Part shown: in pieces, positions 1 to 62,225 of the stretch
Numbering within the stretch: position 1 is the first letter of the stretch
Layout of the letters: the number at the start of each line of letters is the position of its first letter
Assembly (NCBI GenBank): GCA_039591485.1
Contig: JBDHDN010000001.1
Span: 1 to 62,225 of the forward strand
Direction of reading: 5' to 3'
DNA: 62,225 nucleotides
From: Gemmatimonadota bacterium
GTDB taxonomy: Bacteria > Gemmatimonadota > Gemmatimonadetes > Gemmatimonadales > GWC2-71-9
Made by a program: the position numbers and the translations under genes
The notes under the pieces: generated by a model
What the model was told of the DNA's origin: nothing
Databases searched by the model: none
Seen by the model: only the letters and a program-made list of their open reading frames with translations

Positions 1-1554
1 GTTGTGCCGCGCCATGAGATTGGTGTAGGCGTTGTCGTTGACCAGCGCGGTGTACTCGTCGGGCCCGGTGACACCCTGGATGTGGAACTCCCCGTCGGGG
101 CCTCTGGGGTAGCCGCCGAGATCCTCCCACAACCGCGCGGTCTCGACCAGCATCTCCGCGCCATAGTCCCACAGGAAGTCACGATCGCCGGTGACCTCCA
201 CGTACTTCTCGAGCGCGTACATGATGTCGGCATCGATGTGGTACTGCGCGGTGCCGGCAGGGAAGAACGCTGACGCCTCCTCGCCGGTAATGGTGCGCCA
301 GGGAAAGAGTGCACCCTTGTTGTTCACCTCGCGGGCCCGCGCCCGTGCCTTGTCGAGCTGGGTGTAGCGGAACCACAGGAGATTCCGCGCGATCCGCGGT
401 GCCGTGTAGATCAGGAACGGCAGCACGTAGATCTCCGCATCCCAGAAGTAGTGGCCCTCATACGTCTGACCGGTAAGGCCACGTGCGCCGATGCCGCCGC
501 CCTCCGCGCGTCCGGAGGCCTGGAGGATGTGGAACAGGTTGAACCGGATGTACTGCTGTGCGCGGGGCTGTCCGGTGTCGACCTGCGCGTCGCAGCGATG
601 CCAGAAGTCCTGCATGAACCGCTCCTGGCTGTCGACCAGTGTGTCCATGCCGTCCCGTACGGCGCGGTCCAGGGTCCGCTCGCCGCGGTCACACAACTCT
701 CGCGCGGTGGCCCGGTGCGAACTGTGATACGCGATGTACTTGATGACCCGGATCCGCTCGCCCGGTACCGCTCCAACGCGAACGACTACTTCACCCTCGT
801 CGTCGCCGAGTCGGTTGTCGACAGTGTATGCACTGCTCGTCTCGATCACGTGATCCGTCGCGCACGCGAGCGCCATCCCGGAGCGGCAGGTGCGGAGCCC
901 CAGCGCTGCGCGCGCTTCAGCGGTGCGGTGCTCCTGTGGCTCGAGCACCTGATCCTCGAACCGGCGGGCCGCGCGCGGGTCGTGGCTGTTCGTGGGCAGG
1001 CCACCGGTGGGTGTGCGCATCGTCGAGACGATCGCGATCGGCGCCATGGAGTTGAGCACGGTCACTTCGTACTGGATCGCCGCGAGGTGGCGGTGCTCGA
1101 ACGATACGATGCGGCGGGACTGGATCAGGACCTGCTTCCCGGCCGGGGTCTCCCACAGGACGTGCCGGTCGAGTGTCCCGGCCCGCATGTCGAGCCGACG
1201 CTCGTACTCGAGCAGATTGGCGGTCGGGAGGTAGAACGGCTCGTCATCGACGAAGAGCTGAATCAGCTTCGCATCGGTGACGTTGAGCATGGTCTGCCCC
1301 GTCTTGGCGAAGCCGTACGCCTCCTCCCCATACGGGATCGGCCACGTCTCGTGGAAGCCGTTGATGAACGTCCCCGCCTGGAACACCGGACTGCCCTCTA
1401 CGAAGTTTCCGCGCATCCCGAGGTACCCGTTGGCAGTAGCGAAGATCGTCTCGTTCTGCGCTACGAACTCCGGACTGAACCGCCGCTCCACGATGGCCCA
1501 GTCGTTGTCCGGGTAGATGTCGACGGGAGGCAGAACGTGTCGGCGTGGGATCAT
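1..1554 (-). CDS. Glycoside hydrolase family 65 disaccharide phosphorylase (maltose/trehalose/kojibiose-phosphorylase-like); 3' end runs off the left edge
   Basis: Absent from the ORF track because no stop codon lies in the window. Hand translation of the minus strand from the ATG at 1554 gives an uninterrupted 518-codon frame: MIPRRHVLPPVDIYPDNDWAIVERRFSPEF..ANGYLGMRGNFVEG..GLTGQTYEGHYFWDAEIYVLPF..FPWRTITGEEASAFFPAGTAQYHIDADIMYAL. These are typical GH65 signatures. The start lies 4 nt after the pgmB stop. Confidence 0.85.
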   Translation of the reverse strand, partial: MIPRRHVLPPVDIYPDNDWAIVERRFSPEFVAQNETIFATANGYLGMRGNFVEGSPVFQAGTFINGFHETWPIPYGEEAYGFAKTGQTMLNVTDAKLIQLFVDDEPFYLPTANLLEYERRLDMRAGTLDRHVLWETPAGKQVLIQSRRIVSFEHRHLAAIQYEVTVLNSMAPIAIVSTMRTPTGGLPTNSHDPRAARRFEDQVLEPQEHRTAEARAALGLRTCRSGMALACATDHVIETSSAYTVDNRLGDDEGEVVVRVGAVPGERIRVIKYIAYHSSHRATARELCDRGERTLDRAVRDGMDTLVDSQERFMQDFWHRCDAQVDTGQPRAQQYIRFNLFHILQASGRAEGGGIGARGLTGQTYEGHYFWDAEIYVLPFLIYTAPRIARNLLWFRYTQLDKARARAREVNNKGALFPWRTITGEEASAFFPAGTAQYHIDADIMYALEKYVEVTGDRDFLWDYGAEMLVETARLWEDLGGYPRGPDGEFHIQGVTGPDEYTALVNDNAYTNLMARHN

Positions 1555-1557
1555 GCG

Positions 1558-2319
1558 TCAGCCCTCACGGTTGTCGTCGGTCACTTCGAGCTCCGCCAGA
1601 TCGGTCACGACCATATCGGCGCCCTGCTCACGCAGCGCGTTGTGTTCCCCCTCACGGGCCACACCGACCACGAGCCCGAATCCTCCGGCGCGCCCCGCCG
1701 TCACGCCCGACGCGGCATCTTCGATCACCACCGCACGCGCGGGCTCGACAGCCAGCAGGCGAGCAGCTTCAAGGAAGGTATCCGGCGCAGGCTTGCCGGC
1801 CAGCCCGCGCTCGGCAGCCGTCAGCCCGTCCACGCGTACCTCGAACAACACGGCGATCCCGGCTGCTTCGAGTACCGCCGCCGCGTTGCGACTGCCCGAC
1901 ACGACCGCCGTCCTGATCCCGTGCTCACGCAGTGCGTGTACGAGGGACAGCGAGCCCGGGTACACCTCGGGCGGCTCGATCGCGAGCGTCTCGTGGAACA
2001 GTTCGTTCTTCCGGTTGCCGAGACCGCACACCGTCTCGGCGGTGGGGGGATCGGACGGAGCGCCGTCAAGGAGTGTGATGCCGCGTGAGACGAGGAACGC
2101 ACGCACCCCGTCGTAGCGGGGCCTGCCGTCCACGTGGCGCTTATAGTCCGTCTCGATCCGGAAGGGTTCGAATGGCTCGCGGGTCGTGGCAGCGCGGCGT
2201 TCGAGGTATTCGTCGAACATCCGCTTCCAGCAGGCGGCGTGCACGCGGGCCGTGGACGTAATGACGCCGTCGAGATCGAACAGCACGGCGTCGAACCGGC
2301 GTGCGGCGAGGTCGGGCAT
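1558..2319 (-). CDS. pgmB: Beta-phosphoglucomutase (HAD superfamily)
   Basis: Track ORF of 253 aa. It carries the HAD motif I FDLDGVITST, GKPAPDTFLEAARLL and VIEDAASGVTAGRAGGF. It sits immediately upstream of the GH65 phosphorylase, which is the classical pairing. Confidence 0.85.
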   Translation of the reverse strand: MPDLAARRFDAVLFDLDGVITSTARVHAACWKRMFDEYLERRAATTREPFEPFRIETDYKRHVDGRPRYDGVRAFLVSRGITLLDGAPSDPPTAETVCGLGNRKNELFHETLAIEPPEVYPGSLSLVHALREHGIRTAVVSGSRNAAAVLEAAGIAVLFEVRVDGLTAAERGLAGKPAPDTFLEAARLLAVEPARAVVIEDAASGVTAGRAGGFGLVVGVAREGEHNALREQGADMVVTDLAELEVTDDNREG

Positions 2320-2358
2320 GATGGGGGAAACTAGCGCAGATGCGGCTCCGCCGCGCGT

Positions 2359-3810
2359 CTACGCCGTCGACCCGGAATCCTCGGAGTCCCCCCCGTTCAC
2401 GCTCACTCCGCCAGCCGTCGCGCGCGCGACCCTGGTGTACGTCACGAACCGCGGCCGGGGCACCGTCTCCCCATCGGCACCTGCTCGACAGGGACGCGCT
2501 GTGGGCCAGGAGCTCCCGCTTCCTCGCTGCGGATCCGTTCCCCGGCTGACGTGCGCCTCTGCGTGAGCTTCAGGGTACAACCGTATCGCAGGGAGCAAAC
2601 TGCGGCAGATCACGATCGGCCACGTCCACGATCTCGCCGTTGCCGACGCGCGCCGCCGTATCCGATCTTCCTCACGCGGATTCGATCGCAGCCAGCGCAG
2701 CAGCATCCCAAGCTCTCGCGGATCGTAGGTCTGCAGCACGAGCGCGTTCCACCCCCCGATGGCGTAGTCCTCACCCGTACCGCCGACGCAGGCGACCCCG
2801 CCAGCCGCCATCGCCTCCAGTCCCACCAGCCCGAACGGCTCGTGCCCGCTGTTGACGAGAACGGCACTCGATAGCCGGAACAGCGTGCGCTTCTCTTCCG
2901 GGCAGAGCCGCCACTTCAGCACGGCGACGTCTGCGTCACCCGCGGCACGGAGCCCCTGAAGGAGCGCAGCGCTGCCCTGGCACGACGCCTCCTGCTCCAC
3001 GACCCGCAACCCTACGGCGGCGGCATGGGCAAGCACTTCGGACCCGTGAGCCTCCATTCCGCCGCGTGCGACCAGCAGAGGACGCTGGCCGTCGCGCTTC
3101 AGCTCACGGACGCTGTCGACCGCCAGCAGCCAGCGTTTGTCGGGATCCCACCGCGCGACCTTGGTGACGAGCGTGCGGCCCGCGACGACCCGCCGGAGCC
3201 GCGCCACCGTGCCGCGGTCCGGTGGAATCAGGATGTCAGCGGGAATACCGTTGGGCACGACGAGCGGATCGACCCCGAGCGTCCACATGCGCTGCCGCAT
3301 GTAGCGGCTCACCGTCGTGATCGTCGCTGCCCTCGTGAGTCGTGCCCAATCGATGCGGTCGAAGCCGAAGATGTTGTTGGCGTTCCAGAAGATCCGGACA
3401 CGCTCCCTGAGGCCGCCACGGCGCAACAGGTAGTCAAGGTGGAGTACGGCATCGACGGTCTGCCATTCCTCCGCCATCACGACGATGGGATCGTCATTGT
3501 CCCTGAGCGCAGGCGCGAGCACTTCTTGAAACAGGAATGGGGGGAGGGAGGCAGCGTAGTCAGCACGCTTCCCTTCCTCTCCGTCGTACACGCCGCCCGG
3601 ATGATACCGACTGATCCACTGGCACCACCGGTGCAGCGTCAGCGGGCCCCGCGATTCGTGTCCGGGTAGATCGGGATCGCCCACGAACCACAGGTGCGTG
3701 TCGAACCCAAAATCGGCGAGGGTGCCGCTCAAGCCCTCGATCCGGCTCGCAATGCCCCCTGCCCGGGCATAGGGATCCGGACCTTCGAAGCTGAGGATGT
3801 GGAACCGCAT
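2359..3810 (-). CDS. GT4-family (group 1) glycosyltransferase with a low-complexity C-terminal tail
   Basis: Track ORF of 483 aa: MRFHILSFEGPDPYARAGGIASRIEGL..; C-terminal GT-B motif SGHEPFGLVGLEAMAAGGV. A GAGGAG RBS lies 5 nt upstream of the ATG. Confidence 0.75.
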   Translation of the reverse strand: MRFHILSFEGPDPYARAGGIASRIEGLSGTLADFGFDTHLWFVGDPDLPGHESRGPLTLHRWCQWISRYHPGGVYDGEEGKRADYAASLPPFLFQEVLAPALRDNDDPIVVMAEEWQTVDAVLHLDYLLRRGGLRERVRIFWNANNIFGFDRIDWARLTRAATITTVSRYMRQRMWTLGVDPLVVPNGIPADILIPPDRGTVARLRRVVAGRTLVTKVARWDPDKRWLLAVDSVRELKRDGQRPLLVARGGMEAHGSEVLAHAAAVGLRVVEQEASCQGSAALLQGLRAAGDADVAVLKWRLCPEEKRTLFRLSSAVLVNSGHEPFGLVGLEAMAAGGVACVGGTGEDYAIGGWNALVLQTYDPRELGMLLRWLRSNPREEDRIRRRASATARSWTWPIVICRSLLPAIRLYPEAHAEAHVSRGTDPQRGSGSSWPTARPCRAGADGETVPRPRFVTYTRVARATAGGVSVNGGDSEDSGSTA

Positions 3811-4115
3811 CGTGCTCCTCAGTCACTGAAACAGGGCACCACAGCCCGGCAATGAAAGGCGGGCACGAGATCGCCACGATGAGTTTCACGAAGTATTGGC
3901 AAGTCCATCCGCGGCGGCAATCCGGACAAACCCTGAGTGCAAGTGCACCGCCGTCCCAATACCGACGGAGCGATTCGCTGATAGTGGTGGGTGAGAGCGC
4001 CGTCCTGGCGTCCGGCCGCTGGCGATGCCGAGGTACGAGGTGAGACCGCCGGAAATGCTCGAGGCGTGAGATGCGCATTCGAGCGCGCCCCACGCCTCGA
4101 GCAACGCAGTGTCGA

Positions 4116-4565
4116 CTAGGGTGTGTACCAGATCGGGCTGGTGTACGCCCGCTCCTGCGTCGTCATCGGCACTTCGGGCGGCATGGTGATCCCGAAGCGC
4201 TTCGCCTCGTAGGCCGTCCAGCGCGGTGTCGGGATCTCCAGCACACGTGCGCAGTACTCCGCCGGGTGATCGGGGTCGAAGTCCGGGTCAGTCCAGAAGG
4301 TGATCAACTCCGGATCACCGATGGTATTGGTCCAGGTCGCGTTGGCAACATCCACTGTGTTTCCGACCGGCGGTAGCTTGCCCTCGCGACCGATCCGTCG
4401 GTCTCCGGACCACACGACGTCGTAGACCTTCTCGTGGCGCTCGCCGTCGTCGTCCACTCAGCTCTTGATGATCTAGATGCGGTCGAGGTTGCCCGACAGT
4501 TGATCCATCCGGTGGGCGACCGGGAAGGTCACCGGGAGCGCGGGAAATCACCGCCCACGCCCCCG
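4116..4565 (-). pseudogene. C-terminal stump of a DUF3604-family gene (copy 1) with two in-frame nonsense codons and an upstream frameshift
   Basis: ORF 4116..4457 (..[80 protein letters not shown]) aligns to the last ~110 aa of the intact copy at 58736..60727. Upstream the same frame reads VTFPVAHRMDQLSGNLDRI(TAG)IIKS(TGA)VDDDGE, against [18 protein letters not shown] in the intact copy. The remaining ~500 N-terminal codons are absent. Confidence 0.75.
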
Positions 4566-4583
4566 GCTTTCTCGGTTCTGATC

Positions 4584-5126
4584 CTACTTCACCGAATACC
4601 CTCGTGCCTCGAGGCAGGCCCCGGCGGCCTTCTTGAACGTGTCGAGTGCCTGCTGGTTCTGCGCCTGGGCTTGAGCCGCTCCCTGCTGCCCAGCCTGGGC
4701 GGTTGCGGCTCTCCTGGCACGGTGGCCACCCATCGCACCGGCGACGGCACCGATAGCCGCGCCCTTCCCGGCATCACCGGCAATCGCGCCAATGGCGACG
4801 CCGGCAACGGCACCTCGCGCCGCTCCCGCCACCGCTGCCCCCTGGGTGGCTTGAGCGGCTTGCTGCTGCGCGGCCTGCGCCGCCGAGTCGAGGTCCACCG
4901 AACCCGCCTGGAGCGTCAGACCTGTCTGAGCCTCGGCCCACTCCGTGCACGATGCCTCGTCGGCCTGCTGCTGCTCCGGGGTTTGGTCCTGCGCCGGGTA
5001 AATGAACATCCCGATCTGCGAAAGAGTCGGCGCGGGGGGCGCCGCCTGCTGAGTCGTCGCGACCTGGGCCGCCGCAGGCACCGCAAGGGCGAGTGCGAGC
5101 GCGGCAGCGAGTAGTGAACTGCGCAT
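4584..5126 (-). CDS. Secreted glycine-zipper protein
   Basis: Start chosen at MRSSLLAAALALALAVPAAAQ (signal peptide) with an AAGGAG RBS 7 nt upstream; the track ORF extends further 5' without support. It has a Gly-zipper core GAVAGVAIGAIAGDAGKGAAIGAVAGAMGG and Q/A-rich flanks. Confidence 0.6.
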   Translation of the reverse strand: MRSSLLAAALALALAVPAAAQVATTQQAAPPAPTLSQIGMFIYPAQDQTPEQQQADEASCTEWAEAQTGLTLQAGSVDLDSAAQAAQQQAAQATQGAAVAGAARGAVAGVAIGAIAGDAGKGAAIGAVAGAMGGHRARRAATAQAGQQGAAQAQAQNQQALDTFKKAAGACLEARGYSVK

Positions 5127-5175
5127 GGGGAAACTCCTTGCCATCATTGCCATCTCTTGATAACGCACGCCTTCC

Positions 5176-5649
5176 TCACCGCACGATCGACTGATGGGCG
5201 TGCCGGATACGCCACTGGCCGCTCTCACGCACGAACACGAGCGTCGTCCCGATCCCCACGGGGTCGGACGTCCACCCGGCCTTGTCGGTGTACGTCCCTT
5301 CGCCAATCGCCAGCACGAGGGCAACGTCCGGGCTGAGAATCCGTACCCGCTTCTCCAGGATGTCCTGGTGCTGGCTCTGGATGGCGGCATAGGTGTCTTC
5401 GAACCGCGCGCGAATGCTCTCGATCCCGCTCAGCATCACTTCGCCCGTGATGAACGTAAGCTCGCCCTCGCCCTCGGCGGCGGCCAGCACCTGATCGACG
5501 TCTGCGGTTGTCGCTCCGGCCATCGTGGACTGCAGGACCGAGTCGATCGCGGCGAGGATCTCCGGATCGTCCGGGTCGAAGCTCGCCACCTGGCAGGATG
5601 TGAGCAGGAGTACGGCTCCAATACTGCATGCGGCCTGTATGCGCATCAT
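5176..5649 (-). CDS. NTF2-like (SnoaL/DUF4440-type) lipoprotein
   Basis: Track ORF of 157 aa with lipobox LLLTSC. The fold-type pattern ..TFITGEVMLSGIESIRARFE..TTLVFVRESGQWRIRHAHQS fits this family. RBS spacing favours the second ATG at 5646. Confidence 0.55.
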   Translation of the reverse strand: MMRIQAACSIGAVLLLTSCQVASFDPDDPEILAAIDSVLQSTMAGATTADVDQVLAAAEGEGELTFITGEVMLSGIESIRARFEDTYAAIQSQHQDILEKRVRILSPDVALVLAIGEGTYTDKAGWTSDPVGIGTTLVFVRESGQWRIRHAHQSIVR

Positions 5650-5697
5650 GTCTCCTTGATCGCTTGCGCGTAATCTAACAGTAGCCAGGGCGGTCCC

Positions 5698-6264
5698 TCA
5701 CCGCCCGATCGGGAACCCGACGAAGGCCCGGAACTGCCACGAGCGGTTCGTGGCGAGAGACACGTCGAAGGCGTCCGACAGCCCGATCGAGTAGCGGGCG
5801 TCCAGCGCAACGAACCGGTTCGGCCCCAGCCACCGACCGATCTGCAGACCGATGGGCCAGGCCCACTCCGTTCCCTTCTTGCTGTCGCACGCCAGTGACG
5901 CCACGTCCGACTTGCAGGAGATCGGGAAGGCAATCCCAATCCCCGTGTACAGTCGCGCACCGAGTCCGTTGGCAGCCTGGGCGACCCCGCCGAACAGCAA
6001 CGGAATCTCGATATAGTCGATGCGGGTGTCGCCCCCACCCTTCTGCACCCAGTTGCCTTCCAGCTCCGTGACGAGATAGTTGAAGTTCCGGTAGCCAAGG
6101 GAAATGCCGGCGGTCCCGCCCCAGCGCGAGTCGGTGTTGACCACCCCCCCGTACAGATCCCCGAGGGTCGCGCCGCCCGAGATAGCGACGAAGGCCCCCT
6201 GCGCTTGGACGGCCGTGGCGGCTACGACTACGAACGACAGCACCAGCGTAACGATGCGACGCAT
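5698..6264 (-). CDS. Small outer-membrane beta-barrel protein
   Basis: Start at MRRIVTLVLSFVVVAATAVQAQ (signal peptide) with a GGAGGG RBS. It has alternating beta-strand patterns and a C-terminal aromatic-rich end ..WQFRAFVGFPIGR. The 5' part of the track ORF is not supported. Confidence 0.65.
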   Translation of the reverse strand: MRRIVTLVLSFVVVAATAVQAQGAFVAISGGATLGDLYGGVVNTDSRWGGTAGISLGYRNFNYLVTELEGNWVQKGGGDTRIDYIEIPLLFGGVAQAANGLGARLYTGIGIAFPISCKSDVASLACDSKKGTEWAWPIGLQIGRWLGPNRFVALDARYSIGLSDAFDVSLATNRSWQFRAFVGFPIGR

Positions 6265-6575
6265 GTCCCTCACCCTCCCCGGGGGCACCGTGCCCTCCGA
6301 TAAGTGACGCGGTAGCGAGCACGCCTGGTCAGTGCAGTGAGCGTCCACTCCGCGATCTGAATCTCGCAGGTAATCTACCGGCAGGGACTCCGCCGTCGAG
6401 GTCGTGCTGCAATCACCGCACGGGCCGGCACCGCGTCGCTCGGCCATTTGAACGCCGCCGTATCCGACGTGATCCGGATCTCACACCCGACCCTCACCTT
6501 TCGCCTCGGGCGGCCGGACGTGCGAATGGAGTTGACTCCCGCCTCTCCTTCAGCGCAGATCGGCAGGTCGCGCGT

Positions 6576-9176
6576 CTACTGAAAGGCCAGCCCCGCGAAG
6601 TTCGCGAGGAATAGGAAGAAGAAGCCGCTGTCCGGGCTCGATCCGGCCCCGACGTGGAACGCGCTCGCACGGTCGAAGGACGTGACGAACACGCCGCCAC
6701 CATACGAGGGGTGCCACCTGGAAGAGTCCTCGCCGTCCACGAACACCCTCGCGGCGTCGCCCATGCCGAAGAGACCGAAGCTCCCGGGAACGAACCCCCG
6801 GAAACGCGCGAGGGTCCAGCGCAGTGCGGCCAACCCTCCGACGGACGCCTCGCCGGCCCACCGGTTCCACTTGGTACCCAGCGGGTAATTGCTACCACCG
6901 ATATAGGCCGCTTCGAAATAGGGGACGTCCCCCCAGATCTTCCTGCCGCGCAGGTGGAGCGACAGTAACAGCGGCTTTGCGAGCGGGATGTAGCCGGCGG
7001 CGTGAGCGCCGATGTACCCGAACCGACTCTCGACGTCCCACGTCTGGAAGAAGTAGCTGCCCTCCCCCTCGATGAGAAACCCCGGCGTGAGGACGGTTTG
7101 CAGACCACGTGTGTCATAGCGGCCGCGCAGTTGGATGCCGATCTGGCCGAACTTGTCGGAGCCCACGGGCCGCTCTCGACCCAGTACCGTGTTCGAATCC
7201 GTCCCGCTGGAACTCGTGTACCTGACGATCGGGCCGATGGCCACCGCGCCCTTGTCTGCCGAGTACAAAGCAACACCCGGAAACAAAGTGAACTGGTACT
7301 GCGCAACCCGGTATTCCCGCTCGCCCAGATCGCCTGGGGTTTCGTTGCCCAGCCCGTAGTAGCGCAGCTGGTCGACTCCGGAGAATCGCGCTTCGAGCAC
7401 GTAACCGAACCGGGAGTTTTCCCGCCTGAAACTACCTTTGTAGTCCACGAACGGTCGGGTCACACCGAAGGCGAACCCGCCCTTGAGAATGTGACGATTC
7501 GCCCACGGGTACTTGCGGAACCCGTGGGCTCTGGTATCGAACCCGCCGCCCACGGTCAGGCCGGGATCCGACTGATACCCCGCGATCATCAGGGGCTTTG
7601 TCATGCCACCCCAGTCCTGCGCCGGGACCCATGGCATATCGTTGGGAGGCCTCGTCAGCGGCATCGTGAACGGCTTGGTGTTGAGTGTGGTCCCGCTGTC
7701 GCCGATCCGACGGCTCTCGCCCTCCGAAGCGTAGAACTTCACGCCGAATCCCCGCGAATCGTCGACCGTACTCACTCCAGGACCACCGATCACGCGAACG
7801 GTGATCGCCGGAGGGCTCGTTCCCCTAGTCACGACCGAGTCGCTCCCACCATGCAGATAGATCCGGACTTCCTTCGTTTCAGCCCGTGCAAAGCGACGGC
7901 GATAGTAGGGAGTCTCGAGGGTCGATTCTGTCCGGAGCGTCGCGACCTCCACCTCGACGTCTCCGTTCTCGAAGCTCTCGATGATGACGCGCTCGCCCTG
8001 GTCGGTGCCCTGAACGTCCACCTTGTCTGCGAGATAGGCGTAGTAGCGCTCCGCCATGGCGGCGAGCGCGTCCCGTCGGATCCTGAGTTTCGCCGAGATC
8101 TCCGCACCACGCCGCTCGTAATACTCGGGCGGCATCCGTCGTAGTCCTTCCTCCAGCACCTCGTCCGTCAAACGCCGCTGGAGGTCGTGGGCGATCTCCA
8201 TCCACTCGGGCTTCTCGATATTCGTCAGGAGAAAACGGTCGACATCCCAGCCGTTCTTCGTCGCCCGGCGCAGCGGCTCGAACTCGTCGTCGTACTTCAC
8301 GTACTGCGCGCCCTGGAGGCGGGCAAGGTCGAGCAGAAGTCCCCGGTAGTCTGTGAAGACCTGGTCCCGATCTTCGGGAATGGGTTGGAGCAGCGGTGTA
8401 TCCGGGAACCGCGCCCACCGCCACTGGCCGTGATGGCGATCCCAGTCGTTGAGAAGAAGGTCGAGGAGCCGCGCCTGCAGGAACGTCCGCGTGTCGGGCA
8501 GATACTGGGTACCCGCCTGCCGTGCACTCCAGAACTCCTCGGGACTGAGGATCTCGGATGCGCCACGGAATCCCGGGTTGCTATCGGACACCGGCTGCGG
8601 GAACTCCGTGATGACCCCCAACACACCAGCGAACTGTTCCCGAAACTCGGCGAGCGCGGGGTCGTCGGGCATGACGACGAGACGGGGATCGGTGGGTGCA
8701 GGGAGTCCCGCCGCCTGCTCGATCGGAGCCGTGACGACCTGCACGCCCGGGAAGTTCGCCGCGATCTGGTCTTGAATGACCTCGGCGAGAAACGTGCCGC
8801 GGAATGCCGGCGGGATCGTTTCGTCGGAATAGACTTTGTCTACGGAGCGGAACGTGTAATCGCGTCCGTCGCGGCCCCGCAGGGCGAGGCCGAGCGTCTG
8901 CATGCCACCCACTCGCATGACCGGTGTGAGGCCGCCGGCAAATGCCCGCAGATCGAGCACCTCGACCTCGACTGGAGCGGTCCACAGGTCTCGGTACCCG
9001 TCGCCCAGGAGCCAGCGTTGGCCCCCAGGTGGACTGGCGTACTGCGCTCCGGCAACGACGGTCGCCGTGCGGGCCTGCGCTGTCGCCCCGGATTGCGCTG
9101 CCGCGGCCAGCGGAATAGCCGAACAAGCGATTACCACCCCCATTCCCGCGACGGTAGTCCGCTGCATTTCGGTCAT
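6576..9176 (-). CDS. Omp85/BamA-family (surface antigen D15) outer-membrane protein with a large N-terminal region
   Basis: Track ORF of 866 aa with a signal peptide. The N-terminal region contains DWDRHHGQWRW. The C-terminal ~300 aa are Omp85-barrel-like (..YIGGSNYPLGTKWNRWAGEASVGGLAALRW..GGGVFV..). Its ATG overlaps the K+ channel stop as ATGA. Confidence 0.7.
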   Translation of the reverse strand: MTEMQRTTVAGMGVVIACSAIPLAAAAQSGATAQARTATVVAGAQYASPPGGQRWLLGDGYRDLWTAPVEVEVLDLRAFAGGLTPVMRVGGMQTLGLALRGRDGRDYTFRSVDKVYSDETIPPAFRGTFLAEVIQDQIAANFPGVQVVTAPIEQAAGLPAPTDPRLVVMPDDPALAEFREQFAGVLGVITEFPQPVSDSNPGFRGASEILSPEEFWSARQAGTQYLPDTRTFLQARLLDLLLNDWDRHHGQWRWARFPDTPLLQPIPEDRDQVFTDYRGLLLDLARLQGAQYVKYDDEFEPLRRATKNGWDVDRFLLTNIEKPEWMEIAHDLQRRLTDEVLEEGLRRMPPEYYERRGAEISAKLRIRRDALAAMAERYYAYLADKVDVQGTDQGERVIIESFENGDVEVEVATLRTESTLETPYYRRRFARAETKEVRIYLHGGSDSVVTRGTSPPAITVRVIGGPGVSTVDDSRGFGVKFYASEGESRRIGDSGTTLNTKPFTMPLTRPPNDMPWVPAQDWGGMTKPLMIAGYQSDPGLTVGGGFDTRAHGFRKYPWANRHILKGGFAFGVTRPFVDYKGSFRRENSRFGYVLEARFSGVDQLRYYGLGNETPGDLGEREYRVAQYQFTLFPGVALYSADKGAVAIGPIVRYTSSSGTDSNTVLGRERPVGSDKFGQIGIQLRGRYDTRGLQTVLTPGFLIEGEGSYFFQTWDVESRFGYIGAHAAGYIPLAKPLLLSLHLRGRKIWGDVPYFEAAYIGGSNYPLGTKWNRWAGEASVGGLAALRWTLARFRGFVPGSFGLFGMGDAARVFVDGEDSSRWHPSYGGGVFVTSFDRASAFHVGAGSSPDSGFFFLFLANFAGLAFQ

Positions 9177-9622
9177 GACCGCCTCGGCGTGCTGAGTTGC
9201 GGCAGGGTCGTACTGAAGTGGCGGACGGCGATGATGATCAACGCCGTGGTCCAGCCGAACATGATGATCCCGTTCGCAGCCTGAAATGAGGCCAACAAAC
9301 GCCAGTCGCCCTCCAGCACGATGTCACCATATCCGAGCGTTGTATAGGTTACGGTCGAGAAGTAGAGCGCCGTCTCGAAATCGGGGATCGCGTCGAGCAC
9401 GAGATACGCGCTCGCCCATGCGCTCGCCTCGACGAGCGTGGCGAGGAACAAGATGAGCACCAGCGCTCCCACGACCAGTGAGCGGATCCAGATCGAGGCA
9501 TCCTGGAGATGCTTCGCCCGTGACAGGATGAGCCACCTGAGACCGACGGCCTGACCACCGGCGTGGATGATCGTGGTGACGATCATCATCGTGCCTCCAA
9601 TGGCGACCTGGAGTGGAATCAC
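9173..9622 (-). CDS. Small KcsA-like potassium channel (Ion_trans_2 pore domain)
   Basis: It has the canonical selectivity filter TVTYTTLGYGD flanked by TM helices. Start placed at the GTG at 9622, downstream of an AAGGAGG RBS; an alternative ATG lies at 9589. The 5' part of track ORF 9173..9934 overlaps the upstream SBP gene and was discarded. Confidence 0.8.
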   Translation of the reverse strand: MIPLQVAIGGTMMIVTTIIHAGGQAVGLRWLILSRAKHLQDASIWIRSLVVGALVLILFLATLVEASAWASAYLVLDAIPDFETALYFSTVTYTTLGYGDIVLEGDWRLLASFQAANGIIMFGWTTALIIIAVRHFSTTLPQLSTPRRS

Positions 9623-9719
9623 CGATCTCCCCTCCCTCCTTGCCGATCCGTAGCTCGACCGTTGTTCCGCACCCCCTCGGACTAGGGTATCCTCGACGTG
9701 CTGCCGGCGCGAGTGCCGC

Positions 9720-10619
9720 TCAGCGGCCCCACCCCAACACGTTCCCCACCACCGACCAGCGCCGCTGTGGGGAGGCGGCTGCTCGGCCGAGAATCCAATG
9801 ATCGTGGAGGGTCTCGATCGTGCCGTCAGCGCGCTTGATGCGGACGAACCGATTGACCGCCTGCCGCAACGTCTCCTCCTGTGCGACGGCGACCACGGTG
9901 GGGACGCGGACCCGAAAACCATTCGGCACGACAACCGAAAACTCCGGGAAGATCATCGAGTAGATCGCGCCCGTCTCGGCCGTAGTGAGAAGCGCGTCGA
10001 TCTCGGCCACGCCCTCGCGGAGGTAGTGCTCGGCGGACGGGATAGCGACGTTCTCGATACCGGGGAATCTGTGTCGCCCAGTGCGTACCAGCACTCCACC
10101 GTCCACGTAACCGACGCGCACTGCGGGCATCTGCTGAATCTGTTCGATCGAGCCGAACTCATCAGCGCGATAGTCGGGCACGACGAGCGCCGCGTGCAGC
10201 TCGAGATACGGATCGGATTCCAGGTACGCCTGCGCCTCACGAACCGCGGAGCCCAGTCCTCCGATCGCGAGGTCGAAGTGGTCCGCGGCGAACGCAGCGT
10301 CGAGTGAACCAGGGCCGTATGGCACCAGGCGCAGTTCGGCCTCCAACTCGACGGCCAGTCGATACGCGAGATCGACGTCCAGACCGACCAGTGCACCGGA
10401 TTGGTTGCGATAGCTGTACGGCGGGTTGCGCGGCAGGTAGCCCACCCGCAGCTCACCGGTGCGGCGGATGCGCTCGAGCCGAGTCTCGCCCGGCTCGAGG
10501 GGTGCCGGGTGAGGTGCCGCCGGCTCGCTGTCCGCGACAGCACCGCCCTCGAAGTACGGCTGCATCGCGATCACGCGGTTGACCGGGCGCGGCTCATCTC
10601 CGATGCTCCAGCGGACCAC
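9720..10619 (-). CDS. Family-3 solute-binding protein (amino-acid-binding type) lacking its own signal peptide
   Basis: Track ORF of 299 aa with SBP_bac_3-like pattern LRVGYLPRNPPYSYRNQSGALVGLDVDLAYRLAVEL..DLAIGGL..; there is no N-terminal hydrophobic segment. It is in frame with the upstream symporter and separated from it only by TAA plus 4 codons. Confidence 0.75.
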   Translation of the reverse strand: MVRWSIGDEPRPVNRVIAMQPYFEGGAVADSEPAAPHPAPLEPGETRLERIRRTGELRVGYLPRNPPYSYRNQSGALVGLDVDLAYRLAVELEAELRLVPYGPGSLDAAFAADHFDLAIGGLGSAVREAQAYLESDPYLELHAALVVPDYRADEFGSIEQIQQMPAVRVGYVDGGVLVRTGRHRFPGIENVAIPSAEHYLREGVAEIDALLTTAETGAIYSMIFPEFSVVVPNGFRVRVPTVVAVAQEETLRQAVNRFVRIKRADGTIETLHDHWILGRAAASPQRRWSVVGNVLGWGR

Positions 10620-10631
10620 CGCGTGGTTGAG

Positions 10632-11900
10632 TTACAACGCGGCCGCCACGGCGACGACGGATCCGGCGAGCCAGCCGGCGGTGCGTCCAGTCTGCCAGCG
10701 CAGCCAGCCACGCTCGCTCGAGACCGTGAGCAACGAGAACGCCGTCAGATGCATGACACCCAGTAGGTCACCAAAGCGCGCACTCCAGATCCCCGACACG
10801 ACGAACAGCGCGACCAGGTCGGCCGGCATGCGGAACAGTCCCAGCAGGAACGGGATGGCAACCACCGGACTCCCGAAGATGCTGAGGAGGCCAACCGAGA
10901 GCAGGAGCGGATAATCCGTCACCTCGAGCGGCTTGCCGATGAACCACGCCGCGAACGGGATGAACAGGACGGAGAGGATCTTTCCGGCGTTGGGAAACGG
11001 ATACGCTAGCGGGACCAAGACGTCCGCAGCCCCCTGCGTCTCGGTGTCCGCGCGGTGTGCGGCGAGCAGGGCGCGTACGTCCTCGATGATCATCGGCAGT
11101 ACTGCGAAGAGCTTGCCCGTGGCAAACGCGGTGAGGAGCGTGCCGCGCGTGCGGCCGAGCAGTTCCCGATACCCGAACGGCGAGAGCCCCGCGACGGTCG
11201 CCGGGAACAGCACGAAAGTGAGCAGCACGATCCCGATGGAGAACGTGACCACATACCCCCCGAGACGGAGCCACTCGGCGGGGGAGGTCGTGCCGGCGGC
11301 ACCGGCCGCCAGTGCGAACGTTCCCCACGGCGACAGTCGAATCACGGCGTGGGAGATGTTGCCCAGGGCATCGCTCACCACGTGCAACGGGTCGAGCAGG
11401 CGCCGCTTCTCGCCGAGCGGGATGAGGGCGATGCCGAGGAGGATGCTGAACAGCACCGCCGCAGGCACGACGTTGTTGGCAAGGGCGCCAAACGGGTTGG
11501 TCGGAATGTAGAGACCGAGGAAATCGAATCCAGCGCTGTCCTCGATCAGGCTGGCACTGAAGAACGTGCCTGCCTGCCACTTCGGGAGTGAGAGGGGCAG
11601 CACCACGACGAGCGCAAGCGCGACACCCCACAACACGAGCAGAACCCGGGATCCATGACGGGCGACGTGGGCCGCGCGCTCGTACGTGAAGCCGCCGATC
11701 CTGCAGATGAGCGACACGACGACGTACGGGAGCACCGTCATCTGGAGCAGCCCCACATAGATGTCACCCAGCACCTGGACGGGCGCGCTCCACTCCCCGA
11801 GGAACACACCGAGGGCGATGCCCGCGAGCACGCCAACGAGGATCCGCGTGCCGAGGGTCAGGCGGCGCGGATTGCTACGATCTTCCGGATCCTCCGCCAT
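10632..11900 (-). CDS. Dicarboxylate/amino acid:cation symporter (DAACS/SDF family, GltP-like) with an extra C-terminal hydrophobic segment
   Basis: Track ORF of 422 aa with multiple TM and hairpin segments typical of the SDF family (..VLPYVVVSLI.., ..NAGKILSVLFIPFAAWF..). The C-terminus TAGWLAGSVVAVAAAL ends in TAA. Confidence 0.85.
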   Translation of the reverse strand: MAEDPEDRSNPRRLTLGTRILVGVLAGIALGVFLGEWSAPVQVLGDIYVGLLQMTVLPYVVVSLICRIGGFTYERAAHVARHGSRVLLVLWGVALALVVVLPLSLPKWQAGTFFSASLIEDSAGFDFLGLYIPTNPFGALANNVVPAAVLFSILLGIALIPLGEKRRLLDPLHVVSDALGNISHAVIRLSPWGTFALAAGAAGTTSPAEWLRLGGYVVTFSIGIVLLTFVLFPATVAGLSPFGYRELLGRTRGTLLTAFATGKLFAVLPMIIEDVRALLAAHRADTETQGAADVLVPLAYPFPNAGKILSVLFIPFAAWFIGKPLEVTDYPLLLSVGLLSIFGSPVVAIPFLLGLFRMPADLVALFVVSGIWSARFGDLLGVMHLTAFSLLTVSSERGWLRWQTGRTAGWLAGSVVAVAAAL

Positions 11901-11978
11901 CAGGCTCCATGAGCGCGACGGTTCAGCAGCGCGGTCTCACGACAAACGGTGCAGCGGGCGCGTCGCGATCCGATGTCC

Positions 11979-14900
11979 TCACGCCTCCTGCCTACGCAGT
12001 CGCTTCCACCCCTGCTCGACGACCACGTATAGCACCGGGATGAAGAACACGCCGAGGATCGTGTACATCAGCATACCGCCAAACACGGCCGTGCCGAGCG
12101 ATACCCGGCTGCGCGCACCGGCGCCGCTCGCGATCACGAGCGGGATCACGCCAAGGATGAACGAGAACGCGGTCATCAGGATCGGCCGGAAGCGGAGCCT
12201 GGCGGCGGTGGACGCCGCCTCGATCAACGGCTTGCCCTCCTTCTCGTGCTGCTGCTTGGCGAACTCGACGATCAGGATCGCGGTCTTCGCCGACAGCGCA
12301 ATGAGCAGCACGATGCCGATCTGCATGTAGACATTGTTCTCCATCGGCTGGATCAGGCCGCGGAGCAGCGCGAACGTCACCGCACCCAGGATGGCCATCG
12401 GCACCGACAACATGACCGACAGCGGGTTGGCCCAGCTCTCGTACTGCGCCGCTAAGAAGAGGAACGCGAACACGATTGCGAGGCTGAAGATGATGGGCGC
12501 GAGGTTGCCCGCCTCTTTCTGCTGGTAGGTCACGCCCGACCACTCGAAACCCATCTGCCCCGGTAGCACCTCGGCCGCGAGCGCCTCGATCTCGTCGGTT
12601 GCCTGGCCGTCAGAGTACCCGGACTCGGGCGAACCCGTCACGGTCGCCGAGCGGAACAGGTTATAGCGCAGGATCACCTGCGGCCCGACCGTGTCCCTGA
12701 CGGATACGACCGTGCCGAGCGGGATCATGTGCCCCTGGAGATCGCGCACCTCGAGCCGCCGGATGTCGTCGGACGTGGCCCGGAACTGCTGATCTGCTTG
12801 CACCATCACCCGCCAGGTACGTCCGAACAGGTTGAAGTCGTTCACATAGGCGGAGCCGAGGTTCGCCTGCAGCGTATTGAACACGGACTGGAGCGGCACC
12901 CCGAGTGTCTTGACCTTCTCCCGATCGACGGCCGCAAAGAGCTGCGGCACGTTCGCCCGGAAGTTCTGGTTCAGCCGCGTGAGCACCGGACTCGCGTTGC
13001 CTGCAGCGACGAGATCATTGGCGAACGTCTCGAGCTGCAGGAGACCGACACCACCGAGATCCTGGAGTCGCATCTCGAAGCCGCCGGCGGAGCCGAGGCC
13101 CGAGATCGGCGGCGGTGCGAAAGGAAACACGACGCCTTCCCGGATCTGCGCCAGCTGCGGCGCCGACTGTCGCATCAATCCCCACAGCGACAGCGCCAGG
13201 CCCGGCCGGTCATCCCAGTGATCGAGGGTCACGATACTGAACCCGAAGTTCGAGCCCGCCGTGCCGTTGAGCAGCGAGTAGCCACCCACCGTCAGGACGT
13301 TCTGCACGCCTTCCATGTCGCCGTAGATGCCGTTGACTCGGTCCATCACGGTGCGCGTGCGCTCCAGCGACGCGCCCGGCGGGAGCTCGGCGTTAACGAA
13401 GAAGTAGCCCTCGTCCTCGTTGGGGACGAAGCCGCCCGGCACCCAGCCGAAGCCGAGCACCATCAGCACGAGCATCACGGCGAAGGCGAGCACCATCGCC
13501 CGCGTCTTCCCCAGAATGGCATCGACGATGCCCGTGTACCGTCCCGACAAGGCGTCGAACTTCGCATCGAACCAGGTGAAGAACCGGCCTTTGCGCCGCT
13601 CGCCGCCGGCCGGCCGGAGCACCAAACCGCACAGGGCGGGGCTCAGCGTCAACGCATTGACCGACGACAGCACCGTGGCGACGGAGATGGTCGCCGCGAA
13701 CTGCTTGTACAGCCGACCAGTGAGGCCCGGCATGATCATCGTAGGAACGAACACCGCGAGCAGCACCAGCGTCGTCGCCACAACCGCGCCCCCCACCTCG
13801 TACATCGTCTTGCTGGCCGCCTCCTTGGGCGGCAGCCCCTCCTCGTCCATGATCCGCATCGTGTTTTCGGTCACCATGATGGAATCGTCCACCACGATGC
13901 CGATGGCGAGGATCAAGCCGAACAGGCTCAGGTTGTTGATCGAGAACCCCGCCGCCAGCAAGACGGCAAAGGTGCCGATGAGCGAGACCGGGATCGCGAC
14001 GGTCGGAACGAGCGTGGGGCGCCAATCCTGCAGGAAGATGAATACCACGGCCACGACCAGCACCACCGCCATCAGCAGGGTCGTGATCACTTCCTTGATC
14101 GACTGGGTGATGTAGCGAGTCGAATCGTACGGCACGGCCCACGCGAGCCCCTCCGGGAACCGTGCTTCCAAGGTGGCCATCGCCTGCTTGACCCCGTTGG
14201 CGACCTCGACCGCATTGGCCCCCGGCAGCTGGTAGATCCCGATCATGCTCGTCGGGCGCCCGTCCATCTCGGCGTACCACGAGTAGTTCTGCGACCCCAG
14301 CTCGATCCTGGCCACGTCGCGCAGCCGGACCAGCTCCCCCTCAGCTCCGGTCTTGACGATGATGTTCTCGAACTCAGCGGGATCGGTGAGGCGGCCGAGG
14401 GTGTTGATGTTGTACTGGAACTGCTGGCCCGTCTCGATCGGAGGAGCGCCGATCTGCCCTGCCGCTACTTGGACGTTTTGTTCGCGCAGCGCGCCGACGA
14501 TTTCGTCGGTCGTGAGGCCGCGGGATCTGAGCTTGGCGGGATCGATCCACACCCGCATGCCGAAATCCTTGGCCCCGAAGATCATCACGCTTCCGACACC
14601 GGGGATGCGCGCCAGCACGTCCTTGACCTGCGTGGTGGCGTAATTGCTGAGGAAGATGTCGTCGTACCGGCCGTCTGGCGCGTTGAGCACGACCGCCAGC
14701 ACCATGCTGGTGGACTGTTTCTCCACCTTCACACCCTGCCGCTTGACCTCTTCGGGCAGCAGGGGCTCGGCGATGGCCACCCGATTCTGCGTGAGCACGG
14801 CGGCCATGTCGGGGTCGGTCCCGATCCGGAACGTGACCGTGATGCTCATGCTGCCGTCGCTGGAACTGATCGACGACATGTAGATCATGTTCTCGACGCC

Positions 14901-15119
14901 ATTCACCTGCTGCTCGATCGGACTGGTGACCGTCTCCTCGACTACCTGCGCGTTGGCACCGGGGTACGTGGTGGAGATCTTGACGGTCGGCGGCGTGATG
15001 TCGGGCATGCTCGCCACCGGCAGGAGCGGGATCGACAACCCTCCCAGCAGCACGATGACGATCGAGATCACCATCGCGAAGATGGGCCGATTGATGAACA
15101 TCGAGCTGAACGCGCCCAC
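11979..15119 (-). CDS. RND efflux transporter permease (AcrB/MexB-like, HAE1)
   Basis: Track ORF of 1046 aa starting ..MFINRPIFAMVISIVIVLLG.., with 12-TM/large-loop architecture and conserved RND motifs throughout. Confidence 0.95.
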   Translation of the reverse strand: MGAFSSMFINRPIFAMVISIVIVLLGGLSIPLLPVASMPDITPPTVKISTTYPGANAQVVEETVTSPIEQQVNGVENMIYMSSISSSDGSMSITVTFRIGTDPDMAAVLTQNRVAIAEPLLPEEVKRQGVKVEKQSTSMVLAVVLNAPDGRYDDIFLSNYATTQVKDVLARIPGVGSVMIFGAKDFGMRVWIDPAKLRSRGLTTDEIVGALREQNVQVAAGQIGAPPIETGQQFQYNINTLGRLTDPAEFENIIVKTGAEGELVRLRDVARIELGSQNYSWYAEMDGRPTSMIGIYQLPGANAVEVANGVKQAMATLEARFPEGLAWAVPYDSTRYITQSIKEVITTLLMAVVLVVAVVFIFLQDWRPTLVPTVAIPVSLIGTFAVLLAAGFSINNLSLFGLILAIGIVVDDSIMVTENTMRIMDEEGLPPKEAASKTMYEVGGAVVATTLVLLAVFVPTMIMPGLTGRLYKQFAATISVATVLSSVNALTLSPALCGLVLRPAGGERRKGRFFTWFDAKFDALSGRYTGIVDAILGKTRAMVLAFAVMLVLMVLGFGWVPGGFVPNEDEGYFFVNAELPPGASLERTRTVMDRVNGIYGDMEGVQNVLTVGGYSLLNGTAGSNFGFSIVTLDHWDDRPGLALSLWGLMRQSAPQLAQIREGVVFPFAPPPISGLGSAGGFEMRLQDLGGVGLLQLETFANDLVAAGNASPVLTRLNQNFRANVPQLFAAVDREKVKTLGVPLQSVFNTLQANLGSAYVNDFNLFGRTWRVMVQADQQFRATSDDIRRLEVRDLQGHMIPLGTVVSVRDTVGPQVILRYNLFRSATVTGSPESGYSDGQATDEIEALAAEVLPGQMGFEWSGVTYQQKEAGNLAPIIFSLAIVFAFLFLAAQYESWANPLSVMLSVPMAILGAVTFALLRGLIQPMENNVYMQIGIVLLIALSAKTAILIVEFAKQQHEKEGKPLIEAASTAARLRFRPILMTAFSFILGVIPLVIASGAGARSRVSLGTAVFGGMLMYTILGVFFIPVLYVVVEQGWKRLRRQEA

Positions 15120-15122
15120 GGC

Positions 15123-16328
15123 TCAGTTCTCCTCGGCGGACGTCGCAGCCTGCTGCGCGGCAGCGACTTCAGCTTCGGTCTGGGGCGTGACCGGGAATCC
15201 GGGACGCGCCCGCAGCATCCCGTTGACGATGTACCGCTCGGTCCCGTCGAGTCCGTCGAGAACTTCGACGGTCCCGCCTTCCTGTCGTGCTCCCAGCGTC
15301 ACATAGCGCTGATCGACGACGTCCTGATCATCCAGGACCATGACGTACTTGCCGCCGAGATCGGTGCCGATCGCCTGCTCCTGCACCACGAGTGCGTTCG
15401 GTCTCTCCCGGCCGACCACCCGGATGCGGACGAATAGGCCAGGAAACAGCGCGTTGTCCTCATTCGGCAGCAGCGCACGCATCTCGATGGTGCCCGTGGT
15501 TGGATCGACGGTGTTGTCGATGAAGTCGATCACCCCCTCGTGTGGATAGTCCGTCTCGTTGGCCAGCGCGACGTTCACGCGCCCAACGCGTTCTTGGTCT
15601 TGAGCGGTGTCGCCCTGCGTAGCCAGAAACGCCAGTACCAGGTCTTCTGGCGCGTCGAAGTACACGTAGATCGGCTGATCCTGATTCACGGTGGCGAGGT
15701 GCGTCGGACCGGTGGCACCCACCAGATTGCCAGGATCGACCAGCCAGCGGCCGACCCGCCCCGCGATGGGACTCCGCACCAGAGTGTACTCCAGATTCAG
15801 CTCGGCATTGGCGAGCCTGGCTCCCGCAGCGACCACTGCCGCCTCTGCTTGGTCCCGCGCAGCCTGTGCCCGATCGAGATCGCTCTGGCTGACGGCGTTC
15901 GTCTGAATCGCCTGTTCGACCCGCTTCAAATCCGATTCGGCCCGGGCCAACTCGGCCTCGGCCGAGCGGAGCGAGCCCTGCGCCTCGTCACGCGCAGCGA
16001 TGTACTGCTCCCGCTCGATCACGAACAGCACCTGGCCCGCGCGCACTCGACGGCTCGGCTCGAAGCGGATCTCCTCCAGGGTACCGGCTACCCGTGCCCG
16101 AATCTCTACCGACTCGACCGCACGCGTGTTGCCGGTGAATTCGGCATACATCCGCACGGTACGCCGCTCCGGCGTCGCCACGGTCACCTGCGGGGGCTGC
16201 GGCGTCGGCGGACTGCCGCCGCAGGCCGCGGCTACGGCTGCGGCAAGGAGCAGTGCGGCCCGCGGGGACGGAGGACGCCGAGAGGGGACTGAAGCGTACA
16301 AGCAGATTGCATCTCTCATCGGTGGCAT
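15123..16328 (-). CDS. RND periplasmic adaptor (membrane fusion protein, AcrA-like) lipoprotein
   Basis: Track ORF of 401 aa with lipobox AAACGG, a coiled-coil hairpin (AEAELARAESDLKRVEQ..) and beta-barrel/MP domains. It ends 4 nt upstream of the RND permease start. Confidence 0.9.
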   Translation of the reverse strand: MPPMRDAICLYASVPSRRPPSPRAALLLAAAVAAACGGSPPTPQPPQVTVATPERRTVRMYAEFTGNTRAVESVEIRARVAGTLEEIRFEPSRRVRAGQVLFVIEREQYIAARDEAQGSLRSAEAELARAESDLKRVEQAIQTNAVSQSDLDRAQAARDQAEAAVVAAGARLANAELNLEYTLVRSPIAGRVGRWLVDPGNLVGATGPTHLATVNQDQPIYVYFDAPEDLVLAFLATQGDTAQDQERVGRVNVALANETDYPHEGVIDFIDNTVDPTTGTIEMRALLPNEDNALFPGLFVRIRVVGRERPNALVVQEQAIGTDLGGKYVMVLDDQDVVDQRYVTLGARQEGGTVEVLDGLDGTERYIVNGMLRARPGFPVTPQTEAEVAAAQQAATSAEEN

Positions 16329-16333
16329 TCCGG

Positions 16334-17854
16334 CTATCGGTCGTTATCAGGTGACCCCGGCGCGCCCGGGGAGCCGCTGGGCGTAACGGCCGCGGTCTGC
16401 TGCCGGTCGGGATCTTCGTCTTCCAGTACCCAGCCGCCACCCAGGGCCTTGTTGAGTCCGATCAGGTTCCGGACGACCTGCCCTTCGCTGGCCGACAACA
16501 GGTCCTGTTGCTGGAACAACGCTCGTTCCGAGTCGAGGTAGCGCTGAAAGTCGGTGAGGCCGGACAAGTACTGGGTACGCACGATGTCGACCGACCGCTG
16601 CGCAGCGGTGACGGCTTCACTCAGACGATCGCGGCGGCGCTTCTCCTGCTCGAACGCCACCAGTGAGTTCTCCACCTCTTCGAGCGCGAGCAGCACCGAC
16701 TGCTCGTAGAGGTAGAGCAACTGCTCCGTGCGGGCTTCCTGGACCTTGATGTTGTTCCGGATCTTGCCGCCGCTGAAGATGTTCCACCGCACGCCGGGCA
16801 CGAGGCTCCACCCGACACTCTCCTCCGTGAACAGATCACCCGCTGTCGGTGCAAACAGCTCGAGGATGCCCGTGAGCGAGAAGGTGGGGAACAGATCGGC
16901 CTTCGCCGCCCCGATCAGCGCCGTTTGCGCGGCCAGCAGCCGCTCCGCGCGCCGGACGTCGGGACGGCGACGGAGTAGCTCCGCGGGCAGGCCCGTCGCG
17001 ATCGACTCGGGCGGCGTGGGGATTGCGCCGCGGTCATTCAGTTCGTCGTGCACCGCACCCGGCTGCTCGCCGAGCAGTACGGCCACGCGGTTGAGCGAGC
17101 TGTGCAGCGCCGTCTCGAGCGTCGGGATCTCGGCCTCGGTTGACGCAAGATTGGTCTCCGCCTGCGACACGTCCAGCCCCGAGACCAGGCCCGCGTTGAA
17201 CCGGTCGCGGGTGAGCTGCACCGTCTCGCCCTGGAGCTCCGCGTTCTGCCGCGCGAACGCAAGCCGGGTCTGGAACGTCCGCACGTCGACGTACGCGGCT
17301 GCGACCTCGGCATACAGCGTCACCAGCACGTCGCGATAGTCCTCGATCGACGCCTGGAACTGGGCGCCGGCCGCCTCATTCTGCCGCCGGATCCGGCCGA
17401 ACACGTCGATCTCCCAGAAGACATCCGCCGAGGCTTGCCAGCTGTCATCCGCCTCGATGGTCTCACCCGAGCCGACGATGATCTGCCCGGCCGGACTGTT
17501 CTCCGAGAGCTGGAAGTACGAGTACGCCCCACCGAGCGTGATGCTCGGGAAGTAGTCGCCGCGCGTAATGCCGCGGGCGGCCCGCGACTCCCGCACGCGG
17601 GACACCGCCGACTTGAGATCGAGATTCGCCAACTCGGCTCGGCGGATGAGATCGGTGAGCACCGAGTCGCCGAGCGACTCCCACCAGAACGTGATGGGGG
17701 GCGACTCCTGGTCCATCTCGGCGGCGACGGCGGTGTGCCAGGCATCGGCCGTCGCGACCTCGGGCTCCACGTAGTTGGGCCCGAGTAAGCAGCCCTGCAG
17801 CAGGAGCGTCGCGGCAACGACACTCCATCCCGGCGGGCGAGGGAGATTGAACAT
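16334..17854 (-). CDS. Efflux outer-membrane factor lipoprotein (NodT/OprM family)
   Basis: Start placed at MFNLPRPPGWSVVAATLLLQGC (lipobox). It shows the duplicated OEP repeat pattern. It is the first gene of the OMF-MFP-RND operon. Confidence 0.9.
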   Translation of the reverse strand: MFNLPRPPGWSVVAATLLLQGCLLGPNYVEPEVATADAWHTAVAAEMDQESPPITFWWESLGDSVLTDLIRRAELANLDLKSAVSRVRESRAARGITRGDYFPSITLGGAYSYFQLSENSPAGQIIVGSGETIEADDSWQASADVFWEIDVFGRIRRQNEAAGAQFQASIEDYRDVLVTLYAEVAAAYVDVRTFQTRLAFARQNAELQGETVQLTRDRFNAGLVSGLDVSQAETNLASTEAEIPTLETALHSSLNRVAVLLGEQPGAVHDELNDRGAIPTPPESIATGLPAELLRRRPDVRRAERLLAAQTALIGAAKADLFPTFSLTGILELFAPTAGDLFTEESVGWSLVPGVRWNIFSGGKIRNNIKVQEARTEQLLYLYEQSVLLALEEVENSLVAFEQEKRRRDRLSEAVTAAQRSVDIVRTQYLSGLTDFQRYLDSERALFQQQDLLSASEGQVVRNLIGLNKALGGGWVLEDEDPDRQQTAAVTPSGSPGAPGSPDNDR

Positions 17855-18011
17855 CAGGCGGACTCCGGTCGGCAGACGTGCGGCGGGGCCGCGGCGAAAC
17901 GACCGCACGAGGGTCTCAAGGAGAGGCAATCTACCCGCCATACGGGCATCGGGAACCCCGGCGAGTACCTGCGGGTGCGATCGCCAACCCGTCGCCTGGC
18001 ACCCCGACTGC

Positions 18012-18020
18012 TGGTATAAT
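18012..18020 (+). promoter_or_regulatory. Extended -10 promoter element TGGTATAAT upstream of the EEP gene
   Basis: A perfect TATAAT (18015-18020) is preceded by TGn, about 40 nt upstream of the ATG at 18061. A weak -35-like TCGCCT lies 17 bp upstream. A perfect AT hexamer is conspicuous in this GC-rich DNA. Confidence 0.45.
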
Positions 18021-18060
18021 CACGGGACGAGCCGGTTGCTCCCACCGCTGAGATCATTCC

Positions 18061-19326
18061 ATGTCGCTTCGCGTCGGAACCTTCAACGCGCGCTTCCTCC
18101 CTCACCTGCCGAGCAACACTCGACGGGCTGAGGTGCTCTCCGATCGGATCCACGAGGGCCGCTACGACCTCATCGTACTCACGGAGGTGTTCTCCGCTCG
18201 CGCCCGCCGCGTGCTCGTGGAACGGCTCGCGCACGCCTATCCATGGTGTGTGCGGTACATTGGCAGCCGGTGGATCGTGCGCGAGGACAGTGGTCTCATG
18301 GTTCTGAGCCGCCTGCCATTTGAGACCTTACCGGCGTCGGCAGAGTTCGGGCATCCGCGAATCCGTGCCAGTGGCAGCAGCGCCACCGCGGATCGGCAGC
18401 ACGTGTGGTTCGTGGAGTACGGCGACTGTGCGTCGTCGGACTGTCTGGCCGGCAAGGGGGCCGGGTACGTCCGCGTGCGCTACAATGGGCGTCCCCTCAA
18501 TGTCTTCTTCACCCACATGCAGGCGGCGTACGACTACCACGGCTCTCGGAGACAGGCTCGCACGCGGCAGGTGCGATCGGCCCAGCTGCGCCAGCTCGCC
18601 GGCCTAGTGCGTGCGGCGCTCGGTACGAGCAGGGCCGGTGCGGAACACACACTCATCCTGGGCGATCTGAACGTCGACGGCATACGTAGCAGTACCGGAC
18701 CTGCCGGAGGCAGCGAGTGGACGGAGATGCTCTCGTTGCTGGGCTCCCTCTTCCCCCGCGGGCTCACTGACGTATGGGATCGGCACGCACCGGCCGGCGA
18801 CCCCGGGCACACCTTCCCGGCCTGGGATCCCGACGCGAGGCGGGACTACGTCTTGTTGAGCGCCTCGGACCAAGATCCGGCTCTCGCTGTGCATCACGTC
18901 GCGCTCGACCGGGACCTAGCCAAGCCCTACAATGGCACCGCGCACCTGAGCGATCACCTGGGCATCAGCGTCGATCTCAACCTGCACCAGCCGGGATGTC
19001 ATCCGCTGGACGCACACCGCGTCGAGTGGCCGTCCAACGGAGCGCTACTGCGCGGAGCAATCCGCCATCCTGGCGGACTGCAGTGGTTCGCGCTGAACGG
19101 ACGCGGGACCGTGGACGTCCGACTCGCGATGGACGGCGCATTGCCCAACCGCTTGCTCGCCGTCTACGCAGCCGAGGACATCTCCCGGCCCCTGGTGGCG
19201 GTCTCGGACGGTGCCGGAGACAATGGCACCAGCCGCTACGTGCTTCCCGCTGAGTCGTTCCTGCGAGTGGGGAAACCCAGGTCAGATCTGTCGGGGTCGT
19301 TCTCGCTGCGCCTCGCCCGGGCGTAG
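18061..19326 (+). CDS. Endonuclease/exonuclease/phosphatase (EEP) family hydrolase, sphingomyelinase/nuclease-like, with an extra C-terminal beta-rich domain
   Basis: Track ORF of 421 aa with EEP motifs VGTFNARF, DLIVLTEVF, FFTHMQA, LILGDLNVDG and SDHLGISVDL. No signal peptide is visible. Confidence 0.75.
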   Translation: MSLRVGTFNARFLPHLPSNTRRAEVLSDRIHEGRYDLIVLTEVFSARARRVLVERLAHAYPWCVRYIGSRWIVREDSGLMVLSRLPFETLPASAEFGHPRIRASGSSATADRQHVWFVEYGDCASSDCLAGKGAGYVRVRYNGRPLNVFFTHMQAAYDYHGSRRQARTRQVRSAQLRQLAGLVRAALGTSRAGAEHTLILGDLNVDGIRSSTGPAGGSEWTEMLSLLGSLFPRGLTDVWDRHAPAGDPGHTFPAWDPDARRDYVLLSASDQDPALAVHHVALDRDLAKPYNGTAHLSDHLGISVDLNLHQPGCHPLDAHRVEWPSNGALLRGAIRHPGGLQWFALNGRGTVDVRLAMDGALPNRLLAVYAAEDISRPLVAVSDGAGDNGTSRYVLPAESFLRVGKPRSDLSGSFSLRLARA

Positions 19327-19334
19327 CGACCAGC

Positions 19335-19739
19335 TCAACGCTTCCACAACGCGAGATCGCAGTGCCAGGCCATCCGTGCGAAGTCCCGGTCGGTCGTCAG
19401 CATCGTGAGACCGTGGTGGATGCATAGCTGCGCGAAGAGGGCGTCGATCGTGCCGACTTGTACTCCTTTCCGCCGGCAGCGATTGCGCAGCTCCGCCGCC
19501 GCGACGTGGTCGTTGCGATCGGGCGTGACGAACGGCAATACCGAGAAGCGTCGTACGATTGTGTCGCGCGCCCGTGGGCCAGAGAATCCCTGAAGCAGTT
19601 CCTGCAGCACGAGACCAGTCGTGAATACCGAACCGCCGCCCTCGAGCTGCCCCGCGAGCACTTGGACCTCGGCCGTTCGTCCGGTCTCGTCCCGCCTGAA
19701 GGCGAGCGACCACACGCTCGTGTCCGCAAACAGGTTCAC
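19335..19739 (-). CDS. vapC: PIN-domain toxin VapC (pair 1)
   Basis: Track ORF of 134 aa starting MNLFADTSVW.. with the PIN acidic residues (D6, E, ..TTDRDF). Its ATG overlaps the antitoxin stop as ATGA. Confidence 0.85.
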   Translation of the reverse strand: MNLFADTSVWSLAFRRDETGRTAEVQVLAGQLEGGGSVFTTGLVLQELLQGFSGPRARDTIVRRFSVLPFVTPDRNDHVAAAELRNRCRRKGVQVGTIDALFAQLCIHHGLTMLTTDRDFARMAWHCDLALWKR

Positions 19740-19936
19740 CCGCGGCCACGCTCCGACTTATAGTCGAATTCGGGATCCCACTCGAGGCTACCGAAGAGTT
19801 CCAGCAACTTCCGCTGCTGGCGTCTCGCAATGAACTCCTCGAGCGCCCTCGTCACCGCGGCCCTCTTCGTCTTCTCTCCGCTCACTTTGAACGCGAGCTC
19901 CAGCAGTTCGGGATCGAGCGAAAGGTTGGTAGCCAT
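19736..19936 (-). CDS. vapB: VapB-type antitoxin (pair 1)
   Basis: Start at MATNLSLDPELLELAFKVSGEKTKRAAVTRALEEFI.. with a GGAGG RBS; 66 aa. It overlaps vapC by 4 nt. Confidence 0.75.
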   Translation of the reverse strand: MATNLSLDPELLELAFKVSGEKTKRAAVTRALEEFIARRQQRKLLELFGSLEWDPEFDYKSERGRG

Positions 19937-20172
19937 GTGTAGACCTCCACACACAAAGCTACACACGGATTCGATCACCGGCCAGGCCTAGGATTGTTCT
20001 GCACGGTGATGCGGTCATGTCGCCAACGCACCTCGATCGATTGCGTGGCGTACCTGTTGCTCCCGATGGCAGGCTCAACCGCGAGGGGCCGAGCACGGTC
20101 ATTACGTTGGATTCATCCGATGGATAGCTTCAGGGCCGGCCCGAACGCCGACCACGGGGACGCAGGAGCAGC

Positions 20173-21543
20173 ATGACCGAAGAGCGGCAGCCACGACCGA
20201 TCGTCCATCGCATCTGGCGCTCGATCTTCCGCCGGCCGATCGCCGCACGCACAGACCAGGAGCGCAAGTGGGCGGTGGTCAACAACTTCGTCCTCCACTT
20301 CCGGCCGGTGCGAGTGCCGGCCAAGACGCTGACGTACACACACACGTTCGGACTGGGCGGGATGTCATTGGTGCTCGTGGTGCTGCTCGTTGCCACGGGC
20401 GGACTCATGATGTTTGCCTATGAGCCTGCTCCCGGAGACGCCTATCGCTCCGTGCTCGCGTTGCAGCAGGAGACCCTCTTCGGTGGGTTCGTCCGGAGCA
20501 TCCACCATTGGAGCGCCAACTTCCTGATCGTGACCGTGACGCTCCATCTGCTGCGCGTGTTCTTCACGGGCGGCTTCCACCCGCCGCGGGAGTTCAACTG
20601 GGTGCTCGGCGTCGCGCTGCTGCTGTGCGTGATCGCCTCCAACTTCACCGGATATCTCCTGCCCTGGGACCAGCTGTCGTACTGGGCGATCACGATCTCC
20701 ACGGGCATGCTCACGTACGTGCCGCTGATCGGGGAGTGGCTCCAGCGCACGGTGCGCGGCGGTCCCGAGATCGGGCAGGCCACACTGATCATCTTCTACA
20801 CCCTGCACACCACCGTCGTCCCGGTGTTGATCGTGGTACTGATGGGATTCCACTTCTGGCGCGTGCGGAAGGCCAAGGGGGTCGTCGTGCCGCGCGGCCC
20901 CGGTGAACCGATCGACCCCCAGCCGGAGAAGGTCCTCGGTCTCCCGTATCTCATCCTCCGCGAGTTCGTGGTGGCGCTGAGCCTGATCGGTGTCGTGTTC
21001 CTGTTCTCGGCGGTCGTCGGCGCTCCCCTTGGCGAGGCCGCCAATCCGGGCATGAGCCCGAATCCCGCCAAGGCACCGTGGTACTTCATGGGGATCCAGG
21101 AGCTGCTGCTGCACTTCCATCCGACGTTCGCCGCGGTCCTGCTGCCCCTCGCCGGGCTCCTCGCCCTGCTCGCCGTCCCGTATCTCAGCTACGGCGAGGA
21201 CACGTCGGGCATCTGGTTCGCGTCGTATGGAGGACGCGTCCTTGCCAAACAAGCGGCCGTCGCTGCACTCGTGCTCACGCCAGTGCTGGTGATGCTGGAT
21301 GAATGGGTGGTCGACCTGCCCTCGCTGTTGCCCTGGTTGCCGGCAGCGATTAGCAACGGCGTCATCCCGGTTGCGATTCTTGGCGGGGCACTCTGGATCG
21401 CCACACGGTGGCTGCGAACGAAGCGCGCTGCCACCCGGTACGAAAGGATGCAGACCGCGTTCGTCTTCCTGGGGACTGCCTTCGTGGTTCTGACCGGCAT
21501 TGGTGTGTGGTTTCGAGGCGAGGGGATGGGGTTGGGATGGTGA
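20173..21543 (+). CDS. Cytochrome b (fused b6 plus subunit-IV-like) of a Rieske/cytochrome b complex
   Basis: Track ORF of 456 aa with haem-ligand helices ..FVRSIHHWSANFLIVTVTLHLLRVFFTG.. and ..FYTLHTTVVPVLIVVLMGFHFWRV.., plus the PEWY-region equivalent NPAKAPWYF. An AGGAG RBS is present. Confidence 0.9.
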   Translation: MTEERQPRPIVHRIWRSIFRRPIAARTDQERKWAVVNNFVLHFRPVRVPAKTLTYTHTFGLGGMSLVLVVLLVATGGLMMFAYEPAPGDAYRSVLALQQETLFGGFVRSIHHWSANFLIVTVTLHLLRVFFTGGFHPPREFNWVLGVALLLCVIASNFTGYLLPWDQLSYWAITISTGMLTYVPLIGEWLQRTVRGGPEIGQATLIIFYTLHTTVVPVLIVVLMGFHFWRVRKAKGVVVPRGPGEPIDPQPEKVLGLPYLILREFVVALSLIGVVFLFSAVVGAPLGEAANPGMSPNPAKAPWYFMGIQELLLHFHPTFAAVLLPLAGLLALLAVPYLSYGEDTSGIWFASYGGRVLAKQAAVAALVLTPVLVMLDEWVVDLPSLLPWLPAAISNGVIPVAILGGALWIATRWLRTKRAATRYERMQTAFVFLGTAFVVLTGIGVWFRGEGMGLGW

Positions 21544-21554
21544 GGGCCTGCGGC

Positions 21555-21652
21555 GTGCAAGGTGAAGGGTGCAGGGTGAAGGGTGCAGAATGCAGAATGC
21601 AGAATGCAGATCGGAGATTGCAGATCGCAGAGTGCCGAGTGGAGGGTGGCGG
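21555..21652 (+). repeat. Heptanucleotide tandem array A (14 units, GTGCAGA type)
   Basis: The + strand reads GTGCAAG GTGAAGG GTGCAGG GTGAAGG GTGCAGA ATGCAGA ATGCAGA ATGCAGA TCGGAGA TTGCAGA TCGCAGA GTGCCGA GTGGAGG GTGGCGG. It begins about 11 nt after the cytochrome b stop. Confidence 0.9.
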
Positions 21653-21883
21653 CTTGGGGAGGGCATGGGTGCACCGACGTAACGGGCGGCGGCGTGACCC
21701 GGAGCGCGCGTTGGTGCCCTTCCGTATGCGTCGGCGTTGTGCGGCAGCGTGGCGCGCGGAGGGGGACGTCGCCGCGAGGATGGTAACGGTACTTGTGAGG
21801 CCTTCTTCGCTCGGAGCGCACAACGTACCGCATGTCGCTCCCACCACCGCGAGTGAGCAGACCCAGAGACCGGGACGTGATAC

Positions 21884-22465
21884 GTGAGTCGGAAACGCAA
21901 GGCAGCTAGCAGGAGAACGCGGCAAGCCCCGGTTCCCCCCGTCGAGCCGGATCGGGAGCCGGGTACGCCGGCACCACGGCTTGATCCCGATGCACGAACT
22001 GGCTCTCGCCGTTCGTTCCTCTGGAAGACCTGGCTCGGGCTGGCAGCTGTGGCTGCCGCCGAGGTTGTCTGGGTCGTCGTCAATTTCGCACGGCCCCGAA
22101 GGGCTCAGGCCGACGAGTCACTGATCGTCGTGGCCGGGCCGATCGAGCGGTTTGAACCGGGCACCGTCACCGCATTCCCGCAGGGCAAGTTCTATCTCGT
22201 CCGGCTCGACGATGGCGGCTTCCTCGCAGTGTCCCGCGAGTGCACCCACCTCGGCTGCACCGTCCCGTGGGTCGAGGCCGAGCGGCAGTTCGTGTGCCCC
22301 TGCCACTCGTCGGCCTTCGACATCCGCGGTGACATGGTGAATCCACCGGCGCCGCGCGCGCTCGATCTGTACGAAGTCCGGATCGAGAACCGCGTGGTGA
22401 AGGTCAACACCGCGAACGCCGAGCGCCGTGCGACGTTCGAGCCGGGGCAGGTGATCCGGACGTGA
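21884..22465 (+). CDS. Rieske [2Fe-2S] protein with a Tat-type signal
   Basis: Track ORF of 193 aa with cluster boxes CTHLGC and CPCHSS and the twin-arginine motif SRRSFLW. The GTG start is uncertain because about 40 basic residues precede the Tat motif. Confidence 0.85.
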   Translation: MSRKRKAASRRTRQAPVPPVEPDREPGTPAPRLDPDARTGSRRSFLWKTWLGLAAVAAAEVVWVVVNFARPRRAQADESLIVVAGPIERFEPGTVTAFPQGKFYLVRLDDGGFLAVSRECTHLGCTVPWVEAERQFVCPCHSSAFDIRGDMVNPPAPRALDLYEVRIENRVVKVNTANAERRATFEPGQVIRT

Positions 22466-24843
22466 GCGACCGTCCAGTCCACCCGACCGTGGCTGACAAG
22501 TCGGCGGTGGAATCGGGTGCCGGGCCGGCGGCACCTGGCACGGATGAAGAGCAGGCGCTCACCCACTGGCTCACGCTCGGGGTCGTGGCGACGGCTGCGA
22601 TCGTGCTGTCGTTTCCGCTTTACCTCGTCCGCGATCGTCTCACGACGCCGGCGACCGCCTCGGATGGTACGGCGCCGACCTTCGTCGGCCGCGAGCAGTG
22701 CATCGACTGTCACGAGTCCGCGTACGAGGCGTGGAAGGGGTCGGATCACGACAACGCCATGGACGTCGCGACCGACAGCACCGTGCGTGGAGACTTCGCC
22801 GATACGGAGTTCACCCACGACGGCGTGACAAGCCGGTTTTACCGGCGCGACGGCAAGTTCTTCGTGCTCACAGAAGGTCCGGGCGGCGAGATGGGCGAGT
22901 TCGAGATCACGCACACCTTCGGCTGGGAGCCGCTGCAGCAGTACCTAGTGCCGTTTCCCGGAGGCCGGCTCCAGGCACTCGGCATCGCCTGGGACACCGA
23001 GCGCAACGAGTGGTTCGACCTCTATCCCGATCAGGACATCCCGGCGAGCGACTGGCTGCACTGGACGCGCAACGCGCAGAACTGGAACGGCATGTGCGCG
23101 GAATGCCACTCGACGAACCTGATCAAGGGATACGATCCTCACACGGAGACCTTTTCCACCACGTGGTCTGAGATGGACGTGAGTTGCGAGGCGTGCCACG
23201 GACCGGGATCACGCCACGTCGCGTGGGCGGACATGCCGGAGATGGCCCGACCGGGGATCGAGAACTACGGCCTGCTGATCGGCAGCAGCGACATGTCGGC
23301 GGAGCAGTACGTCGAGCTGTGCGCTCCCTGTCACGCGCGGCGCACGGAGCTCGGCGACTACGACCACACGAGCCCGCATCTCATGGACAACGTGCTCCCC
23401 GCGGTGCTGCGTGAGGGACTGTACCATGCGGACGGTCAGATCCTCGACGAGGTATACGTCTACGGATCGTTCGTGCAGAGCAAGATGTACCGCATGGGTG
23501 TGAAGTGTGCCGACTGTCACGACGCCCACAGCCTGCAGCTGCACGAGGATGGCAATGCGCTTTGTACGCAGTGTCACCGGGCCGACACCTACGACAGTTA
23601 CGACCACCACTTTCATCAGAAGGTTTACCAAGGAGAGCCCAGCGACGGCGCCCTGTGCGTGAAGTGCCATATGATGGAGCAGCCGTACATGGTGATCGAC
23701 TGGCGCGCCGACCACAGTCTCCGACTGCCGCGTCCAGATCTGACCCAAGAGATCGGCGTGCCGAACGCCTGTACCCAAAGCGGTTGCCACGACGACAAGC
23801 CGCTGTCGTGGTCGCTCAGGTCCTACCGCGAGTGGTACGGCACGGCAAAGCGGCCGCATTACGGTCAAGTGTTCGCCGCGGCGCGGGACGGTGCGCCTGC
23901 GGCGAGGGATCAACTGATCAAGATCGCCGGCGATCCGCTCTATACCGCGATCGTGCGTGCCACCGCGCTGACGTTGCTCGAGAGCTACCCGGGCGACACC
24001 ACAACCGAGGCGTTCAATCAGGCACTCGCCGACGAGGATGCGCTCATCCGCTACACTGCGCTCTCGAGCCTGTCCGCGGGCTCCGGCGAGGGCTACGTCG
24101 AGCTGGTCTCCCCGCTGCTGTTCGATCCGGTCAAGGCGGTGCGCATCGAGGCGGCAGCCAGGCTGGCTGGAGCACCCGATGGACTGTTGCAGCCGTACCA
24201 ACGGGACGCGCTCGCGGCAGGCTTGGACGAGTACGAAAGGACGATGGCGTACTCGCTCGACTTCTCCTTCGCCGGGCACAACCTCGGCAACCTGTACGCT
24301 CGGCTTGGCGACGCGACCCGGGCGGAGCGGTACTACCGTTCGGCCGTCGAGGTGGACGACCTGTTCTATCCGGCCAAGGTCAACCTCGCCGTGCTGCTGA
24401 ACTCGCAGCGACGCAACGAGGAAGCCGAGCGCTTGTTACGCGACGTCGTGCGCGACTACCCCGAGCAGTACGACGCGGCGTATTCGCTCGGCCTGTTGCT
24501 CGCGGAGATGAATCGGATCGAGGAGGCCGTCGAGTTCCTCGGTATGGCTTCGACCGGGATGCCGGAGCGTGGGCGGGTGCATTACAACTACGGTCTGGCG
24601 TTGCAGTCGGTCGGACGGATACCCGAGGCGGAGGCCGCGTTGCGGCGAGCGGTCGCGACCGAGCCGCGGAACCCAGACTTTGTGTTCGCGCTCGGCGATC
24701 ATTATTTGCGACGTGGGAATGCGCAGCGCGCGCTCGAGCTGGCGAACCGCCTGCGCGACATCAATCCTGCAAGTCAGACCGCAGCGCAGCTCCGGGCCGC
24801 GGCGCAGGCCGCGCTGGCGAGGGAGCCGGGCGGTAGCGGGTAG
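22462..24843 (+). CDS. Multihaem c-type cytochrome (cytochrome c554-like N-terminal half) fused to HEAT/TPR repeats
   Basis: Track ORF of 793 aa with seven CxxCH motifs (CIDCH, CAECH, CEACH, CAPCH, CADCH, CTQCH, CVKCH) plus a possible CX4CH (CTQSGCH). The C-terminal half has TPR-like repeats. Its GTG start overlaps the Rieske stop as GTGA. Confidence 0.85.
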   Translation: MSDRPVHPTVADKSAVESGAGPAAPGTDEEQALTHWLTLGVVATAAIVLSFPLYLVRDRLTTPATASDGTAPTFVGREQCIDCHESAYEAWKGSDHDNAMDVATDSTVRGDFADTEFTHDGVTSRFYRRDGKFFVLTEGPGGEMGEFEITHTFGWEPLQQYLVPFPGGRLQALGIAWDTERNEWFDLYPDQDIPASDWLHWTRNAQNWNGMCAECHSTNLIKGYDPHTETFSTTWSEMDVSCEACHGPGSRHVAWADMPEMARPGIENYGLLIGSSDMSAEQYVELCAPCHARRTELGDYDHTSPHLMDNVLPAVLREGLYHADGQILDEVYVYGSFVQSKMYRMGVKCADCHDAHSLQLHEDGNALCTQCHRADTYDSYDHHFHQKVYQGEPSDGALCVKCHMMEQPYMVIDWRADHSLRLPRPDLTQEIGVPNACTQSGCHDDKPLSWSLRSYREWYGTAKRPHYGQVFAAARDGAPAARDQLIKIAGDPLYTAIVRATALTLLESYPGDTTTEAFNQALADEDALIRYTALSSLSAGSGEGYVELVSPLLFDPVKAVRIEAAARLAGAPDGLLQPYQRDALAAGLDEYERTMAYSLDFSFAGHNLGNLYARLGDATRAERYYRSAVEVDDLFYPAKVNLAVLLNSQRRNEEAERLLRDVVRDYPEQYDAAYSLGLLLAEMNRIEEAVEFLGMASTGMPERGRVHYNYGLALQSVGRIPEAEAALRRAVATEPRNPDFVFALGDHYLRRGNAQRALELANRLRDINPASQTAAQLRAAAQAALAREPGGSG

Positions 24844-24872
24844 GTATCCCGCAACGGCGTTTCGCCAGCCAA

Positions 24873-25304
24873 CTACGACATCGTGGGATCCATCAGCCGC
24901 AGGCCGGGAAAGAGCAGGAAGTCCCGATCGGTCGTGCACAGCGCGGCACCATGCTCGAGCGCCAGCGCCGCAAAAGCGGCATCCATCACCAGCGGGCCGG
25001 CGACCTGCGCCGTCTGCAGCAGATCCTGCAGAATCACCCAGAACCGCTCGCCGGGATTGAGCAGGCCGACCGCCGGCGCCTCAAGCCACGCAGCAACGAT
25101 CCTCCGCGCCTCGTCCGCTCGTAGCGGGGACTCGAAGACCCTGCTGCTCGTGCTGATGCGGATGAACGCGAGGATCGTGGCCCATGCGAGCCACACGGGT
25201 GTCGGGCCGGTGAACCCCCGTTCGACCCAATCGCGACACCGGTCGTGCTGGGCCGAGCGAGGGTGATACGCGTACAGCAGCACGTTGGCGTCGACCAGAA
25301 TCAT
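24873..25304 (-). CDS. vapC: PIN-domain toxin VapC (pair 2)
   Basis: Track ORF of 143 aa starting MILVDANVLLYAY.. and containing ..CTTDRDF... It overlaps the upstream antitoxin by 4 nt. Confidence 0.85.
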   Translation of the reverse strand: MILVDANVLLYAYHPRSAQHDRCRDWVERGFTGPTPVWLAWATILAFIRISTSSRVFESPLRADEARRIVAAWLEAPAVGLLNPGERFWVILQDLLQTAQVAGPLVMDAAFAALALEHGAALCTTDRDFLLFPGLRLMDPTMS

Positions 25305-25549
25305 CGGTGGTGCGGCCCTTCCACCTGCTCGATCAACTCGGCAATGCTGTCCAGCTGCACTCCCGCCTTGAGGGCTCCGAGGTCCCGCGCCTCGACGCGA
25401 AACGGCTCGCGTCGCTCTGGCACACGCCGTGGTGTCAGGGCCTCACGCAGTAGCTCGTTGACGGTGGCCTTGAGGCTCTTCCCGGTTCGGCGCATCCTCG
25501 CCCGCAGCTTGGCAGCGACGTCATCATCAAGCGTAAGTGTAGTTCTCAT
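25301..25549 (-). CDS. vapB: VapB-type antitoxin (pair 2)
   Basis: Start at MRTTLTLDDDVAAKLRARMRRTGKSLKATVNELLREAL; 82 aa. The 5' extension of the track ORF is unsupported. Confidence 0.7.
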   Translation of the reverse strand: MRTTLTLDDDVAAKLRARMRRTGKSLKATVNELLREALTPRRVPERREPFRVEARDLGALKAGVQLDSIAELIEQVEGPHHR

Positions 25550-25569
25550 AATGGAATACTGAACCATTG

Positions 25570-25581
25570 ACATCATGATGT
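25570..25581 (-). promoter_or_regulatory. 12-bp perfect palindrome ACATCATGATGT upstream of vapB pair 2 (candidate autoregulatory operator)
   Basis: It lies 20 nt upstream of the vapB ATG in an unusually AT-rich spacer. An additional ACATCA half-site lies at about 25600-25605. Confidence 0.35.
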
Positions 25582-25673
25582 GAATGTGAGTACACCATAA
25601 CATCACGCTAGTGCGGCAGTCCTCAGCAGTACCCTCCTCATACGAAAGCACGGAGCGCCCAAGGGCCAAGCAG

Positions 25674-26066
25674 CTATACGACCTCCACCGTTGCCTTGTG
25701 CCCGGGCGCCGCAGCTAAGCGCTGATCACGCGTCACGAGCGGTACCGCCAGCACCTCGGCAAGAGCGACGTACGCCGCGTCGTACGCGGAGAGGTTATGG
25801 CGTAGCTCCCAGACCCTGAACAGGAGCAGATCATGCCGGTAGCGTGTTATCGGGAAGTTCACCATGTCTGTGACCGCTTGCCGTCCGCGCTGTACGGAGA
25901 GCTCCTGAGCCACGGCCAATCGTCGGATGGCGTGCACAGCTTCGATGTCGATGATATGCGGCGCGTGCAGCGATACACGCTCTGCGAGAATCCGCTCCTC
26001 GACACGCAGGCCGACCGTCGTACGGAGCAGTACCTCGAGCACTGCCGAAGCATCGACGACAATCAC
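25674..26066 (-). CDS. vapC: PIN-domain toxin VapC (pair 3)
   Basis: Track ORF of 130 aa starting MIVVDASAVLEVLL.. and containing ..LVTRDQRL... It overlaps the antitoxin by 4 nt. Confidence 0.85.
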   Translation of the reverse strand: MIVVDASAVLEVLLRTTVGLRVEERILAERVSLHAPHIIDIEAVHAIRRLAVAQELSVQRGRQAVTDMVNFPITRYRHDLLLFRVWELRHNLSAYDAAYVALAEVLAVPLVTRDQRLAAAPGHKATVEVV

Positions 26067-26293
26067 CTGCGATCGCGCCCCTCTCGAATCATCTGCGCCG
26101 GTGACACACTCGGCTCGATCGGAGTGCGTGACGCCAGCATCTCCCGGAACTCCGCAACCGACGGTCGCTCGGCCTCCCGCTTCAGCTCCCGGATGAGATA
26201 GTCGGACAGGCTCATCCCCTCAGCCGCTGCCCGCGCCTTGAGCTTGCGGTGCAGCCAATCGGGCACGTTTCGGATCTGGATCATCTTAGACAT
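26063..26293 (-). CDS. Ribbon-helix-helix/FitA-like antitoxin (pair 3)
   Basis: The sequence MSKMIQIRNVPDWLHRKLKARAAAEGMSLSDYLIRELKR is the classic IRNVP..LK.RA pattern. The start is ambiguous (26293 or 26284). Confidence 0.7.
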   Translation of the reverse strand: MSKMIQIRNVPDWLHRKLKARAAAEGMSLSDYLIRELKREAERPSVAEFREMLASRTPIEPSVSPAQMIREGRDRR

Positions 26294-26499
26294 GTAGCCA
26301 ACATGCATGCGCTGCACATGTCAAACAACCTTTCAGCGCGCAGGGATGGTCATGACCGCCTGAACATTGGAGTCGCCTCGGCGCTCACCAAGCCGAATCC
26401 TTCCAGATGGGGACCATTCCCTGACGACCCTGGTCCCGGCCATCCGGCCGGTGGATATTCCCCACGTCTCAGTTCGAGCCCAAAGGAGACCACACCGGC

Positions 26500-27180
26500 G
26501 TGATCACGGTCGAGAAGCTGGAGTTCCGCTACGCCGAAGGCGACTTCAGCCTTCAGATCCCCGAACTCACCATCGAGGCGGGTACCACCGTCGCCTTCAT
26601 CGGTCCGAGCGGGTCGGGCAAGACGACCCTCTTGAACCTGATCGCCGGCATCACCGTGCCGCGGGCGGGCCGGATCGTCACTCAGGACGTCGAGCTGACC
26701 TCCCTCGACGACGGCGCCCGCCGAAGCTTCCGCATCCGCAACATCGGACTGGTGTTCCAGGAGTTCGAGTTACTCGAATACCTCACCGTGCTCGACAACA
26801 TTCTCCTGCCCTACCGCATCAACTCGGTCATGCAAGTCGACGGCGCGGTGCGGGAGCGGGCCGTGCAGCTCGCGGCGAGCGTGGACATCGGCGACAAGTT
26901 GAACCGCTTCGCCACCAAGCTCTCCCAAGGTGAGAAGCAACGGGTGGCCGTGTGTCGGGCCCTGCTGCCGGAGCCGACCCTGCTGTTGGCGGACGAGCCG
27001 ACCGGGAACCTCGACCCCCACAACAAGGGGCGCGTGCTCGACATCCTGTTCGAGTACGCCGCGCGTACCGGTGCGACGCTCGTGACCGTCACGCACGACT
27101 ACGATCTGGTCGAGCGCTTCACGGGAACCGTGGATTTCCGGGAGTTTCATCAGCGCGATCGTGGTGCGGCCGGGACATGA
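26500..27180 (+). CDS. ABC transporter ATP-binding protein (MacB/LolD-type)
   Basis: Track ORF of 226 aa with Walker A GPSGSGKTT, signature LSQGEKQRV and Walker B LLLADEPT. It has a GTG start with an AAGGAG RBS. Confidence 0.9.
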   Translation: MITVEKLEFRYAEGDFSLQIPELTIEAGTTVAFIGPSGSGKTTLLNLIAGITVPRAGRIVTQDVELTSLDDGARRSFRIRNIGLVFQEFELLEYLTVLDNILLPYRINSVMQVDGAVRERAVQLAASVDIGDKLNRFATKLSQGEKQRVAVCRALLPEPTLLLADEPTGNLDPHNKGRVLDILFEYAARTGATLVTVTHDYDLVERFTGTVDFREFHQRDRGAAGT

Positions 27181-28355
27181 CCGACGCCCTGTACCTCGCA
27201 TGGCGCTACCTCGCCTACCACAAGGTGAAGACGGCGATTCTCGTCACATCGATCACCTTGATCGTGTTCCTCCCGGTGGGGCTGCGCGTGCTGGTTCGCC
27301 AGAGCGAGGAGCAGCTCACGGCGAGAGCGGCGGCGACGCCGCTCCTCGTAGGCGCCAAGGGGAGCCCGCTCGAGCTGGCGCTCAACAGTCTGTACTTCGA
27401 AGGCGACGTTCCCGAGACGATGCGCTATGTGCAGGCCATCAGGGTCGATACGTCGGGCCTCGCGCTGGCGATTCCTCTCTACGTTCGGTTCGAGGCGCAG
27501 GGTCATCCCATCGTCGGCACGACGCTCGAGTACTTCGACTTCCGTGGGCTTGGCATCGCGGCCGGCTCCGGGCTCACGATGCTGGGCGACTGCGTGCTGG
27601 GCGCACGGGTTGCCGAGGTACTCGGTGTGGGACCTGGCGATCGCGTGATCTCCTCGCCGGAGAGTGTGTTCGACCTCGCGGGCGTCTATCCGCTGCGGAT
27701 GCACGTGCGGGGCGTGCTCGAGTTCTCCGACAGTCCGGACGACCTCGCGATCTTCGTGGATATCAAGACCGCGTGGGTGATCGAAGGACTGGTGCACGGA
27801 CACGTGGACCTGAGCACCCCGGAGGCCACGACGCAGGTGCTGCAACGCGACAGCACGAACGTGGTAGGGAACGCCTCGGTGGTGCAGTATCAGGAGATCA
27901 CCGCCGACAACCTGAGCGAGTTCCACTTTCACGGTGACCAGGGGGAGTACCCCATCACCGCAGTCATCGCCGTGCCGCCCGATCAGCGCGCCGGTACGAT
28001 TCTCCGCGGCCGCTACTCGTCACCCGATGATCTGGTGCAGATCATCGAGCCCACCGCGGTCATCGATGAGTTGCTGGACATGGTGCTCACCGTGCAGACC
28101 TTCGTGATCGCGGCGGTGGTCGTCGTGGGAATCTCGACCCTTGCCACCGCCATCCTCGTCTTCATGCTGTCGCTCCGGCTCCGACGCCGTGAGATCGAGA
28201 CGATGCGCAAGATCGGTGGCTCCCGCGCCAGCATCGGGTGGGTGATGGTTTCGGAGATCGTCGTGGTGCTCGTGTCGGGTGTGGTGCTCGCCGGCGGTCT
28301 CACCGCGGTCACGAGCCGCTTCGGATCGGCGGCGATCAGAGCGGTGATATTCTGA
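27177..28355 (+). CDS. ABC transporter permease, FtsX/MacB-type
   Basis: Start at MTDALYLAWRYLAYHKVKTAIL, with the ATG overlapping the ATPase stop as ATGA. It has a large periplasmic loop and a C-terminal FtsX-like 3-TM bundle (..LRRREIETMRKIGGSRASI..). Confidence 0.8.
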   Translation: MTDALYLAWRYLAYHKVKTAILVTSITLIVFLPVGLRVLVRQSEEQLTARAAATPLLVGAKGSPLELALNSLYFEGDVPETMRYVQAIRVDTSGLALAIPLYVRFEAQGHPIVGTTLEYFDFRGLGIAAGSGLTMLGDCVLGARVAEVLGVGPGDRVISSPESVFDLAGVYPLRMHVRGVLEFSDSPDDLAIFVDIKTAWVIEGLVHGHVDLSTPEATTQVLQRDSTNVVGNASVVQYQEITADNLSEFHFHGDQGEYPITAVIAVPPDQRAGTILRGRYSSPDDLVQIIEPTAVIDELLDMVLTVQTFVIAAVVVVGISTLATAILVFMLSLRLRRREIETMRKIGGSRASIGWVMVSEIVVVLVSGVVLAGGLTAVTSRFGSAAIRAVIF

Positions 28356-28414
28356 AGATCGCAGAGTGTAGACCGGTGATTGCAGATCGGCGATTGTCAA
28401 CTGCCGATCGCTCA
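28352..28414 (+). repeat. Heptanucleotide tandem array B (about 9 units)
   Basis: The + strand reads CTGAAGA TCGCAGA GTGTAGA CCGGTGA TTGCAGA TCGGCGA TTGTCAA CTGCCGA TCGCTCA. The first unit contains the permease stop codon TGA (28353-28355). It shares the exact units TCGCAGA and TTGCAGA with array A. Confidence 0.75.
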
Positions 28415-28445
28415 TCCCATCGCAAACCTCAACGCCGAGTGTCTC

Positions 28446-29357
28446 ATGGGTCGCACCTACCTCCTCGCGGCTTCCACATTCCTCCTCGCCTGCGGGAGCG
28501 GTGACGCTCGTCTGTCCTCCGGCGAGTCCGAGACCGACGTACCTACGGTCTATACCGTCAACTACCCACTGCAGTACTTCGCCGAGCGCATCGGCGGCAA
28601 CCTCGTGGACGTCCAGTTTCCGGCGCCGGCCGACGTGGATCCCGCCTTTTGGAAACCGGATTCCGAGGCCCTGGCCGGGTACCAGCGAGCGGATCTGATC
28701 CTGCTCAACGGCGCGACGTACGCCAAGTGGCTGGCGGTGGTGACACTCCCCGAATCGCGACTGGTGAACACCTCCGCGGGATTCGAGGACCGCTACATCA
28801 ACTTGGAGAGTGCCGTCACCCACTCGCACGGGCTTGGTGGAGAGCACTCGCACGAAGGCACCGCCTTCACGACATGGCTTGATCCCGCACTCGCGGTCGC
28901 GCACGCTCGCTCGATCACCGGTGCGTTCGTCGCCCGATGGCCGGAGCACGAGGAAGTATTCGAGGCCGGCCTCCAGTCGCTCGAAGCCGACCTGCTCGCA
29001 CTCGACCGCGAGATCGTGGAGATCACGGCACGGGACCCGAGCAAGGTGTTGCTCAGCTCTCACCCGGTCTACCAGTACCTCGCTGCTCGGTACGCTCTCG
29101 AATTGCACGCCATGCAGTGGGAGCCGGACGAACCCCCATCTGAGGCGCAGTGGCAGGCCTTCGCGGACCTGTTGGCCGATCATCCGGCACAGTGGATGCT
29201 GTGGGAAGCCGAGCCGCTCGCCGAGACCGCCGCTCGACTGCGAGCACAGGGTGTGGAGCCCATCGTGTTCGATCAGTGCGGCAACGTGCCGAGTGAGGGA
29301 GACTACCTGAGCGTCATGCGGCACAACGCGCAGAGCCTGGCGCGGGCCTACCGGTAG
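28446..29357 (+). CDS. ZnuA/TroA-family metal-binding lipoprotein
   Basis: Start at MGRTYLLAASTFLLACGS (lipobox). Family pattern VYTVNYPLQYFAERIGG..ADLILLNGA..; a His-rich loop HSHGLGGEHSHEG is present. Confidence 0.8.
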   Translation: MGRTYLLAASTFLLACGSGDARLSSGESETDVPTVYTVNYPLQYFAERIGGNLVDVQFPAPADVDPAFWKPDSEALAGYQRADLILLNGATYAKWLAVVTLPESRLVNTSAGFEDRYINLESAVTHSHGLGGEHSHEGTAFTTWLDPALAVAHARSITGAFVARWPEHEEVFEAGLQSLEADLLALDREIVEITARDPSKVLLSSHPVYQYLAARYALELHAMQWEPDEPPSEAQWQAFADLLADHPAQWMLWEAEPLAETAARLRAQGVEPIVFDQCGNVPSEGDYLSVMRHNAQSLARAYR

Positions 29358-29405
29358 GCGGACGGGCGGATGGAGGGACGGGTGGACGGACGGATGGACG
29401 AGACG
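29358..29405. repeat. Octanucleotide tandem repeat (6 units, NNGGAYGG)
   Basis: GCGGACGG GCGGATGG AGGGACGG GTGGACGG ACGGATGG ACGAGACG follows directly after the TAG of the ZnuA-like gene, in a convergent intergenic spacer. Confidence 0.7.
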
Positions 29406-29437
29406 CGGCGGTAGCCGGGTGAAGCTCCGGATCCGGC

Positions 29438-31642
29438 TTACTTGATCCGTTCCTCCTCGAGCACCTCGATGGCGCTGATCTTCCACGTCTCGTCGATGGG
29501 CACCAACGAGACCTGCACGTCGTAGCGGTTCTGGCGGAAATGCCGGTGACCGAAGTGCGTCACCGTTCCACCGACTGTCCACACGGCCCTTGCATCGAAG
29601 CCACCACCCTCCGCCGGTTCGATGTCCGCGACCTCTACCACCTCGACTGCCTCCACCCGAGCCCGCGCACCACCACGCTCCTCCATGACCATGGCGCGAC
29701 GATGCTCGAGATAGGCGTCCGACAGGGTCTCTCCCGTCACCGTCAGTGCCAATCGGTCGTACACCGTGGCCTCGTCACGGAACTCGAATGCCCGATAGAC
29801 ATTGGGGAGCACGCCGCCAAGGATACGTCGTGCGGCACGCTCTGACGGTGTGGCGCTGAACGCGGGCGGAGCGGACACGGCCACTTGTGCAATTGGAGCC
29901 GCCAGGAATGCCAGCGCCAAGGTCATCCTCGTGCCGGAGAACGAGAGCGCTGGAGCATGTCCTCCGACCGCGGCGACACCGAGCGCCACGGCGGTCAGCA
30001 CGAGCACCAGCGAGACGAGGGGGACCGGCAGCTTCATCGGCTCGACCGCCACACTGGCTACTGTTGGGATCGGATCGTCCAGCAGCTGGTTCTCCCAGCG
30101 TACGGTTGGCGCATCCGGACGTAGCATGACCGATCCGGACGACTCAGGATCGATCACCGTTGCCGGAACGGACGGTACCGCCTCCGTGAAGCCGTCCCAC
30201 CTCAGCGTCACCTCGTCGGGTACGCCGGGCACCAGATGGATCAGCGTCACGCCCACCATTGCCTCACCGACCGCCTCGGGCACCGGCGTCGGACGCGGCA
30301 ACACCCCCAACAGGTCGACTGTCAAGAAGTCAACACGATCGAGGGCACCGGGAGCAGGCTCACCGTCAATGGTGAGCTCCACGTGCGAGCTGACGAACTC
30401 ACCGACCCGCGCAGTGATCTGACCCTGGCTCTCGACCTCGACAACGGCGGCACCGGCAGTGAGCCCGACCAGATCGACAACATCCGCGAGCCTCACCAGC
30501 ACCTCGTGGCGGATCTCGAACGGTTGGATGGCAAGGAAGCTCTGGACCGGCGCATCCGATACCTGCGGAGCCACCCGCCGGGAGCCCGGTGTCGCGCTAC
30601 TCGCCATTGCTCCGATTCCGGGCAGTCGGGCAGTGGCCGCCTCGGCGGCTTGTAGCGCAGTCGGGCGCTCCGTCGCAAGGACCAACACCGCTGCGACGCC
30701 ACTGCCACCGATGGCGTACGTGGCACCCACTCGAAGCCAGACCGGGCGCCAGACACGTGCGATCCGCTCGCTCAGCCAACGCACCGTCAGGGTCGACGCC
30801 AGCAGCGCCGCGTCCATGCCCAGCACGAGGATTGGGAGATACGACCACACGGCATCACTCGGTCCGCCTGCCGGAAGCACGCTGGCCAGTGAGAGCCCGT
30901 GGAAGACTCCCGCACCCGCAGCGAGCCCCTGGAGGCGCTGTTGGGCGACGCGCTCCCGCAGGACCTCGCGCGCGAGAAGGACGACGGCGATTGCAGCACA
31001 GATCTCCGGCACCACGGGATCGAACCCGCCCAACACCACCGCCAAGGCAACAGCACCGATCTGTCCTACCGCAAACGCCGTGACCATGTGGATCGAGCCG
31101 AGTGTGCCACCCAACAGGCACAGTGTCACAAGGAACGCGATGTGCACCCACTGACCGACGACGTGCTTGCCACCCTCGGTCACCGCGGCAGCGGCACCAT
31201 CGAGCCACGCGGCCACAGTGCCGGCCTCGATGTTCGGAACCAACCAGGAATCTTCCGCGGGGGCAAACGCGTGGGCGAACCGCTCTCCGGAGAGCAACTC
31301 GACGCGCACGACCGTGGTGTACTGTGGATCCCGGATCGGGTAGTGGATGCCGACCGCCTTCCCGGCGAGTCCGCCATCGCACCGGTAGGCCTGCTGGTTG
31401 ACCCACGAGCCCTGCTGGTCGAGCAGAATCCGCTCCCCTTCGGGGATGCACTCGTCAGGCAGCACCGGATTCGGCATCGCCTGGATCGGCAGCAGTTTGG
31501 GAACGCGCCACTGCACCAGGAACGACCCCGGCTCGCGTTCACGTATCTGTATCTGGATCGGACGAACGTCGTCGGCGACCGCAGGGCGCGCGGTCGTTGA
31601 AAGCACTACCGCCGCAAGGCTCAGGCGCTGAGTCCAGGTCAC
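29438..31642 (-). CDS. Large (734 aa) polytopic membrane protein of unknown function
   Basis: Start placed at the GTG at 31642 (VTWTQRLSLAAVVLSTTARPAVA, signal-like), overlapping the PPIase stop as GTGA. It has a central cluster of about 6 TM helices, two further TM helices and a soluble C-terminal domain. I recognise no family with confidence; there is only a weak resemblance to HupE/UreJ-type helices. Confidence 0.6.
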   Translation of the reverse strand: MTWTQRLSLAAVVLSTTARPAVADDVRPIQIQIREREPGSFLVQWRVPKLLPIQAMPNPVLPDECIPEGERILLDQQGSWVNQQAYRCDGGLAGKAVGIHYPIRDPQYTTVVRVELLSGERFAHAFAPAEDSWLVPNIEAGTVAAWLDGAAAAVTEGGKHVVGQWVHIAFLVTLCLLGGTLGSIHMVTAFAVGQIGAVALAVVLGGFDPVVPEICAAIAVVLLAREVLRERVAQQRLQGLAAGAGVFHGLSLASVLPAGGPSDAVWSYLPILVLGMDAALLASTLTVRWLSERIARVWRPVWLRVGATYAIGGSGVAAVLVLATERPTALQAAEAATARLPGIGAMASSATPGSRRVAPQVSDAPVQSFLAIQPFEIRHEVLVRLADVVDLVGLTAGAAVVEVESQGQITARVGEFVSSHVELTIDGEPAPGALDRVDFLTVDLLGVLPRPTPVPEAVGEAMVGVTLIHLVPGVPDEVTLRWDGFTEAVPSVPATVIDPESSGSVMLRPDAPTVRWENQLLDDPIPTVASVAVEPMKLPVPLVSLVLVLTAVALGVAAVGGHAPALSFSGTRMTLALAFLAAPIAQVAVSAPPAFSATPSERAARRILGGVLPNVYRAFEFRDEATVYDRLALTVTGETLSDAYLEHRRAMVMEERGGARARVEAVEVVEVADIEPAEGGGFDARAVWTVGGTVTHFGHRHFRQNRYDVQVSLVPIDETWKISAIEVLEEERIK

Positions 31643-32529
31643 GGGCTTCCGCTCGGACGACCCTGTTGCAGTGCTCGCGTGCGAATGGCCTCCTCGTCGA
31701 TCTCGATCAGGTACTGCATGCGGAGGTTGTCGTACAGCAGCCGGCTTGCGCGCTCCCGCGCGTCGGTTGCGTAGTCGAGCAGGACCCTGTCTCTGACCTC
31801 GGAGAGCTCGGGCACGCGGGCTTCGGTCACCGCCGTCACTCGCACCAGATGGAGACCATAGCCGGATACCACCGGCCCTGCCCACTCGTTCGTCGCAACC
31901 TCAAAAAGGGTGGCCGCGAACCGTGAGCCGAAGCTCCGGCCGACTTCCTGTTCGCTGAGATCGCGATACTCGTGCTGCAACATGAAACGGTCTCCCAGCA
32001 CGATGGCCTCAGAGAGGGACAACGACCCGCTCCGAAGCCGGTCCAGCACACGTGCCGCGTCCGTTTCGGCGCTTGCGGCCCGCTGATCGACGTTGAGGTA
32101 CACGTGCTCGAACGACCGCCGCTCGGGAATCCGGTAGCGGTCGACATTCTGCTGGAAGAACGTCGCCAGCTCCGCCTCGCTGGGCTGCACCTGCGAGGCG
32201 AGGTCTTCCGTGATGAACTCGAGCTTCTGCACCAGCCGGCGTCTGATGACCTGGTCGTCGCGATCCAGGCCGACCGACAGCGCCTCACGGTAGAGCACTT
32301 CCTCACGGATGTACGCGTCCACCAGGCCACGCAGCTCGTCCTCGGTCGGCGGCCGTTGCCACCGGCTCTCCCAGGTGCTGGCGAGCCACTGGACTTCGGT
32401 ATCCGTGACCTGGATGAGGCGGGCGGCACCGGCGTCTCCGCCACGCGTCAGCAGGCCGTAGCCGGCGAACAAGGCGACACCCACCACCAGGAAGTGGACG
32501 AGTGGCTCGCGAAGGAGGGGGCGAATCAT
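31639..32529 (-). CDS. Parvulin-type peptidyl-prolyl isomerase (PpiC/SurA-like), membrane-anchored
   Basis: Track ORF of 296 aa with an N-terminal TM anchor LVHFLVVGVALFAGYGLL and a rotamase-like C-terminal part ..WAGPVVSGYGLHLVRVT... Confidence 0.7.
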   Translation of the reverse strand: MIRPLLREPLVHFLVVGVALFAGYGLLTRGGDAGAARLIQVTDTEVQWLASTWESRWQRPPTEDELRGLVDAYIREEVLYREALSVGLDRDDQVIRRRLVQKLEFITEDLASQVQPSEAELATFFQQNVDRYRIPERRSFEHVYLNVDQRAASAETDAARVLDRLRSGSLSLSEAIVLGDRFMLQHEYRDLSEQEVGRSFGSRFAATLFEVATNEWAGPVVSGYGLHLVRVTAVTEARVPELSEVRDRVLLDYATDARERASRLLYDNLRMQYLIEIDEEAIRTRALQQGRPSGSP

Positions 32530-32691
32530 AGCGGAGAAGATAATCAGGAGTCAGGAATCACCCGGGCAGCCCCGACGCACGCTTCCTGGAGGACGACCAA
32601 CGCGTCGGTCGTACCTGCGGAACCGTCGGCCGTCACTCCCGACGCGGGTGGAGGCCGTACCACTCGTGCGCAGCAGCCGGATCGCGTCGGC

Positions 32692-33114
32692 CTACCGGCC
32701 GTCGAGCACAAGCCGGAAGTGGCGACGGCGACGGGTCCGGTATGCGGAGAACCCGCGTCGATCGAGCGTGACGATGTCGGGGACGTACAAGGCCTCGGCG
32801 AGGAGCACGAGGGTCGCGTCGGCGAAATCCATCGGCGTGTCGCCGTACTTCGCCATCAGCTTCGCGGCTTCGCGCAGTTCCGGAGGTTGGCACAGATCGT
32901 AGACCTGCAACGCGCTCGCCTCGACAAACTCGGCGAGCAGCGTGGGACCCCCATCGGCCCCCGCGACGAAGTGCATGGCCTCCGTGATAACCGCTCCAGT
33001 GGTGACGATGCGACCCGAGAAGTCGTCCAAGCACGCGGCGACAGGGTGGTGGGCCGGGTCCCTCGCATCCAGATAGGCCACCAGGGGTCCTGTGTCCAGG
33101 AGCCAGGCATTCAC
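32692..33114 (-). CDS. vapC: PIN-domain toxin VapC (pair 4)
   Basis: Track ORF of 140 aa starting MNAWLLDTGPLVAYLD.. and containing ..DFADATLVLLAE..IVTLDRRGF... It overlaps the antitoxin by 4 nt. Confidence 0.8.
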   Translation of the reverse strand: MNAWLLDTGPLVAYLDARDPAHHPVAACLDDFSGRIVTTGAVITEAMHFVAGADGGPTLLAEFVEASALQVYDLCQPPELREAAKLMAKYGDTPMDFADATLVLLAEALYVPDIVTLDRRGFSAYRTRRRRHFRLVLDGR

Positions 33115-33338
33115 GGCCGCCAGTTGTGAGACCGCAAGGCCGAGCGCCAGGGCTCTTCAGCCCCGCGCCGCAGCTGGAGCCTTCCTCTGAGGTGACCGAC
33201 TCGATCCCCGAACGGACGCTCCACCAGCCCGTCCCGCAGGATATCCCGCGCCACGTCCGAGAGACTCCTGCCCTCCGCGGCCGCACGCCTCTCGAGCGCA
33301 TCGCGAAGTGCTTCGTCGGTTCTGATAGTGATCGTCAT
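33111..33338 (-). CDS. CopG/ribbon-helix-helix antitoxin (pair 4)
   Basis: MTITIRTDEALRDALERRAAAEGRSLSDVARDILRDGL. The start is ambiguous (33338 or 33344). Confidence 0.75.
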   Translation of the reverse strand: MTITIRTDEALRDALERRAAAEGRSLSDVARDILRDGLVERPFGDRVGHLRGRLQLRRGAEEPWRSALRSHNWRP

Positions 33339-33515
33339 ACGCATGTAAGACAGTGTAAGACACACAGGGCCCGTTAGGCAAGACCGGACCCTCGCCTCGG
33401 CGGAATGTGCGGACGCTACGACGCGTGTACCTCTGAGACTAGCCGCGATCGCTCAGCGGGTATCGGATGGTTGCGCTGCCGGATGACTCGTGGCTCGAGT
33501 GGGGCGCGTGACTCC

Positions 33516-34367
33516 TCACACGTCCAGCGTCAGATCTGCCGTCCGCACGCTGTGGGTAAGCGCACCGATCGACACGAAGTCGGCACCGGCCTCTGCGTAG
33601 GCGCGCACCGTGTCGAGCGTGATCCCGCCCGTGGCCTCGATCTCGATGGTGGGTGCGCATTGGCGGGCGAGCGTCGTGAGGTCGCGGAACTCTTCGGGGG
33701 ACCGGTTGTCGATCAGCAGCCGGTTGGCACCCGCTCGACAGGCCACCACGACCTGCGCCGGCGACTCCGCCTCGACCTGCACGGCGAGTGCGCCGCGTCG
33801 CCTGGCCTCCTTCACCACGGAGTCGAGCTCTCGGCCACTCGCGTCGAGCAGGGCCCAGTGGTTGTCCTTGAGCATGACGATCCGGTCGAGTCCAAGCCGG
33901 TGGAGCTGGCCCCCACCGGCGAGCACCGCCGCGACGTCGAACAGCCTGAGCCCGGGAGCGGTCTTGCGGGTATGAAGTATCTGGCAGGACGTACCGGCCA
34001 CGGCCTCGACGTACCGCCGCGTCGCCGTGGCGATCCCGCACGCACGCTGGAGCATGTTGAGCAGGGGCCGCTCCACCCGGAGCAGTGAGGCAGCGTCACC
34101 CCGCACCGTACCCACTACGTCACCCGAGCCGAGCAATGCCCCGTCGCTCACGGCCCACGTGATCCCGCACCCGCCAAGAGCGGCCACGGCAGCGCCGTAG
34201 CTGAGCCCGGCGACCACGAGTGGCTGGCGCGAGCGAATCACGCCCTCGGCTTGGCCGGTGGGCTCGGTGACGTCCGTGGTGATATCGATCGGGCCGTCTT
34301 CGTCGAGTGCCGCCCGGGCGAGGCGGCGCGCGTCCGCGAGGCGGGTAGCACGATCGAGGGTGGTCAA
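33516..34367 (-). CDS. nadC: Nicotinate-nucleotide pyrophosphorylase (carboxylating), quinolinate phosphoribosyltransferase
   Basis: Track ORF of 283 aa with ..ERPLLNMLQRACGIATATRRYV..ILHTRKTAPGLR..MLKDNH..IEIEATGGITL... Confidence 0.9.
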   Translation of the reverse strand: MTTLDRATRLADARRLARAALDEDGPIDITTDVTEPTGQAEGVIRSRQPLVVAGLSYGAAVAALGGCGITWAVSDGALLGSGDVVGTVRGDAASLLRVERPLLNMLQRACGIATATRRYVEAVAGTSCQILHTRKTAPGLRLFDVAAVLAGGGQLHRLGLDRIVMLKDNHWALLDASGRELDSVVKEARRRGALAVQVEAESPAQVVVACRAGANRLLIDNRSPEEFRDLTTLARQCAPTIEIEATGGITLDTVRAYAEAGADFVSIGALTHSVRTADLTLDV

Positions 34368-34386
34368 CGCGACTCGGCTCCTCCTC

Positions 34387-35379
34387 CTATCCGAGTGCGA
34401 CCATCCGGTCGATGGCGGCGCGTGCCCGCTCGGCGATCTCCGGCGGCACCGTGACGACGTGCCGGTCGTCCCGCAGCGCGTTGCGCACGTCCTCGAGCGT
34501 GATGGTCTTCATGTAGTGGCACACGGCTTCGGGATCGGCCGGCACGAACTCCTTGTCGGGCGCGATCTGCTGCATCCGGTGCATGATGCCCACTTCCGTC
34601 GCCACGATGTAACGAGCCGCCGTGCCGGAGCTTGCCGCGCGGATCATTCCCTCCGTGGACGCGATGTGCACGCCGTTGTGGTCCACGTCACCGAGCCCGA
34701 TACCGTAGATGAGTTGCCCGGCGCAGCCGCATTCCGGGTGGACGAGCACCTCGGCATCAGGATACGCGCTGCGCTTGGCGTTGACGGTGCGCGCATGGAT
34801 GGCCTTGTGCACGTGGCACTCGCCCATCCAGACCTCGACGGTACGGTCGGGCCGCTCGCGTTTGATGTGAGCTCCGAGGAAGAAGTCGGGCAGGAACAGA
34901 ATGCCCTTGTTCGCGGGAATCGCGTCGATCACTTCGAGGACGTTGCCGCTGGTGCAGCAGTAATCCAACTCGGCCTTGACCTCGGCCGACGTATTGACGT
35001 AGCCCACTGCCACGTACTCAGGAAACTCCGCGCGCCACCGGCGCACGTCCTCGGCGGTAATCGTCTCCGCCAGCGAGCACCCGGCGTCGAGGTTGGGGAG
35101 CAGCACCCGCTTGTCCGGTGACAGGATCGCCGCCGTCTCCGCCATGAAGTGCACCCCCGCGAAGACGATCACGTCGGCGTCCGTGCTTGCCGCCTCCCGC
35201 GACAGGCCCAGCGAGTCGCCGACGTAGTCCGCCACGTCCTGCACTTCGGCCCGCTGGTAGTTGTGTGCGAGCACCACCGCGCATCGCTCGGCGGCGAGCG
35301 CGCGGATCTCACTGTGCAATTCGCGGATGCGCTTGGGAGATGGGGTCGACCAGTCGACCACTGGCATCGGTACGGCCAC
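34387..35379 (-). CDS. nadA: Quinolinate synthase
   Basis: Track ORF of 330 aa with ..VLAHNYQRAEVQDVADYVGDSL..GVHFMAETAAILSP..CSLA..HPECG... It has a GTG start with an AGGAGAGGGA RBS; an alternative ATG lies at 35367. Confidence 0.9.
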   Translation of the reverse strand: MAVPMPVVDWSTPSPKRIRELHSEIRALAAERCAVVLAHNYQRAEVQDVADYVGDSLGLSREAASTDADVIVFAGVHFMAETAAILSPDKRVLLPNLDAGCSLAETITAEDVRRWRAEFPEYVAVGYVNTSAEVKAELDYCCTSGNVLEVIDAIPANKGILFLPDFFLGAHIKRERPDRTVEVWMGECHVHKAIHARTVNAKRSAYPDAEVLVHPECGCAGQLIYGIGLGDVDHNGVHIASTEGMIRAASSGTAARYIVATEVGIMHRMQQIAPDKEFVPADPEAVCHYMKTITLEDVRNALRDDRHVVTVPPEIAERARAAIDRMVALG

Positions 35380-35740
35380 TGCTGTCCCTCTCCTGCAACC
35401 TGCCGTGGACTCTCGTGCCCCGGCGTGCCACCCGTGGCCTGCCGGGGCCCAAATCTAACCATACCGAGCATGGCAACGAAGAGGTCACGGCCAGGCGAAG
35501 GACCGACACTTATCCGACGCCAGCGCACTCCAGCGGCGCAGGGGACACGGCTTCTGTGCGCCGCCAGCACGCGTATCCAACCTGTTCGTCGGTCCGGCTC
35601 TTCGCGACGACCGCACGGTCGCTGGGCTTGTGACCAATTCCATAGGCGGCTAGCTTCCCGGCCCTCGCATGAAGACGTCTTTAGACGGGAGACTCGTACA
35701 CTCCCTCAACCTGATGCCAATCCCAAGGAGACAACCATCT

Positions 35741-37306
<1,566 letters not shown>

Positions 37307-37340
37307 TTCCACTGACCTGCGACGCACCGAGCGTGAGTTG

Positions 37341-37364
37341 GGGGCGGCAGGAAACTGCCGCCCC
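37341..37364 (+). terminator. Intrinsic terminator-like hairpin after arylsulfatase 1
   Basis: The 10-bp GC stem GGGGCGGCAG/CTGCCGCCCC closes a GAAA tetraloop and is followed by TGCGCTTTG. It lies 35 nt after the sulfatase stop. Confidence 0.6.
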
Positions 37365-37399
37365 TGCGCTTTGCCACACGCACCAAAAGGAGAGTCACG

Positions 37400-38398
37400 A
37401 TGTCACGCCACATCACCGTGCGGCTCACTGCTGCCGTGTGTGCACTGGCCGCTGCAGCATGCACGCCGGCTGCGGAGTCGGACCCGCTGCCCTCCTGGAA
37501 CGAGGGCACGGCGAAGACGAACATCGTCGCCTTCGTCCGCTCCACCACTGACTCGACCGCTGCCGCGTTCGTACCACCGGCCGAGCGGATTGCCGTATTC
37601 GACAACGACGGCACGCTGTGGGCCGAGCAGCCGATGTACTTCCAGCTGGCATTCGCCATCGACCGCGTGCGGGAGTTGGCGCCCGACCATCCCGAGTGGT
37701 CCACGCAGATGCCGTTTGCCGCGATCGTGTCTGGTGACACCGAGGCTCTGGGGAGACTCACGGAGCATGACATCGTCGAGATCGTCACGGCTACCCACTC
37801 GGGGATGACCGTCGACGCGTTTCAGGCAGCGGTCGCAGACTGGCTCGCGACTGCGCGCCATCCCCGGTTCGATCAGCCGTACACGGCGCTGGCCTACCAA
37901 CCGATGCTCGAGCTGCTCGAGTACCTCCGAGCCAACGGATTCAAGACGTTCATCGTGTCCGGGGGCGGCATCGACTTCATGCGCGTCTTTGCGGAGGACG
38001 TCTACGGCATTCCCCCGGAGCAGACGATTGGGTCGATGGGCGCCATCGCCTTCGAGATGCGGGACGACGGGCCGGTGCTGGTGAAACAGCCGGGCGTCGA
38101 CTTCATCGACGACAAGGAAGGCAAGCCCATCGGCATCGCCCGCATCATCGGCCGCCGGCCGATCGCAGCGTTCGGCAACTCGGATGGCGACCTCGCGATG
38201 CTGCAGTACACCGCCGCCGGACAGGGCGCACCGCTCATGGTCTACATCCACCACGACGATGCCGACCGCGAGTGGGCCTACGATCGCGAGTCGCACATCG
38301 GTCGGCTGGATCAGGGACTCGACGAGGCGGCGGAGCGCGGCTGGACGGTGGTGTCGATGCGCACCGATTGGACGAGGGTGTTCAGCTTCGAGGAGTAG
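37400..38398 (+). CDS. HAD-superfamily (HAD-IB-like) hydrolase lipoprotein
   Basis: Track ORF of 332 aa with lipobox ALAAAAC, HAD motif I VFDNDGTLW, motif II/III ..IVSGGG.. and ..FGNSDGDLAML... An AAGGAG RBS is present. Confidence 0.75.
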   Translation: MSRHITVRLTAAVCALAAAACTPAAESDPLPSWNEGTAKTNIVAFVRSTTDSTAAAFVPPAERIAVFDNDGTLWAEQPMYFQLAFAIDRVRELAPDHPEWSTQMPFAAIVSGDTEALGRLTEHDIVEIVTATHSGMTVDAFQAAVADWLATARHPRFDQPYTALAYQPMLELLEYLRANGFKTFIVSGGGIDFMRVFAEDVYGIPPEQTIGSMGAIAFEMRDDGPVLVKQPGVDFIDDKEGKPIGIARIIGRRPIAAFGNSDGDLAMLQYTAAGQGAPLMVYIHHDDADREWAYDRESHIGRLDQGLDEAAERGWTVVSMRTDWTRVFSFEE

Positions 38399-38469
38399 CC
38401 GGGGCCGGCGGCGGCACCGGCCCGCGGGTACGAGTGTAAGCGCTTGTCGGACAAAGCGTTAGGAAGCGC

Positions 38470-38895
38470 GACGCAAGGCTCGGCACGGGATTCTCGAAGC
38501 TTCGAATGCCGCACTCCACGCTTCGAGCGGCGCGATTCAAGGCTCGACCGACTCGGTTGAAGCTTGGAGTTGGCCGGTTCAAGCTTGGATCAGCTCTCCC
38601 GAAGCTTCGCGGGTGCGGTCCGGAAGCTCGAATGCCCTGATCGAAGCTTGGAATAGGTCATCCAAGCTCCCGGAGGGCGCTCGTCGCGGTTGGAGTGTGC
38701 TGCTTGCAGCTTCGACCGGGTCGCTCGAAGCTTCGAGTCGGCCGTTTCAAGCTTCGACCGGCTCACTCCAAGCGTCGAGAGGGCCGTCTCAAGCCGCGGG
38801 CAGGCCGGGCCAAGCGTCGGCCGGCCCCGCCCAAACCTGCGGTCGGCCGGTCACTGCTCGGGGCGGGCCGATCCGCCCTGGGGGTTGCGCTTGAG
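38470..38895. repeat. Tandem array of about 20 copies of a 21-bp unit with a palindromic AAGCTT core
   Basis: AAGCTT-like cores sit at 38475, 38497, 38518, 38539, 38560, 38581, 38602, 38624, 38644, 38664, (degenerate ~38686), 38707, 38728, 38749, 38770, 38791, 38812, 38833, 38854 and 38875. Perfect palindromes are TCGAAGCTTCGA (38494-38505) and CTCGAAGCTTCGAG (38724-38737). Units degrade toward the 3' end. Confidence 0.85.
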
Positions 38896-38995
38896 AGGTG
38901 AGTGCACCGTTGCCATCGCTTCCTCCGGCAAGCCGCACTGTAGCTCCCCGCGGGGACTGCGTGCGCCGGTCGAGGGCCGCGCATTAGGTTCGGAT

Positions 38996-39385
38996 ATGCC
39001 GAACCGCGCGGGAGACTGGCTCACACAAGCTCGCCGAGATCTCGAGTTGGCTCGACACGCGGCGGACGGCGGATTCCACGAGTGGGCCTGCTTCGCAGCC
39101 CAGCAAGCGGCCGAGAAGGCAGTCAAGGCTCTCGTCGCCGCTCTCGGCGGCGAGGCGCGGGGGTACTCCATCGTGGCCATGGCCACGCTGCTTCCGACCC
39201 CTCCCGGGTTTCCGGCCGACCTCCTGGATCGCGCGAGGCAACTGGACCGGCATTACATCTCCACGCGATACCCCAACGGGTTCGCCGAGGGTGCCCCCAA
39301 GGATTACTTCACACCGCAGGATGCTGACGAGGCGGTGAACAATGCCGAATGGGTTCTCACCTACTGCGCCGGTCACGGTTCTTGA
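38996..39385 (+). CDS. HEPN-domain protein (toxin-like component of a HEPN-MNT pair)
   Basis: The 129-aa product starts at MPNRAGDWLTQARRDLELARHAADGGFHEWACFAAQQAAEKAVKAL.. and carries the R-x4-H-type motif RQLDRHYISTRYP. The 5' extension of the track ORF through the repeat array was rejected. Confidence 0.8.
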   Translation: MPNRAGDWLTQARRDLELARHAADGGFHEWACFAAQQAAEKAVKALVAALGGEARGYSIVAMATLLPTPPGFPADLLDRARQLDRHYISTRYPNGFAEGAPKDYFTPQDADEAVNNAEWVLTYCAGHGS

Positions 39386-39743
39386 TGCACGCGCGGTGGT
39401 CGGGCGACTCAGGGCGGTAGCGCAGGCGCTCTGCGCACGCGACCCCAACGTCGTCGCGGTCGTCCTGTTCGGATCACTGGCGCACGGTATCCCCACGCCG
39501 GCCAGCGATGCCGACCTCCTCGTCGTCCTGCGCAGCGATGCGAGACGCGTGCTTGACCGCATTCCGGATTGGACGCGGCCGTTCGAGACTCCTGGCCTCG
39601 CCATCCAGATGTTGCCATGGACCCTCGACGAGTTGCGCCGGCGACTCGCGGCCGGTCAGCGATTTGCCCGCGAGGTCATCGAGACCGGTATCGTCTTGGG
39701 GGGAAGCTTGCCCAAGGACTCGGGTCCGCGCAGCGACTCCTAG
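39342..39743 (+). CDS. Minimal nucleotidyltransferase (MNT, antitoxin-like component)
   Basis: Track ORF of 133 aa with the NTase motif VVLFGSLAHGIPTPASDADLLVVL. It overlaps the HEPN gene by 44 nt if the ATG at 39342 is used. Confidence 0.8.
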   Translation: MPNGFSPTAPVTVLDARAVVGRLRAVAQALCARDPNVVAVVLFGSLAHGIPTPASDADLLVVLRSDARRVLDRIPDWTRPFETPGLAIQMLPWTLDELRRRLAAGQRFAREVIETGIVLGGSLPKDSGPRSDS

Positions 39744-39744
39744 C

Positions 39745-39784
39745 CGTCGGACCGTCTTACCGTCCTACCGCCCTACCACCCTTC
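39745..39784. repeat. Octanucleotide tandem repeat (about 5 units, CGYCYTAC)
   Basis: CGTCGGAC CGTCTTAC CGTCCTAC CGCCCTAC CACCCTTC fills the 42-nt convergent spacer between the MNT stop (39743) and the porin stop (39786). Confidence 0.6.
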
Positions 39785-39785
39785 G

Positions 39786-41012
39786 TCACATCGAGATGTC
39801 CCACTGCATCCGGAAGCGCCAGCCGTCTTCGCGGTCGGTAGCCTCTTCGCCGAACGCGAACAGCGACGCCTCGGCGGTGAGCTTGTTCAAGTGTCCCCGG
39901 AAGAACCAGTTGACCGCGAAGGAGAGCTCCTGCTGGAGATCGTTGGGGAGAGCGGTGTTGGGATTGTAGAACGCGTGGCGCACTGCCAGCTCGAGCTGGG
40001 GTGGAATCGCCGAGGTGACCCCGTGCAGGAAGTAGCCGACCTGGGCGTAGTTTCCGATCAGCGTCGTGACCGTCGCGTTCACCTCGTCGTCAATGCGCTT
40101 CCAGTGGAACTCCTGTTGCCACGAGAGGCCGCGGTACATGAACGCGGTTTCGGCGAGCCACTGGTATACCCGATACTGACCCCGCTGCCCCTCCGGGAAC
40201 CCCTCGAGCTGGCCGCCGCCATCCTGCGAGAAGCGGGTGTACGGGCTGCGGTTGGTCACGGCGGCAAGCGCGATCAGTGCCTCCGGCTCGTCACGCCCAG
40301 CAACATCCGATCCCGTAAACGGGAGCACGCGGCCGAACAGGTTCCACTGCAGCCGGCCCATCCACATGAGGTACTTGTCGTCGTTCTCGGTGGCGCCCCG
40401 ACCCATGCCGGTGAACACCGAGGCCCAGTAGCTGACGTCCGCGCCGCCACCCCCGCGTAGCCTGCCATACAGAGAGAGTCCCTGCTGGCGGTCCAGCGTG
40501 AACGGCCGGGTGAGGAGCGAACGGTCGGCCATCTGTTGCTGTCCCGAGGAAATCACCCGCTCCCGATTGTAGTGCGCCTTCCACTGGCCTGCCTTGAGCT
40601 TCAGCCCGGGGAATCGCTCCACCATGACGCGGAAGTCCAGCAAGTTGGACGCGGCCAGCTCGTACTCGAAGAAGTAGCCGAGCCAGGGCCGGTACGCGTG
40701 CCCGCCGATCTTGAGCCGGGCACGGTTCACCTTGAACACGTGCTGTGGATCGCCCTGGAAGTCCTCGAGGGTGGCCGAGCTCTGATCCCGCGGGTAGGCG
40801 TAGCGGAACTGCACCCGCGGCTGGATCTGAATCAGAAAGTTGCCGTCTCGCGAGCGGAGCTCGAAGCCCTTGCTGCCCCACCCAACGAGCGGGATCGTGT
40901 CCCCGGCTGAGGCACCGTCACCGGTCGATTGCGCGGCGGCCGGCGACACCACCCAGGCCGCTCCCACCAGAACGGCGATGGCAACACGCATGATGCGGCG
41001 GTGGTATGACAT
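39786..41012 (-). CDS. Phosphate-selective porin O/P family outer-membrane channel
   Basis: Start at MSYHRRIMRVAIAVLVGAAWVVSPAAAQ. Family pattern ..FELRSRDGNFLIQIQPRVQFRY..RARLKIGGHAY..WKAHYNRER..; the C-terminus is ..WRFRMQWDISM. An alternative start lies at 40991. Confidence 0.8.
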   Translation of the reverse strand: MSYHRRIMRVAIAVLVGAAWVVSPAAAQSTGDGASAGDTIPLVGWGSKGFELRSRDGNFLIQIQPRVQFRYAYPRDQSSATLEDFQGDPQHVFKVNRARLKIGGHAYRPWLGYFFEYELAASNLLDFRVMVERFPGLKLKAGQWKAHYNRERVISSGQQQMADRSLLTRPFTLDRQQGLSLYGRLRGGGGADVSYWASVFTGMGRGATENDDKYLMWMGRLQWNLFGRVLPFTGSDVAGRDEPEALIALAAVTNRSPYTRFSQDGGGQLEGFPEGQRGQYRVYQWLAETAFMYRGLSWQQEFHWKRIDDEVNATVTTLIGNYAQVGYFLHGVTSAIPPQLELAVRHAFYNPNTALPNDLQQELSFAVNWFFRGHLNKLTAEASLFAFGEEATDREDGWRFRMQWDISM

Positions 41013-41833
41013 CAGCGCGAGATCACCGCCACCTCGCGCGATCCGAGCGGCTGGACCGGCCGGTTGTTCGCCGGCATTGCAGCATCGAGCGCCGCTATCT
41101 GCTCGGCGGACGCTCGCAGTGGCTCGGTGAGCACCGCCCAATGCACTCCTTCCGAGCAGGGCGGCGTGGTGAGCGATCCCTCATAGCGATAGTACTCGTC
41201 CCCACTGGTGATGAACGCGTCAACGTCGATCTCGACGTCCTCGAAGTGGCGCTCCTCGCCGGCTGCCGAGGGGAGGCCTTCGATGAGGGCGTCGAACACC
41301 AGATTGGGCTCACCCTCCTCGACGAACACCCCGAGCACAGCCAGCTCGCCGGCTTGCGCACGGTGGACCAGATGCAGCTCCATCGGATAGTGCCGGCCAT
41401 CGATCGTGTGCTCCGAGGGAGCATGGAAGTGAAACTGCAGCAGCTCGTACTCGATCCCCCCCGCGGTCAGCGTCCTCCCCTCGTCATACGTGACCTGGAT
41501 GGTATGGCCGTTGTCGAGGATGTCGACCACGTGCTCGTGCCGGGCGATCGAGAGCGCGCCGGTGCCGTAATCCCACATGAGCCCGGTTCCCTCTCCCGCC
41601 GCCATCGGCAGGGCCTCACCCAGATCGATCGGCGACTGCATGGTTCCGTTGGCGCACAGCGCAAAGTCGTCACTCAACTCGGCCCAGTGCTCGGGCCCCT
41701 CGTCTCCCTCATAGCCCCACTGCAGTGTCGCTCCATGCTCCTGATCCGCCTCCTCCGCAGCTCCACACCCCAAAAAACCGAGCATGAGCACGGTGCCGAC
41801 CGCACAGGCAATACCACGCGTCATGTGGCTCAT
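41012..41833 (-). CDS. Alpha-class carbonic anhydrase lipoprotein
   Basis: Track ORF of 273 aa with lipobox LGFLGCG; WGYEGDEGPEHW, QSPIDL, QFHFHAPSEHTIDGRHYPMELHLVH and SLTTPPCSEGVHW are present. A GGAGGAG RBS is present. Its stop shares one base with the porin ATG. Confidence 0.9.
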   Translation of the reverse strand: MSHMTRGIACAVGTVLMLGFLGCGAAEEADQEHGATLQWGYEGDEGPEHWAELSDDFALCANGTMQSPIDLGEALPMAAGEGTGLMWDYGTGALSIARHEHVVDILDNGHTIQVTYDEGRTLTAGGIEYELLQFHFHAPSEHTIDGRHYPMELHLVHRAQAGELAVLGVFVEEGEPNLVFDALIEGLPSAAGEERHFEDVEIDVDAFITSGDEYYRYEGSLTTPPCSEGVHWAVLTEPLRASAEQIAALDAAMPANNRPVQPLGSREVAVISR

Positions 41834-41950
41834 GTCATCTCCTCCTCAACGGTTTGTCGACCAGACATCGCGCAGCGCTCGCGAGAACCGCGAGAGAGAG
41901 CACGGGCTCGCAACGCAGCGCGCGGAGTGTCATGGGTGCACGGGATGGTG

Positions 41951-43333
41951 TCACGAGGTGCGCGGATTCAGCGGGGGTAGTGCCGTGGCCGATACACTCC
42001 GCAATCGCTTCATCGCTCGCTTGCGTGCCCGCGCCACCGCCTGCACCAGACCATCAGCATCCCACGTGGCGTCCGCAGTGTCGTCCCGGTAGCGGACCGC
42101 CAGCAGGCCTTCGTACGACCGGGCCAACTGGACATCCCCGGTAGCGACGATCCAATCGGACACCGCCGCCGAGTCACTCGCGCTGCGCGCGCGGTCGTAC
42201 CAGGCCGTGAGCGCTCTGAGCGATGCCACGGGATCGCCGCCGCGTGCGGCCTCACGAAACCTGTCGAAGTACGCCGGCTCCGACTCGGCCCGTGCGGCCC
42301 TCGCGGCGCGCCACGCTCGTATCCACCGCGCACCGTGACGCCGCCAAATCCGTACACCGACCCAGACCACCGCCACCAGCCCCAACACCCAGATCCCGTA
42401 ACGGCGCAGTATGCCGACGAGATCGATGCGCGGGGACGCTTCGGCCGAGGTGGCCTCCGACTCCGCCGAATCGACCGCGAGCGCGAACGGTGACGCCGCA
42501 ATTGCCGGGAGCACGACGAATGTCTCGGGACCAACCACCGCCGTGCGCATACGCCCCGCGTTCACATCCCACCAGCGAAGCTCGACGCCGGGTACCTCGT
42601 ACTCACCCTCCGCGAGCGCCACGAACGTGACCGCCTCCGACCGCGTGCCGACGATCCGCTCGCCGCGCTCGCCACCCTGATCGTCCACCAGTGGAGGGTC
42701 AGCGTACACGGCGAGCCCCGCGATGGAATCGGCACCCATGGGCGGGACGACCATGGCTAGGGCGTCGTTCACCGTCGCGGTAACGGTCCGCGTGAAGGCA
42801 TCCCCGACGTGCAGCGTGTCGGGCACGGGATCGTAGCTGGCCGTGAGCGACAGCCGAGACGTGGAAATGAAGTACGGCAGTCCCTCCGCCTCCGGCGGCA
42901 GCACCGCCTCGAACGCGATCGCCGGCGGTGCCACCGTAGCGGTCGTGCGGCCCTCGCTGTCGTCGAAGTAGGGAACCGTGACCGAAATCCCGTCGACGCG
43001 AAACGCGCCGGGCCGCTGCGGATAGACCACGTACGAGCGACTCTGGCCGGCAAACGTCGCGCGTCCGACCCGCTCGGTGAAGTTGGTGCCGCGATCCTCG
43101 AACAGGGTCAGCGCGTCGGGCACGTCCAGCGGCGAGAACCGCGGTCCGCCCGTGAAGTAGGACGGCACCAGCACCTCGACCGTGATGCGCAGCGGTTGGC
43201 CCACGGTCACCGTTCGGCCGGGGTCGAGACGTGCTCGTGCGAACGGTCTGCCGTCCTCTTGCGCACCTCCGGGCACCGCGATCGCCACGGCAAGCGCCCC
43301 CAGGACTGCCGGTCGGACGAGCGACCGCTTCAC
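41951..43333 (-). CDS. batD: BatD-like protein (oxygen-tolerance operon family)
   Basis: Track ORF of 460 aa with a signal peptide; ..VTVGQPLRITVEVLVPSYF..YVVYPQRPGAFRVDG.. is present, with a C-terminal TM segment. It is the last gene of the MoxR/VWA operon. Confidence 0.7.
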   Translation of the reverse strand: MKRSLVRPAVLGALAVAIAVPGGAQEDGRPFARARLDPGRTVTVGQPLRITVEVLVPSYFTGGPRFSPLDVPDALTLFEDRGTNFTERVGRATFAGQSRSYVVYPQRPGAFRVDGISVTVPYFDDSEGRTTATVAPPAIAFEAVLPPEAEGLPYFISTSRLSLTASYDPVPDTLHVGDAFTRTVTATVNDALAMVVPPMGADSIAGLAVYADPPLVDDQGGERGERIVGTRSEAVTFVALAEGEYEVPGVELRWWDVNAGRMRTAVVGPETFVVLPAIAASPFALAVDSAESEATSAEASPRIDLVGILRRYGIWVLGLVAVVWVGVRIWRRHGARWIRAWRAARAARAESEPAYFDRFREAARGGDPVASLRALTAWYDRARSASDSAAVSDWIVATGDVQLARSYEGLLAVRYRDDTADATWDADGLVQAVARARKRAMKRLRSVSATALPPLNPRTS

Positions 43334-44925
43334 CTGTCACCTCCACCCTGCGTCGCTGCCTCGGTGGCAAACCGCCACCGCAGGAAATCCGCAGGCGATG
43401 TCTGCAGCCGGCGCATCCACATCTCGGCGATCTGCTCGTCGGACAGCAGGCTCATCTCCACTTCACCCATCTCGCCCCGATGCGCCCGATCGTCGACACG
43501 GACTTCATCGGGATCGAACGACGGCGGGGTGCCCGGTTGCCCTTGCGGCTCCGGCTCCGGCGGTTGCTCCAGCACCGCTGCCACCAGCTCGCGGTTGTGC
43601 CGGGCCTCGTCCCAGTCGGGCCGGGCCGCCAGCGCCTCGTCGTACACCGCCACCGCGTCCTCATACAGCCCCAGGCGCGCGAAGGTATTGCCCAGGTTGT
43701 ACGCGGCCTCCGGAGTGCTCATGCGCCCGAACTGCGCCGCGGCGAGATCGAGATTGCCCGCCCGGTATGCGGCCACGCCCCTCCACAAGGGATCGTCGAA
43801 CCGCGCCGCGGCATCCGCATACGACCCCGCCTCGTAGAGCCGGCGCGCCTGTTGATCCCGCGTCCACCAGAGATCGGCGAACGTCGTGTCTCCGGTGCAA
43901 CCCTGCAGCGCGAAGACGAGGAGGAACGCGGCCCATCGCACGGTCCACCCGCGGCGGAACCACAGGAGGCCGAGCAGGGTGACGGGGAACAACAGGTAGT
44001 AGCCCATGTCGCGCCAGCGGGCCGTCTCGTATTCCTGCTGCACCTGCCGCAGGTGGCTCTGCACGCGGCGCTGTACCTGCCGGACGTCGCGGTCATCCAC
44101 CGTGATGCTCGCGACATACACCCCGGCTCTGCTGCGCAACGCTTCCAGACCCGTGCGATCAAGCGTCGCCACCACGCGACGCCCGTTGGGGTCGGTCGCA
44201 AAGCTCCCGTCGGACCGGCGCACCGGGCCGCCGTTTTCGGTCCCGACCGCCAACACGATCACCTGATCCCGACTGCTGGCATCGTGTGCCGCGAATGCCT
44301 CGGCATGCTCTTCGCCGATCCCGTCGGTCAGGAAGAGGATAGTCCCGGTCACGGAGTCCGTCTCCAGGATCGCCTGGGCCAGCGCCAGTGCGGCCGTGGC
44401 ATCCTTGCCCCGGTTCGGCATGATCCCGGTTTCCAAAGCGGCGAGAAAGCTCTCGAAGATCGACGGATCGTCGGACAGCGGGAGCACCGTGTGCGCGGTC
44501 CCGGCGTACACGATGAGCGCCGTGCGAGCCCCCGGGCGGGCCTGCAACAGATCACGCACCTTCTGCTTGGCCCGCTCCAGCCGAGAGGGCTGGATATCGA
44601 CCGCATCCATGGACGGCGACAGGTCGAGGGCCACGACCAACGGTGCAGCATCCTCGGCAAAGGGCGAGACCTCTCGCTCCCAGGTCGGACCGGCGAGGCC
44701 GATGCAGCCGAGCGCCGTGAGCAGTGAGATCAAGTGAATCGGCCGGAATTGGAAACCGCGTCTCCCGCCGGTCGTGAGATGCGGCAGCAGGTGCGCATCG
44801 ATGACGCCCTTCCATTGGCGCTGGATGCTGCCCTGGTAGCGGATGACCATGTAGAGCAGCACGCTGGGTATGAGGCCCAACAGCCACAGCGGGCGGAGGA
44901 AGTGCAGCGCGCCGAGGTCAAGCAT
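43330..44925 (-). CDS. batB: VWA-domain protein fused to TPR repeats (BatB plus BatC-like)
   Basis: Track ORF of 531 aa with two N-terminal TM segments, VWA MIDAS LDLSPSMDAVD and C-terminal TPR repeats (AYNLGNTFARLGLYEDAVAVYDEAL). Confidence 0.8.
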   Translation of the reverse strand: MLDLGALHFLRPLWLLGLIPSVLLYMVIRYQGSIQRQWKGVIDAHLLPHLTTGGRRGFQFRPIHLISLLTALGCIGLAGPTWEREVSPFAEDAAPLVVALDLSPSMDAVDIQPSRLERAKQKVRDLLQARPGARTALIVYAGTAHTVLPLSDDPSIFESFLAALETGIMPNRGKDATAALALAQAILETDSVTGTILFLTDGIGEEHAEAFAAHDASSRDQVIVLAVGTENGGPVRRSDGSFATDPNGRRVVATLDRTGLEALRSRAGVYVASITVDDRDVRQVQRRVQSHLRQVQQEYETARWRDMGYYLLFPVTLLGLLWFRRGWTVRWAAFLLVFALQGCTGDTTFADLWWTRDQQARRLYEAGSYADAAARFDDPLWRGVAAYRAGNLDLAAAQFGRMSTPEAAYNLGNTFARLGLYEDAVAVYDEALAARPDWDEARHNRELVAAVLEQPPEPEPQGQPGTPPSFDPDEVRVDDRAHRGEMGEVEMSLLSDEQIAEMWMRRLQTSPADFLRWRFATEAATQGGGDR

Positions 44926-45913
44926 GACGCTGCCTCACTGAGATCAGCGACATCCGGATCGCCATCACCGTGTGATACACGAACACGAGCAGTACGGCGG
45001 CGCCCAGCGGCCAGAAGAACAGCGGGCGGGTCGGGCGGTACGAGGTGGTCTCGATCTCTTCGGGCGTCAGCGCGTCGATCTGCCGATAGACCGACTCCAG
45101 CTCTGCGCGGTCGCTCGCGTCGAACAGCTGGCCTCCCGTCGCACTTGCGACGTCCTGCAGGGCATCGAGGTCCATCTCACCTTCGCCCACGCTCGTGGGA
45201 TCTCCGACCGCAACCGGAAAGATCGTGAGCGCGTGCTGCGCCGCAATCTCGGCGGCCTTGCGCGGCGGGACCTTGCTGCCGGTATCGTTGCCGTCGGTGA
45301 GCAGGATCAGGACACGGTCGCGCGCGGTGCTCTGCTCGAACGCCTTGATGGTGAGCCCGATCGCGTCGCCCAGCATCGTCATGGGTCCGGCCATGCGCGG
45401 CTCGGTCTGATCCAGCAGGGTGCGCACCAGCATGTGGTCCTGCGTGAACGGCGCCTGTACGAACGCCTGATTCCCGAAGACGATGACCCCGATACGATCG
45501 GCATTCCGCCGTGCAATGAAGTCGGCGAGCACGAGCTTCACCGCGTCGAGCCGAGTGACGCGAGTGCCGTCCGGGTCGAACATGTCACGCGTATCCATGG
45601 AGCCCGAGAGATCTACCGCGAGCATGAGGTCGCGGGCGGACTCGATTTTCTCGATCGGCGGTTCCACGAACTGCGGGCGTGCCAGAGCGACGATCAACAG
45701 CACCCAGACGAGCGGCGCCAGCAGCTTCTGCAGCACGTTCGTGCGGAGCAGCGCACCACCACGCCGGGGCGTCTCGCCCAGCGCCGAGGCCATCTGCTCG
45801 AAGAACGGGATACGGACGGCCTCGACCTTCTCCCGGTACGGAGGCAGCAACCACCAAATCAAGAATGGTGCGGGGAGCAGGGTGAAGGCCCAGGGGGCGC
45901 CGAACTCAAACAC
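44918..45913 (-). CDS. batA: VWA-domain membrane protein (BatA-like)
   Basis: Start placed at the GTG at 45913 (VFEFGAPWAFTLLPAPFLIWWLL) behind an AGGAGG RBS. VWA MIDAS is VDLSGSMDTRD, and there is a C-terminal TM segment. Confidence 0.8.
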   Translation of the reverse strand: MFEFGAPWAFTLLPAPFLIWWLLPPYREKVEAVRIPFFEQMASALGETPRRGGALLRTNVLQKLLAPLVWVLLIVALARPQFVEPPIEKIESARDLMLAVDLSGSMDTRDMFDPDGTRVTRLDAVKLVLADFIARRNADRIGVIVFGNQAFVQAPFTQDHMLVRTLLDQTEPRMAGPMTMLGDAIGLTIKAFEQSTARDRVLILLTDGNDTGSKVPPRKAAEIAAQHALTIFPVAVGDPTSVGEGEMDLDALQDVASATGGQLFDASDRAELESVYRQIDALTPEEIETTSYRPTRPLFFWPLGAAVLLVFVYHTVMAIRMSLISVRQRHA

Positions 45914-46376
45914 GGTGCCTCCTGATCCAGTGAGCGACGAGATGCCGCAGAGCGGCAGCGGATTGCTCGTCTGCCGCGCCGGGATCGAACGACAACGACG
46001 CGAGCGCCTTACCCGGGCCGTTCGTGAACCCGCTGCCGCCGTACGTACGATCCAGGAACGCCAGCCATGCCTCACCCGTGAGCGCCGCCACCTCCGGCCG
46101 TGGCGCGGCAGCGAGTGCCACGCGCTTCACCAACGCCGGCAGGGCCGAGAGCGGCGTCGTATCGACCAGTGCGAGCGCCGCTCGACGGTAGGCGTTCTTG
46201 CGGTGCCGCCGCCATGCCAGCAGCGCTCCTACGGCGAGCAAGGCGATGACGGCCACAGCGACGACCGCCCACCCGAGGGTCTGCGGCACGAGTGACACCG
46301 GCTCGGGAACGACGATGTCGTTCAGGCCCTCGAGAACTGGTGAGGGTTGGGCTTCCTGGATCGCGAGCGGCATCAT
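45906..46376 (-). CDS. DUF4381-like small membrane protein
   Basis: The 156-aa product starts at MMPLAIQEAQPSPVLEGLNDIV.. and has a single TM segment WAVVAVAVIALLAVGALLAW. Its ATG overlaps the DUF58 stop. Confidence 0.6.
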   Translation of the reverse strand: MMPLAIQEAQPSPVLEGLNDIVVPEPVSLVPQTLGWAVVAVAVIALLAVGALLAWRRHRKNAYRRAALALVDTTPLSALPALVKRVALAAAPRPEVAALTGEAWLAFLDRTYGGSGFTNGPGKALASLSFDPGAADEQSAAALRHLVAHWIRRHRV

Positions 46377-47371
46377 CGGGGCGTCCGTCTGCGCAGCCCC
46401 GGCAGCGCACCCAACATCTCGCGCACCTGATCCAGCGGATCGCGGTGGGTACCGATCGGCAGTACCGGTACCCCGAGGGTGTCCTGCCAGCCCATCACGC
46501 GAGACAGTCGTCGGTCGACGACGTCCTTCATGCGCTGTTGTACCGATCCCCGTGCGGTGTCGATCTCCATTTGCAGCTCGCCGCCGCTCACTACGAGCCG
46601 GCCACCCGGCAGACCGGTCTGCGCACTGGGGTCGTACACCGGTACCGCGAGCACGTCGTTGTGCCGCGCCATGCGGGCGAGCAGTCGATCGGACTCCTCG
46701 TCGACACCGTCGAAGTCGCTGATGATCGTGATCAGATAGTCGTGGCCCGCACGCTGGTTGATGGCGTCGAGCACGTGATTGAAGATGCCGGGGTTCGGCG
46801 CTCTGGCACGATCCGCACGCAGTGCCCGGTTCTTCAGCACGATCGTCTCGAGGATTCGCATCACCGTCTTGCGGCTTCGATGCGGCCGGACGACCTCCCA
46901 ACCGTCGTCATCGAAGACGACTGCGCCGGGGCGGTCACCCTGATCCAAAATGCGCCACGCACTCGCCGCACCCGTTTCGGCGGCTACGACGGACTTCAGG
47001 GCGCGTCTGGTGCCGAAGAACATCGCCATCCGCTGATCGATCACCGTCAACGCCGGCCGATCGCGCTCCTCCGTGAAGACACGGACATGGGTCTCCCGCG
47101 TGCGCGCCGTCACCTTCCAGTCGATCGAGCGCACGTCGTCTCCCGGCAGGTAGCCGCGGATCTCCTCGAAGTTGAGCCCCCTGCCCCGCATGCGTGACGC
47201 GTGACGCCCCGAGAGCAGGGAGTGTACCGGCTGGCGTGGCAGGAACGTGAGGCCGCGGACGCGGTACTGCATCCGAACGAGATCGTCGAGCGATGTATAG
47301 ACACCCGCCGAGTCCCCGACGTCCGCCGGCACTCGTCGGATCACACCGGATCGCGCTTCGTCCGATCGCAT
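46373..47371 (-). CDS. DUF58-domain protein (MoxR-associated)
   Basis: Start at MRSDEARSGV.. and contains the signature ..GRHASRMRGRGLNFEEIRGYLPGDDVRSIDWKVTAR... It lies 8 nt after the moxR stop. Confidence 0.8.
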   Translation of the reverse strand: MRSDEARSGVIRRVPADVGDSAGVYTSLDDLVRMQYRVRGLTFLPRQPVHSLLSGRHASRMRGRGLNFEEIRGYLPGDDVRSIDWKVTARTRETHVRVFTEERDRPALTVIDQRMAMFFGTRRALKSVVAAETGAASAWRILDQGDRPGAVVFDDDGWEVVRPHRSRKTVMRILETIVLKNRALRADRARAPNPGIFNHVLDAINQRAGHDYLITIISDFDGVDEESDRLLARMARHNDVLAVPVYDPSAQTGLPGGRLVVSGGELQMEIDTARGSVQQRMKDVVDRRLSRVMGWQDTLGVPVLPIGTHRDPLDQVREMLGALPGLRRRTPR

Positions 47372-47379
47372 GGCGCCTC

Positions 47380-48399
47380 TCAGGCCACGGCGACCTGTGT
47401 CAGCAGCGCGTCGATCACGGCGTTTGCCGAGACCCCAGCGGCGCCGGCCTGGTAACTCAGCATCAGGCGGTGCCGCAGCACGTCGTGCGCCACCGCGCGC
47501 ACGTTGTCCGGCGTGACGTGGTCCTGACCCTGGAGCCACGCGTGTGCCCGCGAGCACTTGTCCAGCGCGATGCCCCCGCGCGGGCTGGCTCCGACGTCGA
47601 CCCACTTCTCCAGATCTGCCGAATAGCTCCCAGGATGCCGGGTCGCGTCGATCAGGTCGACGATGTACTGCTCGATCGACTCGGCAATGTGCACCTGGTG
47701 GATCTCGTTGCGCGCTGTAAACACGGCCTCCTGAGGAACCGGCGGAGCGCCAGCCGGCGGTGAGCTCGCTGTGCCTGCTCCCTCTTGGGAACGCCCCACG
47801 TCACCCCGTGGATTGCGCAGGATCTCCTCACCTCGCACGAGGCGCAGCACATGCACCTCGTCACTCTTTCCGGGGTAGTCGATCAGCACGTGCATCAGAA
47901 ACCGGTCCATCTGCGCTTCGGGAAGCGGGTAGGTACCCTCCTGCTCCACCGGGTTCTGCGTGGCCATGACCAGAAACAGCGGCGGCAGCGTGTGGGTCGT
48001 GCCGGCCACCGTGACTTGACGCTCCTCCATCGCTTCCAGGAGAGCCGCCTGCACCTTGGCGGGAGCGCGGTTCACCTCGTCGGCCAACACGAGGTTGGCG
48101 AAGATGGGCCCCGGCTCGAAGCGGAATTCCCCTTTGCCATCGATCTGGTGATAGACCTCGGTGCCGGTCACGTCCGATGGCAGCAGGTCCGGCGTGAACT
48201 GAATACGCGAGAAGTCGGCCTCGAGATGGGTACCGAGGCTCTTGATCGCTCTGGTCTTGGCAAGGCCTGGCAGGCCCTCGACCAGCAGATTGCCGTTGGC
48301 GAGCAGTCCGATGATGATCCGCTCGAGGATGTGCTCCTGGCCCACGATGTCCCGGGACATGCGGGCTCGGAGATCGAGAATTGCGTCGCGTGTCGTCAT
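47380..48399 (-). CDS. MoxR-family AAA+ ATPase
   Basis: Start at MTTRDAILDLRARMSRDIVGQEHILERIIIGLLANGNLLVEGLPGLAKT.. and contains ..LADEVNRAPAKVQAALLEAMEE... Confidence 0.9.
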   Translation of the reverse strand: MTTRDAILDLRARMSRDIVGQEHILERIIIGLLANGNLLVEGLPGLAKTRAIKSLGTHLEADFSRIQFTPDLLPSDVTGTEVYHQIDGKGEFRFEPGPIFANLVLADEVNRAPAKVQAALLEAMEERQVTVAGTTHTLPPLFLVMATQNPVEQEGTYPLPEAQMDRFLMHVLIDYPGKSDEVHVLRLVRGEEILRNPRGDVGRSQEGAGTASSPPAGAPPVPQEAVFTARNEIHQVHIAESIEQYIVDLIDATRHPGSYSADLEKWVDVGASPRGGIALDKCSRAHAWLQGQDHVTPDNVRAVAHDVLRHRLMLSYQAGAAGVSANAVIDALLTQVAVA

Positions 48400-48462
48400 A
48401 GCGCTGTCGTCACCGTACCTGACCGTCCGCTCGAGAATCCACGAGTGTTCCACACTCTACAT

Positions 48463-49380
48463 TCACAACCCACCCCACGCGAACTGGTATGCCACGCTCA
48501 CCACGTCGAAGTCCGGACCCCGGTCGATCCGCTTGGTCGTCACCGCAGCCAGCTTGAGCGAATGTAGCCCGACGATGCAGCCCGCGGCCGTGATCCCGAC
48601 ACGGAAGGCCGATTGGCAATTGTCCCCGGGCTCTCCGTTCACCACGCCGCGAGCACCCGCCCCAATCCCACTGTCGAGGGCGACCCAGAAGCGCCGGGAC
48701 AGCGTGCGCACGAGATGGAGCTGCGCCGAGAGGAACGGACGCTGCTCGAGCGTGTTGCCGCCGAAGAAGTCACTGTTGGTCGTGAAGAATCTCGCGCTCG
48801 CGTATGCTTCGACGATCCACGGCCCTAATCGCTGCGAGACGCCGATCTGCGACACGAACGCCCAGCGATGGGAACCGAGATTGAGCAACCGATCGGGATC
48901 GTACTGCCCGACGGGCACCCACACCTGTACGCTGGCACCGACCACGGTACCCGGAACGTAGTCGGCAAACTCCTCACGGTTGAGCGCGGGGGCACCCACC
49001 AGGTTCACGGACAGCCGCACGCGTGGATCGCCGATGCCATTGGCGATGCGCGTGGTGTCCTGCCGCTCGAGTAGGCCACGCCAGCGGCCGGTCGAGGCCG
49101 GAACGATTGCGTCGATCTTACCGGACAGGCCGAAGACATCGATCGCCCGCGCGTATGCAGCGACCAGCGTATGGAGGTCGGCGTTCAGGTCCTCGACGGG
49201 AATGGCGGGATCCAGTAGCACGTTCCCGTAGGAGAACGCATAGCCGAACACGACAAAGTTGGTCCCCATTGGGAGGTTGGTGAGCGCGCGCGGCTCGAGA
49301 TCCTGCGCAGAAGCCGCTCCCGTCGCCAGCGCCCCGATGGCCGCGACGGCTCCCCATGCCCTGGCTGCGTTGCGCATCAT
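48463..49380 (-). CDS. Outer-membrane beta-barrel transporter (MetA-pathway/phenol-degradation-like family)
   Basis: Track ORF of 305 aa with a signal peptide followed by QDLEPRALTNLPMGTNFVVFGYAFSYG, the characteristic N-terminal motif of this family. Confidence 0.6.
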   Translation of the reverse strand: MMRNAARAWGAVAAIGALATGAASAQDLEPRALTNLPMGTNFVVFGYAFSYGNVLLDPAIPVEDLNADLHTLVAAYARAIDVFGLSGKIDAIVPASTGRWRGLLERQDTTRIANGIGDPRVRLSVNLVGAPALNREEFADYVPGTVVGASVQVWVPVGQYDPDRLLNLGSHRWAFVSQIGVSQRLGPWIVEAYASARFFTTNSDFFGGNTLEQRPFLSAQLHLVRTLSRRFWVALDSGIGAGARGVVNGEPGDNCQSAFRVGITAAGCIVGLHSLKLAAVTTKRIDRGPDFDVVSVAYQFAWGGL

Positions 49381-49389
49381 GCGCGAGCC

Positions 49390-50031
49390 CTAGTCTCCCT
49401 GCGTGCTCACGAGCTTCCGGGACCCCAACGCCGCCTGCGTATCCGCACCCCAGTTGAAGTACCAGCCGAGCGCGTCCATGAATCCCGAGTCCAGGGGGTG
49501 CACCTTGCTCCGTTCGACGATCTGCAGCGTGCCCATGGTCGGCACCGACGTGAGCGGCTGAAATACCGTCACGCGATCGCCATCGAGTGCTTCAACGATG
49601 AACCCGATGGTGCGAATGCCAGGTGCAAGTTCCAGCAGCGCCGGCTGCATATTCTTCAGCTCCTCTCCGGCCAGCTGCCGAGTGATGTCGCGCACGATGC
49701 GATACGGCGGAAACCGGTTGAAGAACTCCCGCTCTATCCACGCACCCACCCGCCGAGCCGGCCCGGTGTCCTTGAGGATCCCAATCAGCACAAAGAGCAC
49801 GAACAGGCTCCCGAGGATCGCGAGCTGTCGCTGCAGAGGACTCAGGACGCCGAATTGCGGAATCACGTCCTGCAGCGGTGCGGTGAGCAGGACCGTGAGG
49901 TCATAGAACCCGCCGATCAGGAGGTAGGCAAGCAGGAACGGCAGCAGAATGAGAAAGCCGCTCACGAACTTCCGGCCGAGTGCCTTGAGGAAGCCGCCCA
50001 TGGTGGTTTTGCCTTCCAGGCTGTGCGCCAC
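49390..50031 (-). CDS. DUF502-domain membrane protein
   Basis: Track ORF of 213 aa with ..FLKALGRKFVSGFLILLPFLLAYLLIG.. and a conserved C-terminal beta domain. An alternative start lies at 50001. Confidence 0.65.
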   Translation of the reverse strand: MAHSLEGKTTMGGFLKALGRKFVSGFLILLPFLLAYLLIGGFYDLTVLLTAPLQDVIPQFGVLSPLQRQLAILGSLFVLFVLIGILKDTGPARRVGAWIEREFFNRFPPYRIVRDITRQLAGEELKNMQPALLELAPGIRTIGFIVEALDGDRVTVFQPLTSVPTMGTLQIVERSKVHPLDSGFMDALGWYFNWGADTQAALGSRKLVSTQGD

Positions 50032-50148
50032 GTCATCCTGCTCTTGCGATGGGCCGGCTGGCGATCACCAGATGTGCGCAATCACCAGCCAGCATTCGTC
50101 ACTCACGTTGCCCTATTTGTTCCCCGCGCAAGCTGCGTCGAGGCTCCG

Positions 50149-51627
50149 CTAGTGGCTCGTCGGATTGAGCTTCTCCATCACCTGATCGAGACTGAAGCTC
50201 GCCGCCCTCTGCCGCGGCGGGAACTCCGCAAAGGTCTCCAGGAACCGGGCCACGTACGCTTGTGCCGGCACCATCAAGAACACGTGGTCGAGCATCCAGT
50301 CGTAGTACGTGTTCGAAGTGATCGAGGCCCGCTCATAGGGATCGCGCCGCAAATTGAAGAGGAGCGGCAGCCGGAGCGGCACAAACGGCTCCATCCACAC
50401 GCGGAAGGTACCGGCCGCCTTCTGCTCCATGAAGATCAGTTTCCAATCGGCGTAGCGCAGGGCCGTCAGGTCCCCGTCGTCCGAGAAGTAGAAGATCTCC
50501 TGGCGCGGGCTTTCGTCGGTCTCGCCCGTGAGCAAGGGCAGGATGTTGTACCCATCGAGATGCACCTTGTACGACCGGCCGATCGCCTCGACACCGCCCT
50601 GCATCAGCTTCGCCTTGATGTCGGTATCACCGGCCGCCGCCAGAAACGTCGGCAGCCAGTCCATGTGATGGACGATCTCGTTCGTGACGGATCCAGGCGC
50701 GATGTTCCCGGGCCAACGCACCATCGCCGGTACCCGCCAACCACCTTCCCAATTCGTGTTCTTCTCACCCCGGAACGGCGTCGAGGCCGCATCCGGCCAC
50801 GTGTTGTAGTGCGGGCCGTTGTCGGTCGAGTAGATACCGTCGGAGTACTCGTCCTGCCCCGAGATGCCGCGCAGCTCGTCCTTGACGTGGGTGCGGAAGT
50901 GCATGCGTGTCCCGCTCCACCAGACGAAGAACGGCTCCCCCGCCTCGTGGGCCCGCCGGATGAAGGCCATGGCGGCATCGGAGGTCTCGTCGTCCACGGT
51001 CTCCATCCGCTTCTTCGTGAGCGGGCCGGTATCCTCGATGCGCCCATCGGCGTAGCTGTGGATCACGCCGCGGGGCCCGAACCGCTCGAGGAAGGTCCGT
51101 CCGTCTGCGGTCACCATGTCCCCGGGGTAGTCCTCGTGCTCCGGCTCTTCCTCGGCGTTGAGATGATACAGGTTGCCGAAGAACTCATCGAAGCCGTGGT
51201 TGGTGGGCAGAAACTCATCCTGGTCGCCCAGGTGGTTCTTGCCGAATTGGCCCGTCGCGTACCCGTGGGCTTTGAGGAGCCCGGCGATCGTCGGATCCTC
51301 GATGCGAAGGCCGAGATCCGCTCCGGGCAACCCGACCTTGCTCAGGCCGGTACGGAATACGCTCTGGCCGGTGATGAACGACGACCGACCTGCGGTACAG
51401 CTCTGCTCACCGTAGTAGTCGGTGAACATCATGCCTTCGTTGGCAATCCGGTCGATGTTGGGCGTCCGGTAGCCCATCATGCCCATGGTGTAGGCACTGA
51501 CGTTGGACTGGCCGATGTCATCGCCCCAGACGACGAGGATGTTGGGCCGGTCCTGTGCTTGGGCAGTGCTCGCCACGATGGCCAGGAGCGCTGCTGCCAC
51601 CAACCAGCTACCTATTCTTCTTCTCAC
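50149..51627 (-). CDS. Arylsulfatase (S1 family), copy 2, carrying an in-frame internal deletion relative to copy 1
   Basis: Track ORF of 492 aa, collinear with and highly similar to 35741..37306 (same SCTAGRSSFITGQ motif). It reads ..EYSDG-I-YSTDNG.. where copy 1 has ..EYSDGMVEHDMHIGRFLELLDELGIAENTIVFYSTDNG... It has a GTG start with a GGAGG RBS. Confidence 0.8.
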   Translation of the reverse strand: MRRRIGSWLVAAALLAIVASTAQAQDRPNILVVWGDDIGQSNVSAYTMGMMGYRTPNIDRIANEGMMFTDYYGEQSCTAGRSSFITGQSVFRTGLSKVGLPGADLGLRIEDPTIAGLLKAHGYATGQFGKNHLGDQDEFLPTNHGFDEFFGNLYHLNAEEEPEHEDYPGDMVTADGRTFLERFGPRGVIHSYADGRIEDTGPLTKKRMETVDDETSDAAMAFIRRAHEAGEPFFVWWSGTRMHFRTHVKDELRGISGQDEYSDGIYSTDNGPHYNTWPDAASTPFRGEKNTNWEGGWRVPAMVRWPGNIAPGSVTNEIVHHMDWLPTFLAAAGDTDIKAKLMQGGVEAIGRSYKVHLDGYNILPLLTGETDESPRQEIFYFSDDGDLTALRYADWKLIFMEQKAAGTFRVWMEPFVPLRLPLLFNLRRDPYERASITSNTYYDWMLDHVFLMVPAQAYVARFLETFAEFPPRQRAASFSLDQVMEKLNPTSH

Positions 51628-51643
51628 ACTTCCTCCCTGTGGT

Positions 51644-51713
51644 TAGTCATTCTGCACTCTGCATTCAGCATTCTGCACTCAGCACTCTGCACTCTGCACT
51701 CTGCATTCCCTCA
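51644..51713 (-). repeat. Heptanucleotide tandem array C (about 10 units)
   Basis: The plus strand reads TCTGCAC TCTGCAT TCAGCAT TCTGCAC TCAGCAC TCTGCAC TCTGCAC TCTGCAT TCCCTCA, so the minus (sense) strand reads GTGCAGA/ATGCAGA. The first unit on the sense strand contains the DUF3604 copy-2 stop. The array fills most of the spacer to the sulfatase-2 RBS. Confidence 0.85.
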
Positions 51714-53593
51714 CGGCGTATACCAGATCGGACTCGTGTACGCCCGTTCCTGTGTGACCATCGGCACCTCGGAGTCCATCGTGATGCCGAACCGCTTCTG
51801 GTCGTACGCCGTCCAGCGCGGTGTGGGGATCTCGAGCACGCGCGCGTAGTAGAACGCCGGCTGCGATGGGTCGAAGTCCGGGTCGGTCCACACGGTGATC
51901 AGCTCGGGATCACCGATCGTGTTGGTCCACGTGGCGTTCGCCACGTCCACCGTGTTCCCGACGGGCGGCAGCTTGCCGTCGCGCCCCGGCTGCCGGCGGT
52001 CGGCATCACCCCAGGCCACGTCGTACACGCGCTCGTGCGCGTTGCCGCTTGCGTCGAGCCACCCCTTGACGATCTGGATGCGATCCAGGTTGCCGCTGTA
52101 CGGATCCTTCAGTGCCGCGACGAGGAAAGAAGGTGCCGTGCCAGTCGGCGCGGGCGTCAGGTCGCCGCCCATCGGCACACCATTGGCATAGCCGACCTCG
52201 GCAGGGAGTCGGCTCGTGGCATCGGCCTCGACGAAGTCCCATCCACCCCAGAAGCGCACCAGCATGCGCGGGCCGGTGGTGCCGTACACCTCACGCCGGT
52301 TGAACGCGTCCCAGATCGCCTCGCGCGTGTTCTCGGTCGCCCACACGGCGGCCAACCCCGATGACACCTGCTCCCAGCCCATCACATTGGCGGCGGGCGT
52401 CGCCAGCACCGGCTGCGCCCAGCGATGGTCACTCGGCTCCTTGCCGCTATGCTTGCCGAAAAAGTTCTCCTCGGCGGCCGTGGCAAGCGACGTGTGCGAA
52501 TCGGTGCTGCCCACCACGCCGAACTTGAACGGGTTCACACCCAGGTCCGCCTCGATGCGAAGACCGTTCTTCAGCGCCTCGCGCGCGTACTCGTACTGCA
52601 GCATGTCGTCGGTCTTGAGCTGGCTCATGTCGAGGTTGCCCTTGTCCCACAGCTCGTACCCGGCAAACTCGTCATCGGGCGAGAGATAGGGGTGCGCCTC
52701 CCCATCACCCTTGATCTGAGTGATCTCGTACACCGGCTCCCAGTTGGCACGGGTCTCGACGTAGGTGCGGTCCAGCGGCTCACCGACAGCTTGGTGAACG
52801 CGAACATCATCCCGTTCGAGAGGTTGCCGTTGTGGGGGATTGCCAGCACGTGGTCGCCCGTCTTCTCCTCGTAGGAGGCCATGAACTCCCACAGCTTCTC
52901 AGGGTCGGGACTGTCGGCGAAGGTGAACGGCAAGATCCGGTCGGCACTCGACTTGTCACCACGGAAGACCAGGACCCGATGCAGGTTGTTGCCCTGCACT
53001 AGCGAGGTCCATTCGTAGCCGATCAGCGCGGTGAACTGCCCCGGCTCGTTGAAACCCTCGGCGGTCGCCGTGTACGAATTCCAGACCGATCGCGCGATCA
53101 TGGGATCGAGCATCGCCGGCGGGATATTTCCCTGACTGGCCTCCGAGATGAGCTCTCCCGCTGCCTGCACTCCTCTCTCCGGGCTCTCGTTCATCATCAG
53201 ATGCCAGCGCTTGAGCCGCTCGTCCTGCAACAACGACGGATTGCCTTTGTACAGCTCCATCATTGCACCCATGGCGACACCGTGGTCCGCCACAACCAAC
53301 CAGTCCAACGGTCGTGAGAGCTGGACACGCTGCCCGGTCGCCGACGTCACGGACTCGCCACGCGCGAACCGGTACGCTTCCTCTGGGCCCAAGCGGTTGC
53401 CGAACGCGAACGCATCGGGCGAGTTGGCCGTGTGCAGGTGGGTATCCCCCCACAACACCTGGGTCGGGAATCCCCGATCGGCGTACGGGGAGTACCCGCG
53501 GCTCTTGAAGTGCTCAGCCGCTTGTTCCTCGATAACCGGTATCTGTGCGGCAGCACACAGCACGCCCATGAACCTCAGCTTCGACCAACGCAT
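51711..53593 (-). pseudogene. DUF3604-family gene, copy 2, interrupted by a single frameshift near 52785 (or a sequencing error)
   Basis: Two overlapping track ORFs, 52625..53593 (N-terminal part, ..[29 protein letters not shown]) and 51711..52892 (C-terminal part, ..[32 protein letters not shown]..), together align end-to-end with the intact copy 58736..60727. The frames switch within CTGTCGGTGAGCCG. Confidence 0.75.
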
Positions 53594-53659
53594 GCCAACT
53601 CCTCCTCAAGTGTTTGCTCGTGACTCCACGTGCTATCGCACCATGCCTGCAACCCGTAC

Positions 53660-53722
53660 TCTGCATTCTGCATTCTGCGTTCTGCATTCTGCGTTCTGCG
53701 TTCTGCGTTCTGCACTCTTCAC
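53660..53722 (-). repeat. Heptanucleotide tandem array D (9 units)
   Basis: The plus strand reads TCTGCAT TCTGCAT TCTGCGT TCTGCAT TCTGCGT TCTGCGT TCTGCGT TCTGCAC TCTTCAC, so the sense strand reads ATGCAGA/ACGCAGA/GTGCAGA. It overlaps the stop codon (53719-53721) of the upstream glycine-zipper gene. Confidence 0.85.
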
Positions 53723-54186
53723 TCACGCTGCACCCGTTGCACCTGCGTTCCTCTGGGGCCGCTCGTCAGACGAACCCGGTCTCCGGCGTAGTACTGCTGC
53801 TCACCCGCGAGTTGGATCGCGACTTCGTCGCCCGAGTCGAGCCGGATGGTCAACTCGGTACCGCGTTTCGTTGAGCCGGCACGGTCGGCTGCACGACCGA
53901 TCGCGCCACCAATCGCCCCACCGACAAGCGCGCCGAGCAGCCCATCGCCGCGCCGCGCGATCGCGGCGCCGGCGATGGCGCCCACGGTCGATCCCGCCGC
54001 GGCACCACGGCCGCTCGGACGGTCCTGGATAACGACGGCTTGTGCCGAGAGGACTTCACCATACTGTAGCCGCTGCATCACGTTCGACTGCGCGGTGACG
54101 GAATCGGCGGCCACGAGTCCAACGCCGAGCGTCATCGCGCACCCGAGCCATGCAGCGGACAGCTGGCCCGCAGCGCGCCGCGACAT
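53719..54186 (-). CDS. Glycine-zipper (SlyB/17-kDa-antigen-like) outer-membrane lipoprotein
   Basis: Track ORF of 155 aa with a lipobox-like AAWLGC and Gly-zipper GSTVGAIAGAAIARRGDGLLGALVGGAIGGAIG. Confidence 0.65.
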   Translation of the reverse strand: MSRRAAGQLSAAWLGCAMTLGVGLVAADSVTAQSNVMQRLQYGEVLSAQAVVIQDRPSGRGAAAGSTVGAIAGAAIARRGDGLLGALVGGAIGGAIGRAADRAGSTKRGTELTIRLDSGDEVAIQLAGEQQYYAGDRVRLTSGPRGTQVQRVQRE

Positions 54187-54188
54187 GG

Positions 54189-54713
54189 TTATTGCCCCCC
54201 GATCTCGGGGAACGCCTCGGCCAGCGCCTCGTCCACGCGGGCCGCAAAGGCCGCCTCGTTCTCCGCCACGATCGCCTCGGCGGCATCCCCGAGCTTGCTC
54301 GTCAGCTCTTCCTGCAGCGACAGGAGCTTGCTGCCGGTGGACGTGCGGTAGAACCGGGCAAGATCATCCGGCTCCGCGACCGTCAGGTGTGCGGCGTACA
54401 CCGCAGCCGATGCTTCCACCCAGGCCTCCGGCGTCAGGAACGCCGCCAGCGCAGTGCGGAAAATGCCGCGGACCTGCCCCCGCTCTTCGTCGGTCACTGG
54501 CCGGCCCAACTCCTCTTCCAGTGCATAGGCACTGGCGTTCCACGCGATGTCAGCGCCGAGCTCGAGCGCATCGGCGAGGGCTCCGCCGTCGACCTCGATC
54601 TGCGCCACCTCACGCGCCTGCTCGAGCCTCGCCTCCGGCGTGTCCGCCACCGGCGCCGCACATCCGCCGAGCACGAGTCCGGTGGCCAGCACGCCCATCC
54701 GCATACGCGTCAT
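54189..54713 (-). CDS. DUF2059-like periplasmic lipoprotein
   Basis: Start at MTRMRMGVLATGLVLGGCAAP behind a GAGGAGG RBS; the remainder is all-alpha and A/E-rich. The family assignment is tentative. Confidence 0.5.
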   Translation of the reverse strand: MTRMRMGVLATGLVLGGCAAPVADTPEARLEQAREVAQIEVDGGALADALELGADIAWNASAYALEEELGRPVTDEERGQVRGIFRTALAAFLTPEAWVEASAAVYAAHLTVAEPDDLARFYRTSTGSKLLSLQEELTSKLGDAAEAIVAENEAAFAARVDEALAEAFPEIGGQ

Positions 54714-54772
54714 GCCGAGTACCTCCTCATTCCTCGTAACCCTCGTCACCTGCGGTATATCACACGCATGCA

Positions 54773-54814
54773 CCCTCACCCTTCACTCTTCACCCCGCGT
54801 TCTGCACTCTTGAC
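54773..54814 (-). repeat. Heptanucleotide tandem array E (6 degenerate units)
   Basis: The sense (minus) strand reads GTCAAGA GTGCAGA ACGCGGG GTGAAGA GTGAAGG GTGAGGG, starting about 18 nt after the DUF4136 stop. The units match the 5' part of array A. Confidence 0.6.
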
Positions 54815-54831
54815 TCACGCAAAGCACCCGC

Positions 54832-55410
54832 TCACCCACTGTTCGGCGGGAAGTTCTCGAGCATCTTGTCGAGGATGCCATTCACGTCGGCCTGGGCTTG
54901 CTCCGGCGTCTGCTGCCGCTCGTCGATTTCCCCGCTCGCGGTGCTCGAGTAGACCATCTGCTTCTGCGCGACGTCGAACATCGCGACGATCAGCGTGCCC
55001 ACTTCGTAGCGGCGCTCCGTGGAGCTCGTCCGCATGCCGCCCATCGGCGGCCCGTACCAGTCGCCCCAGCCGTACCCGTACCCGCCCCAGCCCGTGCTTA
55101 CCGTCTGGTACGACGACCGTTCTTCCGTGGTGAGCTGATAGCCGACGGCGACGTCGGCCTGCTCCGGGGACTCGACGCGTCGCCACCCCTTGGCCGTCAG
55201 CGTCCGCGCGATGGCGGTCTTGATTCGCGCATCCCAGAAACCGGGAGCGCTGGCGTCGCCTGCTTCCTCGAGCACGAAGAACGTCTCGTAGCGACTGAAG
55301 TCTGCCGAGGGGTCGAAGTCCGTCCGGACCTGCATGCCACCGCACGCGACGATGGTCGCCCCCACCACCGTCACGATCATCCCACTCAGGAATCGTGTGG
55401 TTCGCTTCAT
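54832..55410 (-). CDS. DUF4136-domain lipoprotein
   Basis: The 192-aa product starts at MKRTTRFLSGMIVTVVGATIVACGG (lipobox) behind a GGAGG RBS. It contains ..DFSRYETFFV..VAVGYQL..GTLIVAMFDVAQKQMVY... Confidence 0.7.
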   Translation of the reverse strand: MKRTTRFLSGMIVTVVGATIVACGGMQVRTDFDPSADFSRYETFFVLEEAGDASAPGFWDARIKTAIARTLTAKGWRRVESPEQADVAVGYQLTTEERSSYQTVSTGWGGYGYGWGDWYGPPMGGMRTSSTERRYEVGTLIVAMFDVAQKQMVYSSTASGEIDERQQTPEQAQADVNGILDKMLENFPPNSG

Positions 55411-55520
55411 GATTGATCCTCCAGCGTTCATGTCTCTTGTGTCGACGGCAGCTCCCCCTGGACCGGATACAACCCAATGGCGAGCCTGCGGCCCATTCTC
55501 TCTGCGCGCATGCTCGGTAC

Positions 55521-56030
55521 TCACGGGAATGCCGCCCGCGCTCCATGCACGAACAGCGAGCGCAGCTTGTCCCAGAACTCTCCTCCCAGCACGAACAGGC
55601 TGGAGAGGAGCATCACATCTCCCACCACGGCGTAGACCAGCTCGTTCGTCTCGTAGGAAGGGATGTGATGTCCCAGGTACGGTGCCGCCCAGGCGATCGC
55701 AATGGGCGCCAGAAACATCACGAGACCGATCCGGTACCGCGTGGCGCTCACCCGCTCGGCTGGGCCATACTGCTTGAAAAACGCCTTCAACCGCCGCTTG
55801 ATGCCGCCGGTCAGGAACGCGAACCCGTCCTTCCCCAGGATGGCGACGGCGACCATCATACCCAACTCCGGGATGCCCATCATGAGGAGTCCCGAAACGG
55901 TCGTCTTCCAACCCGCGGGAAGCTCGCTCGCGGCCACAACCGGCACGAGTAGCGGGGCGGCAAACCCGGCCACGAAGACCGTACCGCCAACGACCAGGCG
56001 GGCTCGCGGAGGGCGGGCAGCTGAGGGCAT
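55521..56030 (-). CDS. Small polytopic membrane protein (transporter-suffix-domain-like)
   Basis: Start at MPSAARPPRARLVVGGTVFVAGFAAPLLVP; four hydrophobic helices; ..ILGKDGFAFLTGGIKRRLKAFF.. is present. The 5' part of the track ORF is Arg-rich and was rejected. Confidence 0.5.
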   Translation of the reverse strand: MPSAARPPRARLVVGGTVFVAGFAAPLLVPVVAASELPAGWKTTVSGLLMMGIPELGMMVAVAILGKDGFAFLTGGIKRRLKAFFKQYGPAERVSATRYRIGLVMFLAPIAIAWAAPYLGHHIPSYETNELVYAVVGDVMLLSSLFVLGGEFWDKLRSLFVHGARAAFP

Positions 56031-56058
56031 AAGGTCGCGCTCGCGCCGTCTCGTCGAG

Positions 56059-56898
56059 CTACCCGACCGGGATGCTGAACGACACGTTGAGCCGGATCTT
56101 GTTCTTGGCCGCCGCCCCCGGCCAGTCGTTCGTCGCAAAATCGGTCGCGTACTCGACGTAGAAGTTCCAGGTGTTCTTCGGGGTCACCATCACGTAACCC
56201 AGGCGGGCGCCAACCGGCAGCTTCCATCCTTTGAACTCCCAGCTGTATTGCGCCACCAAGTCGTTCGTGCCGAGGTAGAACCCCTTGCCGAGTTGGAGGT
56301 TGATGAACGGGTTGATGACAAGTGGGTTCGCCCCGGTCTCCGTGCTATCGGTCGGCACGGGTTGGTCCGGATCGATCACGTCACGCCGACCCCAGGTCTG
56401 CTGGACCAGCAGCCCGACCATCATCTTCTCGTTGAAGAACCGCTGAATCACCGCACCCGCCAGACCGTACGCCCACTCGTTGCTCCCCACCTTCGCGCTT
56501 CCTGGAATGACCAGGTCAGGGCCGATGCCAGCGCGTCCTGTGGACCACTGGAACGGAACGATGAGGGCGAACAGATCCGTAGGGGACAGGCCCCATTCGC
56601 CGTCCTTGTTCTCGGAGAGGCGCACGGTGAGGCGCGGCAGAATGGACACCTTGCCGAGCGGGATCGGCGCCACCATCCGGTACTGGAAGTAGCCCTTGTT
56701 GCCTTCCGGACGGGCCAACCCGTTGGCGAGGGTGTCCTGCCGGTAGTCCGTGTTCGCCTGGTAGGCGAACTGGAGCGACCACTGTGCGGCGGTATTGTCC
56801 AGCGCCATCGACTCGCGGCTCTGTTCCTGCGCCGCAATGGGCTGTGCGCCAACCATCAAGACCGCGAACGCGAGCGCCCCTGACACCGAGCTCTTCAT
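56059..56898 (-). CDS. Outer-membrane beta-barrel protein, family not recognised
   Basis: Track ORF of 279 aa with signal peptide MKSSVSGALAFAVLMVGAQPIAAQ, alternating amphipathic strands and a C-terminus ..IRLNVSFSIPVG. Confidence 0.55.
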   Translation of the reverse strand: MKSSVSGALAFAVLMVGAQPIAAQEQSRESMALDNTAAQWSLQFAYQANTDYRQDTLANGLARPEGNKGYFQYRMVAPIPLGKVSILPRLTVRLSENKDGEWGLSPTDLFALIVPFQWSTGRAGIGPDLVIPGSAKVGSNEWAYGLAGAVIQRFFNEKMMVGLLVQQTWGRRDVIDPDQPVPTDSTETGANPLVINPFINLQLGKGFYLGTNDLVAQYSWEFKGWKLPVGARLGYVMVTPKNTWNFYVEYATDFATNDWPGAAAKNKIRLNVSFSIPVG

Positions 56899-56913
56899 GA
56901 TTCACCACTCCCT

Positions 56914-57288
56914 TCACCGTGATTGTCCATGATCCGATCTTCCTTCCCGTTGTGACTCGGCACACCAGCCTTCACGTTCGCGGAGCACGCTGATGCTCCA
57001 GCTCGTCGCCAGTATGCGCAGAGCCCCTTTGAGCGCACGAAACCGCTCGCTCGCCAGATACGGCTGGTCCATCGAGTCGGCCTGTAGCCGGGCAGTGCCG
57101 CAGACGTGCCTGGGATCATCGATCCCCTCGTAGAACACGAAACCGGTGCCCGGTCCCAGGCTGCGAGCCGACAGAAGGAACTCCGCACGCTTCCCCTCGC
57201 GTACCCACGCGGTGAGCAATAAGGTGATCGCTCCCGACGTGTCTCGGCTCCGGTCGCCGAGCTTGTCTTCACTCGATTGGTGGGCCAA
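56914..57288 (-). CDS. Possible ABM (antibiotic-biosynthesis-monooxygenase-like) small protein
   Basis: Track ORF of 124 aa with a weak ferredoxin-like pattern ITLLLTAWVREGKRAEFL..GFVFYEGIDDP..SERFRALKGAL. The competing frame 56895..57293 looks like Arg-rich shadow. Confidence 0.35.
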   Translation of the reverse strand: MAHQSSEDKLGDRSRDTSGAITLLLTAWVREGKRAEFLLSARSLGPGTGFVFYEGIDDPRHVCGTARLQADSMDQPYLASERFRALKGALRILATSWSISVLREREGWCAESQREGRSDHGQSR

Positions 57289-57378
57289 CCCATCCTCCCT
57301 CCTGGAGCGTCTCCGCGATCACGAGTTACGCGGCCGGGGTCGACCGGCGACCCGCGTTCCTCAGGTACGGCTCCTGCA

Positions 57379-58344
57379 CTACTGCCGGGTCCAAATCAGC
57401 ACGACTCCACACGGGTCGTAATACTCCCCCGGTACGAATGCGCCGACGTACACTTCCAGCGCCTCGACCCAGTCCACGGGATAGGTGTTGATGTCGAACC
57501 CGGGCGTGCGCATCCCGTCGATCCACACCGACAGCTCGCATCGTTCCCCGCGCGTGGAGCGCAGCACCCAGTCGCCGAATGCATCCCGATCCGCTCGCAC
57601 CGACGGGATGACGTCGAACAGCTGGGTCAGCTCGAACGGATTGCGCCGCTCGATGTCCGCACGCGTGAATTGACGGCCGCCGGCGGCTGACCGTGCGCGG
57701 CGATAGAACCCAGCCGCCTCGAGGTGCCGTGACCGCACGGTCACCACCATGGGCTCCAGCACGATCGGCTGCGCGGCCATCGAGATCGTCAGCTCCAGCG
57801 TGACCCCCGGAAACGCCGCGATCGTGTCGATCCGCGGCTCGTAGCCGACCCGGCGCAACTCGATCTGCAGGGCTCCCGAGGTGATATCCTCGATCTCGAA
57901 CTGGCCCTGTGCATCGGCCGTCGCAGTCTGTTCCGTCGGGAACAGCCGGATCTCCACCCCATCCACCGGCCGACCAGACTCCTCATCCACCACCTGCCCC
58001 ACCAGATTCCCGTTGCCGAGCGGCGCGTCCTGGTCTTCTTCCTCCAGGTCGACGATGAACTCCATCGGGCCCTCGAAATTCACCGCCTCGATAGCCATGT
58101 TGTAGCCGCGCTTGAGCGCGATGAACCGGTAGACGCCCTCCTGCACACCCTCCAGCTCAAACACGCCGGCCTCGTCTGACAGATCCCAGATCTCGAGCTC
58201 GGGAATGCCGACCACGGCGTACTGGAGCGGGATGTTCTGCTCCTGGTTCACTACCATACCACGCACCGTGAACGTCTCCTGAGCGGTCAGGAGCTGCGGG
58301 ATGGCCGCCAGGGCGAGTAGCGACAGAGCAGTGCGAAGTCGCAT
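57379..58344 (-). CDS. Carboxypeptidase-regulatory-like domains (x2) plus a TonB-receptor plug-like domain protein
   Basis: Start at MRLRTALSLLALAAIPQLLTAQ. It has two CarboxypepD_reg-like repeats (VRGMVVNQEQNIPLQYAVV.., LVGQVVDEESGRPVDGVEIRLF..) and a C-terminal plug-like part ..VIPSVRA..VWIDGMR..EALEVY... Confidence 0.65.
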   Translation of the reverse strand: MRLRTALSLLALAAIPQLLTAQETFTVRGMVVNQEQNIPLQYAVVGIPELEIWDLSDEAGVFELEGVQEGVYRFIALKRGYNMAIEAVNFEGPMEFIVDLEEEDQDAPLGNGNLVGQVVDEESGRPVDGVEIRLFPTEQTATADAQGQFEIEDITSGALQIELRRVGYEPRIDTIAAFPGVTLELTISMAAQPIVLEPMVVTVRSRHLEAAGFYRRARSAAGGRQFTRADIERRNPFELTQLFDVIPSVRADRDAFGDWVLRSTRGERCELSVWIDGMRTPGFDINTYPVDWVEALEVYVGAFVPGEYYDPCGVVLIWTRQ

Positions 58345-58674
58345 GGTACCAGACCTCACTTGCACGAAGGATCGAGGGTCGCACCGCCGGGAGGCGGAGA
58401 TCGATACCCGGGGGGGTGGCACGCACCGTGCCAACGGCGGCTCCCTACGCCCACGGCTGGAAGTCTATTGCCGATGGGCACTTGCGATTCCACTATGGAC
58501 AGCGATGGCTCAGCCGCGGGCGTGACATGTCGCGCCGCGCGAGATGTCACGTCGGGGCACGACCGAGGCGACCGCAGAACGGCAACGGAGGTGTATCAGA
58601 GAATGCCGACAAACACACACACCCCGACCCCACCGACGTGAATCGGCCCTTCACAGCAGTTCGGTTACACAAAG

Positions 58675-58714
58675 ACCACGGTGACCTGGAACGACCTGTC
58701 CAGGTCACCGTGGT
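58675..58714 (-). terminator. Perfect 16-bp-stem hairpin downstream of DUF3604 copy 3
   Basis: ACCACGGTGACCTGGA (58675-58690), an 8-nt loop, then TCCAGGTCACCGTGGT (58699-58714). On the minus strand it starts 21 nt after the TAG stop and is followed by CTTTGTGT. Confidence 0.65.
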
Positions 58715-58735
58715 TTGCCCAAGCTGTGGGCTGAG

Positions 58736-60727
58736 CTAGTTCTCCGGCGTATACCAGATCGGACTCGTGTACGCCCGCTCCTGCGTGATCATCGGTACGT
58801 CGGACGACATCGTAATCCCGAAGCGCTTGGCCTCGTAGGCGGTCCACCGCGGGGTCGGGATCTCGATGACCCGTGCGTAGTACACGGCCGGTTGGTCCGG
58901 ATCGAAGTCCGGATCGGTCCACACCGTGAGCAGCTCAGGTGCTCCGATCGTGTTGGTCCAGGTGGCGTTGGCAATGTCTACCGTGTTGCCGACGGAAGTA
59001 CGACAGCGTCCGTCAGAGCCGATGGAGCGGCCGTCGGACACGGCCACGTCGTAGACCCGCTCCTGCCGCGCTCCGCCGGCATCGAGCCAGCCCTTGACGA
59101 TCTGGATCCGGTCCAGGTTGCCCGAGAGGGGATCCTTGAGGGCCCCGACGAGGAACGTGGGTGAGCGGCCGTCCGGACGGTTCGTCAGGTCACCGCCCAT
59201 CGGGACACCCTTGGTGTACCCGACGTCCGCGGGCAACCGGTTCATGGCGTCATCCTCGGTGAACTCCCAGCCACCGAAGAACCGTACGAGCATCCTCGAG
59301 CCGGTCGTCGCATAGGTTTCCTTGCGCCGCATCGCCTCGAACAGCGCCTCGCGCGTGTTCTCCCGCGCCCACACGGCAGCCAGGCCCGACCCCACCATGG
59401 ACCACCCCTCGTACTTCTTGTCACCCACCTGGGCCATCGGGTGCTCCCACCGCTCCGGGCTCGGCTCCGCACCGGAGTGCTTGCCGAAGAAGTTGTCTTC
59501 TTGGGCGGTGGCGAGGCCGGTGTGTGAGTCGGTGGAGCCGATCATACCGAACTTGTACGGGTTCACACCCAGCTCCTGCTCGAGCTGCAGCCCGATCTGC
59601 AGTGCGGAGCGGGCGTACTCGTACTGCAGCATGTCGTTGTCTTTGGACACGCTCAGATCGAGATTGCCCTGATCCCATGTCTCGTAGTCGGCGAACTCGT
59701 CGTTGGGCGACAGGAACGGATGGGCCTCGCCGTCACCCTTGATCTGGGTGGCCTCGTACAGCGGCTCCCACTTGGCGCGCGTCTCGGCGTACGCACGGTC
59801 GAACGGCATGCCGGTGAAGCTATCGACCGTCGGGAACATAATGCCGTTGGAGAGATTCCCGTTGTGCGCCAGTGCCAGCACCCTGCCTCCGGTCTTGTCC
59901 TGATACATCTGGAGCCAGCTCCACAGGTCGCGCGGGTTGTCGCTGCCCAACGGCTTGAGGGTGGTGTACGGCTCCACCATGCTGGCCTTGTCACCGCCGT
60001 CCCGCATGATCACGACCCGGTGCAGGTTGTTGCCCCCGGTGTTCGAGGTCCACTCGTAGCCGATGAAGGCCGTGAACTCGCCGGGGTCGTTGTACTTCTC
60101 CGCGGCGTCGATGGTCTCCTCCCACGCAGCCTGGTAGGCCTCGTCACCGGGCAGGGATGCCAGCGCCTCGGGGAACGTCCCCTGCGAGAAGGCCACGATC
60201 ACCTCGACCGCGACCTGCACGGCGGTCTGACCGCCCTCCCGGATCATCTCGTACCACCGCTTCCCAGTGGAATCCGCGAGCATGTCCGGGTCGCCGGCGT
60301 AGAGCCGCGGGAAGAACCCCATGTTGTCCGAGTGGTCGGCCACCACGAGGAAGTCGAGCGGCCGCGACAGCTTCACCTGCAGGCCGGTCGACGAGGTGAG
60401 CTCCTCGCCGAGAGCGAACCGATACGCGTCCTCGGGCGTGAGCCGCGCGCCGAACGCACCCGCGTCCATGGACATGCCGGTGTGCAGGTGGGTGTCCCCC
60501 CAGTAGACCGCCGTCGGGAAGTTCCGCCCGGCATAGGGTGAGTAGTGCTTCTGGGACTTGAACGCGTCCTGGATGGTCTCGGGCGGTGGCGCTGGCAAGC
60601 CTACCGGATCCTGGGCGAGGGTCTCCCCGATCCAGCTCACGGTCAGGATGCCTATGACAAGACCAATGCGTACGGCACCTCGCATGCGTACCTCCGAAGG
60701 GGATAGCTGCAGTCGCCTGACTGCCAT
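58736..60727 (-). CDS. DUF3604-family protein (PHP/amidohydrolase-like HxH metallohydrolase fold inferred), copy 3, intact
   Basis: Track ORF of 663 aa with a signal peptide (..IGLVIGILTVSWIGETLAQ). It contains [56 protein letters not shown] and the C-terminus [33 protein letters not shown]. An alternative start lies at 60685. Confidence 0.85.
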   Translation of the reverse strand: MAVRRLQLSPSEVRMRGAVRIGLVIGILTVSWIGETLAQDPVGLPAPPPETIQDAFKSQKHYSPYAGRNFPTAVYWGDTHLHTGMSMDAGAFGARLTPEDAYRFALGEELTSSTGLQVKLSRPLDFLVVADHSDNMGFFPRLYAGDPDMLADSTGKRWYEMIREGGQTAVQVAVEVIVAFSQGTFPEALASLPGDEAYQAAWEETIDAAEKYNDPGEFTAFIGYEWTSNTGGNNLHRVVIMRDGGDKASMVEPYTTLKPLGSDNPRDLWSWLQMYQDKTGGRVLALAHNGNLSNGIMFPTVDSFTGMPFDRAYAETRAKWEPLYEATQIKGDGEAHPFLSPNDEFADYETWDQGNLDLSVSKDNDMLQYEYARSALQIGLQLEQELGVNPYKFGMIGSTDSHTGLATAQEDNFFGKHSGAEPSPERWEHPMAQVGDKKYEGWSMVGSGLAAVWARENTREALFEAMRRKETYATTGSRMLVRFFGGWEFTEDDAMNRLPADVGYTKGVPMGGDLTNRPDGRSPTFLVGALKDPLSGNLDRIQIVKGWLDAGGARQERVYDVAVSDGRSIGSDGRCRTSVGNTVDIANATWTNTIGAPELLTVWTDPDFDPDQPAVYYARVIEIPTPRWTAYEAKRFGITMSSDVPMITQERAYTSPIWYTPEN

Positions 60728-60847
60728 GGTCTACCGTGCCAAGGGTCGCAGATTCTAACTCCTAGGATTGGCTTCCGCTACAGCCGACCTCGGCGCAGTC
60801 GATGCCATAGTCCTCCGACCGGCTGCGATATTCCGCGGGTGTTCCTC

Positions 60848-60960
60848 TCAGCCGCTACTGGGCGGGAAGTCCGTGAGCATTTGTTCGACCGCCTTGTTCA
60901 CGTCGGCCTGGGCCTGCTGTGGCGTCCGCCGCCGCTCGTCGATGGTCTCGCTCCCAGTAG
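60848..60960 (-). pseudogene. C-terminal stump of a DUF4136-family gene
   Basis: The minus-strand frame reads (TGA)WVATGSETIDERRRTPQQAQADVNKAVEQMLTDFPPSSG(TGA), aligning to the last 35 aa of 54832..55410 (..SGEIDERQQTPEQAQADVNGILDKMLENFPPNSG). The DNA identity is visible by eye. Nothing of the N-terminal ~155 aa remains. Confidence 0.6.
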
Positions 60961-62225
60961 CGACCCATCAGCCTCATAGACCTGTCTGCCATCCATCCAG
61001 GTCTCATGGATCTTGATGTCCGAGATCGCCCGCGGGTCCACCGTGCGCGGGTCGCCTTCGAGCACGACGAAATCGGCGAGCTTCCCGGGCTCGAGGCTGC
61101 CGATCTCGTCCTCAGAGTGGCACAGCCAGGCCGCATCTCGCGTGATGGATCGTATCGCGGCTTCGACCCCGACCCGCTCCTGCGGTGCCAGAATCGTGTC
61201 CGGCTCCTTCCAGAGATCCCGTACCACTGCGACGCGGATCTTGTGGAGCGACCCCAACGGCGAGACCGGCGCGTCCGTGTGCATGGTCCAGATGAGGCCT
61301 GCGGCCTCGGCGCTGCCGCAGCGGTCGAGCCACTGCACCTTCTCCGGGCCGAACACGTTGTCGCGCATCACGTGGCCCCAGTAGTGCACGTGATTGATCA
61401 GGAAGCTCGGGGCGATCCCGAGAGCCTTGCAGCGGTCGATCTGGTCATCGTGAAGGATGGAGCAGTGCTCGATCCGGCAGCGCAGCGATTGGATGTCGAC
61501 CCCTTGATCGCGAGCATTCTCACAGGCATCGAGAATGGCGTCAATGGCGGCATCACCGTTGCCATGGAGGGCCAGGGGCCATCCCTGCGTTGCCCGTGTG
61601 AGGACGTGGTCGGTAAGGACCGCCGGTTCCACGTAGAAGATGCCTTTGGAGTCCCGGCCCACATACGGCTCCCGCTGTCGTCCGGTATACCCCTGGTTGG
61701 ACCCGTCGACGACCATCTTCCACCCCGACACCCGCATGAAGGGGTCGCCGTACCCTGGCTCGACTCCCACCTCGTCCCACTCCTCTGCTTTGCCGTCGAA
61801 GAGGTAGGCCCGAATGCGAGTCTTCATGCGACCCCCGACGAACATCTGCTCGAAGCCTCTGATGTCTGCCGCGGCGCCGAAAGCGCCCGCCGCCATGTCG
61901 CAGAGCGTCGTGATGCCGAGAGCGGCGGCCTGCTCGCCGACCTCGATTCCGGCGTCGACGAAGCCGGTCTCCATTCGTGTAACGATTGCCTCGTTCAGCA
62001 GAACGACCGGGAGATGGGCGTTGACACCGTAGAGCACGCCGTTGGGTGAGCCGTCCTCGTATCGTCCGTATTGAGCGCCCTGAGGATCGGGGGTGTCTCT
62101 GGTGATCCCGGCGAGTGCCAAGGCCTTGCTGTTGACATACGCGATGTGGCCGGAGGCATTCAGCACGAACATCGGACGATCACTCGAAATCGCGTCGAGC
62201 TCCTGGATCGTCAGGTCGCGCGGGG
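60898..62225 (-). CDS. Amidohydrolase-3-family metal-dependent hydrolase; 5' end runs off the right edge
   Basis: Track ORF 60898..62172, but the frame stays open to the window edge (..PRDLTIQELDAISSDRPMFVLNASGHIAYVNSKAL..). It contains ..ALHGNGDAAID..RIEHCSIL..HTDAPV..GSLEPGKLADFVVL... The last ~25 codons read out-of-frame through the DUF4136 stump. Confidence 0.8.
   Translation of the reverse strand, partial: PRDLTIQELDAISSDRPMFVLNASGHIAYVNSKALALAGITRDTPDPQGAQYGRYEDGSPNGVLYGVNAHLPVVLLNEAIVTRMETGFVDAGIEVGEQAAALGITTLCDMAAGAFGAAADIRGFEQMFVGGRMKTRIRAYLFDGKAEEWDEVGVEPGYGDPFMRVSGWKMVVDGSNQGYTGRQREPYVGRDSKGIFYVEPAVLTDHVLTRATQGWPLALHGNGDAAIDAILDACENARDQGVDIQSLRCRIEHCSILHDDQIDRCKALGIAPSFLINHVHYWGHVMRDNVFGPEKVQWLDRCGSAEAAGLIWTMHTDAPVSPLGSLHKIRVAVVRDLWKEPDTILAPQERVGVEAAIRSITRDAAWLCHSEDEIGSLEPGKLADFVVLEGDPRTVDPRAISDIKIHETWMDGRQVYEADGSLLGARPSTSGGGRHSRPRPT

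Follow-up and report, generated by a model that had tools for sequence, protein, structure and literature searches.

A heptanucleotide array behind the cytochrome b stop codon of a Gemmatimonadota bacterium: probably a simple sequence repeat made by slippage and carried on the mRNA strand

Introduction

What is a run of purine-rich heptanucleotides doing directly behind the cytochrome b gene of a Gemmatimonadota bacterium? The array, here called A1, lies in a 62,225-nt stretch of contig JBDHDN010000001.1, which was analysed as a whole and is referred to as the window. A first, sequence-only reading of the window had grouped A1 with four companions (A2 to A5) and credited them with a function in the mRNA. 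Here we ask whether the periodicity is real, how the arrays change between related genomes, whether their position and strand follow a rule, and what kind of element they are.

The array in the cytochrome b–Rieske spacer

20173..21543, + strand: cytochrome b gene, 5' of A1 (Pfam PF00033/PF13631, JGI gene call)
21555..21652, + strand: A1, heptamer array of 14 units (Tandem Repeats Finder, lag-7 identity, Markov control)
21884..22465, + strand: Rieske [2Fe-2S] gene, 3' of A1 (Pfam PF00355)

The cytochrome b stop codon is the TGA at 21541-21543, and 11 nt separate it from A1. The 14 head-to-tail units and their distance from the stop are as first described. They run from GTGCAAG and GTGAAGG through three consecutive copies of ATGCAGA to GTGGCGG, the core being pure and the flanks degenerate. 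Tandem Repeats Finder assigns a period of 7/14 to A1, and also returns super-periods of 14 and 21 bp. The Rieske gene most likely starts at GTG 21884, judging by the conserved VSRKRK N-terminus in an alignment with two relatives (L123 and L124); the JGI gene call puts the start at 22049. The gap between the two genes is about 340 nt with the former start and 505 nt with the latter, so that cytochrome b and Rieske do not form a tight intercistronic junction. From the end of A1 to the Rieske start there are about 230 nt or more.

Lag-7 identity in A1 is 71/91 (window-wide mean 24.2, sd 5.0), a value reached by 0.002% of window positions. At a stringent threshold the 62 kb contain three lag-7 regions only, A1, A3 and A4, and lags 3 to 15 give no comparable set except for lag 14, the double period, which recovers the same three regions. 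Comparison with random sequence, a check of the kind that the sequence-only reading had advised, places period 7 beyond chance within the window: 0 stringent lag-7 regions arise in 50 second-order Markov simulations versus the 3 observed.

These simulations speak against a chance low-complexity patch. The related worry, voiced by the first reading itself, that the arrays are assembly artefacts has one point in its favour, namely that a contig of the near-identical strain L682 stops exactly at A3, indicating that assemblers are able to break at such repeats. However, A1 is 100% identical in two further JGI assemblies (L001 and L002), which makes three independent metagenome assemblies altogether; the length of the arrays is below that of a typical read; and relatives from other projects carry orthologous arrays (see below). 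The worry is not borne out, and the probability that A1 is an artefact or a chance patch is practically nil.

Companion arrays in the window

28352..28414, + strand: A2, weak and degenerate period-7 patch (lag-7 identity 29/56, purine fraction 0.54)
51644..51713, - strand: A3, heptamer array with ATGCAGA, GTGCAGA and GTGCTGA units (lag-7 identity 47/63)
53660..53722, - strand: A4, heptamer array of 9 units (lag-7 identity 50/56)
54773..54814, - strand: A5, short heptamer array of 6 units (unit pattern matched in 5 consecutive units)

Five loci in 62 kb (a count for the window only, to which orthologues in relatives are to be added) thus carry RTGCAGA/GTGAAGR units, with 6-14 units per array. 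As a five-locus family the proposal stands for A1, A3, A4 and A5, which are solid, and is weak for A2. The units of the latter (CTGAAGA TCGCAGA GTGTAGA ... TTGCAGA TCGGCGA) are best read as a decayed relic.

The first unit of A2 includes the TGA with which the upstream FtsX-like permease gene ends, and ZnuA is encoded downstream. A3 opens at the DUF3604 stop TGA (51713-51711), which again falls within the first unit, and is followed by a sulfatase gene. A4 (GTGAAGA GTGCAGA ACGCAGA x3 ATGCAGA ...) holds the stop TGA of a glycine-zipper gene (53721-53719) in its first unit, the DUF3604 start being 66 nt beyond the array. A5 (GTCAAGA GTGCAGA ACGCGGG GTGAAGA GTGAAGG GTGAGGG) begins 17 nt past the DUF4136 stop, with DUF2059 downstream. 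The genes downstream of A4 and A5 have strong Shine-Dalgarno sequences of their own and start 59-66 nt past the arrays.

All five arrays are non-coding, since they lie between Pfam-supported ORFs of which the upstream one ends at or before the array. Within the window, the regularities of position first proposed hold throughout. The flanking genes are co-directional in 5/5 cases, every array starts at or near the upstream stop (TGA inside the first unit in A2, A3 and A4; 11 nt away in A1 and 17 nt in A5), and the sense strand is the purine-rich one in 5/5. YC dinucleotides number 3/25, 7/10, 0/13, 0/10 and 1/13 on the sense versus antisense strands of A1 to A5. AUG or GUG does recur in all three frames of the arrays. 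The statement that the sense strand has no stop codons was wrong, TGA being present 2, 3, 4, 1 and 3 times in A1 to A5.

Two further arrays of another period sit in convergent spacers of the window:

29358..29411, + strand: purine-rich tandem array of period 4/8/12, GGACGGAT-like (Tandem Repeats Finder)
39738..39782, - strand: purine-rich period-8 array, GGTAGGGC GGTAGGAC GGTAAGAC ... (Tandem Repeats Finder)

The first is immediately 3' of the ZnuA stop (TAG 29355-29357), and the second begins about 7 nt past the stop of a minus-strand gene (39786-41141).

Unit number and turnover in related genomes

In strain L681, A3 has 2 GTGCAGA units more than in the window, and in L682, A4 has 2 units (14 nt) fewer; otherwise the flanking sequences agree to about 99.5%. 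A5 is identical in both strains. A difference of exactly two units between near-identical strains is the signature of replication slippage, and polymorphism of this kind indicates that a fixed architecture is not required. In practice, such arrays break short-read contigs and, owing to their whole-unit variation, are useful as strain markers.

A search of related genomes at orthologous spacers, suggested by the first reading, found arrays in L559, L124 and L126 and none in L123. L559, fully syntenic with the window (92% amino acid identity in DUF3604), carries arrays at the spacers orthologous to those of A3, A4 and A5. Their strand and their contact with the stop are as in the window, whereas unit variants and counts differ; the A3-orthologous array is degenerate and the A5-orthologous one has 7 units. 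One more array of L559 has no counterpart in the window, whose sulfatase-to-DUF502 spacer is free of arrays, and L559 also carries a GCAGATT/GGCGATC array similar to A2. At the relevant spacers of L560 there is no synteny. Behind cytochrome b, other heptamer arrays follow the stop directly in L124 and L126; L123 has no array there and L125 no spacer. When the cytochrome b–Rieske spacers were aligned to look for conservation outside the repeats, only the gene ends proved conserved. Periodicity, whole-unit differences between strains, and persistence of position with turnover of sequence are direct observations.

Position and strand across phyla

The rule of position was examined in a cross-phylum set of about 90 GCAGA-core arrays (n=94 in a first test, n=97 in a refined one) from many phyla. 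Genes were called with a self-trained heuristic, which is noisy on short contigs. A metagenome scan, consisting mostly of short contigs and with 53/119 arrays called "coding", was given low weight. Purine-rich heptamer arrays placed at stop codons occur in Gemmatimonadota, Acidobacteriota, Planctomycetota, Chloroflexota, Cyanobacteria and Bacteroidota.

A start no more than 25 nt past a same-strand stop is found for 33% of the arrays versus 4.8% upon random placement. Within that distance, 32 arrays follow a stop on the same strand versus 3 a stop on the opposite strand (p = 4e-7); with three collections pooled, the ratio is 78:14. Other purine-rich cores show the same trend at stops (28:10, 14:4 and 4:3). 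In co-directional spacers as a whole, the ratio of sense to antisense arrays is 28:19 for genomes; for short metagenome contigs it is 16:21. The orientation bias is thus only moderate overall and weak away from stop codons, so that the strand locking first proposed is real beside stops (32:3), but statistical rather than absolute.

Stop anchoring and sense bias outside the window point to an asymmetry of transcription or translation and not of DNA alone. This bears on the idea of a DNA-level element, in which a 7-bp phasing (three units making two helical turns) would serve as a nucleoid-protein, replication or recombination site independently of transcription. The class is indeed strongly intergenic and period-specific, and the 14- and 21-bp super-periods would suit such phasing. 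Non-canonical DNA structures (G-quadruplexes) have also been weighed for G-rich heptamers (Rehm et al. 2015, PMC4692102). However, if the role were at the DNA level alone, the orientation of neighbouring genes should not matter, whereas the arrays flip with the gene strand inside 62 kb of uniform GC-skew sign and show the 32:3 sense bias beside stops. We consider this idea quite improbable. As to the proposed function in the mRNA, the same asymmetry suggests a tie to transcription or translation, and that part is supported; the unit number is polymorphic, however, and the core is ordinary (see below).

Nor are the arrays properly called intercistronic, as they had been. The period-8 arrays of the window lie at convergent stops, convergent spacers are enriched among the cross-phylum arrays, and the gap that contains A1 measures about 340 or 505 nt. 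Even where a convergent spacer leaves hundreds of nucleotides free, arrays are still found 0-15 nt from the sense stop. Conversely, the number of arrays within 25 nt of a downstream same-strand start is 0/94 in the first test and 0/97 in the refined one. These counts, together with the enrichment of convergent spacers, which have no downstream cistron and include the two related arrays of the window, speak against the suggestion of a ribosome standby or re-initiation site. The broader proposal of an intercistronic standby, re-initiation or processing site that couples the downstream to the upstream gene could appeal to the co-directional genes, short spacers and lack of a predicted terminator at the five window arrays, to AUG or GUG in all three frames, and to some units that resemble a Shine-Dalgarno sequence (GGAGG, AAGG). 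Yet the arrays contain TGA codons, a Shine-Dalgarno core or start codons are missing from pure core units (ATGCAGA; GCAGAAG elsewhere), and the downstream genes possess, 59-66 nt past the arrays, the strong Shine-Dalgarno sequences described above. A coupling site of this kind is very improbable.

In 930 kb from array-bearing genomes there are 186 arrays of period 7, and at most 11 of each other period from 4 to 12. Among these 186 heptamer arrays, 58 have unrelated units, including the cyanobacterial unit CCCCAGT. Core scans returned at least 120 loci for GCAGA, and for the permuted cores GACGA at least 120, GGACA 79 and CAAGG at least 120. Since permuted cores are about as frequent among the matches listed, the idea that GCAGA is a conserved signal was dropped.

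RNA structure and possible binding partners

Folding of both strands of the arrays as RNA gave z-scores of -0.4 to -1.8, no better than shuffles. Scans for terminators and promoters found nothing at or near the arrays. Hairpin, REP/BIME-like and intrinsic terminator readings are rejected because of the fold z-scores and the lack of a terminator-like site. The first reading, which had excluded REP-like elements and terminators on the ground that the units are not palindromic, was right in the conclusion but not in the premise, the unit containing the self-complementary TGCA. Rfam 15 has no match at gathering score in the whole window, and permissive Rfam scans around the arrays and in other regions produced chance-level matches only, none of them on an array. 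Stop anchoring and sense bias across phyla, a core that is not special and the absence of predicted RNA structure are all observed directly.

Two sequence-based roles were tried and discarded. GTGAAGA units, which offer TGA every 7 nt, could form a three-frame stop trap, but this fails as a general function, pure ATGCAGA units, and GCAGAAG elsewhere, being without stops. The core units have no GGA motifs, which disposes of a CsrA sponge.

RNA that is predicted to be unstructured would be accessible, and this favours the proposal that the transcribed purine array is a multivalent landing pad, in a 7-nt register, for a putative single-stranded RNA-binding protein that would adjust how stable the upstream mRNA is, how it is processed or what becomes of its 3' end. 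A cold-shock-domain protein, with one molecule per heptamer, and a ring protein of the HutP/TRAP type are the candidates. Indeed, CspB is reported to bind direct repeats of heptamers, one molecule to each unit (PMC4679880). A single unit family occurs at the five window loci and in relatives, arrays stay at the same spacers while their surroundings diverge, and the sense, stop-adjacent bias holds across phyla. On the other hand, copy number differs between near-identical strains and arrays are missing from some orthologous spacers (that of L123, and sulfatase-to-DUF502 in the window). Many unrelated units coexist elsewhere, permuted cores are equally common among the matches listed, and cold-shock proteins favour pyrimidine-rich strands. 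A landing pad is possible but, in our estimate, rather unlikely.

Origin and persistence of the arrays

It appears most probable to us that A1 and its companions are heptanucleotide simple sequence repeats (SSRs) made by slippage, which persist behind stop codons with the purine strand as mRNA and with no fixed copy number. Slipped-strand mispairing would create the arrays and keep remodelling them by gain or loss of whole 7-nt units, while point mutations would erode their edges; the pure core and degenerate flanks of A1 agree with this. The arrays would persist in the first untranslated nucleotides past the stop, the G/A-rich strand, almost devoid of YC, being that of the mRNA. The transcript of the upstream gene probably includes them as an unstructured purine tract, of which no particular copy number or exact sequence would be required.

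The bias may be set at the end of translation, beyond which the nascent RNA is naked, and two causes can be imagined. Expansion could be favoured past the stop, because purine-rich naked RNA could form R-loops (RNA:DNA hybrids) that promote slippage. Alternatively, the C/U-rich orientation may be counter-selected, for instance since it would create a Rho loading site. We infer that the former is to be ranked ahead of the latter; an R-loop or expansion bias would also account for arrays that keep close to the stop of the sense gene in roomy convergent spacers.

Some observations sit uneasily with slippage. Random local seeds do not predict one unit family (RTGCAGA/GTGAAGR) at five loci, which may point to dispersal or to a sequence-specific factor. 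Behind cytochrome b, relatives keep arrays where the rest of the spacer cannot be aligned, and this could reflect selection instead of regeneration at a hot spot. The preference for 7 nt is itself not accounted for, and the orientation bias is weak away from stop codons. A bolder proposal takes purine-rich post-stop heptamer arrays for a functional 3'-UTR module found across phyla, each genome co-evolving its own unit (RTGCAGA here). Such a module might be read in a 7-nt register by a ubiquitous single-strand binder, or might exploit R-loops at the end of translation. If true, it would concern the control of mRNA 3'-end fate or of transcription–translation uncoupling, but we regard it as doubtful and, on balance, unlikely.

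Comparison with known heptamer repeats

A1 and its companions belong to the known class of heptameric SSRs and are not a new kind of element. Long SSRs of this class are over-represented in free-living bacteria whose genomes are large and GC-rich. Bacterial heptamer repeats have been on record since 1990 and in catalogues since 2007; what is new here is the motif family RTGCAGA/GTGAAGR and the phylum Gemmatimonadota.

STRR sequences of heterocystous cyanobacteria, reportedly described by Mazel et al. in 1990, are likewise tandem heptanucleotides, intergenic and present in many copies per genome, and CCCCAGT is found in cyanobacterial loci beside GCAGA arrays. However, STRR is a name for the cyanobacterial units CCCCAGT, TTGGTCA and CAACAGT, and the RTGCAGA/GTGAAGR units of a genome whose named cytochrome b homologues place it in Gemmatimonadota fall outside it. 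HutP binds NAG triplets with 4-nt spacers (a period of 7) and TRAP binds GAG/UAG repeats, in the 5' leaders of particular Bacillus operons. The window arrays similarly offer a CAG/AAG triplet every 7 nt on RNA predicted to be unstructured, an analogy of mechanism alone. Contingency-locus SSRs of host-adapted pathogens share whole-unit slippage and copy-number polymorphism between strains, but they lie inside reading frames or promoters, where a change of unit number switches expression. The window arrays are placed at or after stops and have no promoter consensus; behind a stop codon, a unit change can neither shift a frame nor alter promoter spacing, which takes them out of the phase-variation class.

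The three heptanucleotides of STRR are those of Calothrix PCC 7601, as summarised in a later paper (PMC4692102). Direct repeats of TAACTGA occur in Beggiatoaceae, Cyanobacteria and Bacteroidetes, with S1, Csp or CsrA as proposed binders (MacGregor 2015, PMC4679880). They too are intergenic heptamers, strand-specific relative to genes and scattered in phylogeny, and a post-transcriptional role has been proposed for them. However, they lie a few nucleotides upstream of starts, where they seem to replace the Shine-Dalgarno sequence, whereas the window arrays abut stops and are of a different type.

The sequence-only reading took the GTGCAGA family to be undescribed and STRR to be its sole analogue; heptameric SSRs had in fact been documented (Mrázek 2007; Rehm 2015). 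Their over-representation is credited to Mrázek 2007 in two later papers (PMC4692102, PMC4679880). In what these papers report of the LSSR5-11 class (Mrázek, Guo and Shah 2007), slippage is the proposed origin and large GC-rich genomes of non-pathogens are typical carriers. By the same account, the likeness extends to a 7-nt unit, arrays beyond chance and intergenic location. The class also has a genome-specific preferred unit at many loci, beside which stand the five loci of the window. A1, A3 and A4 have the length that defines LSSR5-11, and the arrays are also non-coding and unstable in copy number by whole units. Stop-codon anchoring, present in the window arrays, is absent from the LSSR definition as these papers relay it. 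In the accessible part of the heptamer-repeat literature there is no mention of the RTGCAGA/GTGAAGR unit or of a Gemmatimonadota host, and a literature search with the exact repeat strings gave eukaryotic primer-type matches only.

A parallel in position is given by Rehm et al. 2015, who found GGGNATC repeats between aligned ORFs, at most 50 bp from the stop, on the coding strand and mostly transcribed (PMC4692102). In related species these repeats occupy the same spacers with varying length and sequence (PMC4692102). Like the present arrays, the units studied there (GGGAATC and GGGGA(C/T)T, in Xanthomonas and Nostoc) prefer spacers between aligned ORFs, are depleted from divergent ones and have no tie to a particular class of gene function. 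Unlike them, they contain G-tracts, form G-quadruplexes and prefer four units, and they are also found upstream near ORFs on the non-coding strand, which is not seen here. The core units of the window (ATGCAGA, GTGCAGA and ACGCAGA) are without a G-tract and show no copy-number preference, which sets them apart from the G-quadruplex type. Together, the window and the cross-phylum set sharpen a rule reported before for three genomes: the arrays hug stop codons with their purine strand as the mRNA, roomy convergent spacers included, and this directs attention to the end of translation as the site of the mechanism.

Sequence and gene context of the heptamer arrays

Named cytochrome b homologues place the window (65% G+C) in the Gemmatimonadota. 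The heptamer arrays A1 to A5 lie between the following genes, identified by Pfam and given from upstream to downstream:

21555-21652 (+), A1: cytochrome b, then Rieske protein
28352-28414 (+), A2: FtsX-like permease, then ZnuA
51644-51713 (-), A3: DUF3604, then sulfatase
53660-53722 (-), A4: glycine-zipper protein, then DUF3604
54773-54814 (-), A5: DUF4136, then DUF2059

The sequence-only reading of A1 as 14 head-to-tail heptamers matches the sequence exactly, as does its 11-nt gap between the cytochrome b stop codon (TGA, 21541-21543) and the first unit. The centre of A1 is pure (GTGCAGA, then three ATGCAGA), while units become progressively degenerate outwards. An assembly artefact is rejected as the origin of A1, since two other JGI assemblies are identical base for base.

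The lag-7 autocorrelation proposed as a check was run as a sliding lag-k scan of the window. At lag 7, and likewise at twice that lag (14), it reveals three strong regions, with hardly anything comparable at other lags; no lag-7 region of this strength arose in 50 second-order Markov simulations of the window. Tandem Repeats Finder reports period 7/14 at A1, 51651-51705 and 53660-53718. A strict unit pattern, [GAT][TC]G[CAG][AG]G[AG] with at least three units in tandem, is matched in the window only at 21562-21631 (+), 51686-51706 (-), 53660-53722 (-) and 54773-54807 (-). Four loci of the proposed five-locus family are thus supported by this pattern, whereas A2 is marginal (lag-7 identity 29/56, purine 0.54) and is treated as a decayed relic.

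All five gene pairs are co-directional, and in all five arrays the purine-rich strand is the sense strand, that is, the mRNA strand of the flanking genes. The arrays begin 0-17 nt from the upstream stop, in keeping with the claim that they start at it or within about 20 nt past it. In A2, A3 and A4 the first unit contains the stop codon; A1 and A5 start 11 and 17 nt past the stop, respectively. Two other statements were wrong. The arrays are not free of stop codons, TGA occurring one to four times in each (in GTGAAGR and GTGCTGA units), and the cytochrome b-Rieske gap is long, about 340 nt (to a conserved GTG start at 21884) or 505 nt (JGI call). No promoter or terminator consensus was found near any of A1-A5, and none has an Rfam match. 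Folding of both strands is no better than that of shuffled controls, and the arrays are predicted to be unstructured. YC dinucleotides number 0-7 per array on the sense strand and 10-25 on the antisense strand.

The third gene of the cytochrome b/Rieske cluster (22462-24843) encodes a 793-aa protein with multihaem cytochrome c motifs (Cytochrome_C7, c3, paired CXXCH) and a C-terminal TPR array, conserved in every relative examined. Three PIN-domain (VapC-like) toxin genes (19335-19978, 24873-25562 and 25674-26317), each with a small antitoxin gene upstream (VapB, RHH or FitA-like), flank the cytochrome bc cluster.

Period-8 arrays behind stop codons

Two further arrays of the window follow the positional rule of the heptamers, likewise on the sense strand, with another period:

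29358-29411 (+), purine-rich tandem array of period 8 (4/12), directly after the ZnuA stop, in a convergent spacer
39738-39782 (-), purine-rich tandem array of period 8 (4/12), about 7 nt past the stop of 39786-41141 (-), in a convergent spacer

When 41 genes of the window are ranked by purine content of the 60 nt past their stop, the top five positions are held by A4, A1, A3, 29358-29411 and 39738-39782; the average, 0.52, is unremarkable. Contrary to the claim of intercistronic placement, the phenomenon here is therefore broader: it is that of purine-rich short tandem arrays behind stops, neither strictly heptameric nor strictly intercistronic. A 42-nt tandem repeat (2.1 copies, 21-nt sub-period, 84% match) is also present at 38708-38794.

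Relatives and near-identical strains

The suggested search of orthologous spacers was carried out. L559, a syntenic relative (DUF3604 92% identical, same gene order), has arrays at 3/3 orthologous spacers, on the same strand as in the window and beginning at the stop codon, with different unit variants and counts. At the A4 spacer it reads GTGAAGA GTGAAGA GCGCAGA GCGCAGA GTGCGGA, versus GTGAAGA GTGCAGA and three ACGCAGA, continuing, in the window. An additional GCAGATT-type array follows the L559 sulfatase stop; the corresponding site of the window has none. Behind the cytochrome b stop, two relatives have units: TTGCAGA TGGAAGA TTGCAGA GTGCAGA and a GTGAAGA patch in L124 (84% amino acid identity), and GTACAGT GTGCAGT GCGCAGA GCGCAGC in L126 (76%). 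L123 (78%) has no recognisable array there, and in L125 (73%) cytochrome b and the next gene overlap, leaving no spacer. Outside the arrays, the cytochrome b-Rieske spacer cannot be aligned between relatives. An unbiased lag-7/8 scan of about 75 kb of relatives found only sense-strand, purine-rich arrays.

In near-identical strains, A3 has two additional GTGCAGA units (L681) and A4 two units fewer (L682), while A1 and A5 are unchanged; the arrays are without fixed length. Taken together, units are gained and lost whole, cores are pure and flanks decayed, and arrays keep their position as their sequence turns over: A1-A5 behave as a simple-sequence repeat (SSR) evolving by slipped-strand mispairing.

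The L682 contig (sample 3300041074) ends at its 3' side exactly at the stop codon that starts A3 (window ~51711), which suggests that heptamer arrays break short-read assemblies. In L126 the cytochrome b-Rieske spacer is about 750 nt long; two short heptamer patches there enclose some ten copies of a 21-nt tandem repeat (GACGTCGACAACAGGCGTGGG-like; 11400-11640). In the window, the loss of one nucleotide from a run of G (GCTGTC-GGTGAG), relative to L682, breaks the DUF3604 gene into two overlapping ORFs (52625-52892, around 52784); the gene is intact in L682 and L559 (632 aa in L559), and L681 shares the frameshift. Either part of the population carries a genuine pseudogene, or the deletion is a homopolymer error. 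In-frame indels also distinguish the near-identical strains in this gene (window ~53555 and ~52423): 27 nt near the N-terminus, present in L681 and L682, are missing from the window, and 48 nt of the window and L681 are missing from L682.

Heptamer arrays across phyla

A GTDB scan of one genome per species for four GCAGANN units returned at least 120 loci, the matches listed coming from Cyanobacteria, Acidobacteriota, Planctomycetota, Chloroflexota, Bacteroidota, Gemmatimonadota, Actinomycetota and others. In 930 kb around these listed matches, 186 tandem arrays have period 7, while no other period from 4 to 12 accounts for more than 11; 58 of the 186 are built of unrelated units, including the classical STRR unit CCCCAGT and AACTGAT. 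IMG/VR scans with permuted cores gave at least 120 loci for GACGA, 79 for GGACA and at least 120 for CAAGG, as compared with at least 120 for GCAGA. The general property is therefore period 7, and the GCAGA core is not special.

Orientation was assessed for arrays among the GTDB matches listed that have strong neighbouring genes, called by a self-trained codon-usage heuristic that reproduces the JGI calls in the window. One third (33%) start within 25 nt after a same-strand stop, versus 4.8% for random intergenic placement; same-strand stops outnumber opposite-strand stops 32 to 3 (p = 4e-7), and none of these arrays has a same-strand start within 25 nt. Divergent spacers are depleted (5/73 versus 21% expected) and convergent ones enriched (29% versus 20%). 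Even where a convergent spacer leaves hundreds of nucleotides free, the arrays lie 0-15 nt from the sense-gene stop. The same-to-opposite ratio at stops is 27:5 for GCAGA among the viral contig matches listed (28:10, 14:4 and 4:3 for control cores), 15:5 in metagenome contigs and 14:2 for non-GCAGA heptamers oriented by purine content. The three GCAGA sets pooled give 78:14 among the matches listed (p = 6e-12).

Strand locking thus holds strongly where arrays abut stops, without being absolute for all arrays. In co-directional spacers overall, the sense-to-antisense bias is weak (28:19 in the genomes listed, 16:21 in metagenome contigs, which are short and poorly annotated), and three of four other Gemmatimonadota matches are antisense or edge cases.

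Inverted pairs of same-unit arrays 20-150 nt apart occur in L009 (130-288), L078 (14-147) and L105 (5674-5766), and in L565, L604, L621, L622, L627 and L635. Where neighbours can be called (e.g. L105), each array is sense and closest to the adjacent gene's stop; at contig ends (L009, L078) neighbours are unclassifiable. Like a bidirectional terminator, a pair of this kind could form a long imperfect hairpin.

Possible origin of the asymmetry

There is a real and general asymmetry at the level of transcript or translation, and to this extent the proposed interpretation is supported; the specific functions suggested are candidates at most, or disfavoured. Arrays with a purine-rich mRNA strand are tolerated or favoured directly behind stop codons. 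The suggested role as a re-initiation or standby site is unlikely: arrays keep away from starts and are found even without a downstream cistron, as in convergent spacers. As an alternative, the C/U-rich orientation may be selected against because it would act as a Rho loading site, but such a filter alone leaves unexplained the closeness of arrays to the sense-gene stop in convergent spacers with ample room. We prefer an expansion bias. Hybrids of purine-rich RNA with its template are unusually stable, and R-loops stimulate repeat instability. The bias would arise at the end of translation, where the nascent RNA is left naked, and array expansion would be favoured at that boundary. A landing pad for a sequence-specific protein is possible and would best explain one unit family at five loci, although copy number is polymorphic and some orthologous spacers lack an array, both of which speak against a strict requirement. 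It is the anchoring to stop codons in many phyla that merits further study.

Comparison with known heptamer repeats

STRR repeats are not the only analogue. Heptameric SSRs are known as a class, their prokaryotic over-representation and the polymerase-slippage idea being credited to Mrázek et al. 2007 in PMC4692102 and PMC4679880. A full-text literature search found no bacterial paper on repeat strings of this RTGCAGA/GTGAAGR family. The TAACTGA repeats (MacGregor 2015, PMC4679880), for which S1, cold-shock proteins (one CspB per heptamer) and CsrA are candidate binders, lie just upstream of start codons, whereas the window arrays follow stops. The GGGNATC repeats of Xanthomonas and Nostoc (Rehm et al. 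2015, PMC4692102) share the anatomy seen here: they lie between aligned ORFs, on the coding strand and within 50 bp of the stop, and are depleted between divergent ORFs. Sister species likewise carry them in the same spacers, where they vary extensively in length and sequence. They are transcribed for the most part, and their neighbouring genes show no functional class. A1-A5 are therefore a known kind of repeat, in which the unit and the phylum are new.

Follow-up and report, generated by a model that had tools for sequence, protein, structure and literature searches.

Several described kinds of repeats resemble the array reported here. MIRU elements are minisatellite-like tandem arrays found at many intergenic sites, with units of 40–100 bp that carry small ORFs overlapping the stop and start codons of the flanking genes. 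BOX elements of Streptococcus pneumoniae (boxA-boxB(n)-boxC) have a conserved 5′ module, variable tandem units and a 3′ module; boxB is 45 bp long and present in 0–8 copies, and the boxA and boxC modules are terminal inverted repeats that pair with each other. REP/BIME sequences form intergenic clusters of short, imperfect palindromes located just after genes; REPs are 20–40 nt long, usually alternate in orientation at variable spacing and depend on RAYT, a REP-associated tyrosine transposase, and they are co-transcribed and may increase the stability of the upstream mRNA or punctuate transcription. Iterons and centromere arrays (e.g. the iterons of P1, F and R6K, sopC of F with 12 repeats of 43 bp, and parC of pSK41 with 20-bp repeats) are direct repeats of ~20 bp at about two helical turns, some of them with inverted repeats, which are cooperatively bound, usually number 3–12 copies and lie beside rep/par genes, DnaA boxes and AT-rich regions on mobile replicons. 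Finally, the sponge RNAs CsrB and RsmX/Y/Z come from several paralogous loci and present a variable number of short motifs in hairpins; their GGA motifs are irregularly spaced, and they have defined promoters and terminators.

The array studied here lies in a 62,225-nt stretch of Gemmatimonadota DNA (called the window below, meaning the whole of that stretch), where it occupies positions 38435–38957 on the forward strand. Judged by comparison of its sequence with other loci, it is one copy of a dispersed non-coding repeat family of Gemmatimonadota with conserved decayed edges. We propose that this previously undescribed interspersed family acts in cis on RNA, a reading that we hold tentatively and to which we give slightly less than even chances.

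The array has ~19 positions on a 21-bp lattice, 16 of them with a recognisable AAGC(TT)CGA core, and its edges are decayed. An earlier note on this DNA had counted ~20 copies. Three parts can be distinguished on the forward strand: a leader of three decayed 5′ units (38435–38496), which starts with TGTAAGCGCTTGTCGG (CGTAAG...) and is conserved among family copies; a core array of 16 units (38497–38832), in which the core is followed by a variable 12-nt remainder; and decayed GC-rich 3′ units with a trailer (38833–38957), whose register was taken from the lattice and which end the lineage-specific block. The units decay from AT to GC toward the 3′ end, as the earlier note had described. Two units of the window contain perfect palindromes exactly where that note had placed them, one of 12 bp (TCGAAGCTTCGA, 38494–38505) and one of 14 bp (CTCGAAGCTTCGAG, 38724–38737); neither is assigned to a strand. 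The core is AT-rich and better preserved than the spacer, in a genome of 66% GC.

Self-identity of the array is 0.50 at a lag of 21, 0.52 at a lag of 42 and 0.48 at a lag of 63, the window-wide background at lag 21 being 0.308 ± 0.030; the array is the maximum of the 62-kb window. The earlier note was right in describing tandem units of 21 bp whose cores are palindromic. Units are 21 bp long except for a run of 22, 20, 20 and 22 bp in mid-array, where the +1 and −1 shifts compensate each other, and the core array has a higher-order periodicity of 42/84 bp. Tandem Repeats Finder, a check that the earlier note had proposed, returned periods 21 and 42 and reported only the best-preserved part (38708–38794). 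A pattern of three core units, with at most two mismatches, matched 10 times in the array, nowhere else in the window and never in shuffled sequences. The array is not a CRISPR array, as had been judged before. CRISPR repeats are 23–50 bp long, are separated by unique spacers of similar length and have cas genes nearby; here the units recur every 21 bp, their variable 12-nt stretches are interrelated and no cas genes are present.

The copy number is real and stable and is no assembly artefact, a point on which the earlier note had asked for confirmation. The array is carried by three further assemblies (L001, L376 and L377), two of them from different samples, and wherever these overlap the array their units and unit order agree, so that four independent assemblies, including the window, are in agreement. 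L377 is a partial contig that starts inside the array; it differs from the window by five substitutions over the ~370-nt overlap before HEPN, and its HEPN gene is 97.9% identical. In L001, the ATCA at 38589–38592 (forward strand) is duplicated, a 4-bp indel within the array that marks a population variant.

Upstream of the array is a gene encoding a HAD-family hydrolase (37400–38398, forward strand; Pfam HAD, 3.9e-12), and downstream are genes encoding HEPN (38996–39385; Pfam HEPN, 1.2e-28) and MNT (39342–39743; NTP_transf_2, 1.6e-9), which together occupy 38996–39743 on the forward strand; these genes are neighbours and not parts of the element. DNA alignments of four relatives (L367, L125, L368 and L369) to the window stop at 38391–38398, that is, at the HAD stop codon, after which a GC-rich spacer (38399–38434, forward strand) begins the block that has no counterpart in the relatives. 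The sequences become homologous again 38 nt ahead of the start of HEPN: the pre-HEPN region (38958–38995, forward strand) is conserved in relatives that have no array, with L370, L371 and L372 aligning from 38958 at 84% identity. This region contains TTAGGTT 7 nt before the HEPN ATG, and it probably holds the HEPN-MNT pair's own promoter. The 559-bp block in between (38399–38957), which fills the interval between the end of the HAD gene and the putative promoter of HEPN, stands in place of the ABC, MacB and ZnuA transporter genes of the relatives; in close relatives the order is ABC-MacB-ZnuA-HEPN-MNT-porin, without the array. The array is found at a synteny breakpoint. An 11-nt direct repeat (CCCGCGGG[T/G]AC) occurs at 38421 and at 38947, the latter at the right-hand boundary of the block; we do not call it a target duplication because nothing corresponds to it where the relatives have an empty site, and no convincing target-site duplication was found at the array. 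A search for terminal inverted repeats of the BOX or MITE type gave, as the best complement between leader and trailer, 9–18 nt with mismatches, which is unconvincing.

The position of the array immediately upstream of a predicted RNase toxin gene, and co-oriented with it, suggests at first sight a repeat RNA like that of type III toxin–antitoxin systems (ToxI-like), serving or regulating the adjacent HEPN RNase. The distribution of the array and of the gene pair has already refuted this, and we regard it as extremely improbable. The same HEPN-MNT-porin-carbonic-anhydrase block is found without the array in L370–L372; at more distant HEPN-MNT pairs (L373–L375) the gene tables leave no room for an array; and homologous arrays lie beside unrelated genes, without HEPN. 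The unit is 21 nt long, whereas repeat units of type III toxin–antitoxin systems are ~34–45 nt, and the HEPN protein here presumably does not belong to the ToxN, CptN or TenpN families. The earlier note had implied a link to HEPN-MNT and had asked whether the array is always next to this pair. The comparison does not support such a link, and family copies lie in at least five unrelated contexts; the relation between array and HEPN-MNT is one of adjacency only.

The array is non-coding, and the heptad peptides of its reading frames are by-products, as had been suggested. The possibility to be weighed is that the array is a protein-coding gene with heptad repeats, either decayed or cryptic (frames KLRxxxx, SFExxxx and LEASxxx): seven codons fit a unit of 21 bp, one frame stays open from end to end of the array (144 codons), the KL frame of the array at an FN3 locus (see below) continues without a stop into the downstream gene, and the +1 and −1 changes in unit length cancel out. 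However, GC3 is flat, with 0.63–0.70 in all three frames of the array vs 0.75–0.86 in the neighbouring genes (0.65 for the ORF at 38613–38894, matching the ~65% counted in the earlier note). When homologous copies are compared, mismatches show no preference for a codon phase (e.g. 21/13/18 and 34/31/28), and indels between homologous arrays are of 1, 2 and 4 nt, i.e. not triplets. The open frame has no start codon before 38613, and the downstream gene has its own Shine–Dalgarno sequence and ATG. No Pfam family matched the array frames, and the fully open frame had no homologue among 5.8 billion proteins; a second frame had a single marginal match (E = 1e-3) among 1.8 billion representative proteins. 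A protein-coding homologue with the same heptad repeat, which the earlier note had named as evidence for a decayed repeat-protein gene, was not found, bar this one marginal match. Six-frame translation of the array gave no coding signal either. We consider the coding reading largely refuted already and very improbable.

Copies of the family were collected from metagenome contigs, and the 62-kb window itself contains one copy. A metagenome scan for three phased cores returned at least 120 loci vs ~2 expected by chance (a rough hand estimate). The consensus units of four loci (L135, L189, L201 and L221; AAGCTTCGAG[CT]GCCTCACTC[GC]) are nearly equal to the unit of the window (AAGCTTCGACCGGCTCACTCC), and in an alignment the units of the window are homologous one by one to those of L135, L189, L198, L201 and L221, degenerate units included. 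A profile of the leader, searched with nhmmer, matched the window, L152, L189/L135, L201, L221 and L163/L230/L147, with E-values of 1e-14 to 1e-19. The 3′ trailer has a faint resemblance by eye to L135, L198 and L201 in the alignment; a trailer profile built from these three loci did not match the trailer of the window. The flanks of the family copies are unrelated, representing at least five gene contexts. A literature search returned no relevant full-text account of the array (the matches were cloning primers), and we found no earlier description of an interspersed repeat family in Gemmatimonadota.

One of these contexts recurs. In two lineages, an array of this kind separates a coiled-coil/TM gene from an FN3 gene, the two FN3 proteins being 42% identical, and the arrays at this locus finish with a terminator-like hairpin; their retention there might be due to a mobile cassette of three parts instead of vertical conservation. 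The array is co-oriented with the downstream gene in the window, at the FN3 locus, and in L201 and L211, and it starts 14–37 nt past the upstream stop codon in the window, L189 and L163, although these statements on orientation come from only four or five contexts. Units that have diverged strongly are still exactly 21 nt long.

Scans for AAGCTT every 21 bp returned at least 120 loci each in genomes, metagenomes and viruses, with many phyla among the matches listed. We treat this cross-phylum class as a matter of ascertainment because the search pattern itself selects such arrays, and we do not regard it as a family. Some of the cross-phylum matches are inside long open reading frames (e.g. 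L096 and L097), and the same DNA often contains unseeded tandem arrays, with periods such as 12, 14, 15 and 21. On sequence grounds, homology is accepted for the Gemmatimonadota family only, whose members share the leader and the order of units. A similar but distinct type of array was observed twice in one Thermoanaerobaculia MAG (L007 and L105).

In the preferred reading, a copy of the family is a block of ~400–520 bp on a strict 21-bp lattice, each unit made of a conserved AT-rich core (AAGCTTCGA), often inside a palindrome of 12–18 bp, plus the variable 12-nt remainder, and the decayed terminal units serve as a recognisable leader. Whole blocks occur in unrelated intergenic sites, and the action would be in cis on RNA rather than as part of a replicon. 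In most known contexts the array lies just past the stop codon of a co-oriented gene and is co-oriented with the next gene; from this position after a co-oriented stop codon we propose that the array is read through from the upstream gene. The stacked palindromes would then fold into a run of hairpins in the transcript, and this run may tag or shield the end of the transcript and insulate the promoter that follows, as REP/BIME, BOX or MIRU sequences may do.

In support of this proposal, both strands of the array fold far better than shuffled sequences (z = −5.4 and −5.6). At mirrored positions of the palindromes there are 112 G-U vs 103 A-C mismatches, i.e. no G-U excess, which leaves neither strand marked as a selected RNA hairpin; the two strands also fold equally well. 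Watson–Crick covariation is seen at ±7 (66 vs 42.6 expected) and at ±9 (64 vs 45 expected), confounded by two subfamilies. A consensus scan detected neither a sigma-70 promoter nor a canonical terminator, the promoters of Gemmatimonadota being uncharacterised. We count the lack of a wobble excess, the equal folding of the strands and the missing promoter/terminator consensus against action on RNA in cis, together with the exact 21.0-bp (two-turn) lattice, the compensated lengths and the preservation of core above spacer; these last three fit a DNA-level role in protein binding at least as well.

The same observations bear on a stand-alone non-coding RNA, small or long, whose many repeated hairpin sites would sequester a protein that binds RNA, as CsrB/RsmZ do; the earlier note had raised this idea. 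As with the Rsm/Csr RNAs, several paralogous copies lie in unrelated contexts, the 5′ leader is conserved and the number of units varies, and the strong predicted folding and the terminal hairpin of some copies agree with this reading. We nevertheless think it quite improbable: no Rfam family matched the window at E up to 5, or seven family loci at the gathering threshold, the consensus scan gave no promoter or terminator, the sequence upstream of the leader is unconserved, neither wobble pairs nor folding differ between strands, and GGA occurs irregularly and in a minority of units only. The Rfam searches, the mirrored positions and the promoter and terminator scan gave the sponge idea no positive support, and we know of no protein that binds AGCU loops. 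The GacA box is TGTAAG-N6-CTTACA, and the TGTAAG of the leader, considered as such a box, was rejected as it gave only half-site matches.

A second group of explanations places the function in the DNA. In one of them, the array is a phased protein-binding site, on which a dimeric or cooperative protein would bind AAGCTTCGA or the palindromic core every two helical turns on one face of the DNA; the array would be a chromosomal decoy that titrates the protein, or else an insulator or a scaffold for a nucleoprotein complex, with a geometry like that of iterons or sopC/parC outside a replicon. The exact lattice with its compensated shifts is consistent with this, as are the conservation of an AT-rich core above the spacer at 66% GC, mismatches in the palindromes that are symmetric and without G-U bias, the covariation at ±7 and ±9 that keeps the palindromes, and the retention of the family over long times. 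Yet no candidate gene for a binding protein is linked to the array in any context, about half of the family units break the symmetry at ±4, the covariation may stem from the two subfamilies, and close relatives lack the array with the gene order around HEPN-MNT visibly unaffected. We regard binding of this kind as unlikely.

Nor do the surroundings resemble a replicon. Genes with Pfam families from ~2.5 kb upstream to 9.5 kb downstream encode sulfatase, HAD, HEPN, MNT, porin, carbonic anhydrase and BatD/VWA/MoxR, and no rep, par or integrase gene was called in this range, in line with the earlier note. The nearest DnaA-box-like site is ~5 kb from the array, and the total of such sites in the window is at chance level; there is no AT-rich unwinding region, the lowest GC in 100-bp windows being 0.59; and BLAST gave no match in 72,556 plasmid or 50,697 phage records. 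The flanks of the array are syntenic with chromosomal loci of relatives. A plasmid or phage iteron origin was therefore rejected, as the spacing of the direct repeats agrees with one but the Rep gene, DnaA boxes and replicon context are missing; a centromere-like array (parC/parS/sopC) was rejected too, with no parA/parB, parM/parR or tubZ/tubR beside the array or the examined family copies. Of the iteron/centromere interpretation in the earlier note, the geometry stands and the genes, boxes, AT-rich region and mobile-replicon context do not. That note had named absence from otherwise syntenic relatives, with no linked gene, as evidence against its interpretation; this is what we found, and it counts against the iteron/centromere reading.

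A broader form of the binding proposal is that the array is a selectively maintained, phase-locked set of binding sites (in DNA every two turns, or as RNA hairpins with AGCU loops) for a putative Gemmatimonadota protein, forming a chromosomal titration or scaffolding device at several loci. It is argued from the persistence of leader, cores and an exact lattice of 21 nt across lineages whose flanking proteins are only 42% identical, and we place it on the unlikely side of possible.

The array may also be a selfish or neutral minisatellite, in which a hairpin-prone unit was expanded by slippage or unequal exchange, copied by recombination and left to decay without function. Its absence in syntenic relatives and its place at a synteny breakpoint point in this direction, as do the decayed edges, the decay from AT to GC toward the 3′ end, the 42/84-bp higher-order structure, the 4-bp indel of one variant and the many-period tandem arrays common in the compared DNA. 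Two family copies, L163 and L230, differ in unit composition though the first 330 nt of their downstream genes are 99.4% identical. Against this, leader and cores can be aligned between loci with 42%-identical flanking proteins, the copy number is the same across the other assemblies even with five substitutions per ~370 nt in L377, and even strongly diverged units stay exactly 21 nt. We consider a functionless minisatellite rather unlikely.

Gemmatimonadota are abundant in soils and sediments and genetically hardly studied. The array family can help to type strains and to locate synteny breakpoints, it cautions annotators against calling heptad-repeat ORFs in such places, and it offers a concrete bait with which to look for a partner that binds DNA or RNA; a tempting but wrong tie between the array and the HEPN-MNT toxin–antitoxin pair is also removed. 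A phase-locked array of binding sites, if true, would establish a class of cis element that is new, and if the phased cores are true binding sites, the family would be a chromosomal analogue of plasmid centromere/iteron arrays without a replicon, which would be new.

Among the systems described at the outset, iterons and centromere arrays share direct ~20-bp repeats at about two helical turns with the array and differ in gene neighbourhood, replicon and usual copy number. CsrB and RsmX/Y/Z share paralogous loci and short motifs in hairpins; the motif of the array differs from theirs and is strictly periodic. The palindromes after genes recall REP/BIME, with transcription of the array proposed only; its units are direct, head-to-tail repeats on a fixed 21-bp lattice, and membership of REP/BIME was rejected because the palindromes do not alternate in orientation. 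With BOX the array shares intergenic dispersal, strong predicted folding and the succession of conserved 5′ module, variable tandem units and 3′ module, but the ‘modules’ here are decayed units of the same repeat, and there are no terminal inverted repeats. Like MIRU, the array is a minisatellite-like element at many intergenic sites, oriented with the flanking genes, variable between lineages and without a linked gene; it differs in its 21-bp units with a palindromic core, in having no ORF signal, in phylum and in showing no sequence similarity. Whole-array copies in several unrelated intergenic sites, as in MIRU and BOX, were found by the leader profile and the alignment in at least five contexts. 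In our best reading, the array is a new interspersed element of the minisatellite type, comparable to MIRU, BOX or REP, and probably acts in cis within transcripts.

The region between the HAD hydrolase gene and the HEPN–MNT pair (38399–38957) is a 21-bp tandem array, as the earlier note described it. Its self-identity is 0.50 at lag 21, 0.52 at lag 42 and 0.48 at lag 63 (the lag-21 background across the window is 0.308 ± 0.030), making it the maximum of the whole 62 kb. On the 21-bp lattice lie 16 core units (38497–38832), which keep an AAGC(TT)CGA core, flanked by about three decayed units on the 5′ side (from 38435) and by a decayed GC-rich stretch on the 3′ side (to 38957). In the centre, four units are 22, 20, 20 and 22 bp long, so that the lattice is restored twice. 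Both palindromes reported in that note are exact (38494–38505 and 38724–38737). A three-unit core pattern has 10 matches in the array and none in the rest of the window or in shuffles. Tandem Repeats Finder detects 38708–38794 only (periods 21 and 42), and a higher-order structure shows in repeats with longer spacings of 42 and 84 bp. Homologues of the window's HAD and HEPN proteins (74–80% identity) carry Gemmatimonadota names, in keeping with the source of the DNA.

The copy number, for which a check had been advised, is not an assembly artefact: the array is present in three other assemblies, two of them from different samples. In contig L376 (HAD 99.7% identical) it is identical to the window's, and in L001 the sole difference is a 4-bp ATCA duplication. 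The partial contig L377 (HEPN gene 97.9% identical) starts inside the array and shows five substitutions over the ∼370 nt shared upstream of HEPN; its units and their order are those of the window. The array is stable in the population.

One frame is open through the whole array, with no start codon before 38613. We rejected a protein-coding reading on several grounds: GC3 is 0.63–0.70 over all frames (versus 0.75–0.86 in real genes), mismatches between homologous copies fall evenly over the three codon phases, gaps between these copies are of 1, 2 and 4 nt, and no array frame has a Pfam match. The fully open frame has no homologues among 5.8 billion proteins, and among 1.8 billion representatives a coiled-coil-looking frame has one marginal match (E = 1e-3). 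A 21-bp unit yields the heptad peptides as a by-product; the earlier note was right to call the array non-coding, and also right that it is not a CRISPR array.

DNA homology to relatives ends at the HAD stop codon and restarts at 38958, 38 nt before the HEPN ATG. The restarted stretch (38958–38995) includes a conserved TTAG(G/A)TT (TTAGGTT in the window, where it ends 7 nt before the ATG; TTAGATT in L370 and L377); if TTAGGTT is a −10 element, the HEPN–MNT mRNA would have no leader or almost none. In six loci with HAD orthologues (81–84% identity) HAD is kept, the downstream spacers are short and array-free and the downstream genes vary; a sulfatase gene is still ahead of HAD in five of them. 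The gene order in L370–L372 (HEPN 86% identity) is ABC–MacB–ZnuA–(168 bp)–HEPN–MNT–porin–carbonic anhydrase, and HAD–ABC–MacB is found in L367 and in a second, DNA-less contig with the L125 HAD protein. It follows from these gene orders that the window lineage is without ABC–MacB–ZnuA and has the 559-bp array block there instead: it has lost a cluster of an ABC ATPase, a MacB-type permease and a ZnuA-type binding protein between HAD and HEPN–MNT (window 38399–38957 compared with L370 43–2903 and L367 3590–5445). The implied link between the array and HEPN–MNT is unsupported, as L370–L372 have the pair without the array; more distant HEPN–MNT loci adjoin genes for integrases or transposases, with too little space in their gene tables to fit an array. 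By these comparisons the array block is lineage-specific at this site. A different degenerate 21-bp array (unit TATTGGCGGGAGGAAGCTCAC) is found at ∼7180–7500 of L126 (CP070666.1, a Gemmatimonadota MAG), without HEPN–MNT, in an 800-bp gap just after an HAD orthologue of 80% identity; it matches the window array in position and differs from it in its unit.

Scanning metagenomes with the pattern AAGCTTNGA-N12-AAGCTTNGA-N12-AAGC gave at least 120 loci (∼2 expected by chance, by a rough hand estimate). Several arrays among the high-GC matches listed have consensus units that nearly match the two unit types of the window: AAGCTTCGAG[CT]GCCTCACTC[GC] (L135, L189, L201 and L221) resembles the window unit AAGCTTCGACCGGCTCACTCC, and AAGCTTCGAAAGGGCCGTCCG (L230) resembles AAGCGTCGAGAGGGCCGTCTC. 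Aligned copies correspond unit by unit, odd units included; e.g. the second unit ACGCTTCGAGCG... is common to the window and L221, and a degenerate pair, CTCCCGGAGGGCGCTCGTCGCGGTTGGAGTG in the window, matches CTTCCGGACCCTGCGCATCGGCGTTCGAGTA in L135. All complete copies share a 60-nt start, CGTAAG-N14-(A/G)GTT-...-CCGTTTCGAG, a leader that by inspection consists of three decayed units; the sequence upstream of it is unconserved. A leader profile recovers the window copy, L152, L189/L135, L201, L221 and L163/L230/L147 (E = 1e-14 to 1e-19), and a 3′-trailer profile built from L135, L198 and L201 has no match to the window copy. Judging from these alignments and profiles, the array is a member of a dispersed family. 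Flanks of the copies are unrelated, one orthologous group excepted, so the family occupies at least five gene contexts; no recurrent neighbour gene family was found beside the copies.

At one locus an array of this family has been retained for long. Directly downstream of the array in L163, L230, L147 and L174, and in L135/L189, is a small FN3-domain gene that begins MQFPERE... or MQYPSRE... and has its own Shine–Dalgarno sequence and ATG; in L163, L230, L147 and L189 a coiled-coil/TM gene also precedes the array. Between the two groups (L163/L230/L147/L174 versus L135/L189) the FN3 proteins are only 42% identical, and in both groups the arrays retain the leader, the 21-nt lattice without a break and the AAGCTTCGA cores. 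The element may also be a purely neutral minisatellite, but such retention fits that reading poorly. The arrays of L163 (reverse complement, 696–948) and L230 (334–586) have 12 units each in a different mix of unit types, and their downstream gene is 99.4% identical over its first 330 nt; the difference indicates rapid unit turnover, or possibly repeat mis-assembly. As for the flanking gene pair (L163 reverse complement 3–626 and 999–1600, L174, L135), one product is a coiled-coil protein whose TM helix is C-terminal, and the other, of ∼200 a.a., combines an FN3 domain (Pfam fn3, 2.5e-6) with a helical region at the N terminus.

Origin or centromere functions, also suggested earlier, find no support: there is no rep or par gene near the array, no DnaA box within 5 kb, no AT-rich stretch and no plasmid or phage record that resembles it. 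The sponge-RNA idea has no Rfam match, and scans revealed neither a promoter nor a terminator consensus. We compared RNA hairpin and DNA palindrome readings over 119 family units. Mirrored positions pair 66 times at ±7 (42.6 ± 4.4 with shuffled partners) and 64 times at ±9 (45 ± 4.5), an excess partly due to two subfamilies (T–A versus C–G). G–U-type and A–C-type mismatches are equally common (112 versus 103), which marks neither strand as the one that folds; folding of both strands gives z ∼ −5.5. Within the core, the 3′ half (CGA) is better preserved than the 5′ half, and conservation is 0.79 in the core versus 0.69 in the spacer, with unit anchoring favouring the core. The main rival to a transcript-level role is a putative phased protein-binding DNA array, with which the exact two-turn lattice and the conserved AT-rich core agree. 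We favour an element that would act in cis on transcripts, since a co-oriented gene's stop codon precedes its start by 14–37 nt (window, L189 and L163), it is co-oriented with the downstream gene in all four contexts where that gene is known, and at the FN3 locus it closes with a terminator-like hairpin, immediately ahead of the ribosome-binding site of the following gene.

Scans with AAGCTT spaced every 21 bp list arrays in many phyla, with Acidobacteriota and Gemmatimonadota making up ∼24 of the 120 genome matches listed. We do not claim a cross-phylum class, because the search pattern selects such arrays and the same DNA is also rich in unseeded tandem arrays, with many periods. Acidobacteriota MAGs (L007, L105, L104, L077, L095 and L082) have degenerate 21-bp arrays of 14–22 units, in which unit types alternate around a GAAGCTTC core, and a second phylum may thus have an analogous family; L007 (793–1086) and L105 (7435–7728), from one Thermoanaerobaculia MAG (SMAG_U1354), have the unit AAGCTTCCCCGGTCACCTCCG in common. 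Four exact 21-bp units in L097 (2065–2148; AAGCTTCGATCCTTCAAATTG) lie within a 425-codon open frame whose N-terminal part resembles, by eye, a phage/plasmid replication-organiser protein; these units may be true lambda-type iterons that lie inside a putative initiator gene. Within the window, three apparently intergenic runs of ∼8–11 copies of one heptamer (21555–21635, 51648–51708 and 53658–53724; TCTGCA[CT] on the + strand at ∼51.6 and 53.7 kb, the complement TGCAGA[AT]/GTGCAGG at 21.6 kb) look like a second, microsatellite-type dispersed repeat of this genome. Short GC-rich 8-nt repeats are found directly after the MNT stop codon (39738–39782, (T/C)CCTACCG ×5) and at 29.36 kb (29357–29411, GGACGGAT-like), and similar GGACGGA repeats fill the ZnuA–HEPN spacer of L370 (2904–2990).

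The array is a non-coding chromosomal repeat element, dispersed, fairly old and situated at a synteny breakpoint. Its likeness to iteron or centromere arrays is one of geometry only. The nearest known elements by architecture and distribution are MIRU, pneumococcal BOX and REP/BIME, which have no sequence in common with it and differ in unit size; unlike them, it is without terminal inverted repeats and is built as a direct head-to-tail lattice.
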